The notes under the pieces: generated by a model | Database searches by the model: none | What the model was told of the DNA's origin: nothing | What the model saw: only the letters and a program-made list of their open reading frames with translations | Part shown: piece after piece, positions 1-64,000 of the stretch | Layout: each line of letters begins with the position of its first letter | Numbering within the stretch: the first letter of the stretch is position 1 | Origin: Magnetococcales bacterium | GTDB taxonomy: Bacteria; Pseudomonadota; Magnetococcia; Magnetococcales; UBA8363 | Length of the DNA stretch: 64,000 nt | Direction of reading: 5' to 3' | NCBI GenBank assembly: GCA_015228975.1 | Contig: JADGCN010000002.1 | Span: 6,323 to 70,322, forward strand | Made by a program: the position numbers and the translations under genes

Positions 1-2
1 CA

Positions 3-188
3 GCGGTGTGCCAGCATTTTCCCCTGGATGACCGGGATGTGCGTGATGTGGCGCGTCTGGGGGTTGGTTGTGGCTACGTATTTCCGTGCCACGCCGAAGA
101 ACACGTTCCCAACAAGGAATTGACCAACCTGACGCAGTGTCCGCAAACCAACCCGGCATTGGTTGAACTTGAGCCCCGGTGCCCTTGA
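3..188 (+). CDS. 3' end of an unidentified Cys-rich CDS truncated by the window start
   Basis: Frame 3 is open from the window edge to TGA at 186-188 (..AVCQHFPLDDRDV..GCGYVFPCHAEEH..QCPQTNPALVELEPRCP*). No family recognised. Confidence 0.3.
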   Translation, partial: AVCQHFPLDDRDVRDVARLGVGCGYVFPCHAEEHVPNKELTNLTQCPQTNPALVELEPRCP

Positions 189-219
189 TGACCGGTGCCC
201 CGGCATCGTCAATTGACGA

Positions 220-777
220 TCACTTCCCGTGCTGATGATGATGGTGGTGATGTAAAATGGCCCGATGAATCTCGTGGCGACCGATGTCGATGGTCGCACA
301 CAAAATCAGCAGGCGTTCCCGGTACAGGAAAGACAACAGGGCATGGAGAACTCTGCACCATGTCGTTCCCGATCGGGGGAGCGTTTGCCCGGGGTTCAGG
401 ACCAAAATAACGGCGGGCAGAAGCAAACCTATCCAGCCACGGGTTATTTCGATCCCGACAATGTCCTGCCATGGGACGGCATGCTCACTCAGACGAAAGT
501 CGGTGACCCCGCCATGGTTGATCCTGAGGATCATTTTGCATCCGGGGCGCAGGAGTCGTCGCACGGCGACAACAGCGCAGGCGATGCCGGGCAGGGTCAA
601 CAGCAGGGTCCATAATCCGCTGAAGCCAAAATAGGGCCCGGGAAAAAGCGTCCAAACGCCATAAACGATCGCAATACCCACAAGCAACAAAAAACCTATC
701 CGGTTGTCATCCGATTGGGCCGTTACATTGGGTGGGGGGGTGGGGGTTGTCATGGTTTCACCGTGGGCAAGGGCCAA
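220..777 (-). CDS. Small membrane protein (two N-terminal TM helices plus a PH-like soluble part) with a natural C-terminal His-rich tail
   Basis: 185-aa ORF. Hydrophobic stretches IGFLLLVGIAIVYGVWTLF and LWTLLLTLPGIACAVVAV. C-terminus reads ILHHHHHHQHGK*. Lies directly downstream of gpsA on the same strand. Confidence 0.6.
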   Translation of the reverse strand: MALAHGETMTTPTPPPNVTAQSDDNRIGFLLLVGIAIVYGVWTLFPGPYFGFSGLWTLLLTLPGIACAVVAVRRLLRPGCKMILRINHGGVTDFRLSEHAVPWQDIVGIEITRGWIGLLLPAVILVLNPGQTLPRSGTTWCRVLHALLSFLYRERLLILCATIDIGRHEIHRAILHHHHHHQHGK

Positions 778-789
778 ATGACCCCGATA

Positions 790-1800
790 TCAGGATTCTC
801 TTTTAAGATCACGTTCCATCAAGGCTGCTACCACCGACCGGGGTACTCGATGTTCATAGAGGATTTGGTAAACAGCGGTGGAAATGGGCATGTCGATCGC
901 ATGTTTGCCAGCCAGTTGGTAGACGGCTTCGGCAGTTCGCACCCCTTCAGCCACTTCACCGGATCCGATCCGTATGGCTTCCAAGGATTGGCCCTGGCCC
1001 AGATAAAAGCCAACCTTGCGATTGCGGGAATTTTCGGAAGTGGCGGTCAACAACAAATCTCCCAACCCTGACAGCCCCGCAAAAGTCCCCGGTTCGGCTC
1101 CCAGACATTCTCCCAGGCGAATCATTTCTGCCAATCCCCGGGTGATCAAGGCGGCACGGGCACTGTGACCAAAGCCAAGGCCATCGCTGATGCCCGCCGC
1201 CAGGGCAATGACATTTTTCAGGGCACCACCCAGTTCCAGGCCAACCACATCATGGGTACGATAGATGCGGAAAAAAGAGTTGGAACAAAAATGTTGCAAG
1301 GATTGTACAAGATCAGGACGATAACCCGCCAAGGCCACTGCTGTGGGCAATCCAGCCAAAACATCCCGCGCAAAGGAGGGGCCGGATAAAAAACAGATCC
1401 GGTCCAGGAAATCCTGGCCGAACACCTGCTGGTAGATGGTGGAAATCAGCGTCAAGGTGGCACCCTCAATCCCCTTGGAGGCGGAAATAGCAACACAATC
1501 GTCGCCAACGTGGGGTTTCAAGGATTGCAACACGGTGCGGGTGAATTGGGTGGGGACTACGACGACGATCAGCTGACTGTCCGCAACATCCCACATATGC
1601 GTTGTTGCCCGTATGTTGGCGGGCAAGGCATATTCGGAGACAAACAGGGGATTGCGGCGCTGTTGGTTAATCCCATGGGCGACCTGGGCTTCGTAACACC
1701 ATAACGTTATGTTTTTGGCTTTTTCGGCCAGCAAAGCCGCCAGTGCTGTTCCCCAAGAACCGGCACCGATCACCGAAACATGCTGAAAATCCATGATCAC
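790..1800 (-). CDS. gpsA: NAD(P)H-dependent glycerol-3-phosphate dehydrogenase
   Basis: 336 aa. N-terminal VIGAGSWGTALA Rossmann motif and conserved GGALKNVIALAAG and GLGDLLLTATS blocks typical of GpsA. Confidence 0.95.
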   Translation of the reverse strand: MIMDFQHVSVIGAGSWGTALAALLAEKAKNITLWCYEAQVAHGINQQRRNPLFVSEYALPANIRATTHMWDVADSQLIVVVVPTQFTRTVLQSLKPHVGDDCVAISASKGIEGATLTLISTIYQQVFGQDFLDRICFLSGPSFARDVLAGLPTAVALAGYRPDLVQSLQHFCSNSFFRIYRTHDVVGLELGGALKNVIALAAGISDGLGFGHSARAALITRGLAEMIRLGECLGAEPGTFAGLSGLGDLLLTATSENSRNRKVGFYLGQGQSLEAIRIGSGEVAEGVRTAEAVYQLAGKHAIDMPISTAVYQILYEHRVPRSVVAALMERDLKRES

Positions 1801-1862
1801 TACGTTCCTTAATAAAAATCAACCCCAATTGTTCATGATTTTGTTATTCCATACGACCTTCC

Positions 1863-2915
1863 TCAGGAACAAAGGTCGATGATCGGCCAACGTGCGCGGG
1901 CATCCAAGGTTTCCCAAGGGGGGAGTGTGGATGGTTCTTTCAAATGTACCCATCCCGCCAAGGCTATCATGGCGGCATTGTCGGTACACAGGGAGAGGGG
2001 CGGAAAATGCAGCATGATGTCCTCTTTCCCCAATTCGGCCAATCGTTCCCGCAACCTTTGGTTGGCTCCCACACCTCCGGCCACCAACAAACGTTGGCAG
2101 CCGACATGGCGGCAGGCGGCAATGGCCTTCAAAGCCAGGGTGTCCACGATGGCCTCCTGATAGGAAGCGGCCACATCGGCCAGTGTTTGCCCAGGGGTTT
2201 GACCACCCCGATGGGGCTGGATGTGAATTTTAAGGGCAGTTTTCAGGCCGGAAAAGGAAAAGTCAAATTTTTTTTTGTCGAGTAATATTCTGGGGAAGGC
2301 GATCCGATGGCGATCCCCCCCCCGGGCGGCTTGTTCAATGGCTGGTCCCCCTGGATATCCAAGGCCCAACAGCCTGGCTCCTTTATCGAAGGCTTCGCCA
2401 ACGGCATCATCACGGGTTTGCCCCAAAAAAACATAATTCTGTAACCCACGGACGTGGAGCAAAATTGTATGTCCCCCCGACACCAGGAGGGCGACAAACG
2501 GAAAATCCAGGGGGGTGGCGGCAGTTCCGGCCAGAAAGGGGCTCAGCAAGTGACCTTCCATGTGGTGTACCCCCACCAGGGGGACATGTGCCGCCAGGGC
2601 GATCCCTTTGGCGACTGCCAGTCCCACCAAAAGGCCACCAACCAGTCCAGGTCCTTGGGTGACTGCGACACCATCCAGATTTTTTGGTTCCAATGCGGCT
2701 TTCTGGAATGCTTCTGTCAGGACGGAGCCAATATGGCGAATGTGTGATCGGCTGGCCAACTCCGGGACCACGCCACCATATTGGGCATGTTCCGCCAATT
2801 GGCTGACAACCACATTGGCCAATACCTTGGCCGCACCAGGATCGTCACCATCAACCATCTCGATAACGGCTGCTGCCGTTTCGTCGCAACTGGATTCCAC
2901 TCCTAAAATAATCAT
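1863..2915 (-). CDS. tsaD: tRNA N6-adenosine threonylcarbamoyltransferase
   Basis: 350 aa. Begins MIILGVESSCDETAAAV, has the HHMEGH metal motif, Kae1/TsaD family over its full length. Confidence 0.95.
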   Translation of the reverse strand: MIILGVESSCDETAAAVIEMVDGDDPGAAKVLANVVVSQLAEHAQYGGVVPELASRSHIRHIGSVLTEAFQKAALEPKNLDGVAVTQGPGLVGGLLVGLAVAKGIALAAHVPLVGVHHMEGHLLSPFLAGTAATPLDFPFVALLVSGGHTILLHVRGLQNYVFLGQTRDDAVGEAFDKGARLLGLGYPGGPAIEQAARGGDRHRIAFPRILLDKKKFDFSFSGLKTALKIHIQPHRGGQTPGQTLADVAASYQEAIVDTLALKAIAACRHVGCQRLLVAGGVGANQRLRERLAELGKEDIMLHFPPLSLCTDNAAMIALAGWVHLKEPSTLPPWETLDARARWPIIDLCS

Positions 2916-3092
2916 CCCACGATCCTAAATAGATTTTCACAGCTTGTAAATTGTCGCCTGATCGTCTCATCGAAATTGGATTGACAGGATTGGTTACGGT
3001 GTACCTTTGCCTGTAGGGTATCGGGAAGGTATTCTTCTGAAAACATCCTTGTCCGCAGCACTGTGGAAAAACATGGTTGGAGAGAGTCGAAC

Positions 3093-4031
3093 ATGGCCCG
3101 GAATAAAATAACCATTGGCACCCGATCCAGTCCCCTGGCCATGTGGCAAGCCCATCTGGTGCAGTCCAAAATGCAATCCCTTCATCCCGGCCTGCATGTC
3201 GAACTGGTTCCCATGAAAACCCGAGGTGATCACATCCTTGATGTCCCGCTGGCCAAAGTGGGTGGTAAAGGATTGTTCGTCAAGGAATTGGAAGATGCCT
3301 TGCTGGATGGTCGTTGTGACTTGGCTGTTCATTCCATGAAGGATGTTCCGGCGGAATTTCCCCAAGGATTGATGTTGGGTCCCGTGTTATCCCGGGAAGA
3401 TCCGCGGGATGCGTTATTGTCCCTGTCATGGCCCGGTTTCAGTGCATTGCCCATCGGGGCCAGGGTGGGTTCGTCATCTCTCAGGCGTCAGAGCCAATTG
3501 TTGGCCTTGCGCCCCGATTTGCATGTCATTCCCCTGCGTGGCAACGTGAACACCCGTATCAATAAATTGATCGATGGCTATTTTGATGCCATCGTCCTGG
3601 CTGCCGCAGGTGTCAAACGGCTCGGGGTGACCCAGCACGTCGTCGAATATTTCGACTTTGTACGGATGCTTCCGGCCAACGGACAAGGGGCCATCGGTAT
3701 TGAACTGCGCTCGGACGACCCGGAAACATCCGCTTTGTTGCAACCTCTCGACGATCCCGCGACCCGGCAGTGCGTCCGTGCCGAACGGGCTTTTTTGGGT
3801 ACCCTGCAAGGGGGGTGTCAGACACCTATCGCCGGCTACGCGGTGCTGGACGGCGACCATCTGAAACTGGAGGGTCGGGTATTATCCCTGGATGGTCAAA
3901 CCTGTTTTGCCGGCAGCATCGCAGGTCTGCTGCACGAAGCGGAAAGTTTGGGGGAACAATTGGCCAAACGTCTCCTGGATGCCGGGGCTGCGCAACTGTT
4001 ACATGATTTACTGTTGCAGGCGCATGGGTGA
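3093..4031 (+). CDS. hemC: Porphobilinogen deaminase (hydroxymethylbilane synthase)
   Basis: MARNKITIGTRSSPLAMWQA N-terminus and the SLRRQSQL and GNVNTRINKL motifs. GGAGAGAG Shine-Dalgarno lies upstream of ATG 3093, so the ORF-track start at 3063 looks like an upstream extension. Confidence 0.95.
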   Translation: MARNKITIGTRSSPLAMWQAHLVQSKMQSLHPGLHVELVPMKTRGDHILDVPLAKVGGKGLFVKELEDALLDGRCDLAVHSMKDVPAEFPQGLMLGPVLSREDPRDALLSLSWPGFSALPIGARVGSSSLRRQSQLLALRPDLHVIPLRGNVNTRINKLIDGYFDAIVLAAAGVKRLGVTQHVVEYFDFVRMLPANGQGAIGIELRSDDPETSALLQPLDDPATRQCVRAERAFLGTLQGGCQTPIAGYAVLDGDHLKLEGRVLSLDGQTCFAGSIAGLLHEAESLGEQLAKRLLDAGAAQLLHDLLLQAHG

Positions 4032-4833
4032 CGATGGGCGGATCGGCATGGGAGATGTGAGCGATTTGTCGGGACTTGTTGGCAGGCGGGTGCTGATCAC
4101 CCGTCCCCTTCCAGAGGGTGAATCCACGGCCCGCCTGATACAACGACATGGCGGCGTGGTCCAACTGACTCCGGTGATGCGGGTTGCGCCTCCCGATGAT
4201 CCCCAGCCGTTTTTCACGGGGCTTGCCAACCTCGGGCTCTACCAGGGGATTGTCTTCACCAGTGCCCATGGCGCACGTGCCTTTCTCGAACATGTGCCAA
4301 CACCTTGCCAGATTGCGAAAATATACGCTGTGGGGGAAAAAACGGCTGTCCCACTGCTTCATGCCGGGTTGACCCCTACCGTACCCGATCATCCTGTGGG
4401 GAGTTTGGAGTTGGCCCAGGATATTCTCCAGGGGAGTGTTCCGGGTGATCGGTTTTTGTTTGTCCGTGCCCAGGAGGGACGGGACGACCTCATAACAACT
4501 CTTGTCAGGGAGGGGCGCCTGGTTGACAGGGTCGCGGCTTATAAAATGGCTCCGATCCCATTCTTCGATCAGCAAACACTCGATCTTTTGCTCGAAGGGC
4601 GCATCGATGCCATCCCTTTTTTCAGTGGTCGCTCGGCCCAGGTGTTTTTTAACCTGCTGCCGGCAGCCCAAAGACAATCCTCGTTGGAAAAAACCGTGTT
4701 GGCGGCTCTTTCCCCTGCGACTGCCCGGGCCATGCAATCCGTGGGAATGCGCGTCGACGTGATCAGCCCACGGCCTTACGTCGAAGCCATGCTGGTTTCC
4801 CTGGCGCAAACCTTGGCAGCTTTGGCCGGTTAA
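4024..4833 (+). CDS. hemD: Uroporphyrinogen-III synthase
   Basis: ATG 4024 overlaps the hemC stop (ATGGGTGA). RVLITRP..FTSAHGARAF resembles the HEM4 family, and hemC-hemD synteny supports it. The ORF-track start at 3892 lies inside hemC. Confidence 0.8.
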   Translation: MGDDGRIGMGDVSDLSGLVGRRVLITRPLPEGESTARLIQRHGGVVQLTPVMRVAPPDDPQPFFTGLANLGLYQGIVFTSAHGARAFLEHVPTPCQIAKIYAVGEKTAVPLLHAGLTPTVPDHPVGSLELAQDILQGSVPGDRFLFVRAQEGRDDLITTLVREGRLVDRVAAYKMAPIPFFDQQTLDLLLEGRIDAIPFFSGRSAQVFFNLLPAAQRQSSLEKTVLAALSPATARAMQSVGMRVDVISPRPYVEAMLVSLAQTLAALAG

Positions 4834-4869
4834 AATGCTTTTTTGTTGAATTTCTATTGACTCTTCCCC

Positions 4870-5289
4870 ATGAAACCACAAAAATCCCTATTGAGGCGGG
4901 GTCCGGTTGCAACTCCATCGGCGCTGCGGGCTGTTCCATCGAATTGTGTCGATTTGTCCTGTTATTTTTCGGAGCCTACTGTGGACGCAAAGGCCAAGCT
5001 TGTCATCAAAGTAGACAGGGATCTTGAGGATATTGCTCCAGGATATCTTGAGAACAGGCGGAAAGATGCGGAAATGATTTCCGTAGCCCTGGAGCGCAGC
5101 GATTTTGAGGCGCTCAAAATGATTGGTCACCGCATGAAGGGATCGGGGGCCGGGTATGGTTTTCAGCGCATTACGGACATTGGTACCCAACTTGAACAGG
5201 CCGCTACCCTCCAGAACCGGCAGACTGCCCGTGATAGCCTGGATCAACTGGTCGATTATCTCGACGCAATCGAAGTAGTTTACGTATGA
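4870..5289 (+). CDS. Stand-alone histidine phosphotransfer (Hpt) domain protein
   Basis: 139 aa. GHRMKGSGAGYGF matches the Hpt HxxKG phospho-histidine motif. Sits immediately upstream of a response regulator. The exact start is uncertain. Confidence 0.65.
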   Translation: MKPQKSLLRRGPVATPSALRAVPSNCVDLSCYFSEPTVDAKAKLVIKVDRDLEDIAPGYLENRRKDAEMISVALERSDFEALKMIGHRMKGSGAGYGFQRITDIGTQLEQAATLQNRQTARDSLDQLVDYLDAIEVVYV

Positions 5290-5331
5290 TGCGCGTTACT
5301 TGCTCGATGTTTCCATCGTCCATGAGGTGCC

Positions 5332-6066
5332 ATGACAATCAGTGATCACATTCTTGTCATCGACGACGACCCGGAAATCTGTCAGCTTGTTAACGATTTC
5401 TTCCAGAAAAATGGTTTTCAGGTTACGTCGATTCCCAGCAGCAAGGGCTTGCAGGACGCCCTTGATCGTCAGAAGGTTGATCTCATCGTTCTTGATCTGA
5501 TGCTTCCTGATGAGGACGGACTCGTCGTTTGCCGTAACCTGCGTTCCCGTTCCAATATTCCCGTTATTATCCTGAGTGCCCGCGGTGAGGAGATGGACCG
5601 TATTATCGGTCTGGAGATGGGGGCGGATGATTATCTCCCGAAACCATTCCATCCCCGGGAACTATTGGCGCGGGTGAAAAGTGTCCTCAGGCGTACCAGA
5701 GCCGCACCCGAAGAGGTTGATGAGGATGATTCCCACGCCTTCTACCGTTTTGCCGGATGGACCCTCGATGTGGCTACGCGGCAGCTCTATAGCTCACGCA
5801 ACGAAAAAATTTTTCTCAGTGGTGGTGAGTTCTCGTTGTTGCGTGTGTTCCTCAATCATCCAAACAGGGTCTTGACGCGAGATCAGCTATTGGCTTTTTC
5901 CCACGGTCGTGAGATTGAGCCTTACGACCGGACTATCGACATGCAAATCAGTCGGTTACGCCGTCGGCTCAACGATGATCCCAAAAGCCCTGAATTGATT
6001 AAGACCGTGCGTAGTCTCGGATACGTTTTCTCCGCCCGTGTCGAAAGAACCGATTCCAAATCCTGA
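5332..6066 (+). CDS. OmpR/PhoB-family DNA-binding response regulator
   Basis: 244 aa. REC domain (ILVIDDD..DLIVLDLMLPDEDG..KPF) plus a C-terminal winged-helix domain (LTRDQLL..DRTIDMQISRLRRRL..IKTVRSLGYVF). Confidence 0.92.
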   Translation: MTISDHILVIDDDPEICQLVNDFFQKNGFQVTSIPSSKGLQDALDRQKVDLIVLDLMLPDEDGLVVCRNLRSRSNIPVIILSARGEEMDRIIGLEMGADDYLPKPFHPRELLARVKSVLRRTRAAPEEVDEDDSHAFYRFAGWTLDVATRQLYSSRNEKIFLSGGEFSLLRVFLNHPNRVLTRDQLLAFSHGREIEPYDRTIDMQISRLRRRLNDDPKSPELIKTVRSLGYVFSARVERTDSKS

Positions 6067-6089
6067 TCCAGGCCAAGGAGCCAATTGCC

Positions 6090-6584
6090 ATGGTTATGTC
6101 CCGATTTGATCACAGCGAAGGGGAGACGGCGGCCTTTGTTACGGGCACTTTCCTGGACCTGAAAGAATTTGATAGCATGGCTGAGAACGAAAAGGAGTCG
6201 GCCCGCGTTTTCATCAAGGAAACCGTTCACTCGCAGCTTTCATGTGTTCGTCGCGGCATGTGGGAGCAACTGCAAGAATGGATTCCCGCACCTCTGCGTC
6301 GCATGGCGCAACGTCACATTCACCCCGTTGTCCCCGGGGTCTCCCACCAGGAATCTCCCTTGCCCGAAACGATTCGACATGAATTCGAGGTGCTTAACGA
6401 ACTGGCGTGGCTTTTAACCTGGAAACACAAACGTGTCTCGTCGGACGTTTCGGAGGAAGAACGCCACATGACGGAAAAATTGGATATCGAAAGGGTCCGC
6501 CGGATCAAAGAAACGATTTTCCCCTATCTGGAGGAGAAAATGGCACGTCTGGAAAAGGCGTCAACCCCCGGTGCGTCAACGTGA
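6090..6584 (+). CDS. Hypothetical protein
   Basis: 164-aa ORF with an AAGGAG Shine-Dalgarno 9 nt upstream of ATG 6090. No recognisable family. Confidence 0.5.
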   Translation: MVMSRFDHSEGETAAFVTGTFLDLKEFDSMAENEKESARVFIKETVHSQLSCVRRGMWEQLQEWIPAPLRRMAQRHIHPVVPGVSHQESPLPETIRHEFEVLNELAWLLTWKHKRVSSDVSEEERHMTEKLDIERVRRIKETIFPYLEEKMARLEKASTPGAST

Positions 6585-6586
6585 TT

Positions 6587-7024
6587 TCATAGGTCCAACC
6601 ACAGGGTGACGGGTCCGTCATTAACCAAATGTACCTGCATGTCGGCACCGAAACGTCCTTCGGCAACCGTGAGGTTCTTTTGTCGCAATCCTTCACAAAA
6701 GGCGTTTACGGACGCTTCGGCTATTGACGGGGCGGCGGCTGCAAAAAACGATGGTCGATTGCCTTTATGTAACTGCGCGGCTAATGTGAATTGCGGTACG
6801 ACCAGCACTGCTTTGCCTGTTTCCTGGACCGAACGGTTCATCTTCCCGTCTGCGTCCGGGAAAATCCGTAAATCTGCAACCTTGTTGACCATTCTTCTGA
6901 GTTGTTCCTGAGTATCGTCTTGCATGATGGCCAATAAGACCAGGAGACCCTGGCCAATGCGTCCGGTCTCCTCGCCATCAATGTTGACCCATGCCTGTGT
7001 AACGCGTTGCACCAAAGCTCGCAT
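6587..7024 (-). CDS. dtd: D-aminoacyl-tRNA deacylase
   Basis: 145 aa. MRALVQRV..GLLVLL..KVADLRIF..VVPQFTL..GNRPSF..NDGPVT is the typical Dtd pattern. Confidence 0.92.
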   Translation of the reverse strand: MRALVQRVTQAWVNIDGEETGRIGQGLLVLLAIMQDDTQEQLRRMVNKVADLRIFPDADGKMNRSVQETGKAVLVVPQFTLAAQLHKGNRPSFFAAAAPSIAEASVNAFCEGLRQKNLTVAEGRFGADMQVHLVNDGPVTLWLDL

Positions 7025-7156
7025 CCAAACCCCTCCTTTATACAGTCGATGGCGGTGTGATTGACGACTGACATGTTATTATTGGTTCAATAATTGCAAA
7101 GACGCCTCCGTTTGGTGTAATCGTCATTGACCCAGTCCAGTCCTGAGAATTTTCCC

Positions 7157-10100
7157 ATGAAAAGAATGCTTCTAACTTTCGGAATTCTGACTCTCTGTTT
7201 TTCGATTGTCATGGGCTCAGATGCCTTGACTTTAAGTAACTTATCCGGCCAATCACTTGCCAATATTAATGATCCAAAAACATTGAAAATGTTACAAGGG
7301 GCCAAGCCCGGTCTCGTCAATCCCCAGGACTATCGCCGGGACAATCGGCGCAGGGATAAACCGGATACCGTCAAAAATCCAGAGGAAATACCAGCAGAAC
7401 TTCTGGAAACTCCAGAAAAAAAACCAGCGCCATTTTATGTTGAGACCTATCCGGAAGATTTGCCCATTTTCGGTCAGGATCTTTTTGTTGACAAGTACAG
7501 AAATGCCCCTGTGAAAGACGTGACTGCCACGGTTCCAGGTGATTACGTCATTGGTCCAGGTGATACGTTTCGCCTGTTGTTTTCCGGCAAGGACTTTAAG
7601 GAAGTTGAGGTTGCCGTGGATGGTGAGGGGATGGTTTTTGTTCCCGATATGGGGATGTTCCCCGTGACTGGTTTGCGGTTTAACGAATTTAAAACCTTGT
7701 TGGTCAGTCAAACCAAACAAAAATTGATTGGTTATGAATTGACGCACGTTGCACTTTCTTCGCTACGTACCATGAAAATTTTCCTGCTTGGCAACGTAAA
7801 AAATCCGGGAACGCATCAAGTTCCCTCCCTGACCTCCCTGATGCAATTGTTGATTGAAACAGGGGGTATTCTTCCCGTTGGTTCTTTGCGTAATGTGCAG
7901 ATCAAACGCAACGGCGTGCCCGATAAAACAGTCGATCTTTATAATGTTTTATTGAGTGGTAAAGGAGATGGCGAGATTCGCCTTCAGGATGGTGATACGG
8001 TGTTTGTGCCAATGATCGGCAATACCATCGCCTTGACCGGAACTGTCAAAAAACCAGCTATTTATGAAATCGCCAAGGAAGAAACGATTGCTGATATTGC
8101 CCAGCTTGCTGGAGGATTTCTACCTAACGCCCAGTTTATCAAAATAGAGCGTATTGATGATAATAAGAATCGTACCATCGTCGATCTTAATTTAGCGAAA
8201 AAAGAGAGTTTGCGTACCGCTATCAGATCGGGTGATATCGTCCACGTTTTACCATCGTCCGACTCCAGAAAAGAGACGGTCACTTTGACGGGCTATATTG
8301 ATCGCGGCGGGGTGTTTCAGTGGTATAAAGGGATGAGGTTGTCCGATATCATTCCCAGTCCCGATATTTTGTTGCCCCAGACCGACCTGTCGCACTACTT
8401 GGTCGTTCGCACCAACATGAAGAATCGTCAACTGGAACCGCTCTCAGCCAATCTGGAGCGTGCCCTGAGTGATCGGGCTTCGGCAGACAATATTCTTCTC
8501 CAACCCAATGATCAGATTCAATTGTTCAGCATCAGCGCCGATCATTCTAAAAATTTGCAGTCTGTTGTGGAAAAATTACGTAATCAAGGGAGATTCAACA
8601 ATACCGACAAGCTCGTGTCCATTGAGGGCAATGTTCGTTTTCCAGGGGAATACCCTTACGTTCCCAATATGAGTTTGAAACAGTTGATTATGGCTTCTGG
8701 GGATATGCGTTCCAACACCGATCTGGACTATTGTCTGATCGTCCGCTCCGATTATATGGGGCGCATCCAACCCTTTTCAGTTCGTTTGCGCGAAGTATTT
8801 GGTATGGAAGGTGTTGCAAAGAATATAGCTCTTAAACCAAAGGACAAAATTTTGGTTTTTACGCTTGATGAAAAACAAAAAGTAAAAAATTCTGACAATA
8901 ATAGTGAAAAAGGTATGCCAGCGGATGAATCGGAAGAAAAGAACACAGTTTTTTCCGGAACATCAAAAGAGAACTCTCGCAAAATTCCAGGACAAAATGT
9001 GCAAGGGTTGGACATCGATCAATGGTCGATCGATGCCTTGAAAAAGGCCAAGGACAAAAAAGGGAATATCCAGGAACAAAACGAGGAACATGAGGAAGCG
9101 GATGGACAAAAACTTCCCAAGCAACCTGGTAGTGCAAAAGGCGTTGATATTGCCCTGGAAAATGAAGAGATGGAAAATGTACTGGTAGGGTTCCTCCTGA
9201 AGAATTCCACCTCCGATCCCGTCGAAAACCGCAGCAATGAGGCCTATCGCAACCAATTGGTCGATCCAGCATTGCATGAGAATCAAAGTCGACTTTTGCA
9301 ATTGCTGCTGAAAAAACGGGACCTGCGGCAAATGGTGCGAGAGGAGTTGCAACCCGTTAAAGAAAAAGCGGTCAAATCGCGCCAAGCCTTGTTAAAACCC
9401 GTTTTAGAAAAATTGCAAGATCAGGCCACCAAAGAATTTCCAGCGCAGATCATTCAAATTGGTGGTGCGATCCGCTATCCCGGCAAATATCCCCTGGAGC
9501 CTGGAATGCGTATCAGCAACCTTTTATTGGCGGGTGGTGGATTGGCAGAACCGGCTTATCATCTTGAAGCCGAAATCAACCATTTTGAGGTGGATGACAA
9601 TCAGTTCACCAGAATGCATCATGCCAGCGTCAACCTGTTTAAAATTACACAGGGTGACCCCACCATGGACCAGGCGTTGCAGCCCTATGATATTATTATT
9701 GTCAAACAAAATCCTAAATGGGGCGACATTAATTCGGTGATGCTGGAGGGCAATGTGCGCTTTCCCGGAATTTATCCGATTCAAGCTGGGGAAAGATTAA
9801 CCCAGGTGCTAAAAAGGGCCGGTGGCCTTACAGAATTGGCTTATCCCGAAGCCGCCGTGTTTACCAGAACAAAGCTTATCGAAAAAGAAAAGCGGGAGAA
9901 CGAAAGTCTGATCGCTCGCATGGAGACCCAATTGGTTCAGTCCCAGTATATGAAGCAGACTGAGAAAGAATCGGATACCCTCAATCCCAACTCGGCCATG
10001 ATCCACGAGCTTATTGCCAAACTTAAAACGGCAAAACCGATTGGTCGATTGGCGATTGATATGAACCAAGTCATGAGCAATCCCGGTGGGCAATACGATG

Positions 10101-10501
10101 TCATGCTTCAAGATGGTGACCATCTTATTATTCCGCAGCGGACTGATGAGGTCACTGTCATGGGCGAGGTCTATTTTCCCACTTCCCACCAATTCATTGG
10201 AGACAAGGATCTGGAAGCCTATATTCAGGCCAGTGGTGGTTATACCAGCAATGCGGATGATAGCCGGGTTTATGTCGTTCGGGCGGATGGCCGGGTGACT
10301 TCGAAAAAACAGCCCGGGAAATTTCCTGTTGTCGGCTGGTTTTCGTCCAGCAACGCCATTACAATCGGACCGGGGGATACCGTTGTTGTCCCTATGAATG
10401 TCGAAAAAGTGGCCCCCATGGTTCTTTGGAAAGATATCACCCAAATTTTGTATAATTTGGCCGTTACTTCCTCCGCCCTGAAGTCGGCTGGTGCCCTGTA
10501 A
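7157..10501 (+). CDS. Very large outer-membrane polysaccharide export (OPX/Wza-KpsD-like) protein with multiple SLBB domains
   Basis: Signal peptide MKRMLLTFGILTLCFSIVMG from ATG 7157. Poly_export-like block (YVIGPGDTFRLLFSG..VAVDGEGMVFVPDMGMFPVTGL). At least five repeats of the SLBB pattern (G.V..PG.Y......L..L...AGG). Contains a charged low-complexity insert at about 8866-9440. Confidence 0.85.
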   Translation: MKRMLLTFGILTLCFSIVMGSDALTLSNLSGQSLANINDPKTLKMLQGAKPGLVNPQDYRRDNRRRDKPDTVKNPEEIPAELLETPEKKPAPFYVETYPEDLPIFGQDLFVDKYRNAPVKDVTATVPGDYVIGPGDTFRLLFSGKDFKEVEVAVDGEGMVFVPDMGMFPVTGLRFNEFKTLLVSQTKQKLIGYELTHVALSSLRTMKIFLLGNVKNPGTHQVPSLTSLMQLLIETGGILPVGSLRNVQIKRNGVPDKTVDLYNVLLSGKGDGEIRLQDGDTVFVPMIGNTIALTGTVKKPAIYEIAKEETIADIAQLAGGFLPNAQFIKIERIDDNKNRTIVDLNLAKKESLRTAIRSGDIVHVLPSSDSRKETVTLTGYIDRGGVFQWYKGMRLSDIIPSPDILLPQTDLSHYLVVRTNMKNRQLEPLSANLERALSDRASADNILLQPNDQIQLFSISADHSKNLQSVVEKLRNQGRFNNTDKLVSIEGNVRFPGEYPYVPNMSLKQLIMASGDMRSNTDLDYCLIVRSDYMGRIQPFSVRLREVFGMEGVAKNIALKPKDKILVFTLDEKQKVKNSDNNSEKGMPADESEEKNTVFSGTSKENSRKIPGQNVQGLDIDQWSIDALKKAKDKKGNIQEQNEEHEEADGQKLPKQPGSAKGVDIALENEEMENVLVGFLLKNSTSDPVENRSNEAYRNQLVDPALHENQSRLLQLLLKKRDLRQMVREELQPVKEKAVKSRQALLKPVLEKLQDQATKEFPAQIIQIGGAIRYPGKYPLEPGMRISNLLLAGGGLAEPAYHLEAEINHFEVDDNQFTRMHHASVNLFKITQGDPTMDQALQPYDIIIVKQNPKWGDINSVMLEGNVRFPGIYPIQAGERLTQVLKRAGGLTELAYPEAAVFTRTKLIEKEKRENESLIARMETQLVQSQYMKQTEKESDTLNPNSAMIHELIAKLKTAKPIGRLAIDMNQVMSNPGGQYDVMLQDGDHLIIPQRTDEVTVMGEVYFPTSHQFIGDKDLEAYIQASGGYTSNADDSRVYVVRADGRVTSKKQPGKFPVVGWFSSSNAITIGPGDTVVVPMNVEKVAPMVLWKDITQILYNLAVTSSALKSAGAL

Positions 10502-10549
10502 TTCTGGATGCATCGTTTCTCTGGACTCTTCTGCCGCCAAATCCTGGTG

Positions 10550-10591
10550 ACCCCTTTAAGCCTCACTGTTCCATGTTCGGGGCTTAAAGGG
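10550..10591. other. Perfect 12-bp inverted repeat (stem-loop) in the 228-nt spacer after the exporter gene
   Basis: CCCCTTTAAGCC (10550-10561), 18-nt loop, GGCTTAAAGGGG (10580-10591). No T-run follows on either strand. Confidence 0.6.
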
Positions 10592-10729
10592 GAGGATCTG
10601 TTGACCCGCCAAAATATCGTCCTCCGAACGCACAAAATCCCTCCAGTTGCGTATCGTATTTGTGTTACCATCCATCTGAGATTCGTTAATGAGGCAGCTA
10701 TGACGTCCATCGTGAAATAGGATATTGCA

Positions 10730-12793
10730 ATGAAAAATTTGTGGTCGGAGGAAGCGGCGCAACAATGGGTTGTTCAATACGCACCTCGTTGGGGTGAACC
10801 TCTGGCCCTGAGAACTTACTCAAGCAGACTGTTGGGCAGTCATCCCGAATTGGTACTTCATGGCGGTGGTAATACCTCGGTCAAAGGGGAAGTCACGGAT
10901 ATTTTTGGTCAAACCATAGCCGGTGTTTTTATCAAGGCTTCTGGGGTCAATCTGGCGCAATGCTTACCAACCGATCACCCGGCACTCAACCTGAATGCCC
11001 TGCAGAAACTCACATTGTTGGACACTCTGTCGCCCTCTGCCATGGTGAATCAATTACGTTTAAACCTGTTTGATTCAGGCGCTCCGACTCCTTCGATTGA
11101 AGCGTTGCTGCATGCTTTTCTGCCCCCGGTTTTCATTGATCACACCCACCCTGACGCTCTCCTGACACTGGGCAATCAACCGGATGGTCGTCAGCGTCTT
11201 ACAGATGCCTTGGGGTCCGATTGTATCATTCTGGACTATATCCACCCTGGATTTGAATTGGCCAAAGCGGTTCTTGCCGCCTGGAAGGCCCAACCTAACG
11301 CCACCGGGATGGTTTTGCTGCATCATGGTCTGCTGACCTGGGGCGATTCGGCGCGGGAATCCTATGAAGCGACGTTGGCGCTGGTGAATCGTGCCGAACA
11401 GGCCATTAACGCCGTTGCCCAAAAAGTATTGCCGGTTCCAACACCGGCAGCCCTCTGGTGGGAATTGGCTCCTGTCCTTCGCGGTGCTTTGGCCGTACAT
11501 GCCGAAGATTCTAACCGTTCGTATAAAAGTTATATCGTACGTTCTTTGGATGATTCGGAAACCTTGAGTCTGTTGCACCAACCGGATGCCGCCAAGCTTT
11601 TTGTCAGTGCTCCATTGACCTCGGATCATCTGATTCGTTGTAAGCCATGGCCATTGTGGATTGATAATCTTGGGGAAATCAGGGAGGCGGTACAACGTTA
11701 CCGGGAAGACTACCACAATTATTTCCTGCGCCATGCCGCATCGTTGGAAGGTTCGGTGCAGCCATTGGATTCATCGCCCCGGGTGGTATTGATTCCTGGT
11801 GTTGGTGGGTTTGTTGCGGGAGAAAGTGCCCATTTGGCCGATGTCGCCCGGGACATTACCCGACAAACTCTCAGGGTCAAAACCGATATCGCCCGCATGG
11901 GGAGTTATTGCGGTCTTGAGGAACAACACCTGTTTGCCATGGAATATTTTTCATTGCAGCATGCCAAGCTTGTCCGCCATGAAACATCAGGACTTCAGGG
12001 GTGCGTGGCCATCGTGACCGGGGCTGCCGGGGCGATTGGTTCCGGTATTTGTCGCAGGTTGCTCCGGGAAGGGGCGCATGTTGCCGCAACCGATTTACCG
12101 GGGGATGCCCTGGACACTCTGGTGCAGGGGCTCGCCAAGGGAACACCCGGTCGCATCATGGGCGTGGCCATGGATGTGACGGATGAAGTCTCAGTGGCCC
12201 AAGGGATCCAAAAAATTGTACAAACGTGGGGGGGAATCGATTGCGTGATTATCAATGCGGGACTCGCCCATGTGGCTCCTCTCGCATCCTTGGGATTGGA
12301 AACATTTCGTAAGCTGTACCGCGTCAATGTCGAAGGAACCTTGCTGTTGTTATCGCATATGGCCAGGCTGTTTGAACGGCAGCGAACCGGGGGGGATGTC
12401 GTGGTGATTTCGACAAAAAATGTTTTTGCCCCGGGAGCCAGCTTTGGTGCTTACAGCGCCACCAAGGCGGCATCGCACCAACTGGCTCGCATTGCGTCTC
12501 TGGAACTGGCCCCCTTGGATGTTCGGGTCAACATGGTGGCCCCGGATGCCGTTTTTTCGGATGGTGCCCGTAAATCGGGGCTGTGGGCTGAAGTCGGTCC
12601 CGACCGGATGCGCGCCCGCGGCCTGGATGAAGCGGGGTTGGAAAATTATTATCGCAATCGTAATCTTCTGAAAGCCCAGGTGACTGCTGACCATGTTGCC
12701 AATGCGGTGCTGTTTTTTGTGACCCGGCAAACCCCCACGACAGGTGCGACCATCCCGGTGGATGGGGGGTTGCCCGATGCCACACCACGATAA
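10730..12793 (+). CDS. Bifunctional class II aldolase / short-chain dehydrogenase fusion protein
   Basis: 687 aa. N-terminal aldolase/adducin-like half (LVLHGGGNTSVK..VFIDHTHPDA). C-terminal SDR half (AIVTGAAGAIGSG..NAG..YSATKAA). Architecture matches rhamnulose-1-phosphate aldolase/alcohol dehydrogenase-type fusions. Confidence 0.85.
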   Translation: MKNLWSEEAAQQWVVQYAPRWGEPLALRTYSSRLLGSHPELVLHGGGNTSVKGEVTDIFGQTIAGVFIKASGVNLAQCLPTDHPALNLNALQKLTLLDTLSPSAMVNQLRLNLFDSGAPTPSIEALLHAFLPPVFIDHTHPDALLTLGNQPDGRQRLTDALGSDCIILDYIHPGFELAKAVLAAWKAQPNATGMVLLHHGLLTWGDSARESYEATLALVNRAEQAINAVAQKVLPVPTPAALWWELAPVLRGALAVHAEDSNRSYKSYIVRSLDDSETLSLLHQPDAAKLFVSAPLTSDHLIRCKPWPLWIDNLGEIREAVQRYREDYHNYFLRHAASLEGSVQPLDSSPRVVLIPGVGGFVAGESAHLADVARDITRQTLRVKTDIARMGSYCGLEEQHLFAMEYFSLQHAKLVRHETSGLQGCVAIVTGAAGAIGSGICRRLLREGAHVAATDLPGDALDTLVQGLAKGTPGRIMGVAMDVTDEVSVAQGIQKIVQTWGGIDCVIINAGLAHVAPLASLGLETFRKLYRVNVEGTLLLLSHMARLFERQRTGGDVVVISTKNVFAPGASFGAYSATKAASHQLARIASLELAPLDVRVNMVAPDAVFSDGARKSGLWAEVGPDRMRARGLDEAGLENYYRNRNLLKAQVTADHVANAVLFFVTRQTPTTGATIPVDGGLPDATPR

Positions 12794-12808
12794 CGGCATA
12801 TTACTCCC

Positions 12809-15800
12809 ATGTATTCGCCCCGTCGCGACAAAATCAGATTATTGGATGAAGAATTGTTTCACAATCTGACCTCGTTTTCCGAACTTGAGGCCAGAATTTT
12901 CAGTTTGGATGATCCAGAACGGCGGAAAAGTGCTTTTGCCATTTTTGCCGAAGGTTTTTTGGCCTTGCGTTCCATGCCAAGAAGCGCGGAAATATTGCCA
13001 ACCCATCGGTTGCATGATAATCATTATCATAATCTTTGTATTCCCAAGACCTTGACCGGGGTTGATGGGCTTTTGTTCATGGCCGAGAGTGGTTGTCATC
13101 CCTACCATCTCCTGTTGCATGATCCACGATCGGAAGTTTCTGCGGAAACAATGGCCCCGTTTGCGCGTCTTTTGGAGCAAAGCCATTGGCCCCTGCTGTT
13201 TACCAATCTGCGTCAACTTCCCATGCATTGGTTGGAGCGTGATGGATTCCAACACATCACCGGAAATCAACTGGATGGATTGACCATTCCATGGTTTTCC
13301 TATTTTTTGCGTTGGTTGCAAAGTGGTACGCCATCCCGGCGCCCCACCTTGCCGTCAGAACCCATGAGCGAAATGATGCAACGCGTTCGCGCAATTGTTC
13401 CGGGTGTGGCCACGGTAACCTTACCGGATGGACCCATTCAGGATGAGTGGCTGTTTCACCTGGCGGTGAGCCCTGGACCCAAACGAATGACCTTGATTTT
13501 GACCCCGGGGGCGGGCCGCATCCTCGATCTGTTGCACCACTGGCGCAGACTGACGCCTCCAGTGCCATTATCATGCCTTTGGGTTGTTTCGGGAAAGGAA
13601 TGGGATAAAAGTGAAAATCTTCTTCCCGGGGAGATGGATTTTCTTCGGGTCCAGGATGTTGCAGGCATCCGTCACTTTTTGACCAGTCGTGATGGCAATC
13701 CCAGGATTCTCTGGGCGACTTTCGCCGCCATTCCCATGTTGAAAAAGGCGCAATTGGGACTATCTCCCTTTGAGCTGACAGTGGTACTCGACAGTCATGT
13801 GCTGGCCCAACAGAGCAAATTGTATGAAACACTTTTGGCGCAAGAATTTCCCGTATCGCGGTTGCGCCTGCATGTGACTTCATTGCCACGCTGCACGACC
13901 CCATTTAAAAAAAATCGCCAGGAGCAGCCCGTTACCCTGTTCGCCATGGAAGACGATCAGCGGTTTGGTATTCCCGTTCGCTTCAGCATTGCGCCGAAAC
14001 ACCGCGAATCCTTTGCGGGGCGGGATTGGAAATTGGTTGTGGTACCTATCCAAAGTGACATGTTGCATCATCCAGAAACCTGTGTGGTCCATGCCCTGTC
14101 GCGCTCGCGTACAATTCAGCCCAACATCCATCATGTTCACATTCCACTGGATTGGAATGTTTCCGATACGGTTTCGGTGTCTGACCTCGGGGAGTTCGTT
14201 ACGAGAACCAGTAACACAGCATGGGATGTCCTGACTTGGTCTAAAGAGGTGCGCCATTTTTCCCGGTTGGATCGGGCACTCCTGCGTATTGCTTCGATTC
14301 CTGGCCCTGTTCGCCATCTGGCAACGTGCGATTTGGCCTTGTTATCGTTTGATCCCGGTCAGGTCACTGCCTCGATTTACGAACGTCTGAGCGCCATCAT
14401 GCGTCCCCATGCGGAGGCACGCACGGGGATTGCCGCTTCCTTGGTGGTGATTGATCACATGTTTGAAGATGCCGAATCTTCCATGCGTCCCGACCTCGCT
14501 GCCCTTTGTCTGGTGGTGCAAGCGTTGCGCGATATGGATCCCGAATTTGATCAGGCATTCTTTGAGGCGCGCCGGCATCGAGGTCGTACCGGTTCATTCA
14601 ACCTGGAACCCCTGCGGCGTTGGTTGCACGTTGCCGATTCCGGCACCAATGACGGTGCGAACAAATTATTGGAATGGTTGCTGACCACCCTGACTTCTCC
14701 ATGGGATCAATCTTTGGGAGAATTCATGCGCTTCCATGAACAATGGGGTTCTGCCGAGGTTGCGGAAGCGGGGGATGATCATTCCCAACTTGCGGCTTGG
14801 GTAGAAGTGCAACGCCGGGCGCGGGTCAAAGGCTGGCTGACTCGGGAACACATCACGCAACTGGATGCGTTGGGATTTGTCTGGGATCCGAAAAAATTGG
14901 CCTGGGAACGCATGCTGGCTGCGTTGAAAATCTTTCAGGCCCGTCATCGGCATTGCAATGTCCCTGATCCCTATCCCGAAGTGGATGCTTTGCCCCTGTG
15001 GGTCAAGCAACAGCGCCGGGATCTCCTTCAGGGACGTTTGCTTCCGGTTCAGAAGGAACAATTGGATGCCCTGGGATTCATTTGGGATCTGGAAGCCTGG
15101 GAATGGGAACAGTGTTATAGCCGATTGCTCCGATTGAAGCCTGTGACCAACCCTGCCAGGATCACCGTGCCATGTCACCAGGATCCTGAGTTGGGGGAAT
15201 GGGCTGATCGTCAGCGTCTGTTATGGCAAAAAGAACGTTTGGATGAAAATCGACGCCAGCGCCTGGAGGCCGTTGGTTTTGTCTGGGATCTGGAGGCGAC
15301 CGAATGGCAAGAGCAATTTCAAAGATTCCGGATGATCGTGGTAACATTGGGTCGTTGGCCGGGCATCGATCATCCGATTTTGGATGAATTGCGTCCATGG
15401 TTGGAAGAGCAACGACAATTAAGGGCCAAAAATCGCCTGCATCCCGCCCGTTGTAATCAACTCAATGCATTGGGTTTCATCTGGTCAACACGACAAGAAC
15501 AGTGGCAACGGTTGTTTGATCGCTTTGTCTCTTTCAAACGACTCCACGGCCATGGCCTCGTTCCTGAGCGGTATTCCGAGGATCCAGAGCTCTCTTCCTG
15601 GGTCCAGGATCAACGGCGGGACTATCGGCGTCGGGTCATGGTTGAAGAGATCCATAGCCGATTGGCCATGGTAGGCTTCGTTTTTGATCCACAAGCCTAC
15701 CATTGGGACAGGATGCTGGCTCTCTTTGAACGTTACCAACGTCACCACGGTGATGATGATCCCGTGGCGGTGAACCCGCTGTACGCCCCTCTGAAAGATT

Positions 15801-16912
15801 GGATGGCCAGTCAACGGCGCATGCAGATGTCGGGTCGGTTGCCGGAAACAGAGCGGGACAAACTGACCCGGTTGGGTTTTGTTTGGGACCCGGCGGCCAA
15901 ACATGAACAAACAATGCTCAATGCCTTACGTCGTTTCATGGAACAATACGGTCATTGTAACATTCCTGCCGATTACAACCACCCGCCCACCTTGTCGAGC
16001 TGGGTCCGAAAACTTCGGACCCGCGGGATAACGGGCGGATTATCCCAGGAATTGATTGATCATCTTGATCTGATGGGGTTTATCTGGGACGCACGCGAGG
16101 CCGAATGGCAGGAAATGTTTCATGCCCTGAAGCAATTCAATCAGGAACGCCACCATTGTATTGTTCCCGATCCTTACCCGGTTCATCCCAGGCTGCCGGC
16201 TTGGGTCAAAAATATTCGTAAAATTTATAAAAACAATGCATTGGATAAGGAAAAAACGGAAAGCCTCAACCAATTGGAGTTTGTTTGGGACGAAAAGGCC
16301 GTTTTTTGGGAAGAAATGTTTGTCGCCCTGGCAGCGTATCATGATCGATTTGGACACAGTTTGGTGCCGGAAAATGATAGCCAACATGCGCGACTGGCTT
16401 GGTGGGTTGCGGCGCAGCGCAAGGCCAGGGCTGGGGGGCAGTTGGATGAAAAACAAATCCAACGCTTGGATCGGCTCCATTTCGTCTGGGATATCCATAG
16501 TGCCCAATGGTTGGAAATGTACCGGGAGTTGTTCTTCTTCCACCAACGTCACGGCCATTGCCTGATCAAAAATGATTCTCCACATCACACCCGCTTGAAT
16601 GACTGGTGTGCCATTCAGCGCAAGGCCAGAATGATGGGAAATCTATCCGAGGAAAAACAGGCGCGTCTCAACACCTTGGGGTTCATTTGGGATGCCAAGG
16701 AAATGGTCGCTGCCGAAATGCTGATGTACCTGGAACAGTATAAGGAACGTTTTGGTCATTGTAATGTTCCGGCACAATGGCCAGAAAATCCACAATTGGG
16801 ATTATGGTTGCAGTTCCAGCGCCAATCCTATCAGAAAGGTCAACTGGATCCTGAACGGCGCTCCAAATTGGAAGAGATGGGAATCCTTTGGGATGAGGGA
16901 GATAAACGGTGA
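12809..16912 (+). CDS. Helicase-associated (HA) domain repeat protein with a degenerate nuclease/helicase-like N-terminal half
   Basis: 1367-aa uninterrupted ORF. The C-terminal 736 aa are 11 tandem copies of about 67 aa of the pattern W..ML..L..F....GHCNVP.......L..WV..QR......G.L......L..LGF.WD (HA domain, PF03457-like). The N-terminus LTSFSELEAR..ERRKSAFAIFAEGFL resembles the head of COG4889-type predicted helicases. Confidence 0.85.
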   Translation: MYSPRRDKIRLLDEELFHNLTSFSELEARIFSLDDPERRKSAFAIFAEGFLALRSMPRSAEILPTHRLHDNHYHNLCIPKTLTGVDGLLFMAESGCHPYHLLLHDPRSEVSAETMAPFARLLEQSHWPLLFTNLRQLPMHWLERDGFQHITGNQLDGLTIPWFSYFLRWLQSGTPSRRPTLPSEPMSEMMQRVRAIVPGVATVTLPDGPIQDEWLFHLAVSPGPKRMTLILTPGAGRILDLLHHWRRLTPPVPLSCLWVVSGKEWDKSENLLPGEMDFLRVQDVAGIRHFLTSRDGNPRILWATFAAIPMLKKAQLGLSPFELTVVLDSHVLAQQSKLYETLLAQEFPVSRLRLHVTSLPRCTTPFKKNRQEQPVTLFAMEDDQRFGIPVRFSIAPKHRESFAGRDWKLVVVPIQSDMLHHPETCVVHALSRSRTIQPNIHHVHIPLDWNVSDTVSVSDLGEFVTRTSNTAWDVLTWSKEVRHFSRLDRALLRIASIPGPVRHLATCDLALLSFDPGQVTASIYERLSAIMRPHAEARTGIAASLVVIDHMFEDAESSMRPDLAALCLVVQALRDMDPEFDQAFFEARRHRGRTGSFNLEPLRRWLHVADSGTNDGANKLLEWLLTTLTSPWDQSLGEFMRFHEQWGSAEVAEAGDDHSQLAAWVEVQRRARVKGWLTREHITQLDALGFVWDPKKLAWERMLAALKIFQARHRHCNVPDPYPEVDALPLWVKQQRRDLLQGRLLPVQKEQLDALGFIWDLEAWEWEQCYSRLLRLKPVTNPARITVPCHQDPELGEWADRQRLLWQKERLDENRRQRLEAVGFVWDLEATEWQEQFQRFRMIVVTLGRWPGIDHPILDELRPWLEEQRQLRAKNRLHPARCNQLNALGFIWSTRQEQWQRLFDRFVSFKRLHGHGLVPERYSEDPELSSWVQDQRRDYRRRVMVEEIHSRLAMVGFVFDPQAYHWDRMLALFERYQRHHGDDDPVAVNPLYAPLKDWMASQRRMQMSGRLPETERDKLTRLGFVWDPAAKHEQTMLNALRRFMEQYGHCNIPADYNHPPTLSSWVRKLRTRGITGGLSQELIDHLDLMGFIWDAREAEWQEMFHALKQFNQERHHCIVPDPYPVHPRLPAWVKNIRKIYKNNALDKEKTESLNQLEFVWDEKAVFWEEMFVALAAYHDRFGHSLVPENDSQHARLAWWVAAQRKARAGGQLDEKQIQRLDRLHFVWDIHSAQWLEMYRELFFFHQRHGHCLIKNDSPHHTRLNDWCAIQRKARMMGNLSEEKQARLNTLGFIWDAKEMVAAEMLMYLEQYKERFGHCNVPAQWPENPQLGLWLQFQRQSYQKGQLDPERRSKLEEMGILWDEGDKR
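14702..16909 (+). repeat. 11 tandem, diverged, roughly 201-nt coding repeats (HA domain array)
   Basis: Each unit ends in LGF(V/I)WD or a variant (ALGFVWD, ALGFIWD, AVGFVWD, ALGFIWS, MVGFVFD, RLGFVWD, LMGFIWD, QLEFVWD, RLHFVWD, TLGFIWD, EMGILWD). 2208 nt divided by 11 gives about 67 codons per unit. Confidence 0.85.
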
Positions 16913-17949
16913 AAAAGGGGGATCCCATCGGTGGCCAGGTTACTGATCAGTCAACGATACTTTCAATGATTCACCAGGCGTGTGCTGAAAGCCAACAGAT
17001 ACGTCTACTTATGGACCATCAGTTCCTGGAATATGTCACCCATTTTAAAACTGGTACCGAACCGGATGAATTTTTATATCTCCATGTCGGGGGTTTGGTG
17101 CCCCGCGTTGGCAATATTAAAATTCGCAAAAGTCATGTGATTACCATCACCTTCCTGATTGCCGACCGTGTTGCGGAAACCAAGGTACGCTTTCTGCGGG
17201 CGGTGACCAAAGAGATGTTTCGTCTGTCTTTTCCCAAATATGTGAAAATGATGGCGCAAAAGCGTTCAGCCGTCCGGGTCGCTCCCGGGTCCGCCATGAA
17301 GATTTCACTCACCATCATCCGGTCCGATGGGATGGAATTGGCGGCCCAATTGGTGGACATCAGTGCCGAAGGCTTGTCATTCCTCTTTGAAAAATCAGAG
17401 TACTACCTCCCCAAGGAGGCATCCGTTCAAGTCGTGCTTTCATGTGAGGATGGATGCTTCCACACTACTGTGGATGCCATGGTTGTAGGTCATGTATCGC
17501 GGGATATGGTTGAAGGGTATCGGGCCAAATTTATTTTTACCACTGTGGACCAAAGCATGCGGATCGGGGAATTGGTCGCTGGCATCCAAAGCCAAATTTT
17601 ACAACATCGTATCCAGGTATCTGGTGAGGAAAAGATCAAAACCTGGGAGGTGAAAACATTGGGTAAGGAGGATATTTCGACCTCATCCTTTGAGGATTGG
17701 CATGATCGATATTACAGTCAATGGATGGATAAAGCTTATTTTGCCGCATGGATCGGAAACATCCTGAGTATGTGCGCGGGATTCTTGATTGCCTTGAATC
17801 TTTATGTTCATTGGGCGTATCCCCTTTTAATCGTGGCCTCATTGGTGATGGGGATGGGATTATCGGCACGGCATCGCTCGTTTCCTCTTTTGTTTGTTGG
17901 TTTCATTCTGTTATTAGGCGTCATTGGAACCATGCGTGTGTGGTGGTAA
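16909..17949 (+). CDS. Membrane-anchored PilZ-domain (c-di-GMP receptor-type) protein
   Basis: 346 aa. The GTG start overlaps the upstream stop (GTGA). PilZ signature RxxxR (QKRSAVRV) followed by DxSxxG (DISAEGLSF). Hydrophobic C-terminal helices (AAWIGNILSMCAGFLIALNLYV, LLIVASLVMGMGL, LLFVGFILLLGVIGTM). Confidence 0.75.
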   Translation: MKKGDPIGGQVTDQSTILSMIHQACAESQQIRLLMDHQFLEYVTHFKTGTEPDEFLYLHVGGLVPRVGNIKIRKSHVITITFLIADRVAETKVRFLRAVTKEMFRLSFPKYVKMMAQKRSAVRVAPGSAMKISLTIIRSDGMELAAQLVDISAEGLSFLFEKSEYYLPKEASVQVVLSCEDGCFHTTVDAMVVGHVSRDMVEGYRAKFIFTTVDQSMRIGELVAGIQSQILQHRIQVSGEEKIKTWEVKTLGKEDISTSSFEDWHDRYYSQWMDKAYFAAWIGNILSMCAGFLIALNLYVHWAYPLLIVASLVMGMGLSARHRSFPLLFVGFILLLGVIGTMRVWW

Positions 17950-18083
17950 TCCGTGCTGATCACAGGATGTGGATTGCAACATGTTTGTATCTTTGGTTGG
18001 CTCGTCATCAGTGGTATGATTCGGCCCATGGAATCGTTTGATTGATCCTGCCTTGTTGACCCTTACTGCTGACGGAGAGTCGG

Positions 18084-18830
18084 ATGACCCAGAAACATGT
18101 CCTAGTTACCGGTGGTATTGGTGGTATTGGTACTGCTATCGTCAAATATTTTGCACGGGATGGCTACAAAACCGCCGCAACCTATGCCCCCTTTGAAAGG
18201 GAAAAAGTTAAGCCATGGCTGGAGATGATTGAAAAGGAGGTATTGGAAGTCCATCTGTTTGAAGTGGATGTTGCCGATTTTGAATCCTGCCATGCGCTGT
18301 CTCACAAGGTGGCGGCAGAATTTGGCGCTGTGGATGTACTGGTCAATTGCGCCGGTATCATCCGCGATTCGGTGTTCAAAAAAATGCCCTTCGAAAACTG
18401 GGATCAGGTGATGAAAGTTAACCTGTATAGCATTTTTAACGTGACCCGGCATTTCTTTGAAGCCATGCTGATTCGCAAATGGGGACGGGTGATCAACATC
18501 ACCTCAGTCAACGGGCAAAAGGGACAGTTTGGCCAAGCCAACTATTCTGCAACCAAAGCGGGTGCCCACGGTTTGACCATGGCTTTGGCGCAGGAGGGGG
18601 CCAAATACGGAGTTACCGTCAACTCAGTCGCTCCGGGGTATACGGCTACGGAAATGATGCTTCAGGTTCCCGAGGCTGTTTTGGACGATATCAAAAAACA
18701 TATTCCAATGGGTCGATTGGCCAGGCCTGAGGAAATTGCCGCCGCAGTGTTGTTCCTGGCTTCTGAAGATGCCGCATTCATAACCGGTGTGAATCTGGAT
18801 GTGAACGGCGGCCAGTGGATGCACCACTGA
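18084..18830 (+). CDS. phaB: Acetoacetyl-CoA reductase-like SDR
   Basis: 248 aa. VTGGIGGIG and SVNGQKGQFGQANYSATKAG..GLTMALAQE..GVTVNSVAPGY closely follow the PhaB/PhbB pattern. Confidence 0.8.
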   Translation: MTQKHVLVTGGIGGIGTAIVKYFARDGYKTAATYAPFEREKVKPWLEMIEKEVLEVHLFEVDVADFESCHALSHKVAAEFGAVDVLVNCAGIIRDSVFKKMPFENWDQVMKVNLYSIFNVTRHFFEAMLIRKWGRVINITSVNGQKGQFGQANYSATKAGAHGLTMALAQEGAKYGVTVNSVAPGYTATEMMLQVPEAVLDDIKKHIPMGRLARPEEIAAAVLFLASEDAAFITGVNLDVNGGQWMHH

Positions 18831-18890
18831 TCGTACTGCCGATAAAAGGTGTTTTCCCTTTTGCGTTTGATCGGAAGCATCTCAGTGCCT

Positions 18891-18928
18891 CAAAAACAAA
18901 CAAGCCCTGGATTGACGAATCCAGGGCT
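18891..18928 (-). terminator. Rho-independent terminator of the atp operon
   Basis: Perfect 12-bp stem AAGCCCTGGATT / AATCCAGGGCTT (18901-18912 and 18917-18928) with a 4-nt loop. On the minus strand it is followed by the T-rich run GTTTGTTTTT (18900-18891). Lies 72 nt after the atpC stop. Confidence 0.7.
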
Positions 18929-18999
18929 TGCTGGGTGCAAAATACTGCCAATGAGACGTTCTTGCCATCCATGTCATGTCGGTCGGAGCCGTCGAAAAA

Positions 19000-19419
19000 C
19001 TACAGCCTCTTCAACAGTTTTGAAATCGATGCAATTTGCTCGGCCATGGCGGCGAATTCGCCTTGAGCCCGTGCAAAGTTGATATCGCTCTTAATATTGA
19101 CCACGGCTTCCTGGGCTTCTCGCCTTGCATCCGCAGCCATGGCGGCATCCAGGTCAGCGGCACGTACTATGGAATCGGCCAACACGGTGACAGCATTGGG
19201 ATGGATCTCAAGGATGCCCCCCGCAACGTAAAAGATCTCTTCTGGGCCAACATTTTCCACTTTGATGCGAACCGTGCCGGGTTTAATGCGCGTGATCAAC
19301 GGTGCATGTTTGGGATAAATGCCGAGTTGCCCCACATCCCCAGACAAGATTAAATATTCAGCCTTGCCGGAAAAGATGGATTCCTCAGCACTGACGACAT
19401 AGACTTGCATGGTGCTCAT
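19000..19419 (-). CDS. atpC: F1 ATP synthase epsilon subunit
   Basis: [43 protein letters not shown] matches epsilon. The upstream ORF-track start at 19455 is probably an extension. Confidence 0.92.
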
Positions 19420-19498
19420 AGTGGCTGACCTTGTCGCAGATAGGGGGCTCGGCAACTGGCGGCGTCATCCACCACCAGGACCACCGACCACAAGCGTA

Positions 19499-20908
<1,410 letters not shown>

Positions 20909-20965
20909 TTAATTTATATCATCTATGGTTTGTGACAATACGAACACCGATGCGAAAAACAGATC

Positions 20966-21838
20966 TTATGCGATGGCGGCTGCGCCTCCGACAATCTCCG
21001 AGAGTTCCTTGGTAATCGCCGCTTGCCGCGCTTTGTTGTAACTCAACTGCAAAAGCTCAATAACCGATTTGGCATTATCAGAAGCAGCCTGCATGGCCAC
21101 CATACGTGCGGATTGTTCGGAAGCCATGCTTTCGGTTACGGCCTGGTAGACCAAGGCCTCAATATAACGCACCAAAAGCTCATCCAAAACAAGTTTGGAA
21201 TCCGGCTCATAGATATAATCCCAACTGTACCCGGAATCTTTTTTCACCGTATCAGGCGGAAGAGGCAGCAGCTGGAGCATTCGTGTTTTTTGCACCATGG
21301 TATTGATGAACTGTGAATAAGCCAAGTAGACAACATCGACCTGACCTTCCACATAGGCGTCCAATTGAACTTTGATAGCCCCGATAAACTTATGCATATG
21401 TGGGACATCGCCCATATGGACAACATGTGATATTATCTTAACGCCAAGCCGATTAAGAAAGTTAAAGCCTTTTTGGCCAATGGCCGTGGCCTGGAGGGTA
21501 ATTCCAGCCTGTTCCAACTCTTGCATTTTTGCTGTTACGGAACGCAGAACGTTGGTATTCAAGCCACCACATAAGCCTTTATCGGTGGTCACCACAATAA
21601 ATCCCGCCCCTTTGACCTCCTTGCGTCGCACTAAAAAGGGGTGGCGATATTCTGGGTTTGCACTGGCCAAATGCGCAGCAATGCGCCGCACCCGTTCTTC
21701 GTAAGGACGCGCGGCACGCATGCGATCCTGAGCACGGCGCATTTTAGAAGCCGCAACCATTTCCATGGCTTTGGTAATCCGGCGCGTACTCTGCACACTC
21801 TTAATTTTGGAGCGGATCTCTTTTGAACCGGCCATCAC
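20966..21838 (-). CDS. atpG: F1 ATP synthase gamma subunit
   Basis: 290 aa. [32 protein letters not shown]-terminus and [15 protein letters not shown]-terminus. Confidence 0.97.
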
Positions 21839-21908
21839 CTTCTTCCCTTGGACTCTCGACTATCCGAGCTACCTGTTCGCTTCTGGCTAACAGGGGTACA
21901 TGCAAGCC

Positions 21909-23450
21909 CTAGTAGACCCCTGTTTCCTTGAATTCCTTGACCGCAGCATGCAAAGCAGCCGTTGAACTTTCTGTCAGTTCTTTGTCGCGCTCTATGACTG
22001 TGATCAGCTCCATGTGTTTATTTTCCATGAAGGCACGCATGGATTTCTCACAGGCTTGGGCCTTTTTGACATCAACATCGTCATAGTAGCCATTGTTGAC
22101 GGCAAATAACACCAGCGCCATCTCCCAGACTTGCAATGGTTGGTACCGTGGTTGTTTCATCAATTCGGTTACCATCCGTCCCCGCTCAAGCTGCTTGCGG
22201 GTTGCTTCATCAAGGTCGGAGGCGAACTGTGCAAAGGCGGCCAGTTCCCGATATTGCGCCATGGCGAGACGGACGCCACCACCCAAACTCTTGATGATTT
22301 TCGTCTGTGCGGCACCACCCACGCGGGAGACCGAAATACCCGCATTAATTGCCGGGCGAATACCCGCATTGAACAGATCGGTTTCCAAGAAAATCTGTCC
22401 ATCGGTAATGGAAATGACGTTTGTCGGCACGAACGCTGTAACGTCACCCGCTTGCGTTTCAATGATCGGCAAAGCAGTCAGTGAACCGGTCTTACCCTTG
22501 ACCTCACCCTTGGTGAATCTTTCAACATACTCGGCATTCACCCGGGCTGCACGCTCCAGCAAGCGACTATGGAGATAAAACACGTCGCCAGGATAAGCCT
22601 CACGACCTGGAGGGCGGCGCAGAAGCAGGGAAATTTGCCGATAAGCCACCGCCTGTTTGGATAAATCGTCATAAACGATCAGGGCGTCTTGACCGCGATC
22701 CCGAAAATATTCCCCCATGGTGCAACCGGAATATGGGGCCAAGTATTGCAGGGCGGGAGCTTCGGAAGCAGTGGCCACGACAATGATGGTATAGGCCATG
22801 GCACCGCTTTCTTCCAGTTTGCGGACCACACTCCGGATTGATGAAGCCTTTTGACCAATCGCCACGTAAATACAAATGAGATCTTTCCCAGCCTGGTTGA
22901 TGATCGCGTCAACAGCCACAGCCGTCTTACCCGTTTGCCGGTCGCCGATGATCAACTCGCGCTGGCCACGTCCGATGGGCACCATGGCATCAATGGCTTT
23001 CAAACCGGTCTGCACTGGTTGCGAAACCGATTTACGCTCAATCACACCCGGTGCCACCTTTTCGATGACATCCGTCATTTCAGCATTGATCGGCCCCTTG
23101 CCATCCGTTGGCCGGCCCAGGGCATCGACAACGCGTCCGATCAACTCAGGTCCAACGGGCACTTCCAGGATGCGTCCGGTGCAACGGACCACGTCCCCTT
23201 CGGTGATATGCTCATATTCGCCCAAAATAACCGCACCAACCGAGTCACGCTCCAGATTGAGCGCCAAGCCGAACACATTACCCGGGAACTCCAGCATCTC
23301 GCCCTGCATGACATCTTCCAAGCCGTAGATGCGGCAAATGCCATCGGACACCGAAACAACGGTCCCCTGCGTTCTCGCCTCGGTCGTCACCCCCAATTTT
23401 TGTATTTTCTCTTGCAGCAGATCGCTGACTTCGGAAGGATTCAGTTGCAT
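21909..23450 (-). CDS. atpA: F1 ATP synthase alpha subunit
   Basis: 513 aa. P-loop GDRQTGKT. Full-length alpha. Confidence 0.98.
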
Positions 23451-23612
23451 AGGTACACCTGGTTGACAGTCCAGTTAATAAGCAATTTATCGCCAATGGA
23501 TTATTTCGGACACACTCCGAGAAAAATCAACCCAACGCGATGTTCATAAAACGTCGATCTCCTGCAATCAATCCGCGTACTTGTTCCCATCCGACCGGCC
23601 AAAAAATGTGAA

Positions 23613-24149
23613 TCATGCGGTCAGACTGGCGTAGAGCGCCTCCAGCTTGGCCTGAACCGAACCATTCATCACTTGGTCACCAACGACAACTTTGACGCCG
23701 CCAATCAACGCGGCATCTACGACCACCTGGACCTGAACCGACCGACCAAACTTTTTTGTCAAACGCTGGGTCAAAGTTTTCAACTGTTTGTCGGCAACCG
23801 GCAATGCCGAGTAAACAATTGCGTCAACTGTCCGTTCTCGCTCATTTTTCAAGGCTTCAAACTGGGCGGCGATGGCCGGCAGCAGGGCTATTTTCTTGGC
23901 ATCTACAAGCATGTGTAGGAAAAAACCAGCCTCTGTGGAAAGATCGACAGAGATCAATGAGGTCAGTAAGGTCACCCGCTGCGTTGCACTCAAGTGTGGG
24001 TTGCCCAAGGCGCGACGGACACCTTCTTGGCTCGCCAATTCCGCCAACGCCGTTAACGCCTGGGACCACTCGACTAATTTGCCACTTGCCTCAGCCGCTG
24101 CGAAAGCAGCTTTCGAGTAGGGCCGTGCGACTGTCGCCAACTCAGCCAT
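23613..24149 (-). CDS. atpH: F1 ATP synthase delta (OSCP) subunit
   Basis: 178 aa. VARPYSKAAF start and position between b and alpha. Confidence 0.9.
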   Translation of the reverse strand: MAELATVARPYSKAAFAAAEASGKLVEWSQALTALAELASQEGVRRALGNPHLSATQRVTLLTSLISVDLSTEAGFFLHMLVDAKKIALLPAIAAQFEALKNERERTVDAIVYSALPVADKQLKTLTQRLTKKFGRSVQVQVVVDAALIGGVKVVVGDQVMNGSVQAKLEALYASLTA

Positions 24150-24619
24150 TACAGTTCATCCCGGAGCTGATTCAGAAGTTCAGTATGGGCTTTCGGGTCG
24201 ATTTCCCGACGTAAAATCCGTTCGGCACCCAGGACGGCCAGTCGACCAACTTCTCGACGCAGGGCATCTTTGGCTTTGGCGGTCTCGATTTCCGCCGTTT
24301 CCCGTGCGTGGGTAATAATGCGTTCGGCTTCGACTTTGGCACGTTCCTTGGCATTGTCAATGATCTGAGCGGCACGTTTTTCGTGCGCCGTAATGATATC
24401 GACAGCTTTGCTACGTGCCTCTGCCTCTATGACGCCAACGCGATCCTGAGCTTGATCAAGGCTTTTCCTGCCCTCATCAGCAGCAGCAAGCCCTTCTGCG
24501 ATGTATTTCTGGCGGTCTTCTATAGCCTTGAGCAAGGGCGGCCAGACAAACTTCACCGTGAACCAGATGAAGATCCCGAAGGCGAAGGCCTGCGAAAACA
24601 GAGTGAGATTGATATTCAT
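24149..24619 (-). CDS. atpF: Fo ATP synthase b subunit
   Basis: 156 aa. One N-terminal TM helix followed by a long charged helix (RQKYIAEGLAAADEGRKSL..). Confidence 0.9.
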   Translation of the reverse strand: MNINLTLFSQAFAFGIFIWFTVKFVWPPLLKAIEDRQKYIAEGLAAADEGRKSLDQAQDRVGVIEAEARSKAVDIITAHEKRAAQIIDNAKERAKVEAERIITHARETAEIETAKAKDALRREVGRLAVLGAERILRREIDPKAHTELLNQLRDEL

Positions 24620-24658
24620 GTCAGCACCCTAGCGAGGGATAATCCATTAGGCCAGTGG

Positions 24659-24973
<315 letters not shown>

Positions 24974-25783
24974 TCAATGGCTCTCATGGGCCATCGCGAT
25001 ATAGACGACGGTCAACATCATAAAGATGAATGCTTGCAGGGCAACGATCAAGATGTGAAAAATGGCCCATCCGGCACCCAAAACAATGCCAAAAAATGTC
25101 CCAACCATACCCGTTGCCGCCCACATTCCGAGTAAGAGGAATATGATTTCACCAGCATACATGTTTCCATACAACCGCAGCGAATGCGACAAGGGCTTGG
25201 AAATCAGCTCCACGACATTGAACAGGAAATTGAGAACCCACAATGCCGGATGTTTACCAAATGGGGTGCAGAAGAGTTCATGCATCCAACCGCCAAGGCC
25301 CTTCACTGCGATGTTGAAGTATATCATGATCATCCAGATCGTCAATGCCAGTGCAAAGGTGGTATTGACATCGGCTGTGGGCACGCCACGGAAATGATCC
25401 ACATGCATCAAGCGCTCGTAAAATCGCGACATGATGTCGACTGGCAAAAAATCCATGGAGTTCATGAGAAACACCCAGACAAAAACGGTCAGGGCTGTTG
25501 GTGCAACAAACTTATGCTGATCCCCATGAAAAATACTGCGTACTTGACCATCGACAAATTCAAATGCCAGTTCGACAAAAGCCTGGCGTTTGCTCGGCAC
25601 GCCGCTGGTCGCACCATTCACAACCGTATACAGGAAACCGAAGCCGACAATTCCCAATAGCACAGCAATCAAAAGGGAATCAACGTGGACGACCCAGAAT
25701 GGGCTGTCACCCAGTGGCTTGGCCAACTGAGTCAGGTGGTGGTCTATATAAGACGTGGGTGTAAGCATTTGTTCTGTATTCAC
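24974..25783 (-). CDS. atpB: Fo ATP synthase a subunit (gamma/beta-proteobacterial type)
   Basis: 269 aa. [14 protein letters not shown] contains the essential Arg. Confidence 0.95.
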
Positions 25784-25797
25784 GTTGCTTAAGTACC

Positions 25798-26175
25798 CTA
25801 TTCGTGGGGTTGTTTAATGAAAAACAACGCCAAGCTGAAAACGACGACCGACAGGATGAAGGTCGAAATGAGACCGACCATTTCCACATCTCTGTAGGCG
25901 ACAACGACCAAACCCAGAAGCGCAAACATGACAACGAGCTTGATGACCTCGGCGATAAGGGCCGCCGCAAGGGCCTCAAAGGCAGTGGTGGTATGCTTCT
26001 TTTTGTGTGCAACCAACAAGAAAGCAATATCTCCGATGATGCCTGCCCCACCTCCCAGTGTTGCAGAGATCGCGCTGCTTGCACCAGAAAGCCATGCTGC
26101 TACAATTACTGCCAGGAGAACTGACAACAATTGCAGCCCTATCACTGGGCTGTACCCGTATAACGTGGCCTTCAT
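25798..26175 (-). CDS. atpI: ATP synthase protein I
   Basis: 125-aa four-helix hydrophobic protein at the 5' end of the operon. Confidence 0.75.
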
Positions 26176-26195
26176 GGCCTTCTGCGCACCTTTTC

Positions 26196-26219
26196 GCGCC
26201 TGTCATTTAAAACAGGCGC
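26196..26219. other. Perfect 8-bp inverted repeat just upstream of the atpI start
   Basis: GCGCCTGT (26196-26203), 8-nt loop CATTTAAA, ACAGGCGC (26212-26219). Sits about 20 nt 5' of the atpI ATG on the minus strand. Confidence 0.5.
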
Positions 26220-26355
26220 AATCCTAGGAGAGTGCGTAATCATTGTCAACGAATTTTTTTACTGCACAATAAGAAAAACGGCAAACATTTGCATAGCGCT
26301 TTTATTTCTACATCTCGGATAGTCATAATTGAATTTTTGTCTAGTAAAGTTTATT

Positions 26356-26754
26356 TTAACTTCCGGAGTGATCATTGGCTTTCACATCACTGAGAAGATC
26401 GGTTACTGCTTCTAATATTTCTTTGCGTGAGAATGGCTTGGCCAGGACGCGAATGGCACCGCACATTTTGGCGACATCCAAGGCGAATTGCGCTTTTTGC
26501 CCCGGTGCCCCCCCCGATATGGCGATGATCGGCAGCTGGGGGTTCTGAGAAATCAATTCTTCGATGGTTTCCAGACCGTCTTTGTTGGGCATGATGATAT
26601 CGGTGATGACGATGTCAGCGGGATGCTTGCGGAAAAGCTCCAGTCCGCGGCGTCCATCCTCTGCGAGCTCCACTTCATAGTCTGACTTTTCAAGAATTTG
26701 TTTTAGAACTTCACGAATCTGGCGCTCATCCTCTATGACGAGAATTCGAGTCAT
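26356..26754 (-). CDS. Single-domain (CheY-like) response regulator
   Basis: 132 aa. RILVIEDE..DIVITDIIMPNKDGLE..AISGG..KPF. Its start overlaps the upstream kinase stop by 4 nt. Confidence 0.9.
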   Translation of the reverse strand: MTRILVIEDERQIREVLKQILEKSDYEVELAEDGRRGLELFRKHPADIVITDIIMPNKDGLETIEELISQNPQLPIIAISGGAPGQKAQFALDVAKMCGAIRVLAKPFSRKEILEAVTDLLSDVKANDHSGS

Positions 26755-28613
26755 GGCTCGTCCTCCCTTTCTGCACTGGCCCTTGCCGCAGTCTTGCCCT
26801 GTATGATTGGTAGATAGACCTGAAAGGTGGCTCCCAGGCCTGAGATGCTCTCCACCTTGATGGCCCCTTCATGATTATGCACGATTCCATGGACTACCGA
26901 CAGACCCAAACCGGAGCCTTTGCCAATGTCCTTGGTGGTAAAAAAAGGTTCGTAGAGGTGATCCAGAACGGATGGTTCGATGCCCGGTCCCTGGTCTTTA
27001 ACGGATAGTACCATGTGGGGGCCGGGTTGGAGCCGCGACAGGGAGGCATGGTTGAGAATCATTTCTTCATCAACCCGGACCTTTTCCAGGCGGACGCTTA
27101 TGGTCCCCCCCTGGTTCTCCATGGCCTCAACGGCATTGGTACACAGGTTCATGACGACCTGATGAATTTGCAAGGGATCGATCAATACCTGGTCTTCAAT
27201 GGAAGGGAGAGTTGTCTCCAATACAATCTTGTCAGGAAGGGCTGTTTTAAGCAAGGATAGCGCTTCTTTGATTTCAGGTGATATCGGCAGGGGGATGCGC
27301 TGCTGTTTGTTGCGGCGGCTGAATGTCAGGAGTTGTTTAACCAGCTCTTTGGCACGGACAGCGGCTACCATGACTTCGTTCAGGTTATGGTATTCCAGGC
27401 TGGAGGCCTCCAGCTCATCCATTGTCAATTCCGTGTAAGAGAGAATGGCTGTGAGTATGTTGTTGAAGTCATGGGCAATCCCCCCAGCCAATGTCCCGAT
27501 GGATTCCAATTGTCGTGATTTTAATAATTGTCGTCCGAGTTCCAGTTCGCGGGTTACGTCTCGACCTATGATGACATGGCTGGTGATCTGTTTTTTGTGG
27601 TCCTTGACCGGCGACCAGGTTAAATCCGCATGAAAATGGGAACCATTCTTTTTCTGTGCTAAAAATCGCTGTTTGAAAGGAATGCCTTGGGATAAGGCCA
27701 GGGAAAGTTTGTCGTTCCAGGATTGTTTCCATTGTGTGATGGGAAAATGCGTCATGGCAGCGCCCAGGACTTCGTTGAGGCCATATCCTGTTATGGTTTC
27801 AAAGGCTGGGTTGGCATAGTGGATATGTCCATCGGGATCGGTGATCAGGATCATTTCGGCTGTTTGATTGACGGCTGCGGCCAAACGGTTACGTTCCGCT
27901 TCCGTTTCCAGGCGTTGGCTGATATCTCGAAACGTGACGACCACACCGGTCTGATGGTGGTTGGGATCCAAGGGCGTTGAGCTGTATTCCACCGGGAAAG
28001 GGCTGCCATCCCGACGATAAAAAAATTCCTGGGCGAACAAGTGAATCTGACCATCGGCCAAGGTTTTCTCCAAGGCACTGGTTGCGGTATGGAGCGTCTC
28101 TCCCGGTGGTGCTTGCAAAATGGTGCTGACCGGTTTTCCCCACAGATTGTCGGGAGCAGTTCCCAACATACGTGCTGCGGAATGGTTGATGAAGGTGATC
28201 TGCCCGGAGCCATTCACCCCGAATATCCCATCCCCAGCCGCTTGCAGGATCCCTTCATTGCGTTGGTGCAGGCGGCGAATCGTCTCTTCATCGACCTGGA
28301 GGGCGTGGTTGAGTTGAAACAGACGTAAGCTCAGATAAGTTAGAAACGGCAATACTAGGAGTAAAAGCAGAGAGGTCAGTTTATTCGGAAACCAGACATT
28401 GTCATCCAATAGCCATGTCGAATAAATGGAAAATATTCCATAAATTTCATTAATAAATTGCGACCCGATGGCAATAAAAATCAGGACGGCTCCATAGAAT
28501 ATTTTATTGCGTTGTGGAATGATCCTGGAGTGTCGTGACTGTGATCGGCTTGCGACCATGGTCGGAACCTTAAGATGGGATGAGATAACAGGCCATAGGG
28601 TGGATCGGATCAC
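26751..28613 (-). CDS. Membrane PAS-domain sensor histidine kinase
   Basis: N-terminal TM helices, two PAS-like segments, the H-box GGIAHDFNNILTAI and an HATPase domain (GSGLGLSVVHGIV). The start may be the downstream Met at 28559. Confidence 0.88.
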   Translation of the reverse strand: MIRSTLWPVISSHLKVPTMVASRSQSRHSRIIPQRNKIFYGAVLIFIAIGSQFINEIYGIFSIYSTWLLDDNVWFPNKLTSLLLLLVLPFLTYLSLRLFQLNHALQVDEETIRRLHQRNEGILQAAGDGIFGVNGSGQITFINHSAARMLGTAPDNLWGKPVSTILQAPPGETLHTATSALEKTLADGQIHLFAQEFFYRRDGSPFPVEYSSTPLDPNHHQTGVVVTFRDISQRLETEAERNRLAAAVNQTAEMILITDPDGHIHYANPAFETITGYGLNEVLGAAMTHFPITQWKQSWNDKLSLALSQGIPFKQRFLAQKKNGSHFHADLTWSPVKDHKKQITSHVIIGRDVTRELELGRQLLKSRQLESIGTLAGGIAHDFNNILTAILSYTELTMDELEASSLEYHNLNEVMVAAVRAKELVKQLLTFSRRNKQQRIPLPISPEIKEALSLLKTALPDKIVLETTLPSIEDQVLIDPLQIHQVVMNLCTNAVEAMENQGGTISVRLEKVRVDEEMILNHASLSRLQPGPHMVLSVKDQGPGIEPSVLDHLYEPFFTTKDIGKGSGLGLSVVHGIVHNHEGAIKVESISGLGATFQVYLPIIQGKTAARASAEREDEP

Positions 28614-28793
28614 GCAAGTCTCGCACCTTTAAGGGGTTTGGTCCAGATGTTGTTTGCGTTATGGGAACATGGAAGTTCCTCGACAGCATCCGGTGGTTTT
28701 CAGTATCTTTGACATCGGTCGCAGGTGGCGTCAGTGCCGGGAGGCTTCGTCATCGATGCAATTGGAGTTGGCTTGCGTGGGATTGGAAAAAAA

Positions 28794-30080
28794 ATGGGCT
28801 TGAAAGTCATGTTGATTGGTGGTGGCGGTCGCGAGCATGCTTTGGCATGGAAAATCGCCAGCTCACCCTTGGTTGAAAAATTGGTTTGTGTCCCCGGTAA
28901 TCCAGGTATGGCACAGGTTGCGGAGTGCGTCTCCATGGGGGCTTCGGATCTGGAGGCACTGAAATCATGGGCTGTTTCCAATCGAATCGATCTGACGGTG
29001 ATCGGTCCTGAAGCCCCACTGGTTGCAGGTTTGGCGGATCATTTTCGTGCATCTGGATTGGCGGTTTTCGGTCCTTCGCAGGCGGCGGCGGCTCTTGAGG
29101 GCTCTAAGGCCTTTATGAAGGATCTCCTGAAACGGTATCACATTCCCACTGCCGGATATCAGGTGTTCACCGATGCGGCGGCGGCGTTGGATCATGTCCG
29201 CGGACAGGGGGCCCCCATCGTCGTCAAGGCTTCCGGATTGGCCGCAGGCAAGGGGGCCATGGTGTGCCATACCCTTGAAGAGGCGGAACAGGCCGTGCAT
29301 CGTGCCATGGTCCAGCGAGAATTCGGTGCGGCGGGCAATGAGGTGGTGGTGGAGGAATTTTTAACGGGTGAAGAGGTATCCTTCATGGCTTTCGCCGATG
29401 GGGAACGCCTCCTTCCCATGGCCAGTGCCCAGGACCATAAGGCGGTGGGAGAGGGGGATACCGGACCCAATACGGGGGGTATGGGAGCCTATTCCCCGGC
29501 ACCCATCCTGACGCCCCGCTTGCATGATCGCATCATGGTTGAAATCATGCAGCCGGTCATCGATGCCATGGCGGCGGAAGGTCGGCCTTATCGCGGCGTG
29601 TTGTACGCCGGTTTGATGATTGATGGTGATGTGCTGAAAGTATTGGAGTTCAACGCCCGTTTTGGCGATCCTGAGACCCAGCCTCTGTTGATGCGCATGC
29701 GGAGTGATATCGTTCCATTTCTCATGGCCTCAGCCGTTGGATCCCTCGCGGGTATGACCATCGATTGGGATCCCCGGCCCGCCGTGTGTGTGGTGATGGC
29801 GGCGGGCGGTTACCCGGGAAGTTATGCGATGGACCATCCCATCACAGGTTTGGAATCAGCGATGTCATTGCCGGATGTGCAAATTTTTCACGCCGGAACC
29901 CGTCGTGTGGGACAGAATCTTGTGACTGCAGGTGGTCGTGTGTTAGGCGTGACGGGTTTGGGGGATACCGTGACCCAGGCGCGCAAGGTGACCTATGCCG
30001 CAGTGGAGCGGATTCATTGGCAGGACGCCTATTTTCGCGGAGATATCGCCTACCGTGCCTTATCCAGGGAGGCCCCATGA
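28794..30080 (+). CDS. purD: Phosphoribosylamine-glycine ligase
   Basis: KVMLIGGGGREHALAWK N-terminus. ATP-grasp body over its full length. The ORF-track start at 28725 is probably an extension. Confidence 0.93.
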   Translation: MGLKVMLIGGGGREHALAWKIASSPLVEKLVCVPGNPGMAQVAECVSMGASDLEALKSWAVSNRIDLTVIGPEAPLVAGLADHFRASGLAVFGPSQAAAALEGSKAFMKDLLKRYHIPTAGYQVFTDAAAALDHVRGQGAPIVVKASGLAAGKGAMVCHTLEEAEQAVHRAMVQREFGAAGNEVVVEEFLTGEEVSFMAFADGERLLPMASAQDHKAVGEGDTGPNTGGMGAYSPAPILTPRLHDRIMVEIMQPVIDAMAAEGRPYRGVLYAGLMIDGDVLKVLEFNARFGDPETQPLLMRMRSDIVPFLMASAVGSLAGMTIDWDPRPAVCVVMAAGGYPGSYAMDHPITGLESAMSLPDVQIFHAGTRRVGQNLVTAGGRVLGVTGLGDTVTQARKVTYAAVERIHWQDAYFRGDIAYRALSREAP

Positions 30081-30589
30081 ACGCATCTCCAGTCGTAGGA
30101 ATTTTAATGGGTTCCGATTCTGATTTTGAAATCATGCGCGAAGCGGGGCGGATCCTCAAAGACTTTGCCATCCCTTTCGAGATGCTGGTTACTTCGGCGC
30201 ATCGTACCCCGGAAAGAACCCACGATTATGCGACACGGGCGGCGCAGCGTGGCCTGAAGGTGCTTATCGTCGGCGCGGGCGCGGCGGCGCATCTGGCAGG
30301 GGTGGTCGCGGCGGTTACCCCTTTGCCGGTCATTGGTGTCCCTTTGTCGGCAACCGACCTCAAGGGCATGGACGCTTTGTTGGCAACGGTGCAGATGCCC
30401 GGAGGGATCCCGGTGGCCACCATGGCCATTGGCAAGGCCGGGGCTGTCAATGCGGCCTTGTTCGCAGCAAAAATTTTGGCGTTGACCCAGATTGGGCTTA
30501 TGGAAAAGTTGCAAGCCTACCGCGATGCAATGGCTCAAGGGGTGGAAAAAAAGAATCAAGCCCTCCAGGAACAATTGGCGCGTTTATGA
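30077..30589 (+). CDS. purE: N5-carboxyaminoimidazole ribonucleotide mutase
   Basis: ATG 30077 overlaps the purD stop (ATGA). [26 protein letters not shown] motifs. The ORF-track start at 29765 lies inside purD. Confidence 0.93.
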
Positions 30590-30626
30590 ATATTGCGCTG
30601 TCTGGAATCACTCCCGAAAGCGTTGG

Positions 30627-30992
30627 TCAGGAGGGGAGTATGGACTCTACGACACTCGTGATGTTTTTGCCATCCACAGGCTTGGCCAGAAAACCGTTGG
30701 CACCGGCTTTGGCTCCGAGGCGTGCGTTTTGACTGGAGTGGTTCGCCGTTACAATAATGATTTTACCCGTGTATCCTTGTTTGCGAATGTTGGTGATCGC
30801 GGTGATCCCGTCCATTCCCGGCATGTTCAGATCCATGAAGATGAGATCTGGGTTCCACGAGGCTGCCAACTGGATGGCTTCGGCCCCGGATTCACAGGAT
30901 TTTGCGTCATGCCCCTTGCCGGCTTCCGTGAGAAATTTTTCCAATATTAGACAATTGATTGGTTCATCATCGACAATGAGTATCTTGGCCAT
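30627..30992 (-). CDS. Single-domain (CheY-like) response regulator
   Basis: MAKILIVDDE..DLIFMDLNMPGMDG..VTAN..KP. Has no adjacent kinase. Confidence 0.85.
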   Translation of the reverse strand: MAKILIVDDEPINCLILEKFLTEAGKGHDAKSCESGAEAIQLAASWNPDLIFMDLNMPGMDGITAITNIRKQGYTGKIIIVTANHSSQNARLGAKAGANGFLAKPVDGKNITSVVESILPS

Positions 30993-31071
30993 GGATGTGA
31001 CTCCCCTTCTGACAACCACACTTTGCGAACCCAATTGACGCGATGTTATAGTAACTTATTAAACATTACGA

Positions 31072-31857
31072 CTACCTTAGTCCAGCAAAAAAACTTCCCA
31101 CCGCTTCGGCTCCCCGGGAGAGGTGGATTTCGATGGCGGCTGTTCCCACCACGGCGATTTCCACTTTGCCGCGAAGGCTTTGAACATCCTCGCGGGAACG
31201 GACACCAAATCCCAAAGCCAAGGGTGTACGCGTGGCGGAACGACACCGGTTGATAAAAGCCATGACCTGGGGATCAAACTCGGTATGCCGCCCGGTGACA
31301 CCCCGGCGCGCTACGCAATAGACCAGACCGGAAGCTCCCTGACCCAGCAGTTCAAGTCGGGAGTCGGGGGTGGTGGGGGTGAACAGACGGATCCAATCGA
31401 GTTGGTTGTTTCCGTGGGTTTGACAGCTTTGAATGGCGTCACCCGCTTCCTCCAGGGGGAGGTCGGGGACGATCAATCCGCGGACGCCCATGGCGGCAGC
31501 CCGTTGGATAAATGGATCAAACCCCTGTGCCATGAGAATGTTGGTGTAGGTCATGATGATAATGGGGATGGGATAGCGCTGGACGCTTTCGGCGATAAAA
31601 TTCAAGCCGGTTTCAACCCGAAAGCCATTGGCTAGGGACTCCTGATTGGCGCGAGCGATGACGGGGCCATCGGCGATCGGCTCGGAAAAAGGGATTTGCA
31701 ACTCGATGATAGGGACGCCAGCGGCTACCATGGCATCCATCACCTTGCGATTTTCTTCCAGCGAAGGATATCCCAGAACCAGATGGGACATGAGCAGTAT
31801 GGGATCCGGGGAGTTGCGAATACAAGTTTCAAGGAGACTGGGGGTCGCGGCATGCAT
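31072..31857 (-). CDS. trpA: Tryptophan synthase alpha chain
   Basis: ELQIPFSEPIADGPVI and GFGV..GVVGTA motifs. The Met at 31857 gives a canonical length. The ORF-track start at 31968 would overlap trpB by 49 nt. Confidence 0.88.
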   Translation of the reverse strand: MHAATPSLLETCIRNSPDPILLMSHLVLGYPSLEENRKVMDAMVAAGVPIIELQIPFSEPIADGPVIARANQESLANGFRVETGLNFIAESVQRYPIPIIIMTYTNILMAQGFDPFIQRAAAMGVRGLIVPDLPLEEAGDAIQSCQTHGNNQLDWIRLFTPTTPDSRLELLGQGASGLVYCVARRGVTGRHTEFDPQVMAFINRCRSATRTPLALGFGVRSREDVQSLRGKVEIAVVGTAAIEIHLSRGAEAVGSFFAGLR

Positions 31858-31919
31858 CGTAAGGATGTCCTGGTTTAAAATCTTGCCGAACAAACGAAGG
31901 ATCGGAGCTGTCTTTATCT

Positions 31920-33146
31920 TTAAGATTTTTGATACTGGTGTGCCTTGTCCAGGATGAATGTACGCCATCCCGGATCGCCGAGGGCATCGGCGATGGTGAA
32001 AATGTCTTTGTCGCCGCGACCGGAAAGGTTAATGATAATAACGGAGTCCTTGGGCATGTGGGGCATTTCCGCAAATGCGCGGGCAACGGCATGGGTTGAT
32101 TCCAGGGCACCGATCAAACCCTCCTTTTGCATCAAAATTTTTAATGCCGCAACCACTTCCTGGTCGCTGGCGGATGCAAATCGGACCCGTCCGATGTTGT
32201 GGAGATGGGCCAGAATGGGGGATACTCCGACATAATCGAGCCCGGCGGCCACCGAATGGGTCTCGCGCATCTGTCCGTCATCGTCCTGGAGAAACAGGGT
32301 GCGATATCCGTGGGCGATCCCCAGACGACCGGCGTTGGAAGCCAGACGAGAGGCGTGGCGTCCCGATGCGATGCCCTCACCACCCGCCTCCACACCGATG
32401 AAATCGACCTGGGGATCATCCAGGAATCCCTGGAAAATACCCATGGCATTGGAACCGCCACCGACACAGGCATAAACCCGATGTGGCAGGCGTCCAGCCT
32501 GTTTTAAAATTTGTTGCCGGGCTTCGATGCCGATGATGGATTGAAACCAGGAGACCATTTCGGGAAAAGGATGCGCGCCACAGGCGGTTCCCAGGACATA
32601 ATGGGTATCATCCATGCTGCCGACCCAATCCCGCAAGGCTTCGTTGATGGCATCCTTGAGGATGCAGGAACCCGAAGTAACCGGGACGACGGTGGCACCC
32701 AATTGCTGCATCCAGAACACGTTGGGACGTTGGCGCTCCACATCTTTGGCGCCCATGTAGATCACGCATTCCAATCCCATTCTGGCGGCCATGGTGGCGG
32801 TGGCGACCCCGTGTTGCCCGGCGCCGGTTTCGGCGATGACCCTTTTTTTGCCCATCCGTCGCACCAGGAGTCCTTGGCCCATGACATTGTTGGCCTTGTG
32901 GGCACCGGTTTGATTCAGGTCTTCGCGTTTGATATAAACCTTGTGACCAAAGTGTGCGGAAAGATTTTCGGCGAAGGTCAAGGGGGTTGGCCGACCCGAA
33001 TAATTTTCCATAAGATCCAGATATTCCTGCCAAAAATTGGGATCTTGACGCGCCTGTTCATAGGCTAGGGTCAGGCGACGAAAGGTCTCATGCAGGATTT
33101 CCGGTATATAGGCCCCGCCAAAAATGCCAAAATAGCCTTTTTTCAT
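31920..33146 (-). CDS. trpB: Tryptophan synthase beta chain
   Basis: 408 aa. KREDLNQTGAHKANN (PLP lysine), ETGAGQHG and GGGSNAMG. Confidence 0.97.
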   Translation of the reverse strand: MKKGYFGIFGGAYIPEILHETFRRLTLAYEQARQDPNFWQEYLDLMENYSGRPTPLTFAENLSAHFGHKVYIKREDLNQTGAHKANNVMGQGLLVRRMGKKRVIAETGAGQHGVATATMAARMGLECVIYMGAKDVERQRPNVFWMQQLGATVVPVTSGSCILKDAINEALRDWVGSMDDTHYVLGTACGAHPFPEMVSWFQSIIGIEARQQILKQAGRLPHRVYACVGGGSNAMGIFQGFLDDPQVDFIGVEAGGEGIASGRHASRLASNAGRLGIAHGYRTLFLQDDDGQMRETHSVAAGLDYVGVSPILAHLHNIGRVRFASASDQEVVAALKILMQKEGLIGALESTHAVARAFAEMPHMPKDSVIIINLSGRGDKDIFTIADALGDPGWRTFILDKAHQYQKS

Positions 33147-33240
33147 GGTTGATCCCTGGTAGATTATTCTGGAATGCGGGCCACTATAGCCCGTTACGGG
33201 CCATCAGGGAAAGAGAACGTTTGCGCCACTTGGGAATTGG

Positions 33241-34572
33241 ATGGTTATGGACACGATAGCAGCCTGGATTTGGAACCCTTTTTTCAGTTTGATCTATATT
33301 GAGATCGGCATTTTGTTCCTGCTGATCACCCGCGGGCTTTCCTTGCGGGAACCTTTCGTGATGTTTTGGCGTATCCGGTCACAGAAAACCCAGGAAGGCG
33401 GCAACGAACACCACATTTCCCATATGACGGCTTTGGGTGCGGCCCTGGCTTCCAGTGTTGGGGTCGGCAATCTGGCGGGTGTGGGTACCGCCATTCATCT
33501 CGGTGGACCGGGGGCCATGTTTTGGTTGTGGGTTTCGGCCATTGTTGGCGGTTCTTTCCAAATGTGTTCCGCCTATCTGGCTGTGCGCCATGGACCTAAA
33601 GACGTCCATTCCATCCATTATGCCACCCCCATGTCCTATCTGGTCAAATTTGTCGGTCATTCCTGGCCGATGCTGGCGCCGATCCTTGCGGGATTGATTT
33701 TGTTTTATGGCATGGTCAGCGCCAATTTGATTCAGGCCAATTCCGTGTCCCGTGCCTTGGCCAATGAACTGGGTTCCTCCGATATTTGGGTGGCGATCAC
33801 CCTGTTTGTTACGGTGTCCGCCGTCATCGTTGGCGGCGTCAAATCCATTGTTCGCTTCAGTGCCATTATTGGTCCCTGGGTCACCGCACTTTTCGTGGCC
33901 TGTGGTTTGTTGATCCTCATCCTGAACCCGTTGGCCACCCTCAAGTCGTTGCAAACGATTTTCCAGGCGGCCTTTCACCCGTACGCCATGGGTGGGGGGG
34001 TGGCTGGGTATACGGTCATGCAGGCGATGCAGTTTGGTGTGGCTCGCGGGGTTTTTACCCATTTCTCTGGTTTGGGAATCGCTCCGTTCTACCAGAGCGC
34101 CAACGACGATCATCCCGCTGTCGGTGCCCATTTGGCGGCATTGGTGCCCTTGATCGACTCCTTGCTGGTTTGCAGTATCACCGGTTTGGTTGTCTTGGAC
34201 TTGGGTGACTGGCAGCAATTCACCGGGGCCTATCTGACCGCCACCGCCTTCCAGACGGGACTGGGTGACGGCGGACGGTGGGTGTTGTTTTTGTGTCTGG
34301 GAGTCTTTGCCTATACCACCATCATCAGTTGGGCCCATTTTTCCGAGCGGTGTTACCACTATTTGGGGGGACGCCGTGTGATCGCTTTTCGCTGGACATT
34401 TGCCGGCGTCACCTTTTGCGGTCCATTCATGCCGGTAAGCTTTATTTGGTCCATGGCCGATGTTGTTATTAGTTTAATGATCATGGTGCATCTTGTTCCA
34501 ATGATCTATATTGTCATAAAAACATTGCCGGAGATGCTCGCCGATCTTCGATCACCTGTTTTCCGCCAATAA
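33241..34572 (+). CDS. Alanine/glycine:cation symporter (AGCS) family transporter
   Basis: 443-aa polytopic membrane protein. GVGNLAGVGTAI..GGPGAMFWLW is typical of the AGCS family. Confidence 0.8.
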   Translation: MVMDTIAAWIWNPFFSLIYIEIGILFLLITRGLSLREPFVMFWRIRSQKTQEGGNEHHISHMTALGAALASSVGVGNLAGVGTAIHLGGPGAMFWLWVSAIVGGSFQMCSAYLAVRHGPKDVHSIHYATPMSYLVKFVGHSWPMLAPILAGLILFYGMVSANLIQANSVSRALANELGSSDIWVAITLFVTVSAVIVGGVKSIVRFSAIIGPWVTALFVACGLLILILNPLATLKSLQTIFQAAFHPYAMGGGVAGYTVMQAMQFGVARGVFTHFSGLGIAPFYQSANDDHPAVGAHLAALVPLIDSLLVCSITGLVVLDLGDWQQFTGAYLTATAFQTGLGDGGRWVLFLCLGVFAYTTIISWAHFSERCYHYLGGRRVIAFRWTFAGVTFCGPFMPVSFIWSMADVVISLMIMVHLVPMIYIVIKTLPEMLADLRSPVFRQ

Positions 34573-34612
34573 CCTGTTACGAAAGACAGCACGGGCCAAC
34601 CAACCATCGCAG

Positions 34613-35839
34613 GTGTTGCAACGCTCCATGGAAGACCTCCTTTTTCTCAGCCATCGCATCCCCTATCCCCCCAACAAGGGGGATAAAGTGCGGTCTTATC
34701 ACCTGCTGCGCTTTCTGGCACGCCATTATCGGGTGCATGTCGGGGCTTTTATCGACACACCCGAAGATTGGGCCCATGCCCCTGTATTGCAGGAATTGTG
34801 TCATGGCGAAACCCATTGGGCCGCATTAAATCCCCGTTGGGCCAGGGTGAAAGCCTTGCGTGGTCTTTGGCGGGATCAGTCCCTTACTTATCATTATTAT
34901 GCCAACCGGGGCATGCAACGTTGGGTCAATGACCTCATGGGGCGTCTGAAGGTGCCGCGTATCCTGGTTTATTCGGCGGCTCCCTGTCGTTTTGTCATGC
35001 ATCCCTGGTCGCATCAGCCCAGGTGTGTGATTGATTTTGTCGATGTCGATTCGGTCAAATGGCTGGAGTATGCCCGGAGCAGCCGAGGTCTCATGAGTCG
35101 TATCCATGCCCGGGAGTCCAGGACCCTTCAGGAAATGGAGCGTGCCATTGCCAGTCGTTTTGCGGCCTCATTGTTCGTCAGTCATGCGGAGGCGGAATTG
35201 TTTCGGCAGGTGGCTCCCGAATCCGCGGATCGGGTTCATTATTGGGAAAATGGGGTGGACAGTGAGTTTTTCAACCCCCTGGAGGCCTATCCCAATCCCT
35301 ATGGTTCAGGTGAAACGTTGGTTTTTACCGGGGCCATGGACTATCGCCCGAATATTCAGGGGGTGGTTTGGTTTGCGGAACGTATTTTTTCCCGCATACG
35401 GCAAAAGTCACCCACCGCTCGATTTGCCATTGTCGGTGCCAGACCTGATCGAGCGGTGAAGCGTTTGGCGACCCAGGAGGGGATTGAAGTTGTTGGAGCG
35501 GTGGCGGATGTGCGGCCCTATCTGGCGCATGCCCGTGCGGCAGTGGCACCCTTGATGATTGCCCGTGGGGTGCAAAACAAGGTGTTGGAAGCGATGGCCA
35601 TGGCCAAGCCGGTGATCGCCACGCCCCAGGCGATGGAGGGGATCCGTTACCATCCGGGTTTGCACAATTGGGTGACCGAGAAACCGGAATTATTTGCCCA
35701 CTATGCCCTGAAACTTTTGGATCCGTTGGAAGGCGTTCAAAAAGCCGCTGAGTATGGCCAGATGGGGCGGCAATTTATCCTGGAACATTACCAGTGGGAG
35801 ACCAATTTGCAAAAAGTCCTGGGGATCTTGGAGCCTTGA
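34613..35839 (+). CDS. Glycosyltransferase of the PEP-CTERM/exosortase-locus-associated type (TIGR03087-like)
   Basis: N-terminal LFLSHRIPYPPNKGDKVRSYHLL is the hallmark I recall for this family, and the C-terminal half is GT-B-like. The start may be the Met at 34628. Confidence 0.75.
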   Translation: MLQRSMEDLLFLSHRIPYPPNKGDKVRSYHLLRFLARHYRVHVGAFIDTPEDWAHAPVLQELCHGETHWAALNPRWARVKALRGLWRDQSLTYHYYANRGMQRWVNDLMGRLKVPRILVYSAAPCRFVMHPWSHQPRCVIDFVDVDSVKWLEYARSSRGLMSRIHARESRTLQEMERAIASRFAASLFVSHAEAELFRQVAPESADRVHYWENGVDSEFFNPLEAYPNPYGSGETLVFTGAMDYRPNIQGVVWFAERIFSRIRQKSPTARFAIVGARPDRAVKRLATQEGIEVVGAVADVRPYLAHARAAVAPLMIARGVQNKVLEAMAMAKPVIATPQAMEGIRYHPGLHNWVTEKPELFAHYALKLLDPLEGVQKAAEYGQMGRQFILEHYQWETNLQKVLGILEP

Positions 35840-36975
35840 AAAGAATTTGTATCGCCCACGTGCTTTATCGTCTGGATGTAGGTGGTCTGGAGACCGTGGT
35901 CGTCAATCTGATGAACCGCCTTCCCCATGACCAATTTGAACACCATGTGATCGCCTTGACCCGCTGTGGCGATTTCAAAAACCGGGTCGAGCGTGCCGAT
36001 GTTTGTTATTACGAATTGGATAAGAAGGCCGGCAAGGATTGGCTGGTGTGGTTGCGCTTGTGGAAACTGTTGAACCATATAAAACCGGATGTGGTCCATT
36101 CCTGTAATATTGCCACGTTGGAGGGGTCCATACCCGCTTTTTTTGCGGGTCGTCCGCTTGTGGTGCATGCCGAACATGGTCGGGACAGTTACGACCCCCA
36201 TGGCGAAAATCGCACCTACATCTGGCTGCGGCGGCTGCTTCATCCTTTTGTCGATACATTTGTTTGCGTGTCGCGTGATTTGTATGTTTGGTTGCGGGAT
36301 CGGGTGGGCATTCCAGAACGGAAAATCAGGTTGATTGTCAATGGTATCGACAGTCATCGTTATACACCTGGATCCAAAATGGCCTTGCCTTGCCCCGGTT
36401 TTGCCGATGAAACATCGTTCATTATTGGCAGCGTGGGTCGGCTTTGGTCCATCAAGGATCCGGCCAATTTGGTGCGGGCTTTGGCGCATTTGGGCCGAGT
36501 GGATCCTCCTGGATTGCAGCGGTGCCGTCTGGTATTGGTTGGTGATGGACCTGAGCGCAGGGCCGTGGAGCAATTGGCCAAAGAATTGGGGGTGTTCGAT
36601 AAAATATGGATTACCGGTTGGCGCGATGATGTGGCGCAATTATTGCGATCTTTTGATCTGTTTGTGCTGCCTTCCCGGGCCGAAGGGACACCACTGACCA
36701 TCTTGGAAGCCATGGCCTGTGGCCTGCCAGTGGTCGCAACACGGGTCGGAGGTGTAGCCGATCTGGTCAAGGAGGGTGAAACCGGGAACTTGGTGCCTCC
36801 CCAGGACGCGGAAGCCTTGTCACAGGCAATTCTGCGCCACTTGCAGAATCCCCGGTGGTCGCATAGCCTGGGTGCCGCAGCTCGAAGACGGGTGGAACGC
36901 GATTATTCGCTGGATGCCATGGTCGAGGGGTATCGTGTCTTGTTTCTGAACCGTTTGTTACAAAAAATAGAATAG
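35836..36975 (+). CDS. GT4 glycosyltransferase of the PEP-CTERM/exosortase-locus-associated type (TIGR03088-like)
   Basis: TTG 35836 overlaps the upstream stop (TTGA). IAHVLYRLDVGGLETVVVNLMNRLP..HHVIALT start and an EGTPLTILEAMACGLPVVAT GT4 motif. Confidence 0.78.
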   Translation: MKRICIAHVLYRLDVGGLETVVVNLMNRLPHDQFEHHVIALTRCGDFKNRVERADVCYYELDKKAGKDWLVWLRLWKLLNHIKPDVVHSCNIATLEGSIPAFFAGRPLVVHAEHGRDSYDPHGENRTYIWLRRLLHPFVDTFVCVSRDLYVWLRDRVGIPERKIRLIVNGIDSHRYTPGSKMALPCPGFADETSFIIGSVGRLWSIKDPANLVRALAHLGRVDPPGLQRCRLVLVGDGPERRAVEQLAKELGVFDKIWITGWRDDVAQLLRSFDLFVLPSRAEGTPLTILEAMACGLPVVATRVGGVADLVKEGETGNLVPPQDAEALSQAILRHLQNPRWSHSLGAAARRRVERDYSLDAMVEGYRVLFLNRLLQKIE

Positions 36976-37039
36976 ATTACAATTCTTCTTTTGATTTTGT
37001 TTCATAAAAAGCGTACTCTCACACTGAGGTTTGGGTAAA

Positions 37040-37056
37040 AGGTGAGGCGCTTGCAA
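37040..37056 (+). promoter_or_regulatory. Candidate sigma-54 (-24/-12) promoter
   Basis: AGGTGAGGCGCTTGCAA compared with the consensus TGGCACG-N4-TTGCW. GG (37041-42) and GC (37053-54) are at canonical spacing and TTGCA is intact. Lies 30 nt upstream of ATG 37086. Confidence 0.3.
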
Positions 37057-37085
37057 ACTGCGCAATACTTCAAGGACAATCAGCC

Positions 37086-37592
37086 ATGGTTGACGGTCAG
37101 GACGGTCCGAAACATATCCAAAACATCTTGGATCCTGTGGCCTCAGGGGAGGTTGTCCCGGCTCAGACCAAGCTTGTCAGGCGACGTCTCATATTGAAAG
37201 GACTGGCTGCTGGTGTCCCTGCCGTCATTACCCTTCAAGGTGCCTCCTCTGCGGCTGCTGCGGCTACTTCCAGCGGTAACTGCATTACAGGTAGCAATAT
37301 AACCTCTTTGGCCAGCTATGGGACCAATCGGTGTGTTTCGACTGCGGTCGCTGCAACCAGTATTATTCAGCGTTACAATCGTACCGATACCACCGTCTGG
37401 GGGTCTACTGCGGCGGCGCCATGTACAGCCGGGGCTCCCATGGGTGCCATCTATACCAATGCTTCTGGTGTGGCCGCCACATCCAGTGCGGGAGGGGGCG
37501 CGAATTATTGGGGTGGCAATGCCGGTCAGAACGTTAATCCAGCCTCTGGATATTATGCAGTGACCAAATCATGCTGGGGTTCCTTCCACTAA
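37086..37592 (+). CDS. Small secreted Ala/Ser/Gly/Thr-rich four-Cys protein with a twin-arginine signal; candidate substrate of the downstream cassette
   Basis: 168 aa. AAGGA Shine-Dalgarno 9 nt upstream. VRRRLILKGLAAGVPAVITLQGASSAAAAA has a Tat-type RRxhhK motif, h-region and AxA sites. The mature part has four Cys and ends GYYAVTKSCWGSFH. Confidence 0.65.
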   Translation: MVDGQDGPKHIQNILDPVASGEVVPAQTKLVRRRLILKGLAAGVPAVITLQGASSAAAAATSSGNCITGSNITSLASYGTNRCVSTAVAATSIIQRYNRTDTTVWGSTAAAPCTAGAPMGAIYTNASGVAATSSAGGGANYWGGNAGQNVNPASGYYAVTKSCWGSFH

Positions 37593-37623
37593 AATAAATC
37601 AGCCCTACTGTATTTTTTGCAAC

Positions 37624-37944
37624 ATGTCCATACTCGCCCCTGCCCCTGATGACGGATTTCCGTTGCCAACGCCGCACAGGTGGACACGGGGGAAATGCCC
37701 ACCACTGGTGCATGTCCCATTGGGTGATCATCACATGATTTTCAATCCCATGTCGGGCCATACCCATTGGATCAACGAATTGGTCGTCGACATCCTTGAA
37801 ATATTGGCCCAGCACCCCATGGATGGTCGGGAGTTGATGACAGAGATGCAATTGGACCCTGCAGAGGATAGCAACTTGGCGGAAATGGAACGCATCCTTA
37901 ATGAACTGGATCGCTTGGGTTTGATCTTTCCGGTTGCATCGTGA
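37624..37944 (+). CDS. PqqD-family (RiPP recognition element-like) protein, HPr-rel-A type
   Basis: 106 aa. HHMIFNPMSGHTHWINELVVDILEIL...ILNELDRLGLI follows the PqqD/RRE pattern of beta strands followed by LNE..a.I...L and a terminal L..L...GLI. Confidence 0.75.
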   Translation: MSILAPAPDDGFPLPTPHRWTRGKCPPLVHVPLGDHHMIFNPMSGHTHWINELVVDILEILAQHPMDGRELMTEMQLDPAEDSNLAEMERILNELDRLGLIFPVAS

Positions 37945-38861
37945 ACATCGGCCAACTGTCATCCCGAGAGCTGTGCAACCAACTGCGATCGACCGGGTTG
38001 CGCTGGATCCTCGGTCCCTTTATCGTCCATTTGCGCTCCCGGGTACCGGATTTTTTTCAGCATTTGCAGATGTTTTATCATGAAAATGAGATATTGGAAC
38101 CGCCGTGGGACGATATCGCTGATTTTCACGCATCGTTGCACCCTTCCTTTGGACTGCGGCGCTATTGGCGACCCAAAGTCAGTTTCCGTTTGGATGGCAA
38201 CTCCTTTTTCACCCCTTTTCCTTTGAGCCACGCCCCTCCCATGTTTGAGTGGGGGATGAATATGGCCGTCGCTTCCCGAAGCAATCACTATCTATTATTA
38301 CATGCGGCTGTTTTGGAAAAAGGGGGGTGCGCCCTGGTTTTACCGGGAACGCCGGGGTCCGGGAAAAGTACCTTGAGCGCAGCATTATCCCTGCGTGGGT
38401 TTCGTCTACTTTCGGATGAATTTGGATTGTATTGTCCGCAAAAAAAAGTGTTCATGGCCAATGCCCGACCTGTTGGGTTGAAAAATGAATCCATTGACGT
38501 GATTCGTGCTTTCGATCCCCGGGCGGTACTGAGTGAGGAATATCCCCACACCCGAAAAGGAACGGTCAGTTTTTTGCGGGTTCCGGTCGGGAGCGTGCAG
38601 CAGATCGATTTTGGCGTGGTGCCGCGCTGGATAGTCTTTCCCACGTTTGAACAGCAAAGCGCCACCTATTTGGAGAAAATTCCGGCAGGGGAAGGTTTTT
38701 TGCGTTTGGCTGCCAACGCTTTCAATTATGAAACCCTGGGACAAAGCGGATTTGGCGGCATTGCTGAGATGGTACGTGACTCACAGATGATGCAACTGCG
38801 TTTTGGTCGCCTGGATGAAGCGGTGGCCGAGTTGCAAAATTTGACTTCGGTAACACCATGA
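37941..38861 (+). CDS. HPr kinase-related P-loop kinase (HprK-related kinase A type)
   Basis: The GTG start overlaps the upstream stop (GTGA). LLLHAAVLEKGGCALVLPGTPGSGKSTLSAALSLRGFRLLSDEF..GLKNESIDVIR has an HprK-like Walker A and matches remembered family TIGR04352. Confidence 0.78.
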   Translation: MNIGQLSSRELCNQLRSTGLRWILGPFIVHLRSRVPDFFQHLQMFYHENEILEPPWDDIADFHASLHPSFGLRRYWRPKVSFRLDGNSFFTPFPLSHAPPMFEWGMNMAVASRSNHYLLLHAAVLEKGGCALVLPGTPGSGKSTLSAALSLRGFRLLSDEFGLYCPQKKVFMANARPVGLKNESIDVIRAFDPRAVLSEEYPHTRKGTVSFLRVPVGSVQQIDFGVVPRWIVFPTFEQQSATYLEKIPAGEGFLRLAANAFNYETLGQSGFGGIAEMVRDSQMMQLRFGRLDEAVAELQNLTSVTP

Positions 38862-40558
38862 ATCCTGTGAATGGGATTGTTGCCCGGGTCAGGGCTCGAC
38901 TTCCTTGGAGTCCAAGTCGATTCTCCCCAGTGGTCACCGGCGTGATGATTGGGATTCTGGGTTGGTTCGTGCGATCTTTTCCCAATTATTGCCCCGTGAG
39001 GCATACCCTGAACCGGTTGCTCATGGGTACCAATCGGTATGCCGATGCCTTGACCAGTCTACAGCAAACCGTGGCAAACGGTTGTGTCACGGCTCAGGTT
39101 CATGCCCATTTGGCGGTGGTATACAGGCATTCCCAGCGACTGATGGCGGCTGAAAAATCGATGCGCTCCGCCTTGGAACGGGAACCTGGCAATGCGAACT
39201 GGTGGACGGAACTGGGTGTTATCCTATCGCTGCGGCAACATCGCAATCTGGCTTTGCAGGCGTTTGTCAGGGCTATTGCGTTACAGCCTGATTGTGTTGA
39301 GGCGTTGTTTCATTTGGCCAGACTCCATCTGGAGGTCAGTTTTTTTAATGCAGCGTTGGCCGAAGAGTATAGCCGTCGTGCCCTGCAGGTTGATCCCAAT
39401 CACCTCGGCTCTCTTTCTTGCTGTGCTAACGCCCTTGGAATGTTGGGAAAGTTGCAGGAAGCAGCCGTTCTTCATGAAAAAATTCTGGCGTTATCCCCTA
39501 ACAATGCTTACGCCCTGGAAAACTTGCTGGCCATGAATTGCCTTCCCCTGGGACACAAGGGTGAGGAACTACAGTCCACAATGACAAGCATGTTTCCTGT
39601 AGATCAGGCCAAAAGTCTCTTTGCCATGGCTAAGATCCACATGAAGAAAAAAGATATTGATCAAGCTTTCGCCAGTTACCAGCAGGGCAATCGCATCATG
39701 CGCCAAAGCTTTTTTTACGCCATTGATCAGGACGCCATGAATGCACAACGTGTCCAGGCGGTATTTGATCAGCGTTTCTTTTCAGACCGTGCCGGTTGGG
39801 GTGATCCTGCGGACAAGCCGATTTTTATTGTGGGGATGCCACGTTCAGGAACCACCCTGGTGGAACAGATTCTCGCAACGCACCCGTTATGCCATGGTGG
39901 TGGGGAACGATTTGAAGTCTACGAACTTGCCAATACCATGGGAACCTTGTCTCGAACCCATCTGGCTTATCCCGAGGCGACACGGGAATTGACGCGGGAA
40001 GAGGTACGAATACTTGGGCACAGTTGCGTGCAATCCTTGACCCTGTTGAATCCTTCAGCCATCCGGATTACTGATAAGTTACCCCATAATTTTCACTATG
40101 TTGGCCTGATTCATCTCCTCATGCCCAATGCACGTATCATTCATTGCCGGCGTCATCCCCTGGATACCTGCCTGAGTTGCTACCAACAATTATTTGCTGG
40201 CCATATACCTTACGCCTATGATCTGGAGGAATTGGGGCGATACTACCGCATCTATCATCACCTGATGCGGCATTGGCAACAAGCCTTGCCGGGACGCATG
40301 TTGGACATCCACTATGAACAGGTTGTCGATGATCTGGAGATGATGGTCGGTCGCATTCTTGATTATTGTGGTTTGCCCTGGCATGATGATTGTCTGAATT
40401 TTCATCAAGTCGAGCGGCAGGTGGATACGGCTAGTTTTATTGAAGTGCGGCAACCTTTGTACCGAACTTCAAGAGGTCGATGGAAGGTTTTTGCAGAACA
40501 TTTGCAACCATTGCGGCACGCCCTGGGGGATGTGCTTGAAGATGCGGAAGGGTATTGA
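38858..40558 (+). CDS. TPR-repeat protein fused to a sulfotransferase domain
   Basis: The ATG overlaps the kinase stop (ATGA). TPR-like helices occupy about aa 60-230. PAPS 5'-phosphosulfate loop GMPRSGTTLVEQIL and 3'-phosphate motif IIHCRRHPLDTCLSCY. Confidence 0.82.
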   Translation: MNPVNGIVARVRARLPWSPSRFSPVVTGVMIGILGWFVRSFPNYCPVRHTLNRLLMGTNRYADALTSLQQTVANGCVTAQVHAHLAVVYRHSQRLMAAEKSMRSALEREPGNANWWTELGVILSLRQHRNLALQAFVRAIALQPDCVEALFHLARLHLEVSFFNAALAEEYSRRALQVDPNHLGSLSCCANALGMLGKLQEAAVLHEKILALSPNNAYALENLLAMNCLPLGHKGEELQSTMTSMFPVDQAKSLFAMAKIHMKKKDIDQAFASYQQGNRIMRQSFFYAIDQDAMNAQRVQAVFDQRFFSDRAGWGDPADKPIFIVGMPRSGTTLVEQILATHPLCHGGGERFEVYELANTMGTLSRTHLAYPEATRELTREEVRILGHSCVQSLTLLNPSAIRITDKLPHNFHYVGLIHLLMPNARIIHCRRHPLDTCLSCYQQLFAGHIPYAYDLEELGRYYRIYHHLMRHWQQALPGRMLDIHYEQVVDDLEMMVGRILDYCGLPWHDDCLNFHQVERQVDTASFIEVRQPLYRTSRGRWKVFAEHLQPLRHALGDVLEDAEGY

Positions 40559-40600
40559 TTCGGCAATGTTTGAAAGAAATCGGCCAGAGGGATAAAAAAC

Positions 40601-40972
40601 ATGGACTGTATCACCATTCGCGACTTGCACTTGCGGTGTATCATCGGTATTCAGGATTGGGAGCGCACCACCTTGCAGGATGTGTTTCTCTCCCTGACTC
40701 TGGAGACTGACCTTGAATTGGCGGGAAAATCAGATCGGATTGAGGACACCGTCAATTATAAAACATTGACTAAAAGGATTATCCACCATGTGGAAAACTC
40801 CAACCATTTTTTGGTTGAGGCACTGGCTGCTGACGTTGCCCGATTGGTGTTGGCGGATGAACGGGTTGTGCGCGTTCGGGTGGGCCTGGAAAAACCGGGG
40901 GCTTTGCGATTTGCCCGAAGCGTGGGTGTGGAGATTGAGCGGGACCGGCAATGGTTGACGAACGTATCCTGA
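40601..40972 (+). CDS. folB: Dihydroneopterin aldolase
   Basis: 123 aa. I.IRDL.L.CIIG...WER...Q.V.L...L and DTVNY motifs. Confidence 0.88.
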   Translation: MDCITIRDLHLRCIIGIQDWERTTLQDVFLSLTLETDLELAGKSDRIEDTVNYKTLTKRIIHHVENSNHFLVEALAADVARLVLADERVVRVRVGLEKPGALRFARSVGVEIERDRQWLTNVS

Positions 40973-41520
40973 TCGCCTTTGGATCCAATATTGATCCATT
41001 GGTGAACGTGAGTCGGGGACTCGAATTGCTGAACCATGAGATGGGTATCGATAAAATGTCCACGGTTTGGCGTACGGTAGCGTTATGCGACCCGGATCAA
41101 CCAGGGGAGAAGGATGTGGGGGGGGATTATCTGAACGGCGTGGTTCTATTGCGGGTTGGCGCTTTGGCCGTACACCCCTTGGAACTGCGGCAGGTGCTGC
41201 GGTCCCTTGAGTATCGCTGTGGAAGGAGACGTGGCCCGAAAAGATACGCCCCTCGTACTTTGGATCTCGATATCGTCTTGATGGGCTCCACGGTGTTTGA
41301 CAGCGATGGGCTGGTTCTTCCCGATCCAGATCTGATGCGGCGTCCTTTTCTCGTGATGCCCTGCGCCGAACTGGCTCCCGATCTGATACATCCTCGGGAA
41401 CATCTTTCATTGGCCAGGCTGGTTCAAGATTTGCCAGCGCCCGAACTGACCATGCGTCGGGATGGGGCCGCTGAAAGCGCGTTGCTCGCCCTGCTGCAGT
41501 GTCATTCTGGCGTCCCTTGA
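40951..41520 (+). CDS. folK: 2-amino-4-hydroxy-6-hydroxymethyldihydropteridine diphosphokinase
   Basis: 189 aa. ILIAFGSNI.., PRTLDLDIV.. and LPDPDLMRRPFLVMPCAEL. Overlaps folB by 22 nt. Confidence 0.9.
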   Translation: MVDERILIAFGSNIDPLVNVSRGLELLNHEMGIDKMSTVWRTVALCDPDQPGEKDVGGDYLNGVVLLRVGALAVHPLELRQVLRSLEYRCGRRRGPKRYAPRTLDLDIVLMGSTVFDSDGLVLPDPDLMRRPFLVMPCAELAPDLIHPREHLSLARLVQDLPAPELTMRRDGAAESALLALLQCHSGVP

Positions 41521-41651
41521 GACCAGGATCGTTTTTGGGCTAACCTGATATCTTGAACGAAAGTTGCAGTTTTTTTAATCTTGTATTCCATTGCCCCGGG
41601 GAGTGTGCAGCGGCGACCCGGTGGCTTCTTAGACCATCAACTTGGGACTTA

Positions 41652-42545
41652 ATGACCATGTTTAAAGGGGTTTATACCGCCCTGATCACCCCATTCAAAG
41701 ACGGCGGCATCGATTGGGATGCGTTGGGTCGGTTGCTGGATGATCAGGTTGAAGCTGGGGTGAGTGGGGTTGTCCCTTGTGGTACCACCGGCGAATCGGC
41801 AACCCTGGACCATGACGAGCATCGTCAGGTTATTCAATTTTGTGTGGAGCGGGTGCAAAAACGTTTGCACGTGGTGGCGGGGACAGGGTCCAATTCTACC
41901 CGGGAATCCATTGCCCTGACGCGCCATGCCCGGGATGTCGGTGCCGATGGGGCGCTGATCATCACCCCGTACTACAACAAACCGGGTCAGGAAGGTCTGG
42001 TGCGGCATTATACCCGGATTGCCGAGGCGGTGGATATTCCCATCGTCCTCTACAATGTCCCCGGACGTACCGCTGTCGATATGACCGCCGATACGGTGAT
42101 CCGCCTGTCCCAGGTCAAGGGCATTGTGGCCATCAAGGAAGCCACGGCCAATATGGAACGGGCTGCCGTCATTCACCAACGCTGTGGTACGGCCATGACC
42201 TTGCTGTCCGGGGATGACGCAACGTTCTTGCCGTTTTTGGCGGTCGGTGGTCAGGGGATTATTTCCGTCACGGCCAATATCGCACCACGTCTCATGGTTG
42301 CTGTCTGGCAGGCCTGGCAGCAGGGTGATGTGGGTCTGGCGCGCAGTCGCCATGAGCAACTCCTGGATCTTAATCGGATCCTGTTTTGTGAAACCAACCC
42401 CATTCCGGTTAAGGCCGCCGCTGCCATGCTGGGGCTTTGTTCCGAGGAAATCCGTCTTCCCCTGACACCATTGGCCAAAGATAACCAACAACGGGTGCGC
42501 GATGTCATGGGAGAATTGGGTCTGTTTAATGCGGTCGGGAAATAA
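41652..42545 (+). CDS. dapA: 4-hydroxy-tetrahydrodipicolinate synthase
   Basis: MFKGVYTALITPF, GTTGES and YNVPGRT with the active-site Lys in AIKEA. The ORF-track start at 41553 is probably an extension. Confidence 0.93.
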   Translation: MTMFKGVYTALITPFKDGGIDWDALGRLLDDQVEAGVSGVVPCGTTGESATLDHDEHRQVIQFCVERVQKRLHVVAGTGSNSTRESIALTRHARDVGADGALIITPYYNKPGQEGLVRHYTRIAEAVDIPIVLYNVPGRTAVDMTADTVIRLSQVKGIVAIKEATANMERAAVIHQRCGTAMTLLSGDDATFLPFLAVGGQGIISVTANIAPRLMVAVWQAWQQGDVGLARSRHEQLLDLNRILFCETNPIPVKAAAAMLGLCSEEIRLPLTPLAKDNQQRVRDVMGELGLFNAVGK

Positions 42546-42688
42546 TCCAGGGAACCTTTACGGGCGCTTATGTTACCAATGTGTGGAAGTTATTCGGGAA
42601 AATGTCGTTAAAAAAAGTTGCAAACAGCGATGTGTTCGTGTCTAATGTTCAACAAATCAATCCCCCATTTCTTTTTAAGGTGAATGTT

Positions 42689-43099
42689 ATGAACAAATCA
42701 GTGCTTTTCCTGTCCGCTGCCGCCTTTGCCCTGTCCATGGCCTGCTCCAGTGCCTGGGCTGCTGGTGATGCCGAAAAAGGCAAAAAACTGGTTGAGGCCA
42801 AATGCACCACCTGCCATGCTTTTGGTAAGGCTATTGCCAAGGCCGGCAAGGTTGGCCCCTCTCTGGAGGCCGGTATTGTGGGCAAGCCCGCTGGTAAGGT
42901 CGCCGGTTTCGCCTATTCCCCGGGTCTGACGAAAATGTCCGGCGAGGGACTGGTGTGGGCTGAGGATAAGCTTGACAAATTCTTGAAAAATCCCAAAGAA
43001 TTCATCCAAGGCACCAAGATGATGGCTTTCCCCGGATTGGCAAGTGACGAAGAGCGGGCTGATGCCATTGCTTTCTTGAAGACACTTCCGACCCCCTGA
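42689..43099 (+). CDS. Soluble periplasmic class I c-type cytochrome (c2-like)
   Basis: Signal peptide MNKSVLFLSAAAFALSMACSSAWA, heme motif CTTCH and a distal Met in GTKMMAFPGL. Confidence 0.88.
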   Translation: MNKSVLFLSAAAFALSMACSSAWAAGDAEKGKKLVEAKCTTCHAFGKAIAKAGKVGPSLEAGIVGKPAGKVAGFAYSPGLTKMSGEGLVWAEDKLDKFLKNPKEFIQGTKMMAFPGLASDEERADAIAFLKTLPTP

Positions 43100-43135
43100 T
43101 AGGTTTATGATAACCTTCGGTTGGAGTTGAACGAT

Positions 43136-43162
43136 GGGCGGCCTCGTGCCGCCCTTTTTTTC
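43136..43162 (+). terminator. Rho-independent terminator
   Basis: GGGCGGC (43136-42), loop CTCGT, GCCGCCC (43148-54), then a T8 run. Confidence 0.8.
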
Positions 43163-43259
43163 TGCTGGATACTCTGATCGCGTGGTGTGGGTTCTCTCTT
43201 AATTGAGGGGTTTCAACGTGTTGTCTTGAACCTTAACCTGTTGGTGGGAGGTTCTGGAA

Positions 43260-43727
43260 GTGCGTGGCAACAAAGATTTTTTTGTGGTTTTTATAACCGT
43301 GGCGGGTGTGCTGGGCTTTGTTGTTCTCCTGCATTTTTTTGCTGAGGAGAGCCCGCTCGCCTCTCGGACTGCGCCGGTTGCTGCCATGACGGGCCTGGTG
43401 GATCAAGGAAGGCGCATCGCCAGGAATTGTTCACCCTGTCACGATATGACCAGTACTCGAAAATTAACCCAGGTGGGGCCTCCCCTGTGGGGCATTGTCG
43501 GCAAGGGGGCTGGTGCTGTGCCCGGATATAAATATTCCCAGGCCCACGCCAGCGCCGGACAGAGTGGCGTTGTATGGAACGAATCTTCCCTCAATCGATA
43601 TCTTGATAATCCCAAGGAATTCATTCCTGGTAATAAAATGGCTTTTGCTGGCCTGCATGATGACGTGGAACGTAAAGCCTTAATTGAATATCTTAAAACA
43701 TTGCAAGAACCGAAAGATGCCGGATGA
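43260..43727 (+). CDS. Membrane-anchored class I c-type cytochrome (cy/c2-like paralogue)
   Basis: GTG start with a GGGAGG Shine-Dalgarno 8 nt upstream. N-terminal TM anchor FFVVFITVAGVLGFVVLL, heme motif CSPCH and NKMAFAGL. The C-terminal half is a paralogue of 42689-43099 (NPKEFI.G.KM.F.GL....R...I.(F/Y)LKTL). Confidence 0.85.
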   Translation: MRGNKDFFVVFITVAGVLGFVVLLHFFAEESPLASRTAPVAAMTGLVDQGRRIARNCSPCHDMTSTRKLTQVGPPLWGIVGKGAGAVPGYKYSQAHASAGQSGVVWNESSLNRYLDNPKEFIPGNKMAFAGLHDDVERKALIEYLKTLQEPKDAG

Positions 43728-43857
43728 CCCCATGGATTGATGGTGCGAACCGCAATCGGGATTTGATTGCACATTTGCGTTTCTTGAAATAACATCCGCA
43801 TTGATTGCGTCAACGCGAGACGTGGATGGATGGGTCATTCTTAAACCTGTGAGCGCC

Positions 43858-44307
43858 ATGGGCATCAAAATAATCAGCGACAACCGGAAGGCGCGCTTCA
43901 ACTATGAAATCCTCGAAAAATTGGAGGTCGGGATCGTTTTGACCGGCACCGAGGTGAAATCATTGCGCGCTGGCAAACTGAATATGGGCGAATCTTATGC
44001 TACGGTCATGCGCGAGGAATTGTTTTGGCTGCGTGCCAATATTCCCACCTATAGCCACGGTAACCAGTTCAATCACGATCCCCTGCGCATTCGCAAACTT
44101 TTGGTACATAAGAAAGAATTAAACCGTTTTATCGGCATCACCCAGGAGAAGGGCCTGACCCTCGTCCCCTTGAAGGTCTATTGGAAGGATGGCAAGGTCA
44201 AGTTGGAACTCGGGGTGGGGCGGGGTAAAAAATTGTTCGATAAGCGTAAAACCATTCGTGATCGCGACTGGAACCGCGATAAGGCACGCGTCCTTAAAGG
44301 GGGATAG
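43858..44307 (+). CDS. smpB: SsrA-binding protein
   Basis: IISDNRKARFNYEILEKLEVGIVLTGTEVKSLR and KRKTIRDRDW. The ORF-track start at 43801 is an extension. Confidence 0.95.
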   Translation: MGIKIISDNRKARFNYEILEKLEVGIVLTGTEVKSLRAGKLNMGESYATVMREELFWLRANIPTYSHGNQFNHDPLRIRKLLVHKKELNRFIGITQEKGLTLVPLKVYWKDGKVKLELGVGRGKKLFDKRKTIRDRDWNRDKARVLKGG

Positions 44308-44336
44308 ACTCTGGGATACGGTTGGAAAGGTCGCGT

Positions 44337-45101
44337 TTATGCATCGACCGTGAAATGGACCCGTTCTCCCGTTTGGGCGTTGAACCGGTGTTGCGCGCTC
44401 CCTTGATTGACGATGATTTCGATGGTTCCAAAACCTCCTGCAACCAATGCCGCTTCTCCCAGGGGTACCGAGGCAAAGGTGTTGACCAATGTGCCACACG
44501 CTTGTCCGTGAATCGTTCCCCGCAGTGTCTTTCCTGCCACCACGGATTTTGGCAGGGCGGTAATCAGGTTGCCGTATCGGTCACTCAACATGATGGTTGC
44601 GTCAAATCCACCCGCGACGACCGACCACCCCGGGTCGTTGCACCGGACCGGGTCATGCACCGGCGTTCCAAGATTTTCCAAGGTTTCTCCGTTGTGGAGC
44701 CTGGCGGCTACTGGGGCGAACAGGTCACGTCCATGAAAGGTAGGTGCTGCATGGGCATTCCTTGGCAGGGATACCGCTTGCCAATCGGCATTCTGGAAAA
44801 TGGGTGTTAAAAGTCCATTATCTGGGCCTACATAAAAGCTTATGCCCGAGCTGATGGCCAAACCCCGTCGCGAGCTTCCCACCCCGGGATCAACAACACA
44901 GAGCCATATGGATGGCGCTGGCATGATTGGCAGGCACCGCTCAAGCAACCAGGCACCGCTGGCAATGGAAAACGGTGGCAGGTCATGGTACAGGTCGATG
45001 ATTCTGGCTTCAGGGGCATAACGATGTAACACCCCTTTGACTTGCCCAACATAGGGGTCCGAGGTTCCGAAATCGGTCAACAGGACAAAGGGGATATTCA
45101 A
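44337..45101 (-). CDS. SAM hydroxide adenosyltransferase family (DUF62, chlorinase/fluorinase-like) protein
   Basis: 254 aa. The LLTDFGTSDPYVGQVKGVL N-terminus is typical of DUF62. The TTG start overlaps the stop of the upstream gene (TTGA). Confidence 0.82.
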   Translation of the reverse strand: MNIPFVLLTDFGTSDPYVGQVKGVLHRYAPEARIIDLYHDLPPFSIASGAWLLERCLPIMPAPSIWLCVVDPGVGSSRRGLAISSGISFYVGPDNGLLTPIFQNADWQAVSLPRNAHAAPTFHGRDLFAPVAARLHNGETLENLGTPVHDPVRCNDPGWSVVAGGFDATIMLSDRYGNLITALPKSVVAGKTLRGTIHGQACGTLVNTFASVPLGEAALVAGGFGTIEIIVNQGSAQHRFNAQTGERVHFTVDA

Positions 45102-46066
45102 AGCGGGGGGGTGGTCGGGTTATTTTGGACCAGGGGATCGGTCTTAAGGCTGTCTTGCAGGGCAATAAACCCGGCTTTGCGTATAATTTCCTGACCTTGC
45201 GATCCCTGTACCCAATCGATAAAAGGTTGTGCCAGGGAGACACGCGAATCCAGAACCAGGAAAAACAAAGGTCGCGCCAAAGGATAAAGACCCTTGTGGG
45301 TAAAGTCGGCAGTTGGGGGGACGCAGGCGGTTTCCTGGGCATCATCGCCGGCAACACAGACGGTTTTGACGTCGTTGGTGACGGTTGCCATACTGGTGAA
45401 AGCGATGGCGCATGGGGAAAGCGCAACCTTTTCCATCAACTTTTCTGGCTGGCGGATGGTGATCAGGTTGGCGTGAAAATGATTATGCTCCTTTAAAACC
45501 GTTTCACGGAAATAGAAATAGTCACCCGAATTGTTTTTCCGCGATATCCTTTGGATGGTGTTGTTATCGCAACCGGGTACCTCCACGCCAAGATCGGACC
45601 AGCGGGAATAACCGCCAGAGTTACCGAAGATGCGTGTCAACTGGCTCATGGTCAAGCCATTGAGGGGGTTGCTTTTGTGTACGACGATGGACAAGGCATC
45701 CATACCGATGATGTGTGTTTTAGGAAGTTTCCCGGAACGTTGAGATATCAGGCGAATTTCTCTTTCTTTCAGGTTGCGGGTGGTAACGGCGATATCAACA
45801 TGGCCGTTGATGAGGGCGGCAATACCATTGCCCGATCCCCCACCGTCCACTTCAAAAAAGACCCCGGGATTATTGGCATGATAGATCTTGGTCCAGGCCA
45901 GGACCACATCGACCATGGCATTGGAACCTTTGATGTGAATGAGATTCACGGCTTCCGAGGAACCTTGCGCCGGGTAGGGGCCGAGGAGAAGGGCTGCCGT
46001 CAGGTTCAGGAATACGAAGAGAATTGTGCGGAGTGTCGGGTGCCTTGTGATGTGTTGTGTTCCCAT
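45098..46066 (-). CDS. PstS-like periplasmic substrate-binding protein (orphan, no pstCAB adjacent)
   Basis: 322 aa. Signal peptide, then IKGSNAMVDVV..VDGGGSGNGIAALINGHVDIA..R (PBP_like_2 pattern). The start lies 2 nt after the upstream stop. Confidence 0.8.
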   Translation of the reverse strand: MGTQHITRHPTLRTILFVFLNLTAALLLGPYPAQGSSEAVNLIHIKGSNAMVDVVLAWTKIYHANNPGVFFEVDGGGSGNGIAALINGHVDIAVTTRNLKEREIRLISQRSGKLPKTHIIGMDALSIVVHKSNPLNGLTMSQLTRIFGNSGGYSRWSDLGVEVPGCDNNTIQRISRKNNSGDYFYFRETVLKEHNHFHANLITIRQPEKLMEKVALSPCAIAFTSMATVTNDVKTVCVAGDDAQETACVPPTADFTHKGLYPLARPLFFLVLDSRVSLAQPFIDWVQGSQGQEIIRKAGFIALQDSLKTDPLVQNNPTTPPL

Positions 46067-46068
46067 TG

Positions 46069-48291
46069 TCAGGCGACCGCCAATTCCAGGCTATTGGTGT
46101 CCAGGGTACAGTGGATATGCAGTGCGGCATCCTGGAGCAATGGTTTGTCGAAGGATTGGCTGGCGATGAAAAATTGCTGGATCGTATCGCTGATGCCAGC
46201 CAAGGCCCGGTACGACTCAAGGAAACGGTCGCGGTCGTAATGGGCAAACGGTTCATCGAGCATCATGAACTGTGCATGCGCTTGGGTGCGGGCGGTTATG
46301 GCCTGGGTCAAGGCGAAACGCAACGCCAGCATTAATTGACGCCGCAGACCGCGTGAGGTCTCCAGCATATCGACATAATCATTCTTGCTGGGGGAGAAGG
46401 CGGACAGATTCAATTTGTCATCGACGCGCAAATGTTGATAGCGGCCATGGGTGAATAAAGGTGCCGATTTGGCAATCTGTCTTTTAAGTTCATGGCTGAA
46501 GGCGAGGGCGATCTCATGAATGGTTCCGTGAATCAGCCGCCGTCCCAGGGTGCGGACATCGACGCCATGGGAGGTTTGGCTGTAACTCGCCGTGAGTTCT
46601 TGGTGACGCGCCTGCAGGCTTTGATGACGCTGATGGCGTTGTTGTTCGTGACGGATTTCCTGATCCAGAATGGCCAGATTGTCGGTGACGGCACTCAGTT
46701 GATCGCGGGCCTGTTGCAGGGCGTCATCCTGTCTTTTGAACATGCCCTCCAGCACCGAATGCAAACGATCAGCATCTTCTTTGAACTGGGCAATCAAATG
46801 GAGCAGCGCCTGTTCGTCGCCCATATTGCGACCGTGGGATTGCATCCAGAGCTGCAAAGTTTCCTGCCATTCGACCTTGTCGCCCAGAGAATTCAGTCGG
46901 GCGATCTGTTGGCACAGGGTGAGCTTGGCGCTCTCTTCCAAAGCGGCGACAATTTTTTGTTCCGATCCGGCACGTAATTGCAGGTTGTAACGCGCCTGCT
47001 TGTTATGGGAACGGACGGCCAGGCTGTTGATGAATTGACCGAGGCCAAAAAAGGAAATCATAAGAAAAAACAAACCCGTTCCCATGGCGGCGTGCAGGTG
47101 GATTGTCTCCATGTGCGGCAGTAGCTTGGCCAGCGATTGGGCTATGGTACTGATATGGGAATTGTGGGAAAAAAAGGAGAGGGCGAATCCGCCAAGACCC
47201 ATGGGGAGACCCAGGGGAAGAAAAACCAAAAATTTTACAATTCCCCGGCGGCTGGTCAGGGATGCTCGGGTGTCCTCTTCCGTCAAGGCTTTCTGCTGAC
47301 CGGCCAAAGTTTCACCATCGGTGCCCGAAAGCCAGTGGGAACGAGACAGTCTGTCCTGGTCGGCCCTGTTGACGATGGCGTTGAAGGCCTGGAGATTTTC
47401 GATGGTTTGTTGCGCTTTGCTGCGAATCCTGGCGACCATTGCGGCGGCTTCGCCCAGGTCCAGTGTGGTAAGCGACGAAAGGGAGGATTGCAGGCTTTTT
47501 AAATTGTGATGCCAAATGGGCAAAGTGGCTTGCCGGCCTTGTTCGATTGCGTTGCTCAGATGACCGGTTGCCACCTGAAAACCGGATCGCAAGACCTCTA
47601 TCTGTCGGGTTTGGTTGCTGATGGTCGTTTCGAGACTCTTCTGCCGTTCCGTGTTCACAGCAAACTTTTGTTGCAGTTCCGGCAATAGTTGGGGTTGCAG
47701 ATTGAGATCGGTCAACTCCTGGGTGACACCGGTGAGTTCGGCATTGAGGCGACTTTGTTGATCCCGTCCCGATCTGATTTCCGCCTCCAAATGTGCCGAA
47801 AGGTTTTCAAGGTCATCAACACCGGCAACCATGCGGACGATGGCCTCCGGGTTTTCCCCCTCCGGTGACCCCTGGGACAGATACGCTGTTTCGAGAAAAT
47901 GAGAGAATTCCATACCGGCGGCTTGGATCATCGCTTCGTCGACTTCCGTTGCCCCGGCGAGGGGAACCTCCTGGTCTTGAACGATCAAACGAGCCAGGTT
48001 GTGCGGTTCTTGGCGGTTGAATTGGCGATGGATCGTGACGTTTTGTCCGCTGGAACTGATGAAATCAAGGGAAATGGAACCTTGCGCAGTGCCCCAATGG
48101 AGGATTTTTTCGATCTGGTTGTGGTCCAGGTTGGCCGTGCGACCAAAAAGGGCCAGGCAAATGGTTTCGAAAATGGCCGACTTGCCTGATTCGTTATCGC
48201 CACTGATGACGATGTTCCCCCGGGTGGGGAAAGAAAGATCCAGGTGCGCGAAGCGCAGAATGTTTTCGGCCTTCAGGTGGCGGATAATCAT
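46069..48291 (-). CDS. Rad50/SbcC/SMC-like AAA ATPase with a central transmembrane hairpin (YhaN-like architecture)
   Basis: 740 aa. N-terminal Walker A ISGDNESGKSAIFETICLALFG, long Q/E/L-rich coiled-coil arms, two hydrophobic helices at aa 351-374 and 401-426 (nt about 47014-47241), and a C-terminal Walker B QFMMLDEPFAHYD. Confidence 0.8.
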   Translation of the reverse strand: MIIRHLKAENILRFAHLDLSFPTRGNIVISGDNESGKSAIFETICLALFGRTANLDHNQIEKILHWGTAQGSISLDFISSSGQNVTIHRQFNRQEPHNLARLIVQDQEVPLAGATEVDEAMIQAAGMEFSHFLETAYLSQGSPEGENPEAIVRMVAGVDDLENLSAHLEAEIRSGRDQQSRLNAELTGVTQELTDLNLQPQLLPELQQKFAVNTERQKSLETTISNQTRQIEVLRSGFQVATGHLSNAIEQGRQATLPIWHHNLKSLQSSLSSLTTLDLGEAAAMVARIRSKAQQTIENLQAFNAIVNRADQDRLSRSHWLSGTDGETLAGQQKALTEEDTRASLTSRRGIVKFLVFLPLGLPMGLGGFALSFFSHNSHISTIAQSLAKLLPHMETIHLHAAMGTGLFFLMISFFGLGQFINSLAVRSHNKQARYNLQLRAGSEQKIVAALEESAKLTLCQQIARLNSLGDKVEWQETLQLWMQSHGRNMGDEQALLHLIAQFKEDADRLHSVLEGMFKRQDDALQQARDQLSAVTDNLAILDQEIRHEQQRHQRHQSLQARHQELTASYSQTSHGVDVRTLGRRLIHGTIHEIALAFSHELKRQIAKSAPLFTHGRYQHLRVDDKLNLSAFSPSKNDYVDMLETSRGLRRQLMLALRFALTQAITARTQAHAQFMMLDEPFAHYDRDRFLESYRALAGISDTIQQFFIASQSFDKPLLQDAALHIHCTLDTNSLELAVA

Positions 48292-48482
48292 GACTTTTGA
48301 CCTCCTGATCCCATGCGCGACAGGACAAAGGCGCGGGCATCTTCAAACAAGACTGGATCGAAGGATGCATCGGTGGTTTCCAGGCGACGCCGTTCGCGAT
48401 TACAATAGGCTTCAAAGGCGGTAGCTGGCGTCAGGAGTCGGAAGTTCCGATCTGAGACTTGAGAAGGTTTGTTTGCAGACAT
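48288..48482 (-). CDS. Small hypothetical protein translationally coupled to the SMC-like ATPase
   Basis: 64-aa ORF whose stop overlaps the ATPase start (ATGA). No family recognised and the Shine-Dalgarno is weak. Confidence 0.45.
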   Translation of the reverse strand: MSANKPSQVSDRNFRLLTPATAFEAYCNRERRRLETTDASFDPVLFEDARAFVLSRMGSGGQKS

Positions 48483-48633
48483 GAGGGGACCCCAACAGGT
48501 TGTTGCTTACGCGACCGATCCGGGACTTTAATCAACAGTGTACTCAAGGTTGCTCCGGGTCAACAGGTATAACGTGGCATCGATGGAAAAAAGTGTCCTT
48601 AAGACCCTGTCGTGGCATCAGTCGGGTGGCGTG

Positions 48634-49749
48634 TCAGGGTGAAGAGGCGGCATGTCCGACCAGGTGTACCGGGGCATAGCCGCTTCCCGGCTCGCGCAAC
48701 GTCGTGATCTGGCCCTGATAAATACGGGCCGCGACTCCCAAGATGTGATGGCGGTAGACGAAAAATCGAAAATCACTTTTCACCGGTTGCTCCCGGTTCG
48801 GGCAGGTGAGCGTGCTGGGTGGTGCCAGACGTTGCACCAATGTTTGTTCCGGGTTGAGGGCGTTAAAGCGGGTTTTGGAAATATTGCGCCCCAGGAGAAC
48901 ACCCTTGCCGCCATGAGAACTGACAGGTTTGAACACCCAGTGTCGCCGTTCTCGCCAGACCTCCGCGGCATCCAGGTTGTCCAAGGTTCGGGTTTGCGGG
49001 GTGATGGTGAGCAACATCCGACGTTGTTCCGGGGTGAGGTCCAAGGTTGCCAGGATATTGGCATCACTCCACAGGATCATGCGTCGTTTGTCGGCCAGGA
49101 GGCCGTAGGTTCGGGGGTTGGGGGTGAGGCAGACCTTGCGCTGTAGAAAGGCGGAGCGCACACCGGCCATGGCGGGGGATTCCAGATAAAAATCGCAATG
49201 GCGATTGTAGATCAAATCAACCACTCTGCCCTGGTAGAGCAAAGAATCATTCCGCCACTCCAAGGCTTCGGGGGTGACAATGGCGGTTTGGATGCCATTC
49301 CGGGTGAACTGATCGGCAAACGCTTGCATTTCTGGATAGAGGAATTGCTCCTCTGGTTTGTCGTCCACGATCACCACATGTTGGGGCTTGTTTTTCTTCC
49401 CGTGGGAAAAACGTGATATTTCCTGTTGGAAGCAATCCATGACGGCATTGCGACGACCATGGCAGGGGAAGGTTGTGCCCTGGGCGCGCCAGGCGAGCAA
49501 TGCGCCACCAGCGTTGGTGTTGACTTCGATAAGGCGTGGCCCCTCGGGTGTGAGGTGGAAATCATAGCCCATCATGACCGATTCATGTCCCGGGTCATGG
49601 CGTGCCGTCTCGGGAACCAGGGGTGCGACCCGTTGCTGATAGTCGGGGGAGAGGTGCAGCGTGTGCAAGAGGCGGATGAAGCGGATCATGGTTTTGGCGT
49701 GCGCCATGGGAAGGGTAACCGGGCAATCGGCGGAATTGAGTTCAGTCAT
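48634..49749 (-). CDS. ATP-grasp-fold protein (glutathionylspermidine-synthase / circularly permuted ATP-grasp-like), tentative
   Basis: 371 aa. MGYDFHLTPEGPRLIEVNTNAGG resembles the D-F-x-L-x-x-x-G-P-x-L-(I/L)-E-x-N motif of pre-ATP-grasp families. The start overlaps the upstream MFS stop by 4 nt. Confidence 0.55.
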   Translation of the reverse strand: MTELNSADCPVTLPMAHAKTMIRFIRLLHTLHLSPDYQQRVAPLVPETARHDPGHESVMMGYDFHLTPEGPRLIEVNTNAGGALLAWRAQGTTFPCHGRRNAVMDCFQQEISRFSHGKKNKPQHVVIVDDKPEEQFLYPEMQAFADQFTRNGIQTAIVTPEALEWRNDSLLYQGRVVDLIYNRHCDFYLESPAMAGVRSAFLQRKVCLTPNPRTYGLLADKRRMILWSDANILATLDLTPEQRRMLLTITPQTRTLDNLDAAEVWRERRHWVFKPVSSHGGKGVLLGRNISKTRFNALNPEQTLVQRLAPPSTLTCPNREQPVKSDFRFFVYRHHILGVAARIYQGQITTLREPGSGYAPVHLVGHAASSP

Positions 49750-50915
49750 GATGGCATCTTTGAGGTATCAAGGTTGAAAAGGCGGGCGGAGTAGAGGGCG
49801 GCCAGGGAGCCCAACAAGGCCATGACAGCCATGAGGGCGAAAAGGGATTGGGCGCCGATGCGGTTGTAGAGTCCGCCGGCCAACAACAATCCCCCCCCCA
49901 AACCGGCTCCGTAGGAAATGGCGGAGAACCAGCTTTGGGCGGTGGCGCGATGGTTGGGGTGGGAGGTGTCATACACCCGGCGGATGGCGGCGATATGGAA
50001 GGCACCAAAGGTGAATGCGTGCAACACTTGACCGAGGATCAGCCAGGGCCAAGTCAGGGTCAGAGAATAGATGGTCCAACGTGTGGCGGCCAGGAGCAGG
50101 GTGGTGATGAGGATGGCGGAAACGCTGAAGCGTTTCAGGATGGCGTTGGATTGGGCGAGGATAGCAATTTCGGCCAAAACCCCGAGTGCCCACAGGGCAC
50201 CGATGGCGGTCTTGGAAAATCCATTGGCTTCCAAATGGATGGACATGAATCCATAGTAGGCGCCATGGGAGAGCAGCATGAAGAGTCCCATCAGGTTGAA
50301 CCAGAGGATTTTGCGTGGACCGAACAGGCGGTAGGGTTGGCAAGGGGGCCCTCCGGGTTTGGGTTCTGCCTCGGGGAGCTGGCTGGCGATGAGCGTTTGC
50401 AGCAATTGGAACAGGGAAATGGCCAAGGGTACCAGCATCAGGCCCCAATGATCGGCCAGGGGGCCGAGCCCCAGGGCGAGGAGGATGAAGCCAGCCGAAC
50501 CCCAGAGGCGAATGCGACCGTAATCCCAATGATGACGGGTAACGGTTTCCATGGCGGTGGTTTCAACGAGGGCGATGCAACCGACGAGGAAAAAGTGCAA
50601 GGAGGCAACCGCGATGGTGATGACGGCCAGATCGTTGCTCAGGTAGAAAAGCCCGGTGGAAGCTAAAGCGCCTGCGGAGGTTGTGAGTATGATGGTTTTG
50701 CGGGAATCACTGCGATCGGCCAAACGTCCCCAGATGGGGGGGCCCAATAGTTTGATGGCCATGGAGAGGGAGGTCACCATGCCGATTGCGGCGGCTCCAT
50801 GGCCGATGTGGGCCATGTACAGCGGCCAATAGGGCATCCATATCCCAAGGGTGGCGAAGTAGAAGGTGTAAAACCCCGCCAGGGACAGATAGGCGTTCAA
50901 ATGGCGTCCTCCCAC
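49746..50915 (-). CDS. MFS transporter (12-TM, LacY/nucleoside-H+ symporter-like)
   Basis: 389-aa polytopic hydrophobic protein with GRLADR between TM2 and TM3. Confidence 0.8.
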   Translation of the reverse strand: MGGRHLNAYLSLAGFYTFYFATLGIWMPYWPLYMAHIGHGAAAIGMVTSLSMAIKLLGPPIWGRLADRSDSRKTIILTTSAGALASTGLFYLSNDLAVITIAVASLHFFLVGCIALVETTAMETVTRHHWDYGRIRLWGSAGFILLALGLGPLADHWGLMLVPLAISLFQLLQTLIASQLPEAEPKPGGPPCQPYRLFGPRKILWFNLMGLFMLLSHGAYYGFMSIHLEANGFSKTAIGALWALGVLAEIAILAQSNAILKRFSVSAILITTLLLAATRWTIYSLTLTWPWLILGQVLHAFTFGAFHIAAIRRVYDTSHPNHRATAQSWFSAISYGAGLGGGLLLAGGLYNRIGAQSLFALMAVMALLGSLAALYSARLFNLDTSKMPS

Positions 50916-50983
50916 TGGCCAAATAACGAGTTCCGGGAAATCTTTCGTGGGGGTCCGGAAGGTTCATCCCATCCGCCTACCCA

Positions 50984-51391
50984 TTAAAAGCGAAAGAGAA
51001 CCCATTGCGGGACGACCAAGCGGGGTTGATGGCCATTGAATTTGGAGTCGAACAGGCCATCACCGTTGGTGTCGATGAGGAGATAGGGGGGGCCATGGAC
51101 CGGGATGACCTGGAGTTCAAACAGGGAACCGTTGATAAAAAATTCAAAGACCTGGTTTCCTTGTTCGTCTTCATACTTGCGCACCACGGTTTCCGGGGCA
51201 TTGGGCTCGTCCGAGGCTTTTTCCTTGAACTGCGACACCATGTGACCTTTTTCCGGTACCGGGAATCCTTTGGGATTGACCAGCGGTTGTTCGGCGGATG
51301 CGGACAGGAAAGGGCTAAGCAACAGTAGCAGTACGAGAGGCAATAGACGCCAGGGGCGAAAGGTTCCTCGGGTGGTCATGGGATGGGACAT
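50984..51391 (-). CDS. Secreted hypothetical protein
   Basis: 135 aa. Signal peptide WRLLPLVLLLLLSPFLSASA. Contains a DTNGDGLFD loop that looks like a Ca-binding loop. Confidence 0.6.
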   Translation of the reverse strand: MSHPMTTRGTFRPWRLLPLVLLLLLSPFLSASAEQPLVNPKGFPVPEKGHMVSQFKEKASDEPNAPETVVRKYEDEQGNQVFEFFINGSLFELQVIPVHGPPYLLIDTNGDGLFDSKFNGHQPRLVVPQWVLFRF

Positions 51392-51496
51392 GGTGTTCTC
51401 GGGCTCCTCGCGAATCGTTTGCTTTCAAATTACCTTGCCATTGTGATGTTTTTCAACGCCCCATGGCAAGGCATGGCCAAGCGTTCACGTCATTTT

Positions 51497-52096
51497 TCAC
51501 ATCGGCTTTTGCGGAGCGTCCGGGGTTTGATGCCCAGTGGCCGATGCCCGTCTGCTCTTTATCCATCGGATCAAGCCAATGGCCAGGGCCAGACCTGCCA
51601 GACCGCCCAGCACAGCCATTTCATATTCCTGGGCTTGACCCAAAAATTTTTCGACCGCCTTGCCAAAGAAATAGCCCGCCACGCTGAACGAAGCAGCCCA
51701 GATAAAGGCGGCAATAAAATTTAAAACCATGAACCGCATGAAAGAAAGCTTGCTCAAACCAAAAGCGAAGGAGCTGACATTGCGCACGCCATAGAAGAAG
51801 CGGTAGGACAGGATGAACCAAGCATCCCACCTGTGGATCAGTTCAAGAACACGGGTCACGCTTTTGGTCCATTTACGTTCTTTTTGCCAAAACCAATCCC
51901 TTCCCAGGCGTCGTCCCAGCCAAAAATAGAGCTGGTCACCCAAGAAAGTACCAATGGCTGCAACCGCCATCGTCATCCAGATGTCCAGATATCCCCTGGA
52001 AGCCAGATAGGCCGCTACCAACAGGACGGTCTCCCCTTCGATGAACGTCCAGCCGAAAAGGAGCAGATAGCCATACTGACGGAGTAATTCTTCCAT
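51497..52096 (-). CDS. DedA family membrane protein
   Basis: 199 aa. YGYLLLFGWTFIEGETVLL..GDQLYFWLGRR is the DedA/SNARE-associated pattern. Confidence 0.88.
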   Translation of the reverse strand: MEELLRQYGYLLLFGWTFIEGETVLLVAAYLASRGYLDIWMTMAVAAIGTFLGDQLYFWLGRRLGRDWFWQKERKWTKSVTRVLELIHRWDAWFILSYRFFYGVRNVSSFAFGLSKLSFMRFMVLNFIAAFIWAASFSVAGYFFGKAVEKFLGQAQEYEMAVLGGLAGLALAIGLIRWIKSRRASATGHQTPDAPQKPM

Positions 52097-52118
52097 GCTA
52101 CCATCCTCTCATTGAGAG

Positions 52119-53525
52119 TCAATTAGGAGTGCATTCGGGCAACGGAAACGGAATTGGGTCCTCTTTGCCGATTCTGGAACCCGGGGTACCCTTGAACGAG
52201 CCATCGATACGCACCAACCGGGCTGCAAAAAAACCATCCATGCCGGAAAGACCGGGCCAGGTTTGCAGGAAACCATCGCTTTGGATCCAAGACGGGTGCA
52301 AACCATCAGCCGTTGTTGAAACGGGATCCAAACGCCACTGGGGGTGGGACGCCAGAAAAGCTTTGACAACGTCTTGATTTTCTTCAGGCTCCATGGAACA
52401 CGTGGCGTAGAGTACGACTCCCCCCCCATCCATCCTTGCAGCAACACCCGTCAGGATGGCCAATTGTTCCCGGTGCATGCGCAGTGGATCGTCCGGCTTG
52501 CGCAACCATTTGATTTCCGGGTGGTGACGAATGATCCCGGTTCCGCTACAGGGGGCATCCACCAGGGCGCGATCAAATTTTTCATCAGCCAAAAGCTGCC
52601 CGTCCGCCACATCTCCCGCAATAACCCTGACCCCGGATACCCGCAACCGTCGCAAATTTTCCCGCAAACGTTGCAAGCGGGCTTGGCTTTTATCCACTGC
52701 CGTCAATTGTACCTGACCCATGCCCAGTTGCGCCAGATGGGCTGTTTTCCCTCCCGGGGCGGCACAGGCGTCAAGGATGCGATCACCCGGTTCCAGGTGT
52801 AGTAATGTCGGGATCCATTGCGCCCCCTGGTCGGCAACCGCGAAGCGTCCCTCGGTGAATCCCGGCAGGTTTTCCACCGGCCCTCCCGCATCCCAGGTGA
52901 GCGCCCCCGGGGTTTCTGGACAAAGAGTTGCCCCGGCCTTGAGTAAGCTTTGCATGGTATCTTGTTGTGTCGAAGGGTCGCCGTGCAGGCGCAAGGTCAG
53001 TGGCGCGGGTTGGTTCCCAGCCTCTAAAATGTGTCGGCAGGTTTCCTCCCCCCAGTGCTGCCACCAACGTCTGACAAGCCATTCGGGGTAGGAGTGTGTC
53101 ATGGCCAATCGGGCGACAGGATCCTCCAGGTCGGTGAGCGCCGCCTCCTTGTTCAAAAGTACCGCTTTGCGAAGTATGGCGTTGCAAAACGGCACCATGG
53201 CCTTTTCTTTTGATCCCTTGACCAAGGCGACCGCTTCAAAGACGGCCGCCCTGGCCGGTACTCGGAGAAACAGGGCCTGGTACAGGGCTGTCAACAAGAC
53301 AGCCCTGACAAAGTGGCGTTTGGGGGGCAGGGGGCGGGGCATGCATTGATTGAGAAGAGTCGTGAGCAATGCGTAATGGCGCAACGATCCCATGGCAATT
53401 TCCTGGGCCAGGGCCCGGTCGCGAAGCGGCAGCCCTTCCAGCCAGTCATGGCCACGTAGTTGCAGGCCATCTTTCAGGACATGCATAACCGCCAGTACTG
53501 CCCGAGCGCGTGGACCCGAAGCCAT
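52119..53525 (-). CDS. rsmB: 16S rRNA (cytosine967-C5)-methyltransferase
   Basis: NusB-like N-terminal domain, then DACAAPGGKT, DAPCSGTG and ATCS motifs. The start at the Met at 53525 avoids overlap with engB. The ORF-track start is 53702. Confidence 0.88.
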   Translation of the reverse strand: MASGPRARAVLAVMHVLKDGLQLRGHDWLEGLPLRDRALAQEIAMGSLRHYALLTTLLNQCMPRPLPPKRHFVRAVLLTALYQALFLRVPARAAVFEAVALVKGSKEKAMVPFCNAILRKAVLLNKEAALTDLEDPVARLAMTHSYPEWLVRRWWQHWGEETCRHILEAGNQPAPLTLRLHGDPSTQQDTMQSLLKAGATLCPETPGALTWDAGGPVENLPGFTEGRFAVADQGAQWIPTLLHLEPGDRILDACAAPGGKTAHLAQLGMGQVQLTAVDKSQARLQRLRENLRRLRVSGVRVIAGDVADGQLLADEKFDRALVDAPCSGTGIIRHHPEIKWLRKPDDPLRMHREQLAILTGVAARMDGGGVVLYATCSMEPEENQDVVKAFLASHPQWRLDPVSTTADGLHPSWIQSDGFLQTWPGLSGMDGFFAARLVRIDGSFKGTPGSRIGKEDPIPFPLPECTPN

Positions 53526-53604
53526 AAGATCATTGGTATTCACGATAATCAAATCGGGGGATGTTCTCCCCAGATCCCTTATTGTTGCAAGTATTGGAAT
53601 CGTT

Positions 53605-54222
53605 CTATGGTTCAGCGTCCAGGATTGACCGCAATCGGCTCCATAACGCATCCATGCCTTCGTTGGTGTGGGCGGAAACGGGAACCACGGGTGGCAATCC
53701 ATATCCGGGTATCCCGGAAATGGCCTCGTGCAAATCTTTGAGGGCTTGTCTGCGGGGGTTGGATTTGAGTTTATCTATTTTGGTCGCGACTGGGAGCCAG
53801 GCGGTTCCGGTTACGGCCAGTAATTCCATCAAGGCCAGGTCCAAATGGGTGACGCCACGGCGTAAATCCAACAGGATCACCACCGCCCGCAATTTTGTCC
53901 GTCCACTCAGATAATGTTCCATGACCCGGTCCCAGACCCGCCGTTGATCCTGGGGGACTTTGGCGTAACCATAGCCCGGCAGATCGACAAACAAAAAGCG
54001 TCCGCCGACGGCAAAAAAATTGATTTCCCGGGTTCTTCCGGGGGTTCGGCTGACGCGGGCCAGGTTTTTTCGATTTAACAATCGGTTCAATAATGAGGAT
54101 TTACCCACATTGGATCGCCCGGCGAAAGCGATTTCCGGGAGTGAGGCTTCGGGGAATCCGCGGGGGTCCACGGCCCCGGTGATGAATTCGGCCTGCCAAT
54201 TGGAATCATAAAGATGGTTCAT
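53605..54222 (-). CDS. engB: Ribosome biogenesis GTP-binding protein YsxC/EngB
   Basis: 206 aa from ATG 54222. G1 motif GRSNVGKSSLLN, PGRT, and G3 motif DLPGYGYA. The ORF-track ORF 53605-55266 extends spuriously upstream, antisense to dusB. Confidence 0.9.
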   Translation of the reverse strand: MNHLYDSNWQAEFITGAVDPRGFPEASLPEIAFAGRSNVGKSSLLNRLLNRKNLARVSRTPGRTREINFFAVGGRFLFVDLPGYGYAKVPQDQRRVWDRVMEHYLSGRTKLRAVVILLDLRRGVTHLDLALMELLAVTGTAWLPVATKIDKLKSNPRRQALKDLHEAISGIPGYGLPPVVPVSAHTNEGMDALWSRLRSILDAEP

Positions 54223-54300
54223 GACGCTTGAAAATGACTCATAAAAGAAGGTACAATCTGCCCGTAAATTAATCTGAGCCACTGATAGCCCGGTCCGATC

Positions 54301-55296
54301 ATGGATGCCATTGACGAACTCTTCTCCAAAAAAACGACCACAGGGCGATGCGTTCCACTGCTTCTGGCTCCCATGGCCGGAGTTACCGATGCGCCGTTTC
54401 GCCGCATCGCCTTGAAATTTGGTGCCCATCTGGCCTTTTCTGAGATGGTCGCTTCGCAGGCCATGGTTCGTAATACCCCGAAAAGTCTTAAAATTGCCAG
54501 TCCAACCGATTGCGAACCCCTGTTTGCCGTGCAGATTGCCGGATCCGATCCGAAGGTTATGGCGGAAGCCGCACGGATGAATGAGGGGCGTGGGGCGCGT
54601 ATTATCGACATTAACATGGGCTGCCCTGTGAAAAAGATTACCAACAATGGTGCCGGGGCGGCCCTTCTCAAAGATGAATCGCTGGCAGCAGCCATCATCC
54701 ATGCCGTGTGTCAGGCCGTCAAGGTTCCGGTGACGGTTAAAATTCGTCTGGGTTGGGACCAGGACCATAAAAACGGCTTGGCCATTGCGCGCATCGCCGA
54801 GCGCAATGGTGCCCGCATGGTCACGGTTCATGGCCGTACGCGTCAGGACATGTACCGTGGCAAGGCGGATTGGGCCGCTATCGCCGCCATTAAACGAGAA
54901 CTCGCCATTCCGGTCATCGGCAATGGCGATGTGGTCGATCCTGAAAGCGCATTGGCCATGCTGACGCAGACCGGTGTGGATGGCTTGATGATTGGACGGG
55001 CCACCCTTGGCAGACCCTGGATCTTCAACCAGGTGGCCCACTATCTGGCCGATGCGCCCATTCCGCCCAAACCCGATCTGGGCTCGCTCTTGGAATTGGT
55101 GCTGGACCATTTTCATGCCATGATCCACACCATGGGTCCGATTTTGGGTAATCGTGCCGCCCGCAAACATCTGGCCTGGTACACCCGGGGGCTCGTGGAC
55201 GGTGCCCGATTCCGCGATGCCGTCAATCGTTCCCCGGATCACCATACTACAGCCCAAATGATTCAATCATTCTTTCACACGCAACCCGAATTTTAG
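54301..55296 (+). CDS. dusB: tRNA-dihydrouridine synthase B (NifR3)
   Basis: 331 aa. LAPMAGVTD.PFR, DINMGCP and HGRTR motifs. Confidence 0.93.
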   Translation: MDAIDELFSKKTTTGRCVPLLLAPMAGVTDAPFRRIALKFGAHLAFSEMVASQAMVRNTPKSLKIASPTDCEPLFAVQIAGSDPKVMAEAARMNEGRGARIIDINMGCPVKKITNNGAGAALLKDESLAAAIIHAVCQAVKVPVTVKIRLGWDQDHKNGLAIARIAERNGARMVTVHGRTRQDMYRGKADWAAIAAIKRELAIPVIGNGDVVDPESALAMLTQTGVDGLMIGRATLGRPWIFNQVAHYLADAPIPPKPDLGSLLELVLDHFHAMIHTMGPILGNRAARKHLAWYTRGLVDGARFRDAVNRSPDHHTTAQMIQSFFHTQPEF

Positions 55297-55305
55297 GACC
55301 CACGG

Positions 55306-56397
55306 ATGCCAACCGTCACACAGGAAGAAAAATCGCGGGAGTGCCATCCATTTTCCTTGAATCTTTTGTGGGATCACATCGATTTGGCCTTGCTGGCCCT
55401 GGATAACCGCCTCATTGTGCAAAATGTCAACGCCGCCAGTGAGCGTATGTTTGGCAAGACACATCGCTGGCTTGTCGGACAGCCCATTGAATCGTTGCTG
55501 CCAGGTTATCCCGTGGCGTTGGACTTGATTCAACGTGCCCAAATTTTAAACATGCCCTTTCGCAGCCGCAATTCCCGGATATCTCCCGCCCCGGATCGCC
55601 TGCTTTCGGTTTCCCTGACTGTTGTTCCATTGCGTCAAGCCGATGGGCAACCCGTGGGAACGTTGTTGCAATTGGAGGAGATGAGCGACTCGGAACGTTT
55701 GGAGGAAGGGGAACGCTTGAACGAAACATTGGATTCCTTGGGATTTCTGGCCATGTCGGTGGCCCATGAGGTTAAAAATCCCCTGGCGGGCATTCGCGGT
55801 GCCGCCCAACTCATTGAAATGCAATCCCCGAATCCTGCCGCTACCACCTGTACCCAGCTCATTCGATCTGAAGTGGATCGCATCAGCCGGTTGTTGGATT
55901 CGTTATTGGGCTTGGCCGACAACCAGCCGGTCATGGACAAGGAGACCAACATCCACGAAATATTGAACCATGTGCAAAAGGTGATCGGTCCCACAATACC
56001 GGAACCGGTGATCGATTTTGACCCCTCATTGCCCTTTATTCGGGGGGATCGGGATCAATTGGTGCAATTATTCTTGAATATATTACAAAATGCCTTGGAA
56101 GCGGTACGCCATACCCCCAATCCCATGGTGTCGATGCAAACACGAATTTCCGATCGCATCCGTTTTGAACAGGGACGACGACGCAAACAGATCATCATTG
56201 AGATCCAGGATAATGGACCCGGCATTCCCGATGAAATGAAGAAAAAAATTTTCTTGCCGCTTGTGACCACCAAAAGTAAAGGAACCGGCCTGGGATTGAC
56301 CATTTGTCGAAAAATTGTCCACGAACATAATGGTCAGATTGAAGTTGAGAGTCATTCGGGTCGTACCATTTTTCGCATATTCCTTCCCATACCCTGA
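55306..56397 (+). CDS. ntrB: Nitrogen regulation sensor histidine kinase NtrB-like
   Basis: PAS N-terminus, H-box SVAHEVKNPLAGIRGAAQL and an HATPase domain (GTGLGLTICRKIV). Lies in dusB-ntrB-ntrC synteny. Confidence 0.82.
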   Translation: MPTVTQEEKSRECHPFSLNLLWDHIDLALLALDNRLIVQNVNAASERMFGKTHRWLVGQPIESLLPGYPVALDLIQRAQILNMPFRSRNSRISPAPDRLLSVSLTVVPLRQADGQPVGTLLQLEEMSDSERLEEGERLNETLDSLGFLAMSVAHEVKNPLAGIRGAAQLIEMQSPNPAATTCTQLIRSEVDRISRLLDSLLGLADNQPVMDKETNIHEILNHVQKVIGPTIPEPVIDFDPSLPFIRGDRDQLVQLFLNILQNALEAVRHTPNPMVSMQTRISDRIRFEQGRRRKQIIIEIQDNGPGIPDEMKKKIFLPLVTTKSKGTGLGLTICRKIVHEHNGQIEVESHSGRTIFRIFLPIP

Positions 56398-56398
56398 T

Positions 56399-57865
56399 AT
56401 GAACCGCCACCAAAAAACCATCCTGATCGCCGACGATGACGCTTCCATTCGCTTTGTCCTGGAAACCGCATTGACTCAGGCGGGTTTTGTCGTCGAAACA
56501 TTTGATAACTGCAAAGATTTGTTAGGTCGCGCATCGCATGGGCATGGTGATCTCGTGATCACCGATATTGTCATGCCGGGGGGATCGGGGCTCGACCTGC
56601 TTAAAACACTCAAGACATTGCGACCTGAAATGCCGGTTATTGTGATCACGGCTCAGAGTACTCTGAGAAATGCGGTGAGCGCTTTTGAACGGGGGGCGTT
56701 TGAATATTTATCCAAACCATTCGATATCATTAAAATAGTGGAACTGATTGGTCGCGCCCTGGACAGCCATGTCACCCATACCCCGAAAAGGGGGGTGGAT
56801 ATGGATCGATTTGGCGGCATCATCGGCTCTTCCCGGGCCATGCAGGAATTGTTTCGCACGATTGGTCGCCTGGCCAACTCGGAAATGACGGTGTTGATTC
56901 ATGGCGAATCGGGGACTGGCAAGGAGTTGGTCGCTCGGGCTATCCATGCTCATAGTCCCAGGCGGCATGGTCCATTCACAGCCATCAACATGGCCGCCAT
57001 CCCGAAAAACCTGGTGGAAAGCGATTTGTTTGGCCACGAAAAGGGGGCTTTCACCGGGGCCATTTCGCGGCGAACCGGGCATTTTGAACGCACGCGGGAA
57101 GGGACGTTGTTCCTTGATGAAATCGGCGATATGCCCATGGAGGCCCAGACGCGACTGCTCAGGGTCTTGCAAAATGGTACCTTTACCCGTATCGGTGGCA
57201 CGGAAATCATCAGTGCCAACGTGCGCATCATTGCGGCTACGCATCAGGACCTGCCCTTGGCCATCACCAGTGGGCGGTTCCGCGAAGATTTGTTTTACCG
57301 TTTGAATGTCATTCCCCTGAGTGTGCCATCGTTGCGCTCCCGACCCGAAGACATCCCGCTCTTGTGCGATTATTTCTTTGCGCAGGTTGCCAAAAAAACC
57401 AATATTCCGCCCAAATGGTTCACCCCGGAGGCGCTGGCCCTGTTGCAGTCGTACAACTGGCCGGGCAATGTGCGGGAGCTGGAAAATTTGATTCAACGGC
57501 TCATGATTTTGTCGCCCCACGAAACAATCGGTTTGGATCGGTTGGATTTTATTGGCGGCAACGAATCCGTGAACACGTCCCCGGATTCCACTACAACCCG
57601 GTTGGACCCCCCGCACCTGTCGTCACGTCCCATGCCGGGACCATCCCTGGAAGACAGCGTGATCGCCTTTGTGGATCGCTGTTTCGCCAAAGGCGACCGC
57701 GAAGAGATCACCGATCTTTACGACATGGTATTGCGGAATGTGGAAAAGACACTGTTTGAAAGGGTATTGCAGGAAACCAAAGGGAATCGTATCAAGGCGG
57801 CGCGCATTCTCGGACTCAACAGGAATACCTTGCGGAAAAAATGTGGTGATCTTGGATTGGATTGA
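56399..57865 (+). CDS. ntrC: Sigma-54-dependent response regulator NtrC-like
   Basis: ATG 56399 lies 1 nt after the ntrB stop. REC domain (ILIADDD), AAA+ Walker A GESGTGKE, GAFTGA motif and a C-terminal Fis-type HTH. Confidence 0.9.
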   Translation: MNRHQKTILIADDDASIRFVLETALTQAGFVVETFDNCKDLLGRASHGHGDLVITDIVMPGGSGLDLLKTLKTLRPEMPVIVITAQSTLRNAVSAFERGAFEYLSKPFDIIKIVELIGRALDSHVTHTPKRGVDMDRFGGIIGSSRAMQELFRTIGRLANSEMTVLIHGESGTGKELVARAIHAHSPRRHGPFTAINMAAIPKNLVESDLFGHEKGAFTGAISRRTGHFERTREGTLFLDEIGDMPMEAQTRLLRVLQNGTFTRIGGTEIISANVRIIAATHQDLPLAITSGRFREDLFYRLNVIPLSVPSLRSRPEDIPLLCDYFFAQVAKKTNIPPKWFTPEALALLQSYNWPGNVRELENLIQRLMILSPHETIGLDRLDFIGGNESVNTSPDSTTTRLDPPHLSSRPMPGPSLEDSVIAFVDRCFAKGDREEITDLYDMVLRNVEKTLFERVLQETKGNRIKAARILGLNRNTLRKKCGDLGLD

Positions 57866-57932
57866 ATAGACGACCGGGACATCCGTACACTTTGCGGCAA
57901 AAATTAATGCGGCGCGACTCCTTATTTTTGGG

Positions 57933-57964
57933 CCGGGGCGTTGACAGTTGGCTCCGGTTTTTTT
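57933..57964 (+). terminator. Possible weak rho-independent terminator after ntrC
   Basis: CCGGGG (57933-38) pairs with CTCCGG (57952-57) including one G-U pair, with a 13-nt loop and a T7 run. Confidence 0.35.
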
Positions 57965-57969
57965 AGGAT
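57941..57969 (+). promoter_or_regulatory. Candidate sigma-70 promoter for the second Fo cluster
   Basis: TTGACA (57941-46), 17-nt spacer, TAGGAT (57964-69). Lies about 60 nt upstream of the first ATG at 58027. Confidence 0.35.
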
Positions 57970-58026
57970 GTCTGCCCAGGGTGTTCTGGGGGCGCTCTGG
58001 GCTTGTTCGGGGGGCATGTAGTTGCT

Positions 58027-58293
58027 ATGGGAACCGCTATGGGAACCAATGACGGCGAGGCGCACCTGCGGAAACCCCGGAAGCGTGAGGTTCCCGGTGT
58101 GGGCTTGGCCATGCGTTTGGGAACTGAACTCGTTGTGTCTACGATGGTTGGCACCGGGTTGGGCTACATGGCGGACCATTGGTTGAATTCGGGCCCCTGG
58201 TTTACAGTCGTGTTTTTGTTTTTCGGTGCCGCTGCGGGTATTCGCAACGTGTATCGCTTGGTCAATACCAATACCGATTCGGCTTCAACCTGA
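58027..58293 (+). CDS. AtpZ/AtpI-type ATP synthase protein I (alphaproteobacterial type)
   Basis: GLAMRLGTELVVSTMVGTGLGYMADHWLNSGPWFTVVFLFFGAAAGIRNVYR matches the AtpZ/AtpI pattern. The ORF-track TTG start is at 58003. Confidence 0.7.
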   Translation: MGTAMGTNDGEAHLRKPRKREVPGVGLAMRLGTELVVSTMVGTGLGYMADHWLNSGPWFTVVFLFFGAAAGIRNVYRLVNTNTDSAST

Positions 58294-58309
58294 AGAGATT
58301 GATGAGACC

Positions 58310-59074
58310 ATGACCGCAACCGCCCCCGTCGTTGCCGCTGCAGCGCCAAAAATGGATCCCCTGCACCATTTCCATGTGACCAAATACCTGGATTTTGATT
58401 ACCTGGGGATCGATGTGGCCATATCCAACTCGGTCCTGTGGATGTGGATCGCCGCTGGCTTGGTCCTGCTCTTTTTTCATTTAGCTTTCAAAAATCCCCG
58501 GATCGTACCGGGAAGGCTGCAAAGTCTTGGCGAGGCCGGTTATTTGTTCATTCGCGGTATCGTCGATGACATCGTCGGCGAAAAGGGGCGTCCCTTCTTC
58601 CCCTACATATTCACCCTGTTTTTCTTCATCCTCTTTTGCAACCTCGCTGGCTTGATCCCGGGTTCCTTCACAGTGACCTCACAACTGATCGTGACCGCGA
58701 CCTTTTCCTTGATGATCGTCGGGTTTTCTTTTGTGTATGGCTTTTATATGCATGGCACGCACTACTTCAAGTTTTTCGTTCCCTCCGGTGTCCCCGTATT
58801 GCTGATGCCGCTGATGATCCCCATCGAGATCATCTCGTTTCTGGCCAGACCGGTTTCCTTGGCCGTGCGTCTGTTCGCCAATATGACCGCGGGCCATACC
58901 ATGCTGGCGGTCATGTTTTTGTATGTTGTCACGCTGCCGTGGTGGGGAGCTTGGTTGCCCTTCGGTTTTACAGTCATCTTTACCGGCGTGGAAATTTTCA
59001 TCGGTTTCATTCAGGCCTATATCTTTACCATCCTGACCTGTGTCTACATCAATGATTCGATACACATGCATTGA
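58310..59074 (+). CDS. atpB: Fo ATP synthase a subunit, second copy (alphaproteobacterial/mitochondrial type)
   Basis: 254 aa from the Met at 58310. SLAVRLFANMTAGH contains the essential Arg, and MDPLHHF lies near the N-terminus. Confidence 0.9.
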   Translation: MTATAPVVAAAAPKMDPLHHFHVTKYLDFDYLGIDVAISNSVLWMWIAAGLVLLFFHLAFKNPRIVPGRLQSLGEAGYLFIRGIVDDIVGEKGRPFFPYIFTLFFFILFCNLAGLIPGSFTVTSQLIVTATFSLMIVGFSFVYGFYMHGTHYFKFFVPSGVPVLLMPLMIPIEIISFLARPVSLAVRLFANMTAGHTMLAVMFLYVVTLPWWGAWLPFGFTVIFTGVEIFIGFIQAYIFTILTCVYINDSIHMH

Positions 59075-59146
59075 CATCAGCGTAGGAACGTGGCACACAT
59101 AGACCCCTGTTCATTTTCAAGCTTGCCCTCGGAAGGAGAGATTTCA

Positions 59147-59374
59147 ATGGATGCCACAGCAGCCGCTTTGATCGGGATGGGACTTGCCGCACTGGGATTC
59201 GCTGGATCCGGCGTGGGACTCGGGGTTCTGTTCGGTAAAGCCATCGAAGCCATCGCCCGCCAACCCGCGGCGGAAGCCCAACTGGCCAAATATATCTGGA
59301 TTGGCATGGCCTTCGTCGAAGCTGTGGCCCTTTACGGCTTGGTCGTCGCGTTCATTATCATGGGCAAGGCCTGA
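59147..59374 (+). CDS. atpE: Fo ATP synthase c subunit, second copy (Glu-type)
   Basis: 75 aa. AIARQP loop and AFVEAVALYGL with the carboxylate Glu. Confidence 0.9.
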   Translation: MDATAAALIGMGLAALGFAGSGVGLGVLFGKAIEAIARQPAAEAQLAKYIWIGMAFVEAVALYGLVVAFIIMGKA

Positions 59375-59380
59375 TTGACC

Positions 59381-59947
59381 ATGATTGCCTCCGCCTACGC
59401 CGCCACTGCGGAGCATGCCGCTGCCGGTTCAGGTATGCCCCAGTTCGAACCTTCCGTGTTCCAGCACCAGATCGTCTGGTCCATTGCCTCGTTTTTTGTT
59501 CTGCTGTACTTGCTCAAGAAGTATGTCCTGCCCCCTATCGAAAAAATTCTTGATGAACGCGGCGGCAAGATTCGCTCTGACTTGGAGGCCGCCGAGAAAA
59601 GCAGACAGGAGGCGGATAAGATTCGTCAGGATGTTCAAAGGCAACTTGCGGCAGCGCGTCGGTTGGCTGATCAGACCGTTGAGGAAGCACGTCTTGAGGC
59701 AGCCAAATATCGCGATCTCGCCAGGGAATCCTTGACTCAGGAGCTTGCCAAGAAAAAGAGCGTTGCTTTGGCGGAAATTGACGCCGCCAAGCGGGCTGCC
59801 GTTGCCGAATTGCATGACGCCGTGGTGGATATCGCCATGCTGGCTACGGAAAAGTTGATCGCCAAGAGTATGAACAAAAATGATGTCAACAAGGTTGTCC
59901 AAGAGGCTGTTGCCGCGATCCAGGCCAATCCGGGAAAATTACAGTAA
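59381..59947 (+). CDS. Fo ATP synthase b'-type subunit
   Basis: GMPQFEPSVF motif (MPQL-like, as in alphaproteobacterial b'), one TM helix, then a long charged helix (ERGGKIRSDLEAAEKSRQEA..). Confidence 0.82.
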   Translation: MIASAYAATAEHAAAGSGMPQFEPSVFQHQIVWSIASFFVLLYLLKKYVLPPIEKILDERGGKIRSDLEAAEKSRQEADKIRQDVQRQLAAARRLADQTVEEARLEAAKYRDLARESLTQELAKKKSVALAEIDAAKRAAVAELHDAVVDIAMLATEKLIAKSMNKNDVNKVVQEAVAAIQANPGKLQ

Positions 59948-60005
59948 TCGGGGCTGGGATCCTGTGACCCTTTTCTTTCGTTCCCTTGTTTGGTGACGCT
60001 TGCGT

Positions 60006-60296
60006 CTACTCGGTGGGTTTGATTGCTTGGGGTGCATTTTTGTCAATGAACAGGATGTCGTCGGGGTAGACAAGGCCCAGGTCGCGACGCGCCACCTCCT
60101 CGAAGACCACCGTTTCTTTGTCCAGCAGTGAAATTTCCTCTTTCAGTCGTTCCAGGCGTTCCTCGACCTCCCGGTTTTCCTGCCGGACTGCCAGGAGCTG
60201 TTGTTTGGTCTGGCGCCAGCGGACCAAGCCCTGGTCACCGAACCACAGGAGGTACTGTGCCCAACCATTGGCAGTCAAAAGAAAGAGCCCTGCCAT
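60006..60296 (-). CDS. ftsB: Cell division protein FtsB (septum formation initiator)
   Basis: TM helix MAGLFLLTANGWAQYLLWFGDQG, then a coiled coil and RRDLGLVYPDD. I prefer the Met at 60296. The ORF-track start at 60371 adds 25 aa. Confidence 0.8.
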   Translation of the reverse strand: MAGLFLLTANGWAQYLLWFGDQGLVRWRQTKQQLLAVRQENREVEERLERLKEEISLLDKETVVFEEVARRDLGLVYPDDILFIDKNAPQAIKPTE

Positions 60297-60369
60297 GACC
60301 CATGCAGAGTTGCTTTTTTCCGGTGTGGTCAAATCGATGTCTCCCTCAATTTTGGATCTTTCAAGTGCC

Positions 60370-61029
60370 ATGAATAGTCATTCCCGGGAACTTTCGCATG
60401 CATTTTTAAACTTTGCCCTCGAGAGCCAAGTCTTGCGTTTTGGGCGGTTTACCACCAAAGCGGGGCGGGAATCCCCCTATTTTTTTGATGCCGGTCTGTT
60501 TAACACCGGGGCCAAGCTGGAAGCCCTCGGGCGTTTTTACGCAGAAACCATCCAGAACCATACGTTGAATTATTCCATGCTGTTCGGTCCAGCCTACAAG
60601 GGGATTGCTTTGGCGACAACAACCGCTTCGGCGTTGTCTCGTTATTATGGTTTGGATATTCCCATCGCGTTCAATCGCAAGGAAGCCAAAGACCATGGTG
60701 AAGGTGGTCAGATGATCGGTTCCCCTTTGACCGGTCGGGTATTGGTCGTGGATGACGTGATCAGTGCCGGCACTTCCGTTGGCGAATCGGCGAACTGGAT
60801 CAAGGCCGCCAAGGCTGAATTATCGGGTGTCATTGTCGCCCTGGACAGGCAAGAGCGCAGCGGCAGCGACAGCCGTAGTGCCGTTCAGCAGGTGGAAGAT
60901 ACGTACGGGGTGCCAGTCATTGCCATCGCCCGGCTGGATGACCTAGTCCATTTGCTTGCTGGAGATGCTGAACATCGTGGCCACCTGCCGGCAATCCTTG
61001 AATATCGCAAACAGTATGGGGTGGATTGA
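60370..61029 (+). CDS. pyrE: Orotate phosphoribosyltransferase
   Basis: FALESQVLRFGRFTTKAGRESPYFFD and the PRPP motif VLVVDDVISAGTS. The ORF-track start at 60118 runs antisense through ftsB. Confidence 0.93.
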   Translation: MNSHSRELSHAFLNFALESQVLRFGRFTTKAGRESPYFFDAGLFNTGAKLEALGRFYAETIQNHTLNYSMLFGPAYKGIALATTTASALSRYYGLDIPIAFNRKEAKDHGEGGQMIGSPLTGRVLVVDDVISAGTSVGESANWIKAAKAELSGVIVALDRQERSGSDSRSAVQQVEDTYGVPVIAIARLDDLVHLLAGDAEHRGHLPAILEYRKQYGVD

Positions 61030-61039
61030 CCGAACCCTT

Positions 61040-61522
61040 CTATTTGCACATTTTTACCGATTTGACAGCCTTGCCTGATCCTTTCAGGACCACCGTGTAA
61101 CTGAAATTTTGCTTGCCATTGGAAAATTCCACGTGCATCTTGGTTTTCCTGGCCAAATTGTCGAGTATGCCCTCGGTGTTTTCAAGGTATTGCCAACGCC
61201 AGTTGTTGTCCTTGGCAGCGGCATCTTTGACGAAAGGAATATCGCGGGCTTTGTCATTATCGAATTTAATGGAGATTTTTTCGTGGGCTAAACCAATGCG
61301 CGGTTTTTCGGTAAACAGTTCGCCGTAGTAGTCGTCGGCTGGAAACAAGGCAATAATGGCAGCGGGTTGCCGATCATTTTCGTGCAGTTGGATTTCAAGC
61401 TTGCAGGTGTTGTCCACCTTGCGAACTGTAAACGGTCCACTTTTGAACATTTCACCGGCCTGTACGGCTCCCCATGGGGTCGACAGAACCAGCAGAGACG
61501 CTAGAATAAGGGGCAGTCGCAT
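61040..61522 (-). CDS. Secreted hypothetical protein
   Basis: Signal peptide MRLPLILASLLVLSTPWGAVQA from the Met at 61522. No family recognised. Confidence 0.55.
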   Translation of the reverse strand: MRLPLILASLLVLSTPWGAVQAGEMFKSGPFTVRKVDNTCKLEIQLHENDRQPAAIIALFPADDYYGELFTEKPRIGLAHEKISIKFDNDKARDIPFVKDAAAKDNNWRWQYLENTEGILDNLARKTKMHVEFSNGKQNFSYTVVLKGSGKAVKSVKMCK

Positions 61523-61783
61523 TCCGCGGTTCTCCTTTTCTTGATGCACATCGATTGACACCCGCCAGGAACCTTGCGGATGCGTGAGGGGTTCCTGAGT
61601 ATCTTTAATATCCAAAGGGGGGCATTATAGCCTGTTCAAAATCATCCCGCCAGAGCTTCTTTGCAAAAAAGTTTGGTATGATGAAGAATGATCCCCGACC
61701 GGTGTCCAAATTGGACTGTCTTGACGAGGATGCACGGTTGCATGAGGGCTTAATGAGGAACAACTTGACAGGAGAGTTCTGTA

Positions 61784-64000
61784 ATGACGGTCACAGGTGA
61801 ACGTATCCGTTGGCTGAAAGGGGCGCTGGAACGGCGTATCCTTGTTCTGGACGGTGCCATGGGGACGATGATTCAACGGCGTTGTTTGAGTGAACAGGAT
61901 TTTCGCGCTTCACGCTTTGCCAATCATCCGGTCGATCTGAAGGGTAACAATGATTTGTTATCCTTGACCCAGCCGGAAGTGATCCGGGAAATTCATCGCA
62001 GTTACCTGGAGGCGGGTGCCGACCTCATCTCCACCAATACCTTCAATGCCAATGCGGTTTCCATGGCCGACTATGGCATGGCGGATCTGGCCTATGAAAT
62101 CAATCGGGAGGGGGCGCGGCTGGCGAGGGAGGTGTGCCACCATTTTGAAGCGACGCACGGGGGGGATCCTCACTTGGTGGTTGGTATTCTGGGACCCACC
62201 AATCGAACCGCCTCCATTTCCCCGGATGTAAACAATCCCGGTTTCCGCAATATATCCTTTGTAGAGTTGCGGGATGCCTATGCCGAATCCATTCGTGGCT
62301 TGGTCGATGGGGGCGTGGATGTGATCATGGTTGAAACCATTTTCGATGCGTTGAACGCCAAGGCGGCCCTTTTGGCGCTCATGGAGTTCAATGATAACCG
62401 TGATGCGGCGCTTCCCATCCTGATTTCCGGCACCCTCACCGATGGTTCCGGGCGGACCCTGACAGGTCAGACGGTTGAGGCCTTTTGGAATTCGGTGGCC
62501 CATGCCGAACCGTTGTCCATGGGCTTTAATTGTGCCCTGGGGGCGGAACAATTACGTCCGCACGTCCAGGAATTGTCTGGTTTGTGTGAACGGTTCGTTT
62601 CGGTTCACCCCAATGCGGGATTACCCAATGAGTTGGGCGCGTACGACGAAACGCCCCTTAAAATGGCCGCCAAGGTCAAGGAATTCGCCGAGTCGGGATG
62701 GGTCAATATTGTCGGGGGGTGTTGTGGTACGACTCCCGATCATATTCGAGCCATCGCCGATGCGGTTCAGGGGATTCCCCCGAGGATTCCCCCGGCCAGA
62801 AAGCACCAGTGTCGTTTGAGCGGCCTGGAAGCGTTTACCATCAGCCCCGGCTCGTTGTTCGTCAATGTCGGTGAGCGGACCAATGTATCGGGATCGCGTC
62901 GTTTTGCCCGTTTGATTCGGGAAGAGGCGTTTGAAGAGGCGCTCGCCATAGCCCGGCAACAGGTCGAGGACGGGGCCAATGTCATTGATATCAACATGGA
63001 TGACCCCATGTTGAATGCCCGGGAATCCATGGTCCGGTTTATCAATCTGGTGGCCGCCGAGCCCGATATCAGTCGGGTACCCATCATGTTGGATTCCTCT
63101 GATTGGGAGGTGTTGCTGGCGGGACTGCGTTGCCTTCAAGGCAAGGGAATCGTCAATTCCATCAGCCTGAAAGAGGGCGAAGAGGCGTTTCTTGCCAAAG
63201 CAAGCCAGGCCAGGTGCCATGGTGCGGCCGTATTGGTGATGGCGTTCGATGAACAGGGACAGGCCGATTCCCGGGAGCGTCGCCGCGCCATCTGCAAACG
63301 GGCTTATGACCTTTTGGTGACCCGGGTCGGATTTTATCCCAGTGATATTATTTTTGATGCCAATGTGTTTGCCGTGGCGACCGGTATTGAGGAACACAAT
63401 GCCTACGCTTTGGACTTTATCGACACGGTCGCCTGGATCAAAACCCATTTACCCGGCGCCCTGACCAGTGGTGGCATCAGCAATGTTTCGTTTTCCTTCC
63501 GGGGCTTTGAACGTATTCGAGAGGGGATGCATGCCGTATTCCTATATCATGCGATCAAGGCCGGTCTCGACATGGGTATTGTCAATCCCGGCCAACTGGC
63601 GGTCTATGAAGCCATTCCCGGGGAGTTGCGGGTGTTGTTGGAAGATGTGATTCAAAATACCGATCCCCTGGCGACGGAAAGATTGTTGGCGGTGGCCGAG
63701 CGGTATCGGGAATCGGGGGAGGCCAAGGGCGATACCCGGGATGCGCAATGGCGGCAGGAGCCGGTGGCGCAACGTTTGATCCATGCCATGGTCAAGGGGG
63801 TGACTGAGTATATCGATGCCGATGTGGAAGAGGCGCGGCTGGCCGCATCACATCCCCTGGACGTGGTGGAAGGCCCTTTGATGGAGGGGATGAATCGGGT
63901 TGGGGAATTGTTTGGTTCGGGACGCATGTTCCTTCCCCAGGTGGTCAAGAGTGCCCGGGTGATGAAAAAAGCGGTGGCTTGGTTGGTGCCTTACATCGAG
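61784..64000 (+). CDS. metH: Cobalamin-dependent methionine synthase, 5' part (truncated by window end)
   Basis: Frame is open from ATG 61784 to the window end (739 codons). Hcy-binding region ([20 protein letters not shown]), pterin-binding region ([18 protein letters not shown]) and the start of the B12-cap region. Absent from the ORF track because no stop lies in the window. Confidence 0.95.

What the first reader, a model, noticed from the sequence alone, without database searches (positions are those of the whole stretch)
14702..16909. Eleven tandem helicase-associated (HA) domain repeats in one polypeptide
Seen in sequence: the C-terminal 736 aa consist of 11 consecutive units of about 67 aa. 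Each unit has the pattern W..(M/L)(F/L)..L..(F/Y)....GH(C)NVP....(P/H).L..WV..QR......G.L......L..LGF.WD. The units are diverged at DNA level, so this is not a recent duplication or an assembly artefact. Established knowledge: HA domains (PF03457) usually occur once or a few times at helicase C-termini, and their function is unknown. Inference: an array this long suggests a solenoid-like scaffold or a multivalent nucleic-acid- or protein-binding surface.
Basis: partly seen in the sequence, partly recalled or inferred. Interest (0 to 1): 0.65.

Follow-up and report, generated by a model that had tools for sequence, protein, structure and literature searches.

The report
Dead helicase carrying eleven HA repeats
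The eleven repeats are real HA domains, but arrays this long are normal in this protein family; the unusual point is that the nuclease-helicase engine they are attached to has lost every catalytic motif yet is still conserved, so the repeat array probably now works alone as a binding platform.

Summary
ORF 12809-16912 (+, 1367 aa) ends in 11 head-to-tail HA units (Pfam PF03457, 11 stretches, E 1e-135). The period is exactly 67 aa (one unit has 66). Units are about 29 % identical in protein and 43 % in DNA. The 1367-aa form is on record in four Magnetococcales MAG entries.

Eleven copies is not exceptional: enzymatically intact relatives carry 1-15.

The N-terminal 626 aa, which match no Pfam family, are a degenerate copy of the Mrr-nuclease + SF2 ATPase module of Type ISP restriction enzymes (LlaGI/LlaBIII) and of HA-helicases. 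The nuclease lysine and helicase motifs Q, I, II, III, V and VI are all lost.

About 15 such "dead" proteins form one clade and carry 8-13 HA units. Their units are near-neutral in charge and strictly 67-aa periodic. The named members are all Magnetococcales.

dN/dS is 0.13 for both halves. In 8 of 9 distinct loci the gene lies directly downstream of a bifunctional aldolase/SDR gene.

Best reading: a domesticated pseudo-enzyme whose HA array is a static, multivalent binder. DNA is the likeliest ligand, by analogy with the module it replaces; this is unproven.

New variant of a known kind; moderate interest.

The parts
12809..16912 (+). Whole gene, 1367 aa: degenerate nuclease-helicase module followed by 11 HA units. 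It equals NCBI MBF0138739.1, 'helicase associated domain-containing protein', Magnetococcales MAG.
12809..13333 (+). aa 1-175: remnant of an Mrr-like PD-(D/E)xK nuclease domain. GVDG (aa 84-87) is kept. The (Q/E)xK motif YQVK of intact relatives reads YHLL (aa 99-102), so the catalytic Lys is lost.
   Evidence: Alignment with intact relatives. Mrr_cat_2 hits in relatives P0016 and P0071. Coordinates.
13334..14008 (+). aa 176-400: RecA1-like lobe with degenerate motifs. Motif Q: PHQ becomes PSEPMSE (13352-13372). Motif I: MACGTGKT becomes LPDGPIQDE (13421-13447). Motif II: FDEAH becomes VVLDSH (13781-13798). Motif III: TATPRH becomes HVTSLPR (13871-13891).
   Evidence: The dead-clade profile hits LlaGI 5FFJ and LlaBIII 4XQK over this stretch, E 1e-5.
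14009..14470 (+). aa 401-554: RecA2-like lobe with degenerate motifs. Motif V: NARCLTEGVDVP becomes LRIASIPGPVRH (14282-14317). Motif VI: QATGRAMR becomes ERLSAIMRP (14381-14407). This is the least conserved part among orthologues (37-44 % identity).
14471..14686 (+). aa 555-626: helical extension after RecA2 (LRDMDPEFDQA...RGRTG). It is conserved in dead and intact relatives and weakly alignable to LlaGI residues 416-491.
14687..16894 (+). HA array, 11 units of 67 aa (unit 4 has 66). Unit starts: 14687, 14888, 15089, 15290, 15488, 15689, 15890, 16091, 16292, 16493, 16694. Each unit is predicted as three helices (about 20, 14 and 9 residues).
15290..15487 (+). Unit 4 (66 aa, lacks the GH motif). 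Its last 40 aa are orthologous to unit 5 of the 12-unit orthologues. This lineage therefore has one unit fewer at this point in the array.
16091..16894 (+). Last four units (they correspond to units 9-12 of the 12-unit orthologues). This is the best conserved block: the units matching orthologue units 10 and 11 are 75-82 % identical between orthologues. It is the only block with recognisable positional orthology across most of the dead clade.
10730..12793 (+). Upstream gene: bifunctional class II aldolase / short-chain dehydrogenase (NF006194, 842 bits against a cut-off of 686). Its stop lies 15 nt before the HA gene's ATG. The gene pair is conserved in 8 of the 9 distinct dead-clade loci examined.
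   Evidence: 26, 27, 54, 55, 68, 69, 71, 72
16909..17949 (+). Downstream gene: PilZ-domain protein with a hydrophobic C-terminus. Its GTG start overlaps the HA gene's stop by 4 nt (GTGA), and a GAGGGAG Shine-Dalgarno-like stretch lies upstream. An ORF of the same length and position is seen in L003. Present only in the window lineage.
   Evidence: absent in L002 and L004

Best explanation
The gene encodes a domesticated, enzymatically dead descendant of the HA-helicase family.

In intact members, an N-terminal Mrr-type nuclease plus SF2 translocase is followed by an array of HA three-helix domains. This nuclease-translocase module is the same one that drives Type ISP restriction enzymes such as LlaGI and LlaBIII. 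The HA array sits where Type ISP enzymes carry their methyltransferase and target-recognition domains.

In the window protein the nuclease lysine and helicase motifs Q, I, II, III, V and VI are all destroyed. It therefore cannot be expected to hydrolyse ATP, translocate or cut. Even so, both halves are under purifying selection, and the gene is fixed in a housekeeping region directly behind a bifunctional aldolase/SDR gene.

What remains functional is a binding device:
- 11 units (10-13 in relatives), each individually conserved.
- A strict 67-aa period.
- A basic second helix in every unit.
- A conserved four-unit C-terminal block.

Most likely the array binds nucleic acid, probably double-stranded DNA, statically and multivalently, with the dead motor serving as a structural platform.

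Shown: the homology, the motif loss, the selection, the synteny and the array anatomy.
Inferred: DNA as the ligand, and the static binding mode.
For: Homology of the N-terminal 626 aa:
- An exhaustive profile search gave 636 hits, 144 of them at E <= 1e-10, many covering profile positions 3 to about 620.
- Those hits are Mrr_cat_2 + ResIII/DEAD + Helicase_C + HA proteins.
- Intact relatives match the PADLOC Type IIG/ISP nuclease-ATPase profile at E 1e-85 to 1e-92. P0016 matches LlaBIII (4XQK) at E 2e-54.
- The dead-clade profile itself hits LlaGI and LlaBIII at E 1e-5.

Motif loss:
- Column-by-column alignment with intact relatives.
- No ResIII, DEAD or Helicase_C Pfam hit, and no PADLOC hit.

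One clade:
- All 15 dead proteins are monophyletic in an NJ tree.
- All carry 8-13 HA units, against a median of 5 in intact relatives (Mann-Whitney p 7e-7).

Selection:
- dN/dS is 0.137 for the N-terminal part and 0.130 for the array, window against L003.

Gene pair:
- The aldolase/SDR gene lies immediately upstream in 8 of 9 distinct dead-clade loci (the exception is).
- It is not next to the intact relatives examined.
- The surrounding genes are housekeeping genes.

Array anatomy:
- The period is exactly 67 aa in 79 % of dead-clade intervals, against 19 % in intact relatives.
- Units are individualised. The commonest residue at a given position of a given unit is shared by about 85 % of orthologues on average, against about 29 % identity between units.
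- Helix 2 carries a net charge of +1 to +4 in every unit, +31 in total.
- Terminal units are positionally orthologous across the clade but not in intact relatives.

HA as a DNA binder:
- Paper titles and statements, and the match to 2KTA.
Against: - No binding experiment exists for this protein or any member of its clade.
- HA units of the dead clade are on average uncharged (-0.4 per unit), whereas units of the other relatives average +2.7. That shift is in the wrong direction for a DNA binder and fits a change of ligand.
- The AF2 model gives pTM 0.41, so a rigid superhelix is not established.
- The N-terminal fold was not confirmed structurally (pLDDT 41).
- The conserved neighbour is a metabolic enzyme, not a DNA-related gene.
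- The single origin of the dead clade rests on an NJ tree with long branches.
- Only the best 150 of 636 hits were examined.
Confidence: 0.55

Rival explanations
1. Protein scaffold. After the motor died, the HA array was re-used as a protein-binding helical-repeat platform, in the manner of TPR or HEAT proteins. It may organise the co-encoded bifunctional aldolase/SDR or other partners, and it no longer binds nucleic acid.
For: - Loss of net positive charge per unit (-0.4 against +2.7).
- A deeply conserved adjacency to the aldolase/SDR gene while all other neighbours change.
- A strictly regular period typical of packed solenoids.
- The weak Foldseek matches are all alpha-solenoid protein binders (not significant).
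Against: - Every unit keeps the basic helix 2 with the invariant Arg and the Q-R motif typical of HA domains.
- No precedent is known for HA domains as protein binders.
- Adjacency may reflect co-transcription only.
Confidence: 0.25
2. One reading: an active helicase whose unusually long HA array adds a multivalent nucleic-acid-binding surface to a working motor.
For: Architecture of the family. NCBI names the protein 'helicase associated domain protein'.
Against: - The Walker A Lys, the DExH box, TAT, motif V, the motif VI arginines and motif Q are all absent.
- No helicase Pfam family scores.
- The array length is ordinary for the family.
Confidence: 0.03
3. Decaying relic of a defence or mobile-element helicase: an open reading frame that is still intact but has no function.
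For: - Intact relatives resemble restriction-enzyme modules and are abundant on plasmids.
- The RecA2-like region is only 37-44 % conserved among orthologues.
Against: - dN/dS is 0.13 in both halves.
- Full-length orthologues exist in at least nine loci spanning 21-57 % N-terminal identity, with conserved synteny.
- No frameshifts were seen.
- The gene sits in a housekeeping neighbourhood.
Confidence: 0.04
4. Assembly artefact: the copy number of 11 comes from collapse or expansion of a repeat during assembly.
For: The closest sister orthologues have 12 units.
Against: - Units share only about 43 % DNA identity, far too little to mis-assemble.
- The 1367-aa form recurs in four MAG protein records and in L003.
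- The missing unit is an exact in-register absence.
Confidence: 0.02

Closest known systems
HA-domain SF2 helicases (Mrr_cat_2 + ResIII/DEAD + Helicase_C + HA x n). According to bioRxiv 10.1101/2024.11.13.623437, this kind includes the Streptomyces subtelomeric conjugation helicase TtrA.
   Same: Same domain order and homologous over the whole length. For example, P0016 matches the N-terminal profile at E 9e-35 over positions 3-607. The C-terminus is a tandem HA array.
   Different: - All catalytic motifs are lost.
- The array is strictly 67-aa periodic and uncharged.
- The gene is chromosomal, in a housekeeping region, and paired with an aldolase/SDR gene rather than lying on plasmids or in variable regions.
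- No direct comparison with a TtrA sequence was made.
[quoted passage not shown]
   Same: The N-terminal nuclease plus SF2 ATPase module is homologous. The Type ISP domain order is Mrr nuclease, ATPase, coupler, methyltransferase, target-recognition domain (PMC4666363).
   Different: - There is no methyltransferase and no TRD; the HA array takes their place.
- The nuclease and ATPase motifs are dead, so the translocation-collision cleavage mechanism cannot apply.
BVU_0683 HA domain, PDB 2KTA (Mills et al. 2013, PMID 23160728)
   Same: Each unit is homologous to it (E 2e-10 with the unit profile). AF2 predicts three helices per unit.
   Different: In 2KTA a single domain was solved (74 aa; per the paper's title, residues 627-691 of its parent protein). 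Here there are 11 contiguous units with no linkers.
Modular helical-repeat nucleic-acid readers (TAL effectors, PUF, PPR). This is an analogy only.
   Same: Tandem helical units with a fixed period, each individually conserved, with a roughly neutral overall charge and one basic face.
   Different: There is no sequence or demonstrated structural relationship. A one-unit-one-site reading code is pure speculation here. The unit is 67 aa, not 34-36.

Membership tests
Pfam PF03457 HA (helicase-associated) domain | Scores above the Pfam gathering threshold | tested here: met
   442.4 bits against a cut-off of 28.4; 11 stretches
Pfam PF03457 HA (helicase-associated) domain | Small all-alpha (three-helix) fold homologous to 2KTA | tested here: met
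   The unit profile hits 2KTA at E 2e-10. AF2 gives three helices per unit at pLDDT 85.7. This is a prediction, not a solved structure.
Pfam PF03457 HA (helicase-associated) domain | Binds DNA, as proposed for the family | not testable with these tools
   Literature statements only. Helix 2 is basic in every unit, but the net unit charge is about 0.
SF2 helicase / translocase (ResIII-DEAD + Helicase_C) | Sequence homology to the two RecA-like lobes | tested here: met
   The profile search retrieves ResIII + Helicase_C proteins over the full length. LlaGI and LlaBIII are hit at E 1e-5. The window protein itself scores for no helicase Pfam model.
SF2 helicase / translocase (ResIII-DEAD + Helicase_C) | Walker A, motif I: GxGK(T/S) | tested here: not met
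   MACGTGKT in intact relatives aligns to LPDGPIQDE
SF2 helicase / translocase (ResIII-DEAD + Helicase_C) | Walker B, motif II: DExH | tested here: not met
   FDEAH aligns to VLDSH here and to LPDSH or MPDSH in orthologues
SF2 helicase / translocase (ResIII-DEAD + Helicase_C) | Motif III (TAT), and motif VI (QxxGRxxR) with the arginine finger | tested here: not met
   TATPRH aligns to TSLPRC. QATGRAMR aligns to ERLSAIMR.
Type ISP restriction-modification enzyme | Mrr-type nuclease with a catalytic D...(E/Q)xK | tested here: not met
   GVDG is kept, but YQVK reads YHLL, so the Lys is lost. The Lys is lost in all dead-clade members shown in the alignment.
Type ISP restriction-modification enzyme | Gamma-class adenine methyltransferase and target-recognition domain C-terminal to the ATPase | tested here: not met
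   Only HA domains follow the ATPase-like region. The PADLOC Type IIG profile is matched only over positions 18 to about 655-671 of 1646 by intact relatives, and not at all by the window protein.
Type ISP restriction-modification enzyme | Coupler domain between the ATPase and the recognition module | tested here: inconclusive
   Residues 555-626 are conserved across the family and align weakly to LlaGI 416-491 (second stretch, not significant)
TtrA-like conjugation / telomere helicase of Streptomyces | Helicase with tandem HA domains | tested here: inconclusive
   The architecture matches. No TtrA sequence was available for a direct comparison. Related HA-helicases are abundant on Streptomyces plasmids (430 of 842 records).
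TtrA-like conjugation / telomere helicase of Streptomyces | Subtelomeric or plasmid location with a role in conjugal transfer | tested here: not met
   The gene lies among hemC, tsaD, gpsA, the atp operon and purD. Synteny is conserved in MAGs.
Known anti-phage defence systems (PADLOC-DB 2.0) | A match to any defence-protein profile | tested here: not met
   0 families at E <= 0.01 for the window protein

The most novel reading that the evidence does not exclude
The dead clade may be a restriction-enzyme-derived module turned into a new kind of bacterial helical-repeat reader or scaffold. Two versions are possible:
- A TALE-like static DNA reader, in which the 10-13 individualised 67-aa HA units lie along an extended specific DNA target.
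- A scaffold that physically couples the co-encoded aldolase/SDR to DNA or to another structure in magnetotactic cocci.

In either version the HA array would have a function that is independent of any helicase. That would also explain what HA arrays do in TtrA, in TniQ fusions and in nuclease fusions.
Probability: 0.12. Interest if true: 0.75.

Novelty: new variant of a known kind. Interest (0 to 1): 0.5.

Why it matters
HA domains are widespread, and their function has hardly been tested. They occur in hundreds of plasmid-borne helicases, in Streptomyces TtrA, in TniQ targeting proteins of telomeric transposons and in nuclease fusions.

This clade is a natural separation-of-function variant. 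The motor and the nuclease are dead, yet the HA array has been kept, regularised and held under purifying selection. The array must therefore do something useful without ATP-driven translocation.

That makes the clade a clean system for three questions:
- What do HA arrays bind?
- Does the 67-aa unit form a superhelix that tracks DNA?
- How does a Type ISP-like restriction module become a housekeeping protein?

The link between HA-helicases and the Type ISP nuclease-ATPase module also suggests that the HA array is the target-recognition part of the intact enzymes.

Tried and rejected
1. The search for homologous proteins with the N-terminal 626 aa alone, and with an 11-sequence dead-clade alignment, returned nothing. 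The query proteins themselves are in that database. I treat this as a limit of the word filter, not as absence. The exhaustive profile search found 636 relatives.

2. AF2 of the N-terminal module with 4 sequences gave pLDDT 41. It is unusable, so no fold search was made with it.

4. My first guess that LILTPGAGRI was a degenerate Walker A was wrong. The alignment shows it is motif Ia. The real motif I remnant is LPDGPIQDE.

5. I first read window unit 4 as a hybrid of orthologue units 4 and 5. Only its last 40 aa can be assigned, to unit 5. The first helix is equally distant from both. Whole-unit scoring says unit 4 is the one missing. The direction of change (loss here or gain in the sister lineages) is only weakly resolved in favour of loss.

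6. The genome-contig scan found only four close Magnetococcales loci, because the back-translated patterns were specific to the close orthologues. It does not define the taxonomic range.

7. The promoter and terminator scan around the gene was no better than shuffled sequence.

8. The Mills 2013 paper on 2KTA is not held in the library. Only its title and later citations could be used.

9. A literature search for Magnetococcales plus 'helicase associated' found nothing.

Full report
**1. The observation**

The finding lies in one ORF, window 12809..16912 on the + strand, 1367 aa.
- Pfam scores PF03457 (HA) at 442 bits (cut-off 28.4, E 1.2e-135) in 11 stretches. It scores nothing significant for the first 626 residues. 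NCBIfam adds nothing.
- The units end at aa 693, 760, 827, 893, 960, 1027, 1094, 1161, 1228, 1295 and 1362. The period is 67 aa, and one unit has 66.
- The units align with a single one-residue gap.
- Mean identity between units is 29 % in protein and 43 % in DNA. Tandem Repeats Finder sees no array in the DNA.
- The exact protein is NCBI MBF0138739.1 from a Magnetococcales MAG. Three more 1367-aa proteins from MAG records fall in the same 90 % cluster. Locus L003 (95 % nt identity) also has 11 units.

**2. Is eleven unusual?**

It is not unusual for this family. I searched 1.84 billion representative proteins with a profile of the N-terminal 626 aa, so the hits were not selected for HA content. 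The search gave 636 hits, 144 of them at E <= 1e-10.

I counted HA units in the best 150 with an HMM built from the window units and their orthologues. The counts agree with Pfam on 7 of the 8 proteins checked and differ by one unit on P0016. Among 69 full-length, enzymatically intact relatives the count runs from 1 to 15, with a median of 5. One Luteolibacter protein has 15.

**3. What the N-terminal half is**

The hits are Mrr_cat_2 + ResIII/DEAD + Helicase_C + HA proteins.
- Their first ~630 residues match the PADLOC profile REase_MTase_IIG at E 1e-85 to 1e-92, over profile positions 18 to about 655-671 of 1646.
- P0016 matches LlaBIII (4XQK) at E 2e-54 and LlaGI (5FFJ) at E 8e-50.
- The window-clade profile alone hits LlaGI and LlaBIII at E 1e-5.
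- Type ISP enzymes are single chains of Mrr nuclease, SF2 ATPase, coupler, methyltransferase and DNA-recognition domain (PMC4666363).

HA-helicases therefore share the Type ISP nuclease-motor module. They carry the HA array where Type ISP enzymes carry the methyltransferase and TRD.

**4. The motor is dead**

Intact relatives aligned column by column with the window protein (coordinates):

| Motif | Intact relatives | Window protein |
|---|---|---|
| Nuclease | GVDG...YQVK | GVDG...YHLL |
| Q | PHQ | PSEPMSE |
| I | MACGTGKT | LPDGPIQDE |
| II | FDEAH | VLDSH |
| III | TATPRH | TSLPRC |
| V | NARCLTEGVDVP | LRIASIPGPVRH |
| VI | QATGRAMR | ERLSAIMR |

Traces such as P-G-(T/S) at motif I in relatives show that the alignment is sound.

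Among 90 full-length relatives, 16 sequences lack all of these motifs. They represent 15 distinct proteins, since P0001 is 98 % identical to the window protein. Those 15 form one clade in an NJ tree, with the caveat that the branches are long. All carry 8-13 HA units (median 10), against a median of 5 for intact relatives (p 7e-7). The members that carry an organism name are all Magnetococcales.

**5. It is maintained, not decaying**

- dN/dS between the window and L003 is 0.137 for the N-terminal part and 0.130 for the array.
- Full-length orthologues exist at 21-57 % N-terminal identity.
- The gene sits among hemC, tsaD, gpsA, the F1Fo ATP synthase operon and purD.
- In 8 of 9 distinct dead-clade loci it lies directly downstream of a bifunctional class II aldolase/short-chain dehydrogenase gene. 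In the window that gene scores 842 bits for NF006194, and the gap is 15 nt. The loci are the window and its near-identical L003 (counted as one), L001/L006, L002, L004, L007, L008, L010 and L011/L012. The exception is L009.
- All other neighbours differ between loci.
- Two intact relatives have no such neighbour. One of them, P0016, sits in two different contexts in two genomes.
- Intact family members are abundant on plasmids: 842 records, 430 of them Streptomyces.

This is the pattern expected for a mobile or defence-type enzyme that was domesticated.

**6. Anatomy of the array**

- AF2 with 7 sequences gives pLDDT 85.7. Each unit has three helices of about 20, 14 and 9 residues. The pTM is only 0.41, so the packing between units is not established.
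- Foldseek finds nothing similar in the PDB. The only solved relative is the single HA domain 2KTA.
- In the dead clade 79 % of unit-to-unit intervals are exactly 67 aa, against 19 % in the other relatives, which have linkers of variable length.
- Mean net charge per unit is -0.4 in the dead clade and +2.7 in the others.
- Within the window protein the charge is polarised. Helix 2 carries +1 to +4 in every unit (+31 in total). The helix 1-2 loop sums to -16, and helix 3 with its tail to -18.
- Units are individualised. At a given position of a given unit the commonest residue is shared by about 85 % of orthologues on average, while different units share about 29 % identity.
- The units that correspond to orthologue units 10 and 11 are 75-82 % identical between orthologues. 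The RecA2-like region is only 37-44 % identical.
- Unit 1 and the last four units are positionally orthologous in most dead-clade proteins. The middle units vary in number and cannot be assigned. No such correspondence exists with intact relatives.

**7. Eleven versus twelve**

The five closest diverged orthologues (P0002, P0003, P0004, L004, L005) have 12 units. The window lineage corresponds to units 1, 2, 3, 5..., 12. Its unit 4 (66 aa, without the GH motif) matches orthologue unit 5 over its last 40 aa at 65-70 %, against 33-38 % for unit 4.

The more distant P0006 seems to keep both units 4 and 5. That favours a loss in the window lineage, but the scoring margins are small.

**8. How it most likely works**

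Shown:
- A dead nuclease-motor module.
- A conserved, regular, individualised HA array.
- Purifying selection on both halves.
- A fixed gene pair with the aldolase/SDR.

Inferred:
- In intact relatives the array occupies the position of the Type ISP target-recognition module.
- HA domains have been published as DNA binding and are used as the variable specificity part of TniQ and nuclease fusions.
- The array is therefore most likely a nucleic-acid-binding device.
- With the motor dead, it would bind statically and multivalently through the basic helix 2 of each unit, with the last four units as the conserved core.

The main rival is that the array changed ligand and is now a protein scaffold, possibly for the co-encoded aldolase/SDR. 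The loss of net positive charge and the metabolic neighbour speak for this rival. My estimates are about 0.55 for the best explanation as a whole, of which the 'dead, domesticated' part is about 0.85 and DNA as the ligand about 0.4. The protein scaffold gets about 0.25.

**9. Comparison and novelty**

The protein is a member of the HA domain family. It is a degenerate homologue of SF2 helicases and Type ISP enzymes, but it fails every catalytic feature that defines them. It matches no PADLOC defence profile. I found no paper describing HA proteins in Magnetococcales. Within the library searched, I also found none describing motif-dead HA-helicases or the relation between HA-helicases and Type ISP enzymes.

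I rate it a new variant of a known kind, of moderate interest. The repeat number itself is ordinary. The dead motor, the regularised array and the conserved metabolic neighbour are not.

Noticed in passing
window 16909-17949 (+): A PilZ-domain protein (346 aa) with a hydrophobic, probably membrane-spanning C-terminus. Its GTG start overlaps the HA gene's stop by 4 nt (GTGA), and GAGGGAG lies just upstream. It is present only in the window lineage: L003 has an ORF of the same length at the same place. In L002 an SDR gene follows directly, and in L004 the next ORF is unrelated and was not identified by any search.
   Followed up: partly
window 10730-12793 (+); L001, L002, L004, L007, L008, L010, L011: The bifunctional class II aldolase/SDR gene (NF006194) is the only neighbour that stays with the dead-helicase-HA gene across very divergent loci. 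In three of those loci (L007, L008, L010) a DeoC-family aldolase gene precedes it. The substrate and the reason for the linkage are unknown.
   Followed up: partly
window 7127-10501 (+): A very large (1124 aa) Wza-like polysaccharide export protein with Poly_export, SLBB_2 and at least four SLBB domains. It lies upstream of the gene pair in the window, L001, L002 and L003, but not in the more distant loci.
   Followed up: no
L013 and L014 (protein P0016): The identical intact HA-helicase protein sits in two different gene neighbourhoods in two MAGs, each time near the end of the fetched DNA. In one it lies next to small UPF0175/DUF3368 genes. This suggests the intact enzymes are mobile.
   Followed up: no
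L009 10875-12354 (-); L007 893-1162 (+): Small toxin-antitoxin-like genes lie close to the dead-helicase-HA gene in some Magnetococcales loci: two HEPN/nucleotidyltransferase pairs in L009 and a ParE toxin gene in L007.
   Followed up: no
tool behaviour: the search for homologous proteins returned no hit for the N-terminal 626 aa or for a dead-clade N-terminal alignment. The full-length query found the same proteins, and exact look-up shows they are in the collection. A negative result from that tool should not be read as absence for queries of this kind.
   Followed up: yes
window 19000-25783 (-): A complete-looking F1Fo ATP synthase operon (epsilon, beta, gamma, alpha, delta, ..., a subunit) lies convergent with the HA gene cluster. 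A 15-bp-stem terminator-like hairpin at 18899-18932 sits between the two.
   Followed up: no

What the first reader, a model, noticed from the sequence alone, without database searches (positions are those of the whole stretch)
36976..40558. Coupled PqqD-like RRE, HPrK-like kinase and TPR-sulfotransferase behind a small secreted protein: candidate peptide/protein modification system
Seen in sequence: three genes are chained by overlapping stop and start codons (GTGA at 37941-44, ATGA at 38858-61). They encode a 106-aa PqqD-family protein, a P-loop kinase with HprK-type Walker A (GTPGSGKST), and a TPR protein carrying both PAPS-binding sulfotransferase motifs. Directly upstream (31-nt gap), behind its own 110-nt promoter region, is a 168-aa protein that could be the substrate. 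Established knowledge: PqqD domains are the leader-peptide recognition elements of RiPP pathways. HPr-kinase homologues phosphorylate lasso-peptide precursors (paeninodin-type clusters). Sulfotransferases modify the RiPP RaxX. PqqD plus HprK-related-kinase pairs have only been catalogued as a conserved cassette of unknown function near exosortase/EPS loci. Inference: this is an uncharacterised tailoring module that could add phosphate and/or sulfate to a secreted polypeptide or to the neighbouring EPS pathway. No lasso cyclase, protease or radical-SAM gene is present, so it matches no RiPP class I know.
Basis: partly seen in the sequence, partly recalled or inferred. Interest (0 to 1): 0.8.

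Follow-up and report, generated by a model that had tools for sequence, protein, structure and literature searches.

The report
Phospho/sulfo protein-tailoring cassette with its precursor
Four tightly linked genes in a Magnetococcales genome encode a small leader-bearing protein, a peptide-binding adaptor, an HPr-kinase-like kinase and a tyrosine-sulfotransferase-like enzyme. They look like a Gram-negative, sulfotransferase-carrying variant of the phosphorylated-peptide (LPP) pathways recently described in Bacillota, and the small protein is probably the substrate that nobody had catalogued.

Summary
The two middle genes belong to NCBI's 'HPr-rel-A system' (TIGR04353 45 bits against a cut-off of 35; TIGR04352 335 against 200).

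A survey of 83 non-redundant loci changes the picture in three ways.
- The kinase's near-constant downstream partner is an NTP_transf_5 nucleotidyltransferase (80 of 83 loci). It is absent from this window.
- The TPR-sulfotransferase lies between kinase and nucleotidyltransferase only in some Magnetococcales. All seven of its best solved relatives are protein-tyrosine sulfotransferases.
- The upstream 168-aa protein belongs to a family with no Pfam or NCBIfam model. A member sits directly upstream of the PqqD gene in nearly every locus. Members share a twin-arginine/hydrophobic N-terminal leader and have variable C-terminal parts.

This architecture matches the LPP RiPP pathway of Bacillota (Popov 2026), but there is no dedicated peptidase or exporter.

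Best reading (confidence 0.55): the adaptor binds the leader, the kinase phosphorylates the protein, the sulfotransferase sulfates it, and the signal-like leader drives export. No modification has been demonstrated.

Verdict: a new variant of a known kind; interest 0.62.

The parts
34613..35839 (+). Context gene: stp1-type GT4 glycosyltransferase of the PEP-CTERM/XrtA EPS system.
   Evidence: TIGR03087 506 bits (cut-off 317). Conserved upstream of the cassette in Magnetococcales relatives.
35794..36975 (+). Context gene: stp2-type GT4 glycosyltransferase of the PEP-CTERM/XrtA EPS system.
   Evidence: TIGR03088 476 bits (cut-off 409).
36976..37085 (+). 110-nt intergenic region ahead of the small gene. 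A sigma-70-like site (TTGTTA-17-TACAAT) spans 36955-36983, and AAGGA lies about 9 nt before the ATG.
   Evidence: The promoter-like hits in the region are not above chance (5 found against 6.0 expected), so the promoter is only a possibility.
37086..37592 (+). 168-aa small protein, the candidate precursor or substrate. Layout: polar N-region, twin-arginine/hydrophobic leader, 4 Cys, conserved C-terminal motif.
   Evidence: No Pfam or NCBIfam match. 5 close homologs, all from Magnetococcales and all followed by the cassette. About 80 cluster representatives in the exhaustive profile search. The wider family lies directly upstream of the PqqD gene in 83 of 87 sources. dN/dS 0.18-0.26.
37176..37259 (+). 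Leader segment, aa 31-58: VRRRLILKGLAAGVPAVITLQGASSAAA. It contains the twin-arginine motif RRLILK, a hydrophobic stretch and an Ala-rich end.
   Evidence: This is the most conserved part of the protein: mean top-residue frequency 0.70, against 0.29 for the core (73 sequences). The Kyte-Doolittle 15-residue maximum is 1.81 at ILKGLAAGVPAVITL. The family motif TLxS reads TLQG in this protein.
37548..37589 (+). C-terminal motif, aa 155-168: GYYAVTKSCWGSFH. It defines the group-1 type.
   Evidence: The pattern (Y)YA(V/I)TxSCWxSF at or near the C-terminus recurs across the profile hits.
37624..37944 (+). 106-aa discrete PqqD-type RRE (HPr-rel-A system PqqD family peptide chaperone).
   Evidence: TIGR04353 45.2 bits (cut-off 35). 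A profile of 35 orthologs has the lasso B1 RREs as its best solved matches: TfuB1 E=6.5e-4 and TbiB1 E=0.063. Pfam PF05402 gave no hit.
37941..38861 (+). 306-aa HprK-related kinase A. Walker A GTPGSGKST lies at 38346-38372, followed by LRGFRLLSDE.
   Evidence: TIGR04352 335 bits (cut-off 200). AF2 model pLDDT 93.3. Foldseek against PDB: ATP-dependent PEPCK E about 3e-7, then HprK/P E=1.5e-3. G139, G141, K142, S143, T144, S158, D159 and E160 are invariant in 15 orthologs.
38858..40558 (+). 566-aa TPR-sulfotransferase. TPR repeats span about aa 53-276. The TPST-like catalytic domain spans aa 320-528 (39815-40441), with the 5'-PSB motif PRSGTT at 39839-39856.
   Evidence: PF13469 171.8 bits plus TPR families. 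The seven best PDB matches to the domain are all protein-tyrosine sulfotransferases (8w5z E=4e-10, TPST1/2). GMPRSGTTL, H..G.GE, TDKxPHNF and IIHCxRxPxDTCLS are invariant in 8 cassette-linked orthologs.

Best explanation
What it is. The four genes are a Magnetococcales variant of the 'HPr-rel-A' cassette. Comparative analysis shows that the cassette is normally a four-part RiPP-like protein-tailoring unit. The parts are:
(1) a precursor-like small protein with a conserved N-terminal leader and a variable C-terminal part;
(2) a discrete PqqD-type recognition element (RRE);
(3) an HprK-like kinase;
(4) an NTP_transf_5 nucleotidyltransferase.
This is the proteobacterial counterpart of the LPP (linear polyphosphorylated peptide) pathway of Bacillota and of the paeninodin-type lasso tailoring set.

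What differs here. A TPR-fused, tyrosylprotein-sulfotransferase-like enzyme sits after the kinase in this lineage. In the window's sub-lineage the nucleotidyltransferase and the XrtA amidotransferase are absent.

Proposed mechanism. Every step is inferred; none has been shown.
1. In the cytoplasm the RRE binds the conserved leader (RRRLILKGLAAGVPAVITL...) of the 168-aa protein.
2. The RRE presents the protein to the kinase, which phosphorylates a Ser or Thr, possibly several times as LppK and PadeK do.
3. The sulfotransferase docks through its TPR domain and O-sulfates the protein from PAPS. The conserved Tyr-Tyr before the C-terminal SCW motif is the obvious candidate site.
4. The twin-arginine-type leader then directs export, and the general signal peptidase removes it. 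This would replace the dedicated SpI peptidase and MsbA exporter of LPP clusters.
5. The anionic product acts in the envelope or the exopolysaccharide matrix made by the neighbouring glycosyltransferases.
For: - Family membership of the RRE and the kinase is above the curated cut-offs.
- The RRE profile is closest to the lasso B1 leader-binding proteins.
- The kinase has a confident PEPCK/HprK-like fold with intact P-loop and SDE residues.
- The gene order small ORF, PqqD, kinase, NTP_transf_5 holds across 83 non-redundant loci from Beta- and Gammaproteobacteria, Magnetococcales and others. The kinase is in 83, NTP5 in 80, and the small protein in 83 of 87 sources. 78 of 84 small-protein hits lie directly upstream of PqqD on the same strand, no hit lies elsewhere among about 12,000 ORFs, and a reversed-sequence database gives 0 hits.
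- The leader is the most conserved segment (0.70 against 0.29 for the core), and C-terminal parts fall into several unrelated types. That is the RiPP pattern, and it is the same as reported for LPP precursors: 35-200 aa, conserved N-terminus, variable C-terminus (PMC13381572).
- LPP clusters also sit inside polysaccharide loci. There the HprK-like kinase polyphosphorylates a core Ser and the RRE presents the leader to a signal-peptidase-type enzyme.
- The sulfotransferase gene overlaps the kinase stop codon by 4 nt here and in L089 and L091. It lies inside the cassette, between kinase and NTP5, in 4 distinct loci (L002, L003, L009, L010) and in L089.
- The sulfotransferase keeps all PAPS and catalytic motifs, and its seven best solved matches are all protein-tyrosine sulfotransferases.
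- No dedicated peptidase or exporter is conserved near the cassette. This fits a leader that uses the general export machinery.
Against: - No modification, binding or export has been demonstrated for any member of this proteobacterial cassette, and I found no paper on it.
- The Tat-signal reading rests on a motif (RRLILK), hydrophobicity and an Ala-rich end. The Pfam and NCBIfam scans returned no signal-sequence family for the window protein at E<=0.01. One relative gave only a sub-threshold PF10518 TAT_signal hit (E=0.026).
- The family motif TLxS resembles the LPP T(-1)xxS(3) spacing and is present in 126 of 157 members. In this window's protein it reads TLQG, so that Ser cannot be a universal acceptor.
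- The Tyr-Tyr motif also occurs in loci without the sulfotransferase (L012, L087).
- The sulfotransferase occurs only in one lineage and sits in an EPS locus, so a polysaccharide target is possible.
- The otherwise near-invariant NTP_transf_5 is missing here.
- The small protein gave no usable structure model (pLDDT 32.5).
- At 110-250 aa these are proteins rather than typical RiPP peptides.
Confidence: 0.55

Rival explanations
1. The sulfotransferase, and perhaps the kinase too, decorates the exopolysaccharide or a lipid-linked sugar intermediate made by the adjacent stp1/stp2 glycosyltransferases. This would give a sulfated or phosphorylated EPS. The small protein would be an unrelated secreted component of the same EPS locus.
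For: The cassette sits directly after two XrtA/PEP-CTERM glycosyltransferases. In relatives it is followed by the XrtA amidotransferase TIGR03108. In many Betaproteobacteria it abuts the XrtA export, chain-length and tyrosine-kinase genes. The sulfotransferase is lineage-specific, as accessory EPS-decorating enzymes often are.
Against: A PqqD-type RRE is a peptide-binding module with no known role in glycan chemistry (established knowledge). The sulfotransferase domain matches protein-tyrosine sulfotransferases and then polyketide sulfotransferases, with no carbohydrate sulfotransferase at E<=0.01. It carries a TPR protein-interaction domain. The cassette also occurs away from XrtA genes (L026; L087). 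The small protein co-occurs with the RRE and kinase, not with the glycosyltransferases.
Confidence: 0.2
2. The small protein is a Tat-exported periplasmic or extracellular protein. The PqqD-like protein is only its signal-peptide-binding proofreading chaperone, analogous to TorD or DmsD. The kinase, nucleotidyltransferase and sulfotransferase act on a different molecule, for example a cofactor or small molecule that is loaded onto the protein before export.
For: The twin-arginine motif, the hydrophobic stretch and the unusually high conservation of exactly this segment. Tat signal peptides with overlapping chaperone-binding functions are established (PMC3712460, listed). NCBI names the protein a 'peptide chaperone'.
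Against: In the characterised LPP (PMC13381572) and paeninodin-type (PMC8498205) systems, the HprK-like kinase acts directly on the precursor peptide. No cofactor-biosynthesis genes are conserved nearby. The tight translational coupling of RRE and kinase suggests they act on one substrate.
Confidence: 0.15
3. The window's cassette is a decaying remnant. Having lost the nucleotidyltransferase and the amidotransferase, it no longer makes a functional product.
For: NTP_transf_5 is present in 80 of 83 loci but absent here. The sulfotransferase runs straight into folB in the window, L001 and L006.
Against: All four ORFs are intact with catalytic motifs conserved. The small gene and the PqqD gene are under purifying selection (dN/dS 0.09-0.26). 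An NTP5-less arrangement recurs in a separate genomic context in L091, and a minimal small/PqqD/kinase trio exists in L087. The LPP study saw phosphorylation and processing without any detectable contribution from its NTP transferase.
Confidence: 0.05

Closest known systems
LPP (linear polyphosphorylated peptide) RiPP clusters of Bacillota: LppA/B/K/N/S/D (Popov et al., Nat Commun 2026, PMC13381572)
   Same: [quoted passage not shown] Both have precursors of 35-200 aa with a conserved N-terminal region and highly variable C-termini. Both are embedded in polysaccharide-biosynthesis loci and have no macrolactam cyclase. Leader removal by a signal-peptidase-type enzyme is shown for LPP and only inferred here.
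   Different: There is no dedicated SpI-like peptidase and no MsbA-like exporter here or in 83 related loci. The leader is a twin-arginine/hydrophobic segment, not YxxPxVLxHQxIxFETxxS. The host is Gram-negative, whereas the authors state that LPPs are restricted to Bacillota. A TPST-like TPR-sulfotransferase is added, and the NTP transferase is missing from this window. The chemistry of this cassette is untested.
HPr-rel-A system as catalogued by NCBIfam/TIGRFAMs (TIGR04352 HprK-related kinase A plus TIGR04353 PqqD family peptide chaperone)
   Same: Both proteins score above the curated cut-offs, their genes overlap by 4 nt, and they sit in an XrtA/PEP-CTERM-type EPS neighbourhood.
   Different: The usual third gene, NTP_transf_5 (PF14907), is absent. 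A sulfotransferase is present instead. The upstream small protein matches no Pfam or NCBIfam model, so the curated libraries do not hold the candidate substrate.
Paeninodin/pseudomycoidin-type lasso peptide clusters of Firmicutes (PMC8498205)
   Same: The accessory set is the same: B1-type RRE, HPr-kinase homolog (Ser phosphorylation), nucleotidyltransferase (hexose added to the phosphate) and, in some clusters, a putative sulfotransferase.
   Different: There is no lasso cyclase and no B2 protease. The Asn-synthase homolog in relatives is the XrtA amidotransferase TIGR03108 (892-902 bits, cut-off 817). It scores far below the lasso cyclase cut-off (219-224 bits against 525).
RaxX/RaxST and eukaryotic TPST1/2 (protein tyrosine sulfation)
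   Same: The catalytic domain belongs to PF13469 and has intact 5'-PSB and 3'-PB motifs. Its best solved relatives are TPSTs, aligned over about 200 residues.
   Different: The domain is fused to an N-terminal TPR array of about 270 aa, is coupled to a kinase and an RRE, and has an unknown acceptor. RaxST itself was not compared directly.
Tat signal-peptide-binding chaperones (TorD/DmsD type REMPs)
   Same: The concept is shared: a small cytoplasmic protein binds a twin-arginine leader so that maturation finishes before export (PMC3712460, listed).
   Different: The fold family is unrelated (PqqD/RRE rather than TorD-like), and the role here is only inferred.

Membership tests
HPr-rel-A system (NCBIfam) | Kinase matches TIGR04352 above the curated cut-off | tested here: met
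   335.1 bits against a cut-off of 200
HPr-rel-A system (NCBIfam) | Adjacent PqqD-family protein matches TIGR04353 above the cut-off | tested here: met
   45.2 bits against a cut-off of 35. The genes overlap by 4 nt.
HPr-rel-A system (NCBIfam) | NTP_transf_5 (PF14907) gene immediately downstream of the kinase (near-invariant in my survey) | tested here: not met
   Present in 80 of 83 non-redundant loci. No hit anywhere in the 64-kb window. The sulfotransferase gene is followed by folB.
HPr-rel-A system (NCBIfam) | Conserved leader-bearing small protein directly upstream of PqqD (a feature established here, not part of the curated definition) | tested here: met
   found in 83 of 87 sources, with 0 hits in the reversed-sequence control.
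PqqD / RiPP recognition element | Match to Pfam PqqD (PF05402) | tested here: not met
   No Pfam hit at E<=0.01
PqqD / RiPP recognition element | Sequence relationship to experimentally defined RREs | tested here: met
   A profile of 35 orthologs hits TfuB1 (6jx3_B) at E=6.5e-4 and TbiB1 at E=0.063 as its top PDB matches. LppB (9X8Z) was not detected.
PqqD / RiPP recognition element | Binds the leader of the cognate precursor | not testable with these tools
   Needs a binding assay or complex prediction.
HPr kinase/phosphorylase superfamily | P-loop GxxGxGKS followed by RGxxLxxD(D/E) | tested here: met
   GTPGSGKST...LRGFRLLSDE. The residues are invariant in 15 orthologs and align to L. casei HprK/P.
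HPr kinase/phosphorylase superfamily | PEPCK-like/HprK C-terminal domain fold | tested here: met
   AF2 model pLDDT 93.3. Foldseek: PEPCK E about 3e-7, HprK/P E=1.5e-3, TM-scores modest at 0.25-0.54.
HPr kinase/phosphorylase superfamily | Acts on HPr | not tested
   Unlikely given the context, but the window was not searched for an HPr gene.
LPP RiPP family (PMC13381572) | Discrete RRE plus HprK-like kinase in one operon | tested here: met
LPP RiPP family (PMC13381572) | Precursor with a conserved N-terminal region and a variable C-terminus | tested here: met
   Leader conservation 0.70 against 0.29 for the core. Several C-terminal classes exist.
LPP RiPP family (PMC13381572) | Leader motif YxxPxVLxHQxIxFETxxS | tested here: not met
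   The leader is RRRxLLKGLAAGVPAIxTLxSG. Only the T-x-x-S spacing recurs (126 of 157 members), and this window's protein lacks it (TLQG).
LPP RiPP family (PMC13381572) | SpI-like leader peptidase and MsbA-like exporter | tested here: not met
   Neither family recurs among the conserved neighbour families across the 83 loci, which include the window; the recurring families I scanned are GAF, trypsin-like protease and XrtA genes.
LPP RiPP family (PMC13381572) | NTP transferase (LppN-type) | tested here: not met
   Absent from the window and present in relatives. Whether LppN belongs to PF14907 was not checked.
LPP RiPP family (PMC13381572) | Polyphosphorylation of a core Ser | not testable with these tools
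   Needs mass spectrometry.
Lasso peptide cluster | Macrolactam cyclase (C) and B2 cysteine protease | tested here: not met
   None in the window. The AsnB homolog in relatives is TIGR03108 and falls below the lasso cyclase cut-off.
TPST-like sulfotransferase (PF13469) | Domain match and intact 5'-PSB and 3'-PB PAPS motifs | tested here: met
   171.8 bits. GMPRSGTTL and IIHCxRxPxDTCLS are invariant in 8 orthologs.
TPST-like sulfotransferase (PF13469) | Closest characterised relatives sulfate protein tyrosine | tested here: met
   The top 7 PDB matches are all protein-tyrosine sulfotransferases.
TPST-like sulfotransferase (PF13469) | Tyrosine O-sulfation of a defined protein | not testable with these tools
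   Needs biochemistry.
Twin-arginine (Tat) signal peptide | RRxFLK-type motif, moderately hydrophobic h-region, AxA-type end | tested here: inconclusive
   RRLILK is followed by GLAAGVPAVITL (KD15 1.81) and an Ala-rich end. An RRx-hydrophobic-hydrophobic-K-like motif occurs in 73 of 80 family members. The Pfam and NCBIfam scans returned no signal-sequence family for the window protein at E<=0.01, and one relative scored below cut-off on PF10518.

The most novel reading that the evidence does not exclude
The HPr-rel-A cassette is a very widespread Gram-negative family of RiPP-like pathways that tailor whole small proteins. A single N-terminal segment would serve both as the RRE docking site and as a twin-arginine export signal, so the PqqD-like protein would hold the precursor back until modification is finished. 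In Magnetococcales the product would be doubly anionic, carrying both phosphate and tyrosine sulfate. That would be a previously unknown class of secreted phospho-sulfo-proteins built into the exopolysaccharide matrix.
Probability: 0.2. Interest if true: 0.85.

Novelty: new variant of a known kind. Interest (0 to 1): 0.62.

Why it matters
The RRE/kinase pair is catalogued by NCBI, and the kinase has more than 5,500 homologs in the metagenome database. Even so, I found no paper on it and no curated model for a substrate.

Recognising the upstream leader-bearing protein as a conserved fourth member gives the cassette a testable substrate. It also links the cassette to the LPP pathway, whose authors considered it restricted to Bacillota.

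If the link holds, phosphorylated RiPP-like products associated with polysaccharide loci exist across Gram-positive and Gram-negative bacteria. They would use two solutions for leader removal and export: a dedicated SpI peptidase plus ABC pump, or a general secretion-type leader.

The Magnetococcales variant adds a TPST-like enzyme. It would be only the second bacterial context after RaxX/RaxST in which tyrosine sulfation of a ribosomal product is suspected, and the first combined with phosphorylation. The four genes span only 3.5 kb, which makes co-expression straightforward.

Tried and rejected
- **Structure of the small protein.** AlphaFold2 on the 5-sequence alignment gave pLDDT 32.5. I did not use or interpret the model.
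- **'ScmC' (PF27840) lead.** Literature searches returned only unrelated acronyms. NCBIfam showed it is the SynChlorMet cassette HprK-like protein, only weakly related (E=7.6e-6 against a 125-bit cut-off).
- **Asn synthase as a hidden lasso cyclase.** Rejected. In relatives it is TIGR03108 above cut-off and far below the lasso cyclase cut-off.
- **Tyr-Tyr motif as a signature of sulfotransferase-bearing loci.** All 7 such loci have YYA, against 1 of 9 other group-1 loci. However, L012 and L087 have YY without the enzyme, and every sulfotransferase locus is from Magnetococcales, so the signal is confounded by phylogeny. Not relied on.
- **TLxS Ser as a universal phospho-acceptor.** This was prompted by the LPP T(-1)xxS(3) spacing. 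It is weakened because 31 of 157 members, including this window's protein, lack it.
- **N-terminal membrane anchor in the sulfotransferase.** The first ~50 residues are hydrophobic in places but poorly conserved. Inconclusive.
- **Exact look-up of the window kinase.** Not on record.
- **RRE-Finder and structure-based RRE papers.** Neither mentions HPr kinase, sulfotransferase or exosortase.
- **Promoter and terminator scans.** Not above chance.
- **LppB structure (9X8Z).** It did not appear in the PDB profile search, so I could not measure the relationship to LppB.

Full report
**1. The observation**

- The four ORFs are 37086-37592 (168 aa), 37624-37944 (106 aa), 37941-38861 (306 aa) and 38858-40558 (566 aa).
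- GTGA at 37941-37944 and ATGA at 38858-38861 are stop/start overlaps.
- The small gene is 31 nt from the next gene. It follows a 110-nt intergenic region after a glycosyltransferase gene.
- The 106-aa protein matches TIGR04353, 'HPr-rel-A system PqqD family peptide chaperone' (45.2 bits, cut-off 35). The 306-aa protein matches TIGR04352, 'HprK-related kinase A' (335.1 bits, cut-off 200). The 566-aa protein carries TPR repeats and a Sulfotransfer_3 domain (171.8 bits).
- Pfam's own PqqD model does not hit, and the small protein matches nothing.
- The two upstream genes are the stp1 and stp2 glycosyltransferases of PEP-CTERM/XrtA exopolysaccharide loci (TIGR03087, TIGR03088).
- The source is a Magnetococcales MAG (99% identical protein).
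- The rest of the window is mostly housekeeping and holds no exosortase.

**2. Are the four genes co-conserved?**

The small protein has only five close homologs among 5.8 billion proteins. All are from Magnetococcales, and every one is followed by a PqqD-like gene, a kinase and a TPR-sulfotransferase.

I then fetched 80 genomic loci with a kinase alignment. They come mostly from Beta- and Gammaproteobacteria. I mapped homologs of each gene onto them, with three results.
- **Invariant partner.** The kinase's near-invariant downstream partner is an NTP_transf_5 (PF14907) nucleotidyltransferase, present in 80 of 83 non-redundant loci. It is absent from the whole 64-kb window. Here, in L001 and in L006 the sulfotransferase gene runs straight into folB. 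L091 also lacks it, in a different genomic context.
- **Sulfotransferase.** The TPR-sulfotransferase occurs only in some Magnetococcales loci. Where NTP5 is present, it lies between the kinase and NTP5. Other Magnetococcales cassettes lack it (L012, L016, L087). The fullest arrangement in this order is stp1, stp2, small protein, PqqD, kinase, sulfotransferase, NTP5, XrtA amidotransferase (L002, L089). In relatives the amidotransferase is TIGR03108, not a lasso cyclase.
- **Small protein.** Iterative searching from the window's small protein finds an ORF directly upstream of the PqqD gene, on the same strand, in 78 of 84 hits across 83 of 87 sources. The other six hits are also next to a cassette. 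No hit lies elsewhere among about 12,000 ORFs, and a reversed-sequence database gives none. Of the four sources without a hit, L019 and L025 are cut off by the contig end just upstream of the PqqD gene; L024 and L068 are unexplained.

None of these small proteins matches a Pfam or NCBIfam model. The small ORF is under purifying selection (dN/dS 0.18-0.26).

**3. Anatomy of the small-protein family**

The shared part is N-terminal:
- a polar stretch of 15-50 residues;
- a twin-arginine motif, an RRx-hydrophobic-hydrophobic-K-like pattern in 73 of 80 members;
- a moderately hydrophobic segment ending in 'TLxS', with the Thr 16-17 residues after the RR in most members;
- usually an Ala-rich or AxA-like end.

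In the group that includes the window, this leader is the most conserved part of the protein. Mean top-residue frequency is 0.70, against 0.54 for the C-terminal motif, 0.29 for the core and 0.20 for the N-terminal polar region (73 sequences).

C-terminal parts fall into unrelated types:
- a '(Y)YA(V/I)TxSCWxSF' type, found in Magnetococcales and some Gammaproteobacteria; about 80 cluster representatives appear in an exhaustive profile search;
- a '...AGVKW..DIVxYLKTTM' type, found in most Beta- and Gammaproteobacteria;
- a Cys-rich type in Thioalkalivibrio, and others.

A conserved leader with variable cores is the RiPP pattern. Whether the leader is a true Tat signal is unresolved. The motif and hydrophobicity fit, but the Pfam and NCBIfam scans returned no signal-sequence family for the window protein, and one relative gave only a sub-threshold TAT_signal hit.

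**4. The enzymes**

*PqqD-like protein.* A profile of 35 orthologs has the lasso-peptide leader-binding proteins as its best solved matches: TfuB1 (E=6.5e-4) and TbiB1 (E=0.063).

*Kinase.*
- It gives a confident model (pLDDT 93.3).
- The best structural matches are ATP-dependent PEPCK (E about 3e-7), then HprK/P (E=1.5e-3). From established knowledge these share one P-loop fold.
- The P-loop and the following RG..L.SDE segment are invariant and align with L. casei HprK/P.

*Sulfotransferase.*
- All seven best solved matches to the catalytic domain are protein-tyrosine sulfotransferases, aligned over about 200 residues. Two polyketide sulfotransferases follow, and no carbohydrate sulfotransferase appears at E<=0.01.
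- In eight cassette-linked orthologs GMPRSGTTL, H..G.GE, TDKxPHNF and IIHCxRxPxDTCLS are invariant.
- The TPR region resembles the substrate-binding TPRs of OGT.
- TPR-sulfotransferases as a whole are a very large, mostly uncharacterised family. The cassette-linked ones are the shortest, at about 555-577 aa.

**5. Comparison with what is known**

I found no paper on TIGR04352, TIGR04353 or PF14907 cassettes.

Firmicute lasso clusters of the paeninodin and pseudomycoidin type carry an HPr-kinase homolog that phosphorylates a precursor Ser. They also carry a nucleotidyltransferase that adds hexose to that phosphate and, in some clusters, a putative sulfotransferase (PMC8498205).

The closest match is the LPP family reported in 2026 (PMC13381572). 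Its features are:
- clusters in Bacillota, embedded in capsular-polysaccharide loci;
- precursors of 35-200 aa with conserved N-termini and variable C-termini;
- a kinase that polyphosphorylates Ser3 of the core;
- an RRE that presents the cleavage site (after T-1) to the peptidase.

The authors regard LPPs as restricted to Bacillota. The cassette studied here shares the RRE, the kinase, the NTP transferase (in relatives), the precursor architecture and the polysaccharide context. It differs in these ways:
- it has no dedicated peptidase or exporter;
- its leader sequence is unrelated and looks like a secretion signal;
- its precursors are larger;
- it occurs in Gram-negative hosts;
- in this lineage it has gained a TPST-like sulfotransferase and, in this window, lacks the NTP transferase.

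The T-x-x-S spacing of the family's 'TLxS' motif recalls LPP's T(-1)xxS(3). However, 31 of 157 members lack it, including the window's protein, which reads TLQGASS. I treat it as a lead only.

**6. Most likely mechanism and rivals**

Best reading (confidence 0.55):
1. The RRE binds the leader of the 168-aa protein in the cytoplasm.
2. The kinase phosphorylates the protein.
3. The TPR-sulfotransferase sulfates it, most plausibly on Tyr.
4. The leader drives export and is removed by the general signal peptidase.

What is shown: family memberships, gene order, co-conservation, intact catalytic motifs and the fold of the kinase. What is inferred: every biochemical step, the substrate identity and the export route.

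Rivals:
- The sulfotransferase, or the whole enzyme set, decorates the exopolysaccharide (0.2).
- The PqqD-like protein is only a Tat-leader chaperone, and the enzymes act on another molecule (0.15).
- The NTP5-less cassette is a decaying remnant (0.05). Intact ORFs, purifying selection and recurrence in L091 and L087 argue against this.

**7. Verdict**

This is not a categorically new system. It is a new variant of a known kind: the catalogued HPr-rel-A cassette, which resembles LPP and paeninodin tailoring.

Three points appear to be new relative to the curated libraries and the held literature:
- the conserved leader-bearing precursor family;
- the reach of an LPP-like architecture into Proteobacteria;
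- the lineage-specific coupling to a tyrosine-sulfotransferase-like enzyme.

Interest is 0.62.

Noticed in passing
window 12809-16912 (+) and 16909-17949 (+): A 1367-aa protein made of at least 10 'Helicase associated' (PF03457) repeats with no NCBIfam match. It is translationally coupled (4-nt overlap) to a 346-aa PilZ-domain protein. The pairing is unusual and suggests c-di-GMP control.
   Followed up: partly
window 7127-10501 (+): An unusually long (1124 aa) Wza/EpsE-like polysaccharide export protein with several SLBB domains. It scores below the cut-off for the XrtA/PEP-CTERM exporter model. It is the only other EPS-type gene in the window, and no exosortase is present.
   Followed up: partly
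L033 4163-7046 and 8995-12012 (uncultured Methylomonas): Two complete cassettes (small protein, PqqD, kinase, NTP5) lie in tandem in one locus, with small proteins of different C-terminal types. One RRE/kinase set per precursor type would fit cognate leader discrimination.
   Followed up: no
L026 12102-12701 (-) and L086 12110-12706 (-) (Sedimenticola): Here the small-protein gene is not upstream of PqqD. It lies on the opposite strand, immediately downstream of NTP5. So the association survives a rearrangement. No XrtA gene was identified among the flanking ORFs scanned in L026 (two of them matched no NCBIfam model).
   Followed up: partly
L087 6001-7755 (Magnetococcales GCA_015231965.1): A minimal three-gene cassette of small protein, PqqD and kinase only. 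It has no NTP5, no sulfotransferase and no adjacent glycosyltransferases, which suggests the kinase step is the core chemistry.
   Followed up: partly
L088 118-573 and 608-1132: A group-1 small-protein homolog with no PqqD or kinase gene anywhere on its 6-kb contig. It is followed by a 174-aa protein that looks like a pentapeptide-repeat protein by eye, and then by a phage RepO-like gene. This may be a mobile or orphan copy.
   Followed up: no
L011 12057-12866, L036 12080-12832 and about 28 other loci: A ~250-aa GAF-domain protein lies directly downstream of NTP5 on the same strand in 30 of 83 loci. It is a possible regulator or fifth component of the canonical cassette, and it is absent from the window.
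   Followed up: partly
L014 7356-8141 and about 23 other loci: A ~260-aa trypsin-like (Trypsin_2, MarP/HtrA-like) serine protease lies about 2.5 kb upstream of the kinase, mostly on the same strand (83% of copies), in 24 loci. It is a candidate leader or processing peptidase for those cassettes.
   Followed up: partly
L054, L057, L061, L069 (Thioalkalivibrio): The small proteins in these loci are longer (246-302 aa as called) and very Cys-rich (13-16 Cys), ending in ...C.EVRT.... This is a distinct precursor class behind the same type of leader.
   Followed up: no
window 46069-48291 (-) and 45098-46066 (-): A 740-aa Rad50/SMC-like AAA_23 ATPase lies next to a PBP_like_2 binding protein. The same pair follows the cassette in L003. 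The folB-folK-dapA-cytochrome c-smpB block therefore lies between the cassette and this pair only in the window lineage.
   Followed up: no
window 44337-45101 (-): A 254-aa protein matches (R)-S-adenosyl-L-methionine hydrolase models below cut-off (177.5 bits against 350).
   Followed up: no

What the first reader, a model, noticed from the sequence alone, without database searches (positions are those of the whole stretch)
37086..37592. Candidate substrate: protein with Tat signal, four Cys, low-complexity A/S/G/T composition and an aromatic C-terminal tail
Seen in sequence: the first 31 residues are hydrophilic and precede VRRRLILKGLAAGVPAVITLQGASSAAAAA, which has a twin-arginine RRxhhK motif, an h-region and AxA sites. 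The roughly 110-aa mature part is dominated by A, S, G, T and N. It has exactly four Cys (SGNCITG, NRCVST, APCTAG, KSCWGS) and ends GYYAVTKSCWGSFH. I do not recognise the family. Inference: the unusually long n-region before the RR motif could double as a leader recognised by the adjacent PqqD-like protein. The Tyr/Ser/Thr-rich C-terminus offers acceptor sites for the kinase or sulfotransferase.
Basis: partly seen in the sequence, partly recalled or inferred. Interest (0 to 1): 0.55.

Follow-up and report, generated by a model that had tools for sequence, protein, structure and literature searches.

The report
Likely substrate protein of PqqD–kinase cassette
This small unannotated secreted-type protein is the local version of a partner gene found next to nearly every copy of a widespread, uncharacterised chaperone–kinase cassette, so it is probably the protein that cassette modifies before export.

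Summary
The ORF at 37086-37592 (+) is real. It encodes 168 aa, is under purifying selection, and its four Cys are conserved. The organism is a Magnetococcales bacterium. Residues 70-168 are a confidently predicted compact fold with no relative in Pfam, NCBIfam or PDB, so it is not low-complexity filler.

The main result comes from comparing genomes. In 82 of 85 loci that encode an HprK-related kinase A, a protein with the same N-terminal block lies in the cassette. In 80 of them it sits directly 5' of the PqqD-like gene. The other 3 loci are cut off by a contig end. The shared block is [A/S]-RRR-[L/F]-x-[K/R]-x-G followed by an uncharged ...TL.S... stretch. The mature domains differ between lineages, and in Planctomycetota the protein shrinks to a 67-aa peptide. 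All members are annotated "hypothetical protein".

The twin-arginine/hydrophobic segment is the most conserved part (58% identity).

Best explanation, inferred and not shown: the PqqD-like chaperone binds the Tat-like leader. The kinase and, in this clade, a TPST-like sulfotransferase then modify the conserved C-terminal tail (GYYAVTKSCWGSFH) in the cytoplasm before Tat export. The closest analogue is the kinase/nucleotidyltransferase tailoring of paeninodin-type lasso peptides.

The parts
34613..35839 (+). stp1, PEP-CTERM/XrtA-system glycosyltransferase (context)
   Evidence: TIGR03087, 506 bits against a cutoff of 317. The same gene lies upstream in the related Magnetococcales loci.
35794..36975 (+). 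stp2, PEP-CTERM/XrtA-system GT4 glycosyltransferase (context, immediately 5' of the ORF)
   Evidence: TIGR03088, 476 bits against a cutoff of 409. It is the conserved upstream neighbour in Magnetococcales.
36955..36983 (+). Promoter-like site in the 110-nt gap before the ORF (weak)
   Evidence: TTGTTA-17-TACAAT, 9 of 12 matches. Two sites were found against 0.9 expected by chance, so this is only a hint.
37072..37076 (+). Shine-Dalgarno-like AAGGA, 9 nt before the ATG
   Evidence: Read directly from the sequence.
37086..37592 (+). CDS of the 168-aa protein (stop included). Type-1 member of the partner family of the HPr-rel-A cassette.
37086..37178 (+). n-region, aa 1-31: hydrophilic, net charge -2, poorly conserved outside the closest clade
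   Evidence: 16% mean identity across 44 family members. Under 1 bit per column across 80 partner proteins.
37179..37268 (+). Twin-arginine signal-like leader, aa 32-61: RRR-LILK, uncharged h-region GLAAGVPAVITLQGASS, then AAAAAT (Ala-x-Ala sites)
   Evidence: Most conserved segment, at 58% identity. R33, R34, P45 and T49 are invariant. It is the only block shared by all 80 partner proteins.
37269..37589 (+). Mature domain, aa 62-168: small-residue-rich compact fold with Cys66, Cys83, Cys113 and Cys163
   Evidence: pLDDT 86-95 for residues 70-168. No Foldseek or sequence match in PDB. No Pfam or NCBIfam hit.
37536..37589 (+). Conserved C-terminal tail, aa 151-168 (NPASGYYAVTKSCWGSFH): candidate acceptor region (Y156/Y157, S162, S166)
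   Evidence: 50% identity. S162, W164 and S166 are at least 90% conserved. The YY motif co-occurs with the sulfotransferase. The acceptor role itself is inference.
37624..37944 (+). PqqD-family peptide chaperone of the HPr-rel-A system (RiPP-recognition-element type)
   Evidence: TIGR04353, 45.2 bits against a cutoff of 35. It lies between the partner gene and the kinase in the surveyed loci.
37941..38861 (+). HprK-related kinase A, a P-loop kinase. Its start overlaps the PqqD stop by 4 nt.
   Evidence: TIGR04352, 335 bits against a cutoff of 200. The model has pLDDT 94 and matches PEP carboxykinase and HprK/P folds. The P-loop GSGKST is invariant.
38858..40558 (+). TPR-repeat + TPST-like sulfotransferase. 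Its start overlaps the kinase stop by 4 nt. It is specific to this Magnetococcales clade.
   Evidence: Sulfotransfer_3, E=3e-50, plus TPR repeats. The closest PDB chains are protein-tyrosine sulfotransferases. It is present only in L001-L008, L090 and L091 among the surveyed loci.

Best explanation
The ORF encodes the dedicated substrate, a precursor protein, of the adjacent three-enzyme cassette.

**Shown**
- It is a real, conserved gene.
- It belongs to a set of proteins that accompanies the PqqD-like/HprK-related-kinase-A pair in essentially every genome sampled.
- What these proteins share is an N-terminal twin-arginine, signal-like block. Their mature domains differ between lineages.

**Inferred mechanism**
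1. After translation, the PqqD-family chaperone binds the conserved RRR + hydrophobic leader, as RiPP recognition elements bind leader peptides and as TorD/DmsD/NapD-type chaperones hold Tat signal peptides.
2. This holds the protein in the cytoplasm and presents it to the P-loop kinase, which phosphorylates a hydroxyl residue. The most likely site is in the conserved C-terminal tail (S162/S166), by analogy with the HprK-like kinases that phosphorylate the C-terminal Ser of linear lasso-peptide precursors.
3. In this Magnetococcales clade a TPR/TPST-like sulfotransferase also acts, probably on the invariant Tyr156-Tyr157. In most other lineages an NTP_transf_5 enzyme follows the kinase instead, and by analogy with PsmN it would add sugar to the phosphate.
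4. The modified protein is exported by the Tat pathway. The leader is cleaved near Ala59-Ala61, releasing a protein of about 107 aa that probably contains disulfides.
5. That protein works with the XrtA/PEP-CTERM exopolysaccharide machinery encoded alongside.
For: **Linkage**
- All homologues whose contexts were looked up lie directly 5' of PqqD-HprK_A.
- jackhmmer from this ORF against 7,849 ORFs of 86 loci gave 84 hits in 82 of 85 kinase loci. Eighty loci have the hit directly upstream on the same strand. Two have it only about 2.8 kb downstream, still inside the cassette. Three loci lack upstream sequence. There were no hits anywhere else.

**Leader**
- RR is present in 80 of 80 non-redundant partners, with a conserved block from position -1 to +25 relative to RR.
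- Within the family the leader is more conserved than the mature part (58% against 30%), the reverse of what ordinary signal peptides show.
- A profile search of 1.84 billion proteins returned only 76 hits. Those examined share the same architecture, so the leader is not a generic Tat signal.

**Substrate-like behaviour**
- The mature part is interchangeable: type 1 ends ..SCW.SF, type 2 ends ..YL..T, and there are others.
- In Planctomycetota the partner shrinks to a 67-aa Ser/Thr/Gly-rich peptide.
- One locus carries a second copy.

**Enzymology by analogy**
- HprK-like kinases phosphorylate the C-terminal Ser of linear lasso precursors. PsmN, an uncharacterised nucleotidyltransferase, adds hexose to that phosphate. 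Putative sulfotransferase genes also occur in such clusters (PMC8498205; PMC6993621).
- The module X-PqqD-kinase-NTP_transf_5 is near-universal in the surveyed loci.

**C-terminal tail**
- It is 50% conserved.
- A [S/T]-aromatic/Met motif within 5 residues of the C-terminus occurs in 51% of partners, against at most 1% of neighbouring enzymes and 8% of all ORFs.
- YY co-occurs with the sulfotransferase, 8/8 against 1/10.
- The sulfotransferase domain is closest to TPSTs.

**Operon signs**
- 4-nt start/stop overlaps link PqqD, the kinase and the sulfotransferase.
Against: - No biochemical evidence of binding, phosphorylation, sulfation or export exists, and nothing relevant was found in the searchable literature.
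- Gene adjacency does not prove an enzyme-substrate relation.
- The mature part is a confidently folded 100-aa domain. This is unlike classical RiPP cores, and the tail helix (161-167) is part of that fold.
- The NCBIfam scan returned no Tat-signal match, and RefSeq names these proteins only "hypothetical protein". No Tat predictor could be run, and no tat genes lie in the window.
- Four conserved Cys that look like disulfide partners sit oddly with Tat export of a protein folded in the cytoplasm.
- The C-terminal and YY statistics come from a few related clades and are not phylogenetically independent.
- The window lacks the NTP_transf_5 gene that the canonical cassette has.
Confidence: 0.55

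Rival explanations
1. Co-operonic but unmodified. The ORF is a secreted or periplasmic structural or accessory protein of the XrtA/PEP-CTERM exopolysaccharide system, for example a matrix or assembly factor. The PqqD-like protein, kinase and sulfotransferase act on something else, such as PEP-CTERM proteins or a sugar/lipid intermediate of the polysaccharide.
For: - The cassette lies inside EPS loci: stp1/stp2, Poly_export, AsnB-type amidotransferase and PEP-CTERM genes are neighbours.
- The mature domain is a well-folded protein rather than a peptide.
- Sulfotransferases and nucleotidyltransferases could plausibly act on polysaccharide.
Against: - PqqD-family proteins are peptide- or protein-binding modules, and NCBI names this one a "peptide chaperone".
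- Only the leader, not the mature domain, is conserved across lineages. The partner can be as small as a 67-aa peptide. That is hard to square with a structural role for the mature part.
- The partner stays inside the four-gene module even where the surrounding EPS genes differ.
- The sulfotransferase is closest to protein-tyrosine sulfotransferases, not carbohydrate ones.
Confidence: 0.2
2. Uncleaved signal-anchor. The RRR + hydrophobic segment is a transmembrane anchor. The hydrophilic N-terminus stays in the cytoplasm, where it docks PqqD and the kinase at the membrane or is itself phosphorylated. The small C-terminal domain faces the periplasm, giving a membrane scaffold or sensor for EPS assembly.
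For: - The hydrophobic block is unusually conserved for a cleaved signal.
- Uncleaved Tat signal-anchors exist, for example in Rieske proteins (background knowledge).
- All the enzymes are predicted to be cytoplasmic, so a cytoplasmic tail would be accessible after insertion.
Against: - The cytoplasmic n-region is the least conserved part and has no conserved Ser/Thr/Tyr.
- The h-region has moderate hydrophobicity (KD 1.2) and contains Gly and Pro, which is more typical of signals than of anchors.
- Ala-x-Ala or V-L-G cleavage motifs follow the block in both main types.
- The C-terminal tail, not the N-terminus, shows the conservation and the link to the sulfotransferase.
Confidence: 0.13
3. 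Bacteriocin- or signal-type RiPP. The protein is a precursor of a secreted antimicrobial or signalling molecule comparable to class II microcins or RaxX, and its link to the EPS locus is incidental.
For: - The mature region is small-residue-rich, nearly uncharged and has a C-terminal Cys.
- An RRE-type protein is adjacent.
- RaxX/RaxST is a precedent for a sulfated bacterial peptide (background knowledge).
Against: - No leader peptidase, peptidase-containing ABC exporter or immunity gene lies in this or the related loci.
- The leader is Tat-like, not double-glycine.
- The link to XrtA/PEP-CTERM EPS genes is systematic across phyla.
Confidence: 0.05

Closest known systems
Tailoring module of paeninodin/pseudomycoidin-type lasso peptides (B1 PqqD-like RRE + HprK-like kinase PadeK/PsmK + nucleotidyltransferase PsmN; putative sulfotransferases in some clusters)
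   Same: The enzyme set is the same: a PqqD-family protein, an HPr-kinase-family P-loop kinase, an uncharacterised nucleotidyltransferase (in the canonical cassette) and/or a sulfotransferase, next to a ribosomally made substrate. In lasso systems the kinase acts on the C-terminal Ser of the linear precursor and PsmN adds hexose to the phosphate (PMC8498205; PMC6993621). Here the C-terminal tail is also conserved and rich in hydroxyl residues.
   Different: There is no lasso cyclase, B2 peptidase or ABC exporter. The substrate is a 107-aa folded domain behind a twin-arginine signal-like leader, not a core of about 20 aa. The cassette sits in exopolysaccharide loci.
NCBIfam 'HPr-rel-A system' (TIGR04352 HprK-related kinase A + TIGR04353 PqqD-family peptide chaperone)
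   Same: The two genes 3' of the ORF are bona fide members, both above the curated cutoffs.
   Different: Neither curated library searched has a model that hits the partner protein. Seven diverse members gave no significant hit in NCBIfam or Pfam, and RefSeq calls them "hypothetical protein". The system has no published function in the searchable literature.
Tat signal-peptide-binding maturation chaperones (TorD, DmsD, NapD and relatives)
   Same: The concept matches: a dedicated small cytoplasmic protein, encoded next to its substrate, would bind the twin-arginine signal and delay export until cytoplasmic maturation is complete. Signal peptides under that kind of constraint are unusually conserved, as this one is.
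   Different: The PqqD/RRE fold is unrelated to those chaperones. Maturation here would be covalent modification rather than cofactor insertion. Binding of PqqD to the signal is only inferred. The comparison rests on background knowledge.
RaxX/RaxST tyrosine-sulfated peptide of Xanthomonas, and eukaryotic TPSTs
   Same: A TPST-like sulfotransferase domain (closest PDB chains are TPSTs, E=4e-10 to 1e-4) is encoded beside a secreted-type protein with conserved Tyr residues (GYYA[V/I]T). The motif and the enzyme co-occur.
   Different: RaxX has a double-glycine leader and a peptidase-containing ABC exporter, and no RRE or kinase (background knowledge). The Tyr residues here lack the acidic neighbours typical of TPST sites. 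The enzyme carries an N-terminal TPR domain.
HPr kinase/phosphorylase with its substrate HPr
   Same: The kinase has a P-loop, PEP-carboxykinase-like catalytic fold (Foldseek hits to PEPCK at about 1e-7 and to HprK/P at about 1e-3. Weak PDB sequence hit to HprK).
   Different: The ORF is not HPr-like (no PTS-HPr family hit). The kinase has a different N-terminal domain, and the genomic context is EPS rather than carbon catabolite control.

Membership tests
Tat (twin-arginine) signal peptide | Twin Arg within an S/T-R-R-x-F-L-K-like motif | tested here: met
   R33-R34-L-I-L-K38 in the window. RR is present in 80 of 80 partner proteins, with consensus [A/S]-R-R-R-[L/F]-[L/T]-[K/R].
Tat (twin-arginine) signal peptide | Moderately hydrophobic, uncharged h-region followed by a short c-region with an Ala-x-Ala type cleavage site | tested here: met
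   About 23 uncharged residues (39-61), mean KD 1.2, containing Gly and Pro, ending AAAAAT. Equivalent ALA or VLG motifs occur in relatives. Judged by inspection only.
Tat (twin-arginine) signal peptide | Recognition by a trained model or predictor (TIGR01409, TatP, SignalP 6) | tested here: inconclusive
   The NCBIfam scan, which should include its Tat-signal model TIGR01409, listed nothing at E<=1 for this protein or six relatives, but HMMER's filters drop weak short matches. RefSeq names give no Tat label. TatP and SignalP were not available.
Tat (twin-arginine) signal peptide | Export depends on TatABC, and tat genes are present in the genome | not testable with these tools
   No tat genes were noticed among the window's ORFs, which were not systematically annotated. 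The rest of the genome was not available.
RiPP precursor (RRE-dependent) | Encoded next to a PqqD-like RiPP recognition element and modifying enzymes | tested here: met
RiPP precursor (RRE-dependent) | Conserved leader region distinct from a variable core | tested here: met
   The leader block is conserved across at least 3 unrelated mature-domain types.
RiPP precursor (RRE-dependent) | Short peptide product (precursor typically under about 100 aa, unstructured core) | tested here: not met
   168 aa, with a 107-aa mature domain predicted to fold at pLDDT about 90. Only the Planctomycetota versions are peptide-sized, at 67 aa. It may work like a RiPP precursor but is not filed as one.
RiPP precursor (RRE-dependent) | Physical binding of the leader by the RRE | not testable with these tools
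HPr-rel-A system (NCBIfam) | Adjacent TIGR04353 PqqD-family and TIGR04352 kinase genes above curated cutoffs | tested here: met
   45.2 against 35 bits and 335.1 against 200 bits.
HPr-rel-A system (NCBIfam) | NTP_transf_5 nucleotidyltransferase directly after the kinase. This is an empirical feature of the cassette in the surveyed loci, not part of the NCBIfam definition. | tested here: not met
   Present after the kinase in nearly all surveyed loci but absent from the whole 64-kb window. Here a TPR-sulfotransferase follows the kinase.
Lasso peptide gene cluster | Asn-synthetase-like macrolactam synthetase (C) and transglutaminase-like leader peptidase (B2) | tested here: not met
   No Asn_synthase hit in the window. 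In related loci the Asn_synthase protein also carries GATase_6/7 domains, as a glutamine amidotransferase does. No B2-like gene was seen.
PEP-CTERM sorting-signal protein | C-terminal PEP motif, transmembrane helix and Arg-rich end | tested here: not met
   The C-terminus is ...KSCWGSFH. No PEP-CTERM model hit.
Bacterial lipoprotein | Lipobox [LVI][ASTVI][GAS]C at the end of the signal | tested here: not met
   The first Cys is preceded by S-G-N in the window. In relatives it is preceded by W-A, L-V or E-T, and no canonical lipobox is present.

The most novel reading that the evidence does not exclude
A PqqD-type recognition element acts as a proofreading chaperone for a twin-arginine signal peptide. 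It would couple cytoplasmic phosphorylation, followed by sulfation or phospho-glycosylation, of whole small proteins to their Tat export. That would be a previously undescribed, RiPP-like protein-modification and export pathway. It would be present in a large number of genomes, mostly Proteobacteria plus some Planctomycetota (more than 5,500 kinase clusters), and it would supply modified proteins to the XrtA/PEP-CTERM exopolysaccharide or floc matrix. The ORF at 37086-37592 would be one of its substrates, carrying sulfotyrosine at Y156/Y157 and phosphoserine near the C-terminus.
Probability: 0.3. Interest if true: 0.85.

Novelty: new variant of a known kind. Interest (0 to 1): 0.62.

Why it matters
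**An orphan system gains a candidate substrate.** It has curated models, yet I found no known substrate and no literature.

**The substrate can now be tested.** A single, always-adjacent, never-annotated partner with a shared twin-arginine-type leader gives the system a concrete candidate. The experiments are simple mass-spectrometry and genetics in cultured hosts:
- Magnetococcus marinus MC-1, where Mmc1_0592 is the partner, Mmc1_0593 the PqqD-like protein, and the kinase, NTP_transf_5 and AsnB genes follow directly.
- Methylotuvimicrobium alcaliphilum 20Z, where the partner is WP_014148381.1.

**If the mechanism holds, it would:**
- extend RRE-guided modification from peptides to folded, Tat-exported proteins;
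- add a bacterial TPST-like enzyme with a defined target;
- tie protein modification to PEP-CTERM/exosortase biofilm and floc formation.

**A practical by-product.** A profile of the leader would let annotation pipelines name a whole set of proteins now labelled "hypothetical".

Tried and rejected
- **Pfam and NCBIfam scans** of the ORF and six diverse relatives found nothing significant.
- **PDB searches** found no relative of the ORF by sequence or by Foldseek on the model.
- **Literature searches** gave only unrelated hits or the lasso-peptide papers. Terms tried: "ScmC" (the name of Pfam PF27840, which the precomputed tables assign to the kinase), "HprK-related kinase", TIGR04352/TIGR04353, PF14907, PEP-CTERM + PqqD, exosortase + PqqD, and twin-arginine + RRE. 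I never learned where the name ScmC comes from.
- **Word-indexed homologue searches** with the ORF and with the family alignment found only 5 and 13 proteins, because the words are low-complexity. The exhaustive profile search and the locus-based jackhmmer were what revealed the family.
- **Rejected readings:**
  - PEP-CTERM protein: wrong C-terminus.
  - Lipoprotein: no lipobox.
  - HiPIP-like Fe-S protein: no family hit, no CxxC spacing, and Cys number varies from 2 to 17 in other partner types.
  - Formylglycine-type C-x-P-x-R motif in type-2 partners: the motif there is C-x-[S/T]-P-S-G, without the Arg.
  - Conserved N-glycosylation: the three N-x-S/T sequons in the window protein are not conserved in homologues.
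- **tRNA/tmRNA and Rfam scans** of the window were empty.
Full report
**1.

- It has Cys at 66, 83, 113 and 163 and the C-terminus GYYAVTKSCWGSFH.
- Its N-terminal plan is a 31-residue hydrophilic stretch, then VRRRLILKGLAAGVPAVITLQGASSAAAAA.
- Residues 62-168 are 64% Ala/Ser/Gly/Thr/Asn and have only five charged residues.

The gene is real.
- An AAGGA lies 9 nt before the ATG.
- dN/dS against four homologues is 0.14-0.23.
- The start (M1, D3, G4, P8), the RRR-...-K block and all four Cys are invariant in the closest homologues.

The best database match (99% identity) comes from a Magnetococcales metagenome-assembled genome. "Low-complexity" is the one part of the description that misleads: with a 44-sequence alignment, AlphaFold2 gives pLDDT 86-95 for residues 70-168 and about 50-58 for residues 1-60. 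The mature part is therefore a compact domain behind a flexible leader.

**2. The surroundings**

All these genes are on the + strand.

| Coordinates | Gene | Evidence |
|---|---|---|
| 33241-34572 | Na/Ala symporter | |
| 34613-35839 | stp1, XrtA/PEP-CTERM glycosyltransferase (TIGR03087) | |
| 35794-36975 | stp2, XrtA/PEP-CTERM glycosyltransferase (TIGR03088) | |
| 37086-37592 | the ORF | |
| 37624-37944 | "HPr-rel-A system PqqD family peptide chaperone" (TIGR04353, 45 bits against cutoff 35) | |
| 37941-38861 | "HprK-related kinase A" (TIGR04352, 335 against 200) | |
| 38858-40558 | TPR + Sulfotransfer_3 protein | |
| downstream | unrelated folB/folK/dapA/cytochrome c genes | |

- The PqqD, kinase and sulfotransferase genes overlap by 4 nt at each junction, which points to one operon.
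- The kinase model is very confident (pLDDT 94). It matches PEP-carboxykinase and HprK/P folds, and its P-loop is invariant.
- The closest solved relatives of the sulfotransferase domain are protein-tyrosine sulfotransferases (E=4e-10 for 8w5z, about 1e-5 for TPST1/2).

**3. What the ORF is: the unannotated partner of a widespread cassette**

*The family.*
- A word-indexed search found only five homologues, all from Magnetococcales.
- An exhaustive profile search of 1.84 billion representative proteins found 76 (33 at E<=1e-10). All but one are 110-270 aa long.
- The clear members share one plan: a variable hydrophilic N-terminus; [A/R]RRR[L/F]LKG.AAGVPA..TL.SGAALA; a Cys soon after; ...RC...; ...C.VYVD.G...; and a ...YYA.T.SCW.SF end. 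The weaker hits match only the leader region.

*The contexts.*
- All homologues whose contexts were looked up lie directly 5' of a PqqD-like gene and an HprK-A gene. These include Magnetococcus marinus MC-1 (Mmc1_0592) and Magnetococcus sp. PR-3.
- The reverse test matters more. The kinase family is huge, with more than 5,568 clusters.
- I fetched 80 loci around kinase genes from one-genome-per-species data. They cover Beta-, Gamma- and Alphaproteobacteria, Magnetococcales and Planctomycetota.
- I then ran jackhmmer from the window ORF over all 7,849 ORFs of at least 40 aa in 86 loci.

*The result.*
- 84 hits fell in 82 of 85 kinase loci.
- 80 loci have the hit on the same strand, immediately upstream of the PqqD gene.
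- 2 loci have it only about 2.8 kb downstream but still within the cassette, and one locus has a second copy there.
- The 3 loci without a hit have fewer than 700 nt of contig upstream of the kinase.
- No hit fell anywhere else.

The canonical module is partner-PqqD-kinase-NTP_transf_5. No Pfam or NCBIfam model hits any of seven diverse partners, and RefSeq calls them "hypothetical protein". No paper on the system was found.

**4. What is conserved and what is not**

I aligned 80 non-redundant partners on the Arg pair.
- The conserved block is [A/S]-R-R-R-[L/F]-[L/T]-[K/R]-x-G-L-A-A-x-x-V-L-x-T-L-x-S. RR is invariant in 80 of 80.
- An SPase-I-like A-x-A or V-L-G motif follows, and the first Cys comes 24-45 (median 28) residues after RR.
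- Upstream of RR there is under 1 bit per column.

Mean pairwise identity within the 44-member type-1 family:

| Segment | Identity |
|---|---|
| n-region | 16% |
| RR + h + c region | 58% |
| Mature domain | 30% |
| Last 18 residues | 50% |

The mature domains fall into at least three unrelated kinds:
- 16 of type 1, ending ..SCW.SF, which includes the window protein;
- 45 of type 2, mostly betaproteobacterial, ending ..W....IV.YL..T;
- 20 others.

In Planctomycetota the partner is only a 67-aa peptide: the leader followed by a Ser/Thr/Gly-rich tail.

Ordinary signal peptides evolve faster than mature proteins (background knowledge). Here the opposite is true, and the profile search did not pull in generic Tat substrates. 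The leader is therefore under an extra, system-specific constraint. The obvious candidate is binding by the always-adjacent PqqD-family protein.

**5. Likely mechanism (inferred)**

All the enzymes use cytoplasmic co-substrates (ATP, PAPS, NDP-sugars), so any modification must come before export. The twin-arginine motif fits the Tat consensus, and the Tat pathway exports proteins that have already matured in the cytoplasm.

The best documented analogue is the tailoring of paeninodin- and pseudomycoidin-type lasso peptides.
- An HprK-family kinase phosphorylates the C-terminal Ser of the linear precursor.
- PsmN, an uncharacterised nucleotidyltransferase, adds hexoses to that phosphate.
- Putative sulfotransferase genes occur in some of these clusters (PMC8498205; PMC6993621).

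The cassette here has the same enzyme kinds plus the PqqD element, but it lacks the cyclase, the B2 peptidase and the exporter.

Evidence consistent with modification of the C-terminal tail:
- The tail is the second most conserved segment.
- A [S/T]-aromatic/Met motif within five residues of the end occurs in 51% of partners, against at most 1% of the neighbouring enzymes and 8% of all ORFs.
- The GYYA[V/I]T Tyr pair is present in 8 of 8 type-1 proteins whose cassette includes the TPST-like sulfotransferase, and in 1 of 10 without it (Fisher p=4e-4).

These counts come from related clades. They are suggestive, not proof.

**6. Peculiarities of the window copy**

The TPR-sulfotransferase occurs only in this Magnetococcales clade (L001-L008, L090, L091). 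In the fuller versions of that clade the order is partner-PqqD-kinase-sulfotransferase-NTP_transf_5-AsnB. The window, L001 and L006 lack NTP_transf_5 and AsnB at this site, and neither gene occurs anywhere in the 64-kb window. If the model is right, the product here would be phospho- and/or sulfo-modified but not phospho-glycosylated, unless those genes lie elsewhere in the genome.

**7. Rivals**
- **Co-operonic EPS accessory protein that is not modified (0.20).** The EPS context and the folded domain favour it. The leader-only conservation and the peptide-sized Planctomycetota versions count against it.
- **Uncleaved signal-anchor that docks the enzymes at the membrane (0.13).** Leader conservation favours it. 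The unconserved cytoplasmic tail and the cleavage-site motifs count against it.
- **Bacteriocin- or signal-type RiPP (0.05).** There is no peptidase, exporter or immunity gene.
- **Non-gene.** Excluded by the evidence in section 1.

**8. Limits**
- Nothing here shows binding, modification or export.
- The Tat assignment rests on the motif alone. The NCBIfam scan returned no Tat-signal match, no predictor was available, and no tat genes are in the window.
- Four conserved Cys that look like disulfide partners are unusual for a Tat passenger.
- Direct homology between this kinase and the lasso kinases was not tested.

**9. Verdict**

The "candidate substrate" reading is well supported by comparative genomics, but the recognition element should be moved from the n-region to the twin-arginine/h-region block.

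This is a new variant of a known kind: RRE-guided modification, here apparently applied to Tat-type secreted proteins in exopolysaccharide loci. It fills the missing-substrate slot of a catalogued but uncharacterised system. Interest is 0.62.

Noticed in passing
window 38858-40558: The TPR + sulfotransferase protein is closest to protein-tyrosine sulfotransferases among solved structures. All clade homologues have a hydrophobic, Arg-interrupted N-terminal segment, for example VVTGVMIGILGWFV. This could be a membrane tether or an amphipathic helix, and its topology is unresolved.
   Followed up: partly
window 40559-41520 compared with L002 9869-12857, L003 13806-16779, L090 10402-13384, L091 10681-13639: Relatives in the same clade carry NTP_transf_5 and an AsnB-type amidotransferase after the sulfotransferase. 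In the window, folB/folK follow directly, and neither gene occurs anywhere in the 64 kb. This looks like a local loss or relocation of the last two cassette genes.
   Followed up: partly
L084 5493-5696; L083 80-205: In Planctomycetota the gene 5' of PqqD encodes only a short peptide. It is 67 aa in L084. In L083 a 41-aa ORF lies 80 nt from the contig end, so its true start may be missing. The peptide has the same RRR...LTL leader followed by a Ser/Thr/Gly-rich tail ending in PP, making it a RiPP-sized version of the partner.
   Followed up: partly
L010 5030-5662, L079 4958-5671, L071 5172-5759, L087 7090-7671, L088 7092-7718 and about 40 other loci: This is a second, mainly betaproteobacterial partner family of about 190-250 aa. 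It has the same leader but a different mature domain. That domain starts C-x-[S/T]-P-S-G-[F/A]-x-S-G-N-x-S-x-H-G, which contains a conserved N-x-S sequon, and ends ...GY[Y/F]EPTAGV.W....IV.YL..T. It has no Pfam or NCBIfam hit.
   Followed up: partly
L074 8140-8724; L069 3390-4145; L081 8134-8790: In three loci a partner gene lies about 2.8 kb downstream of the kinase start. In L074 it is a second copy; in L069 and L081 it is the only copy. So gene order can change while the partner stays in the cassette.
   Followed up: no
precomputed Pfam tables for the kinases (e.g. L002 7268-8203): The kinase family carries a recent Pfam label, PF27840 "ScmC". That model is absent from, or did not score in, the local Pfam copy. 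I could not trace the origin of the name in the literature.
   Followed up: partly
window 37296-37304, 37377-37385, 37458-37466 (Asn71, Asn98, Asn125): The window protein has three N-x-S/T sequons (NIT, NRT, NAS). They are not conserved column-wise in homologues and are probably a by-product of the N/S/T-rich composition.
   Followed up: partly
window 35794-35839: As called from the first available start codon, the stp1 and stp2 ORFs overlap by 46 nt. The stp2 start is probably further downstream, as in L001 and L002, where the two genes are separated by a few bases.
   Followed up: no
window 1-64000: No tRNA, tmRNA or Rfam family was detected in the whole window, even though an smpB-like ORF lies at 43801-44307. 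The smpB assignment rests on the SmpB Pfam hit at the equivalent position in L001.
   Followed up: no
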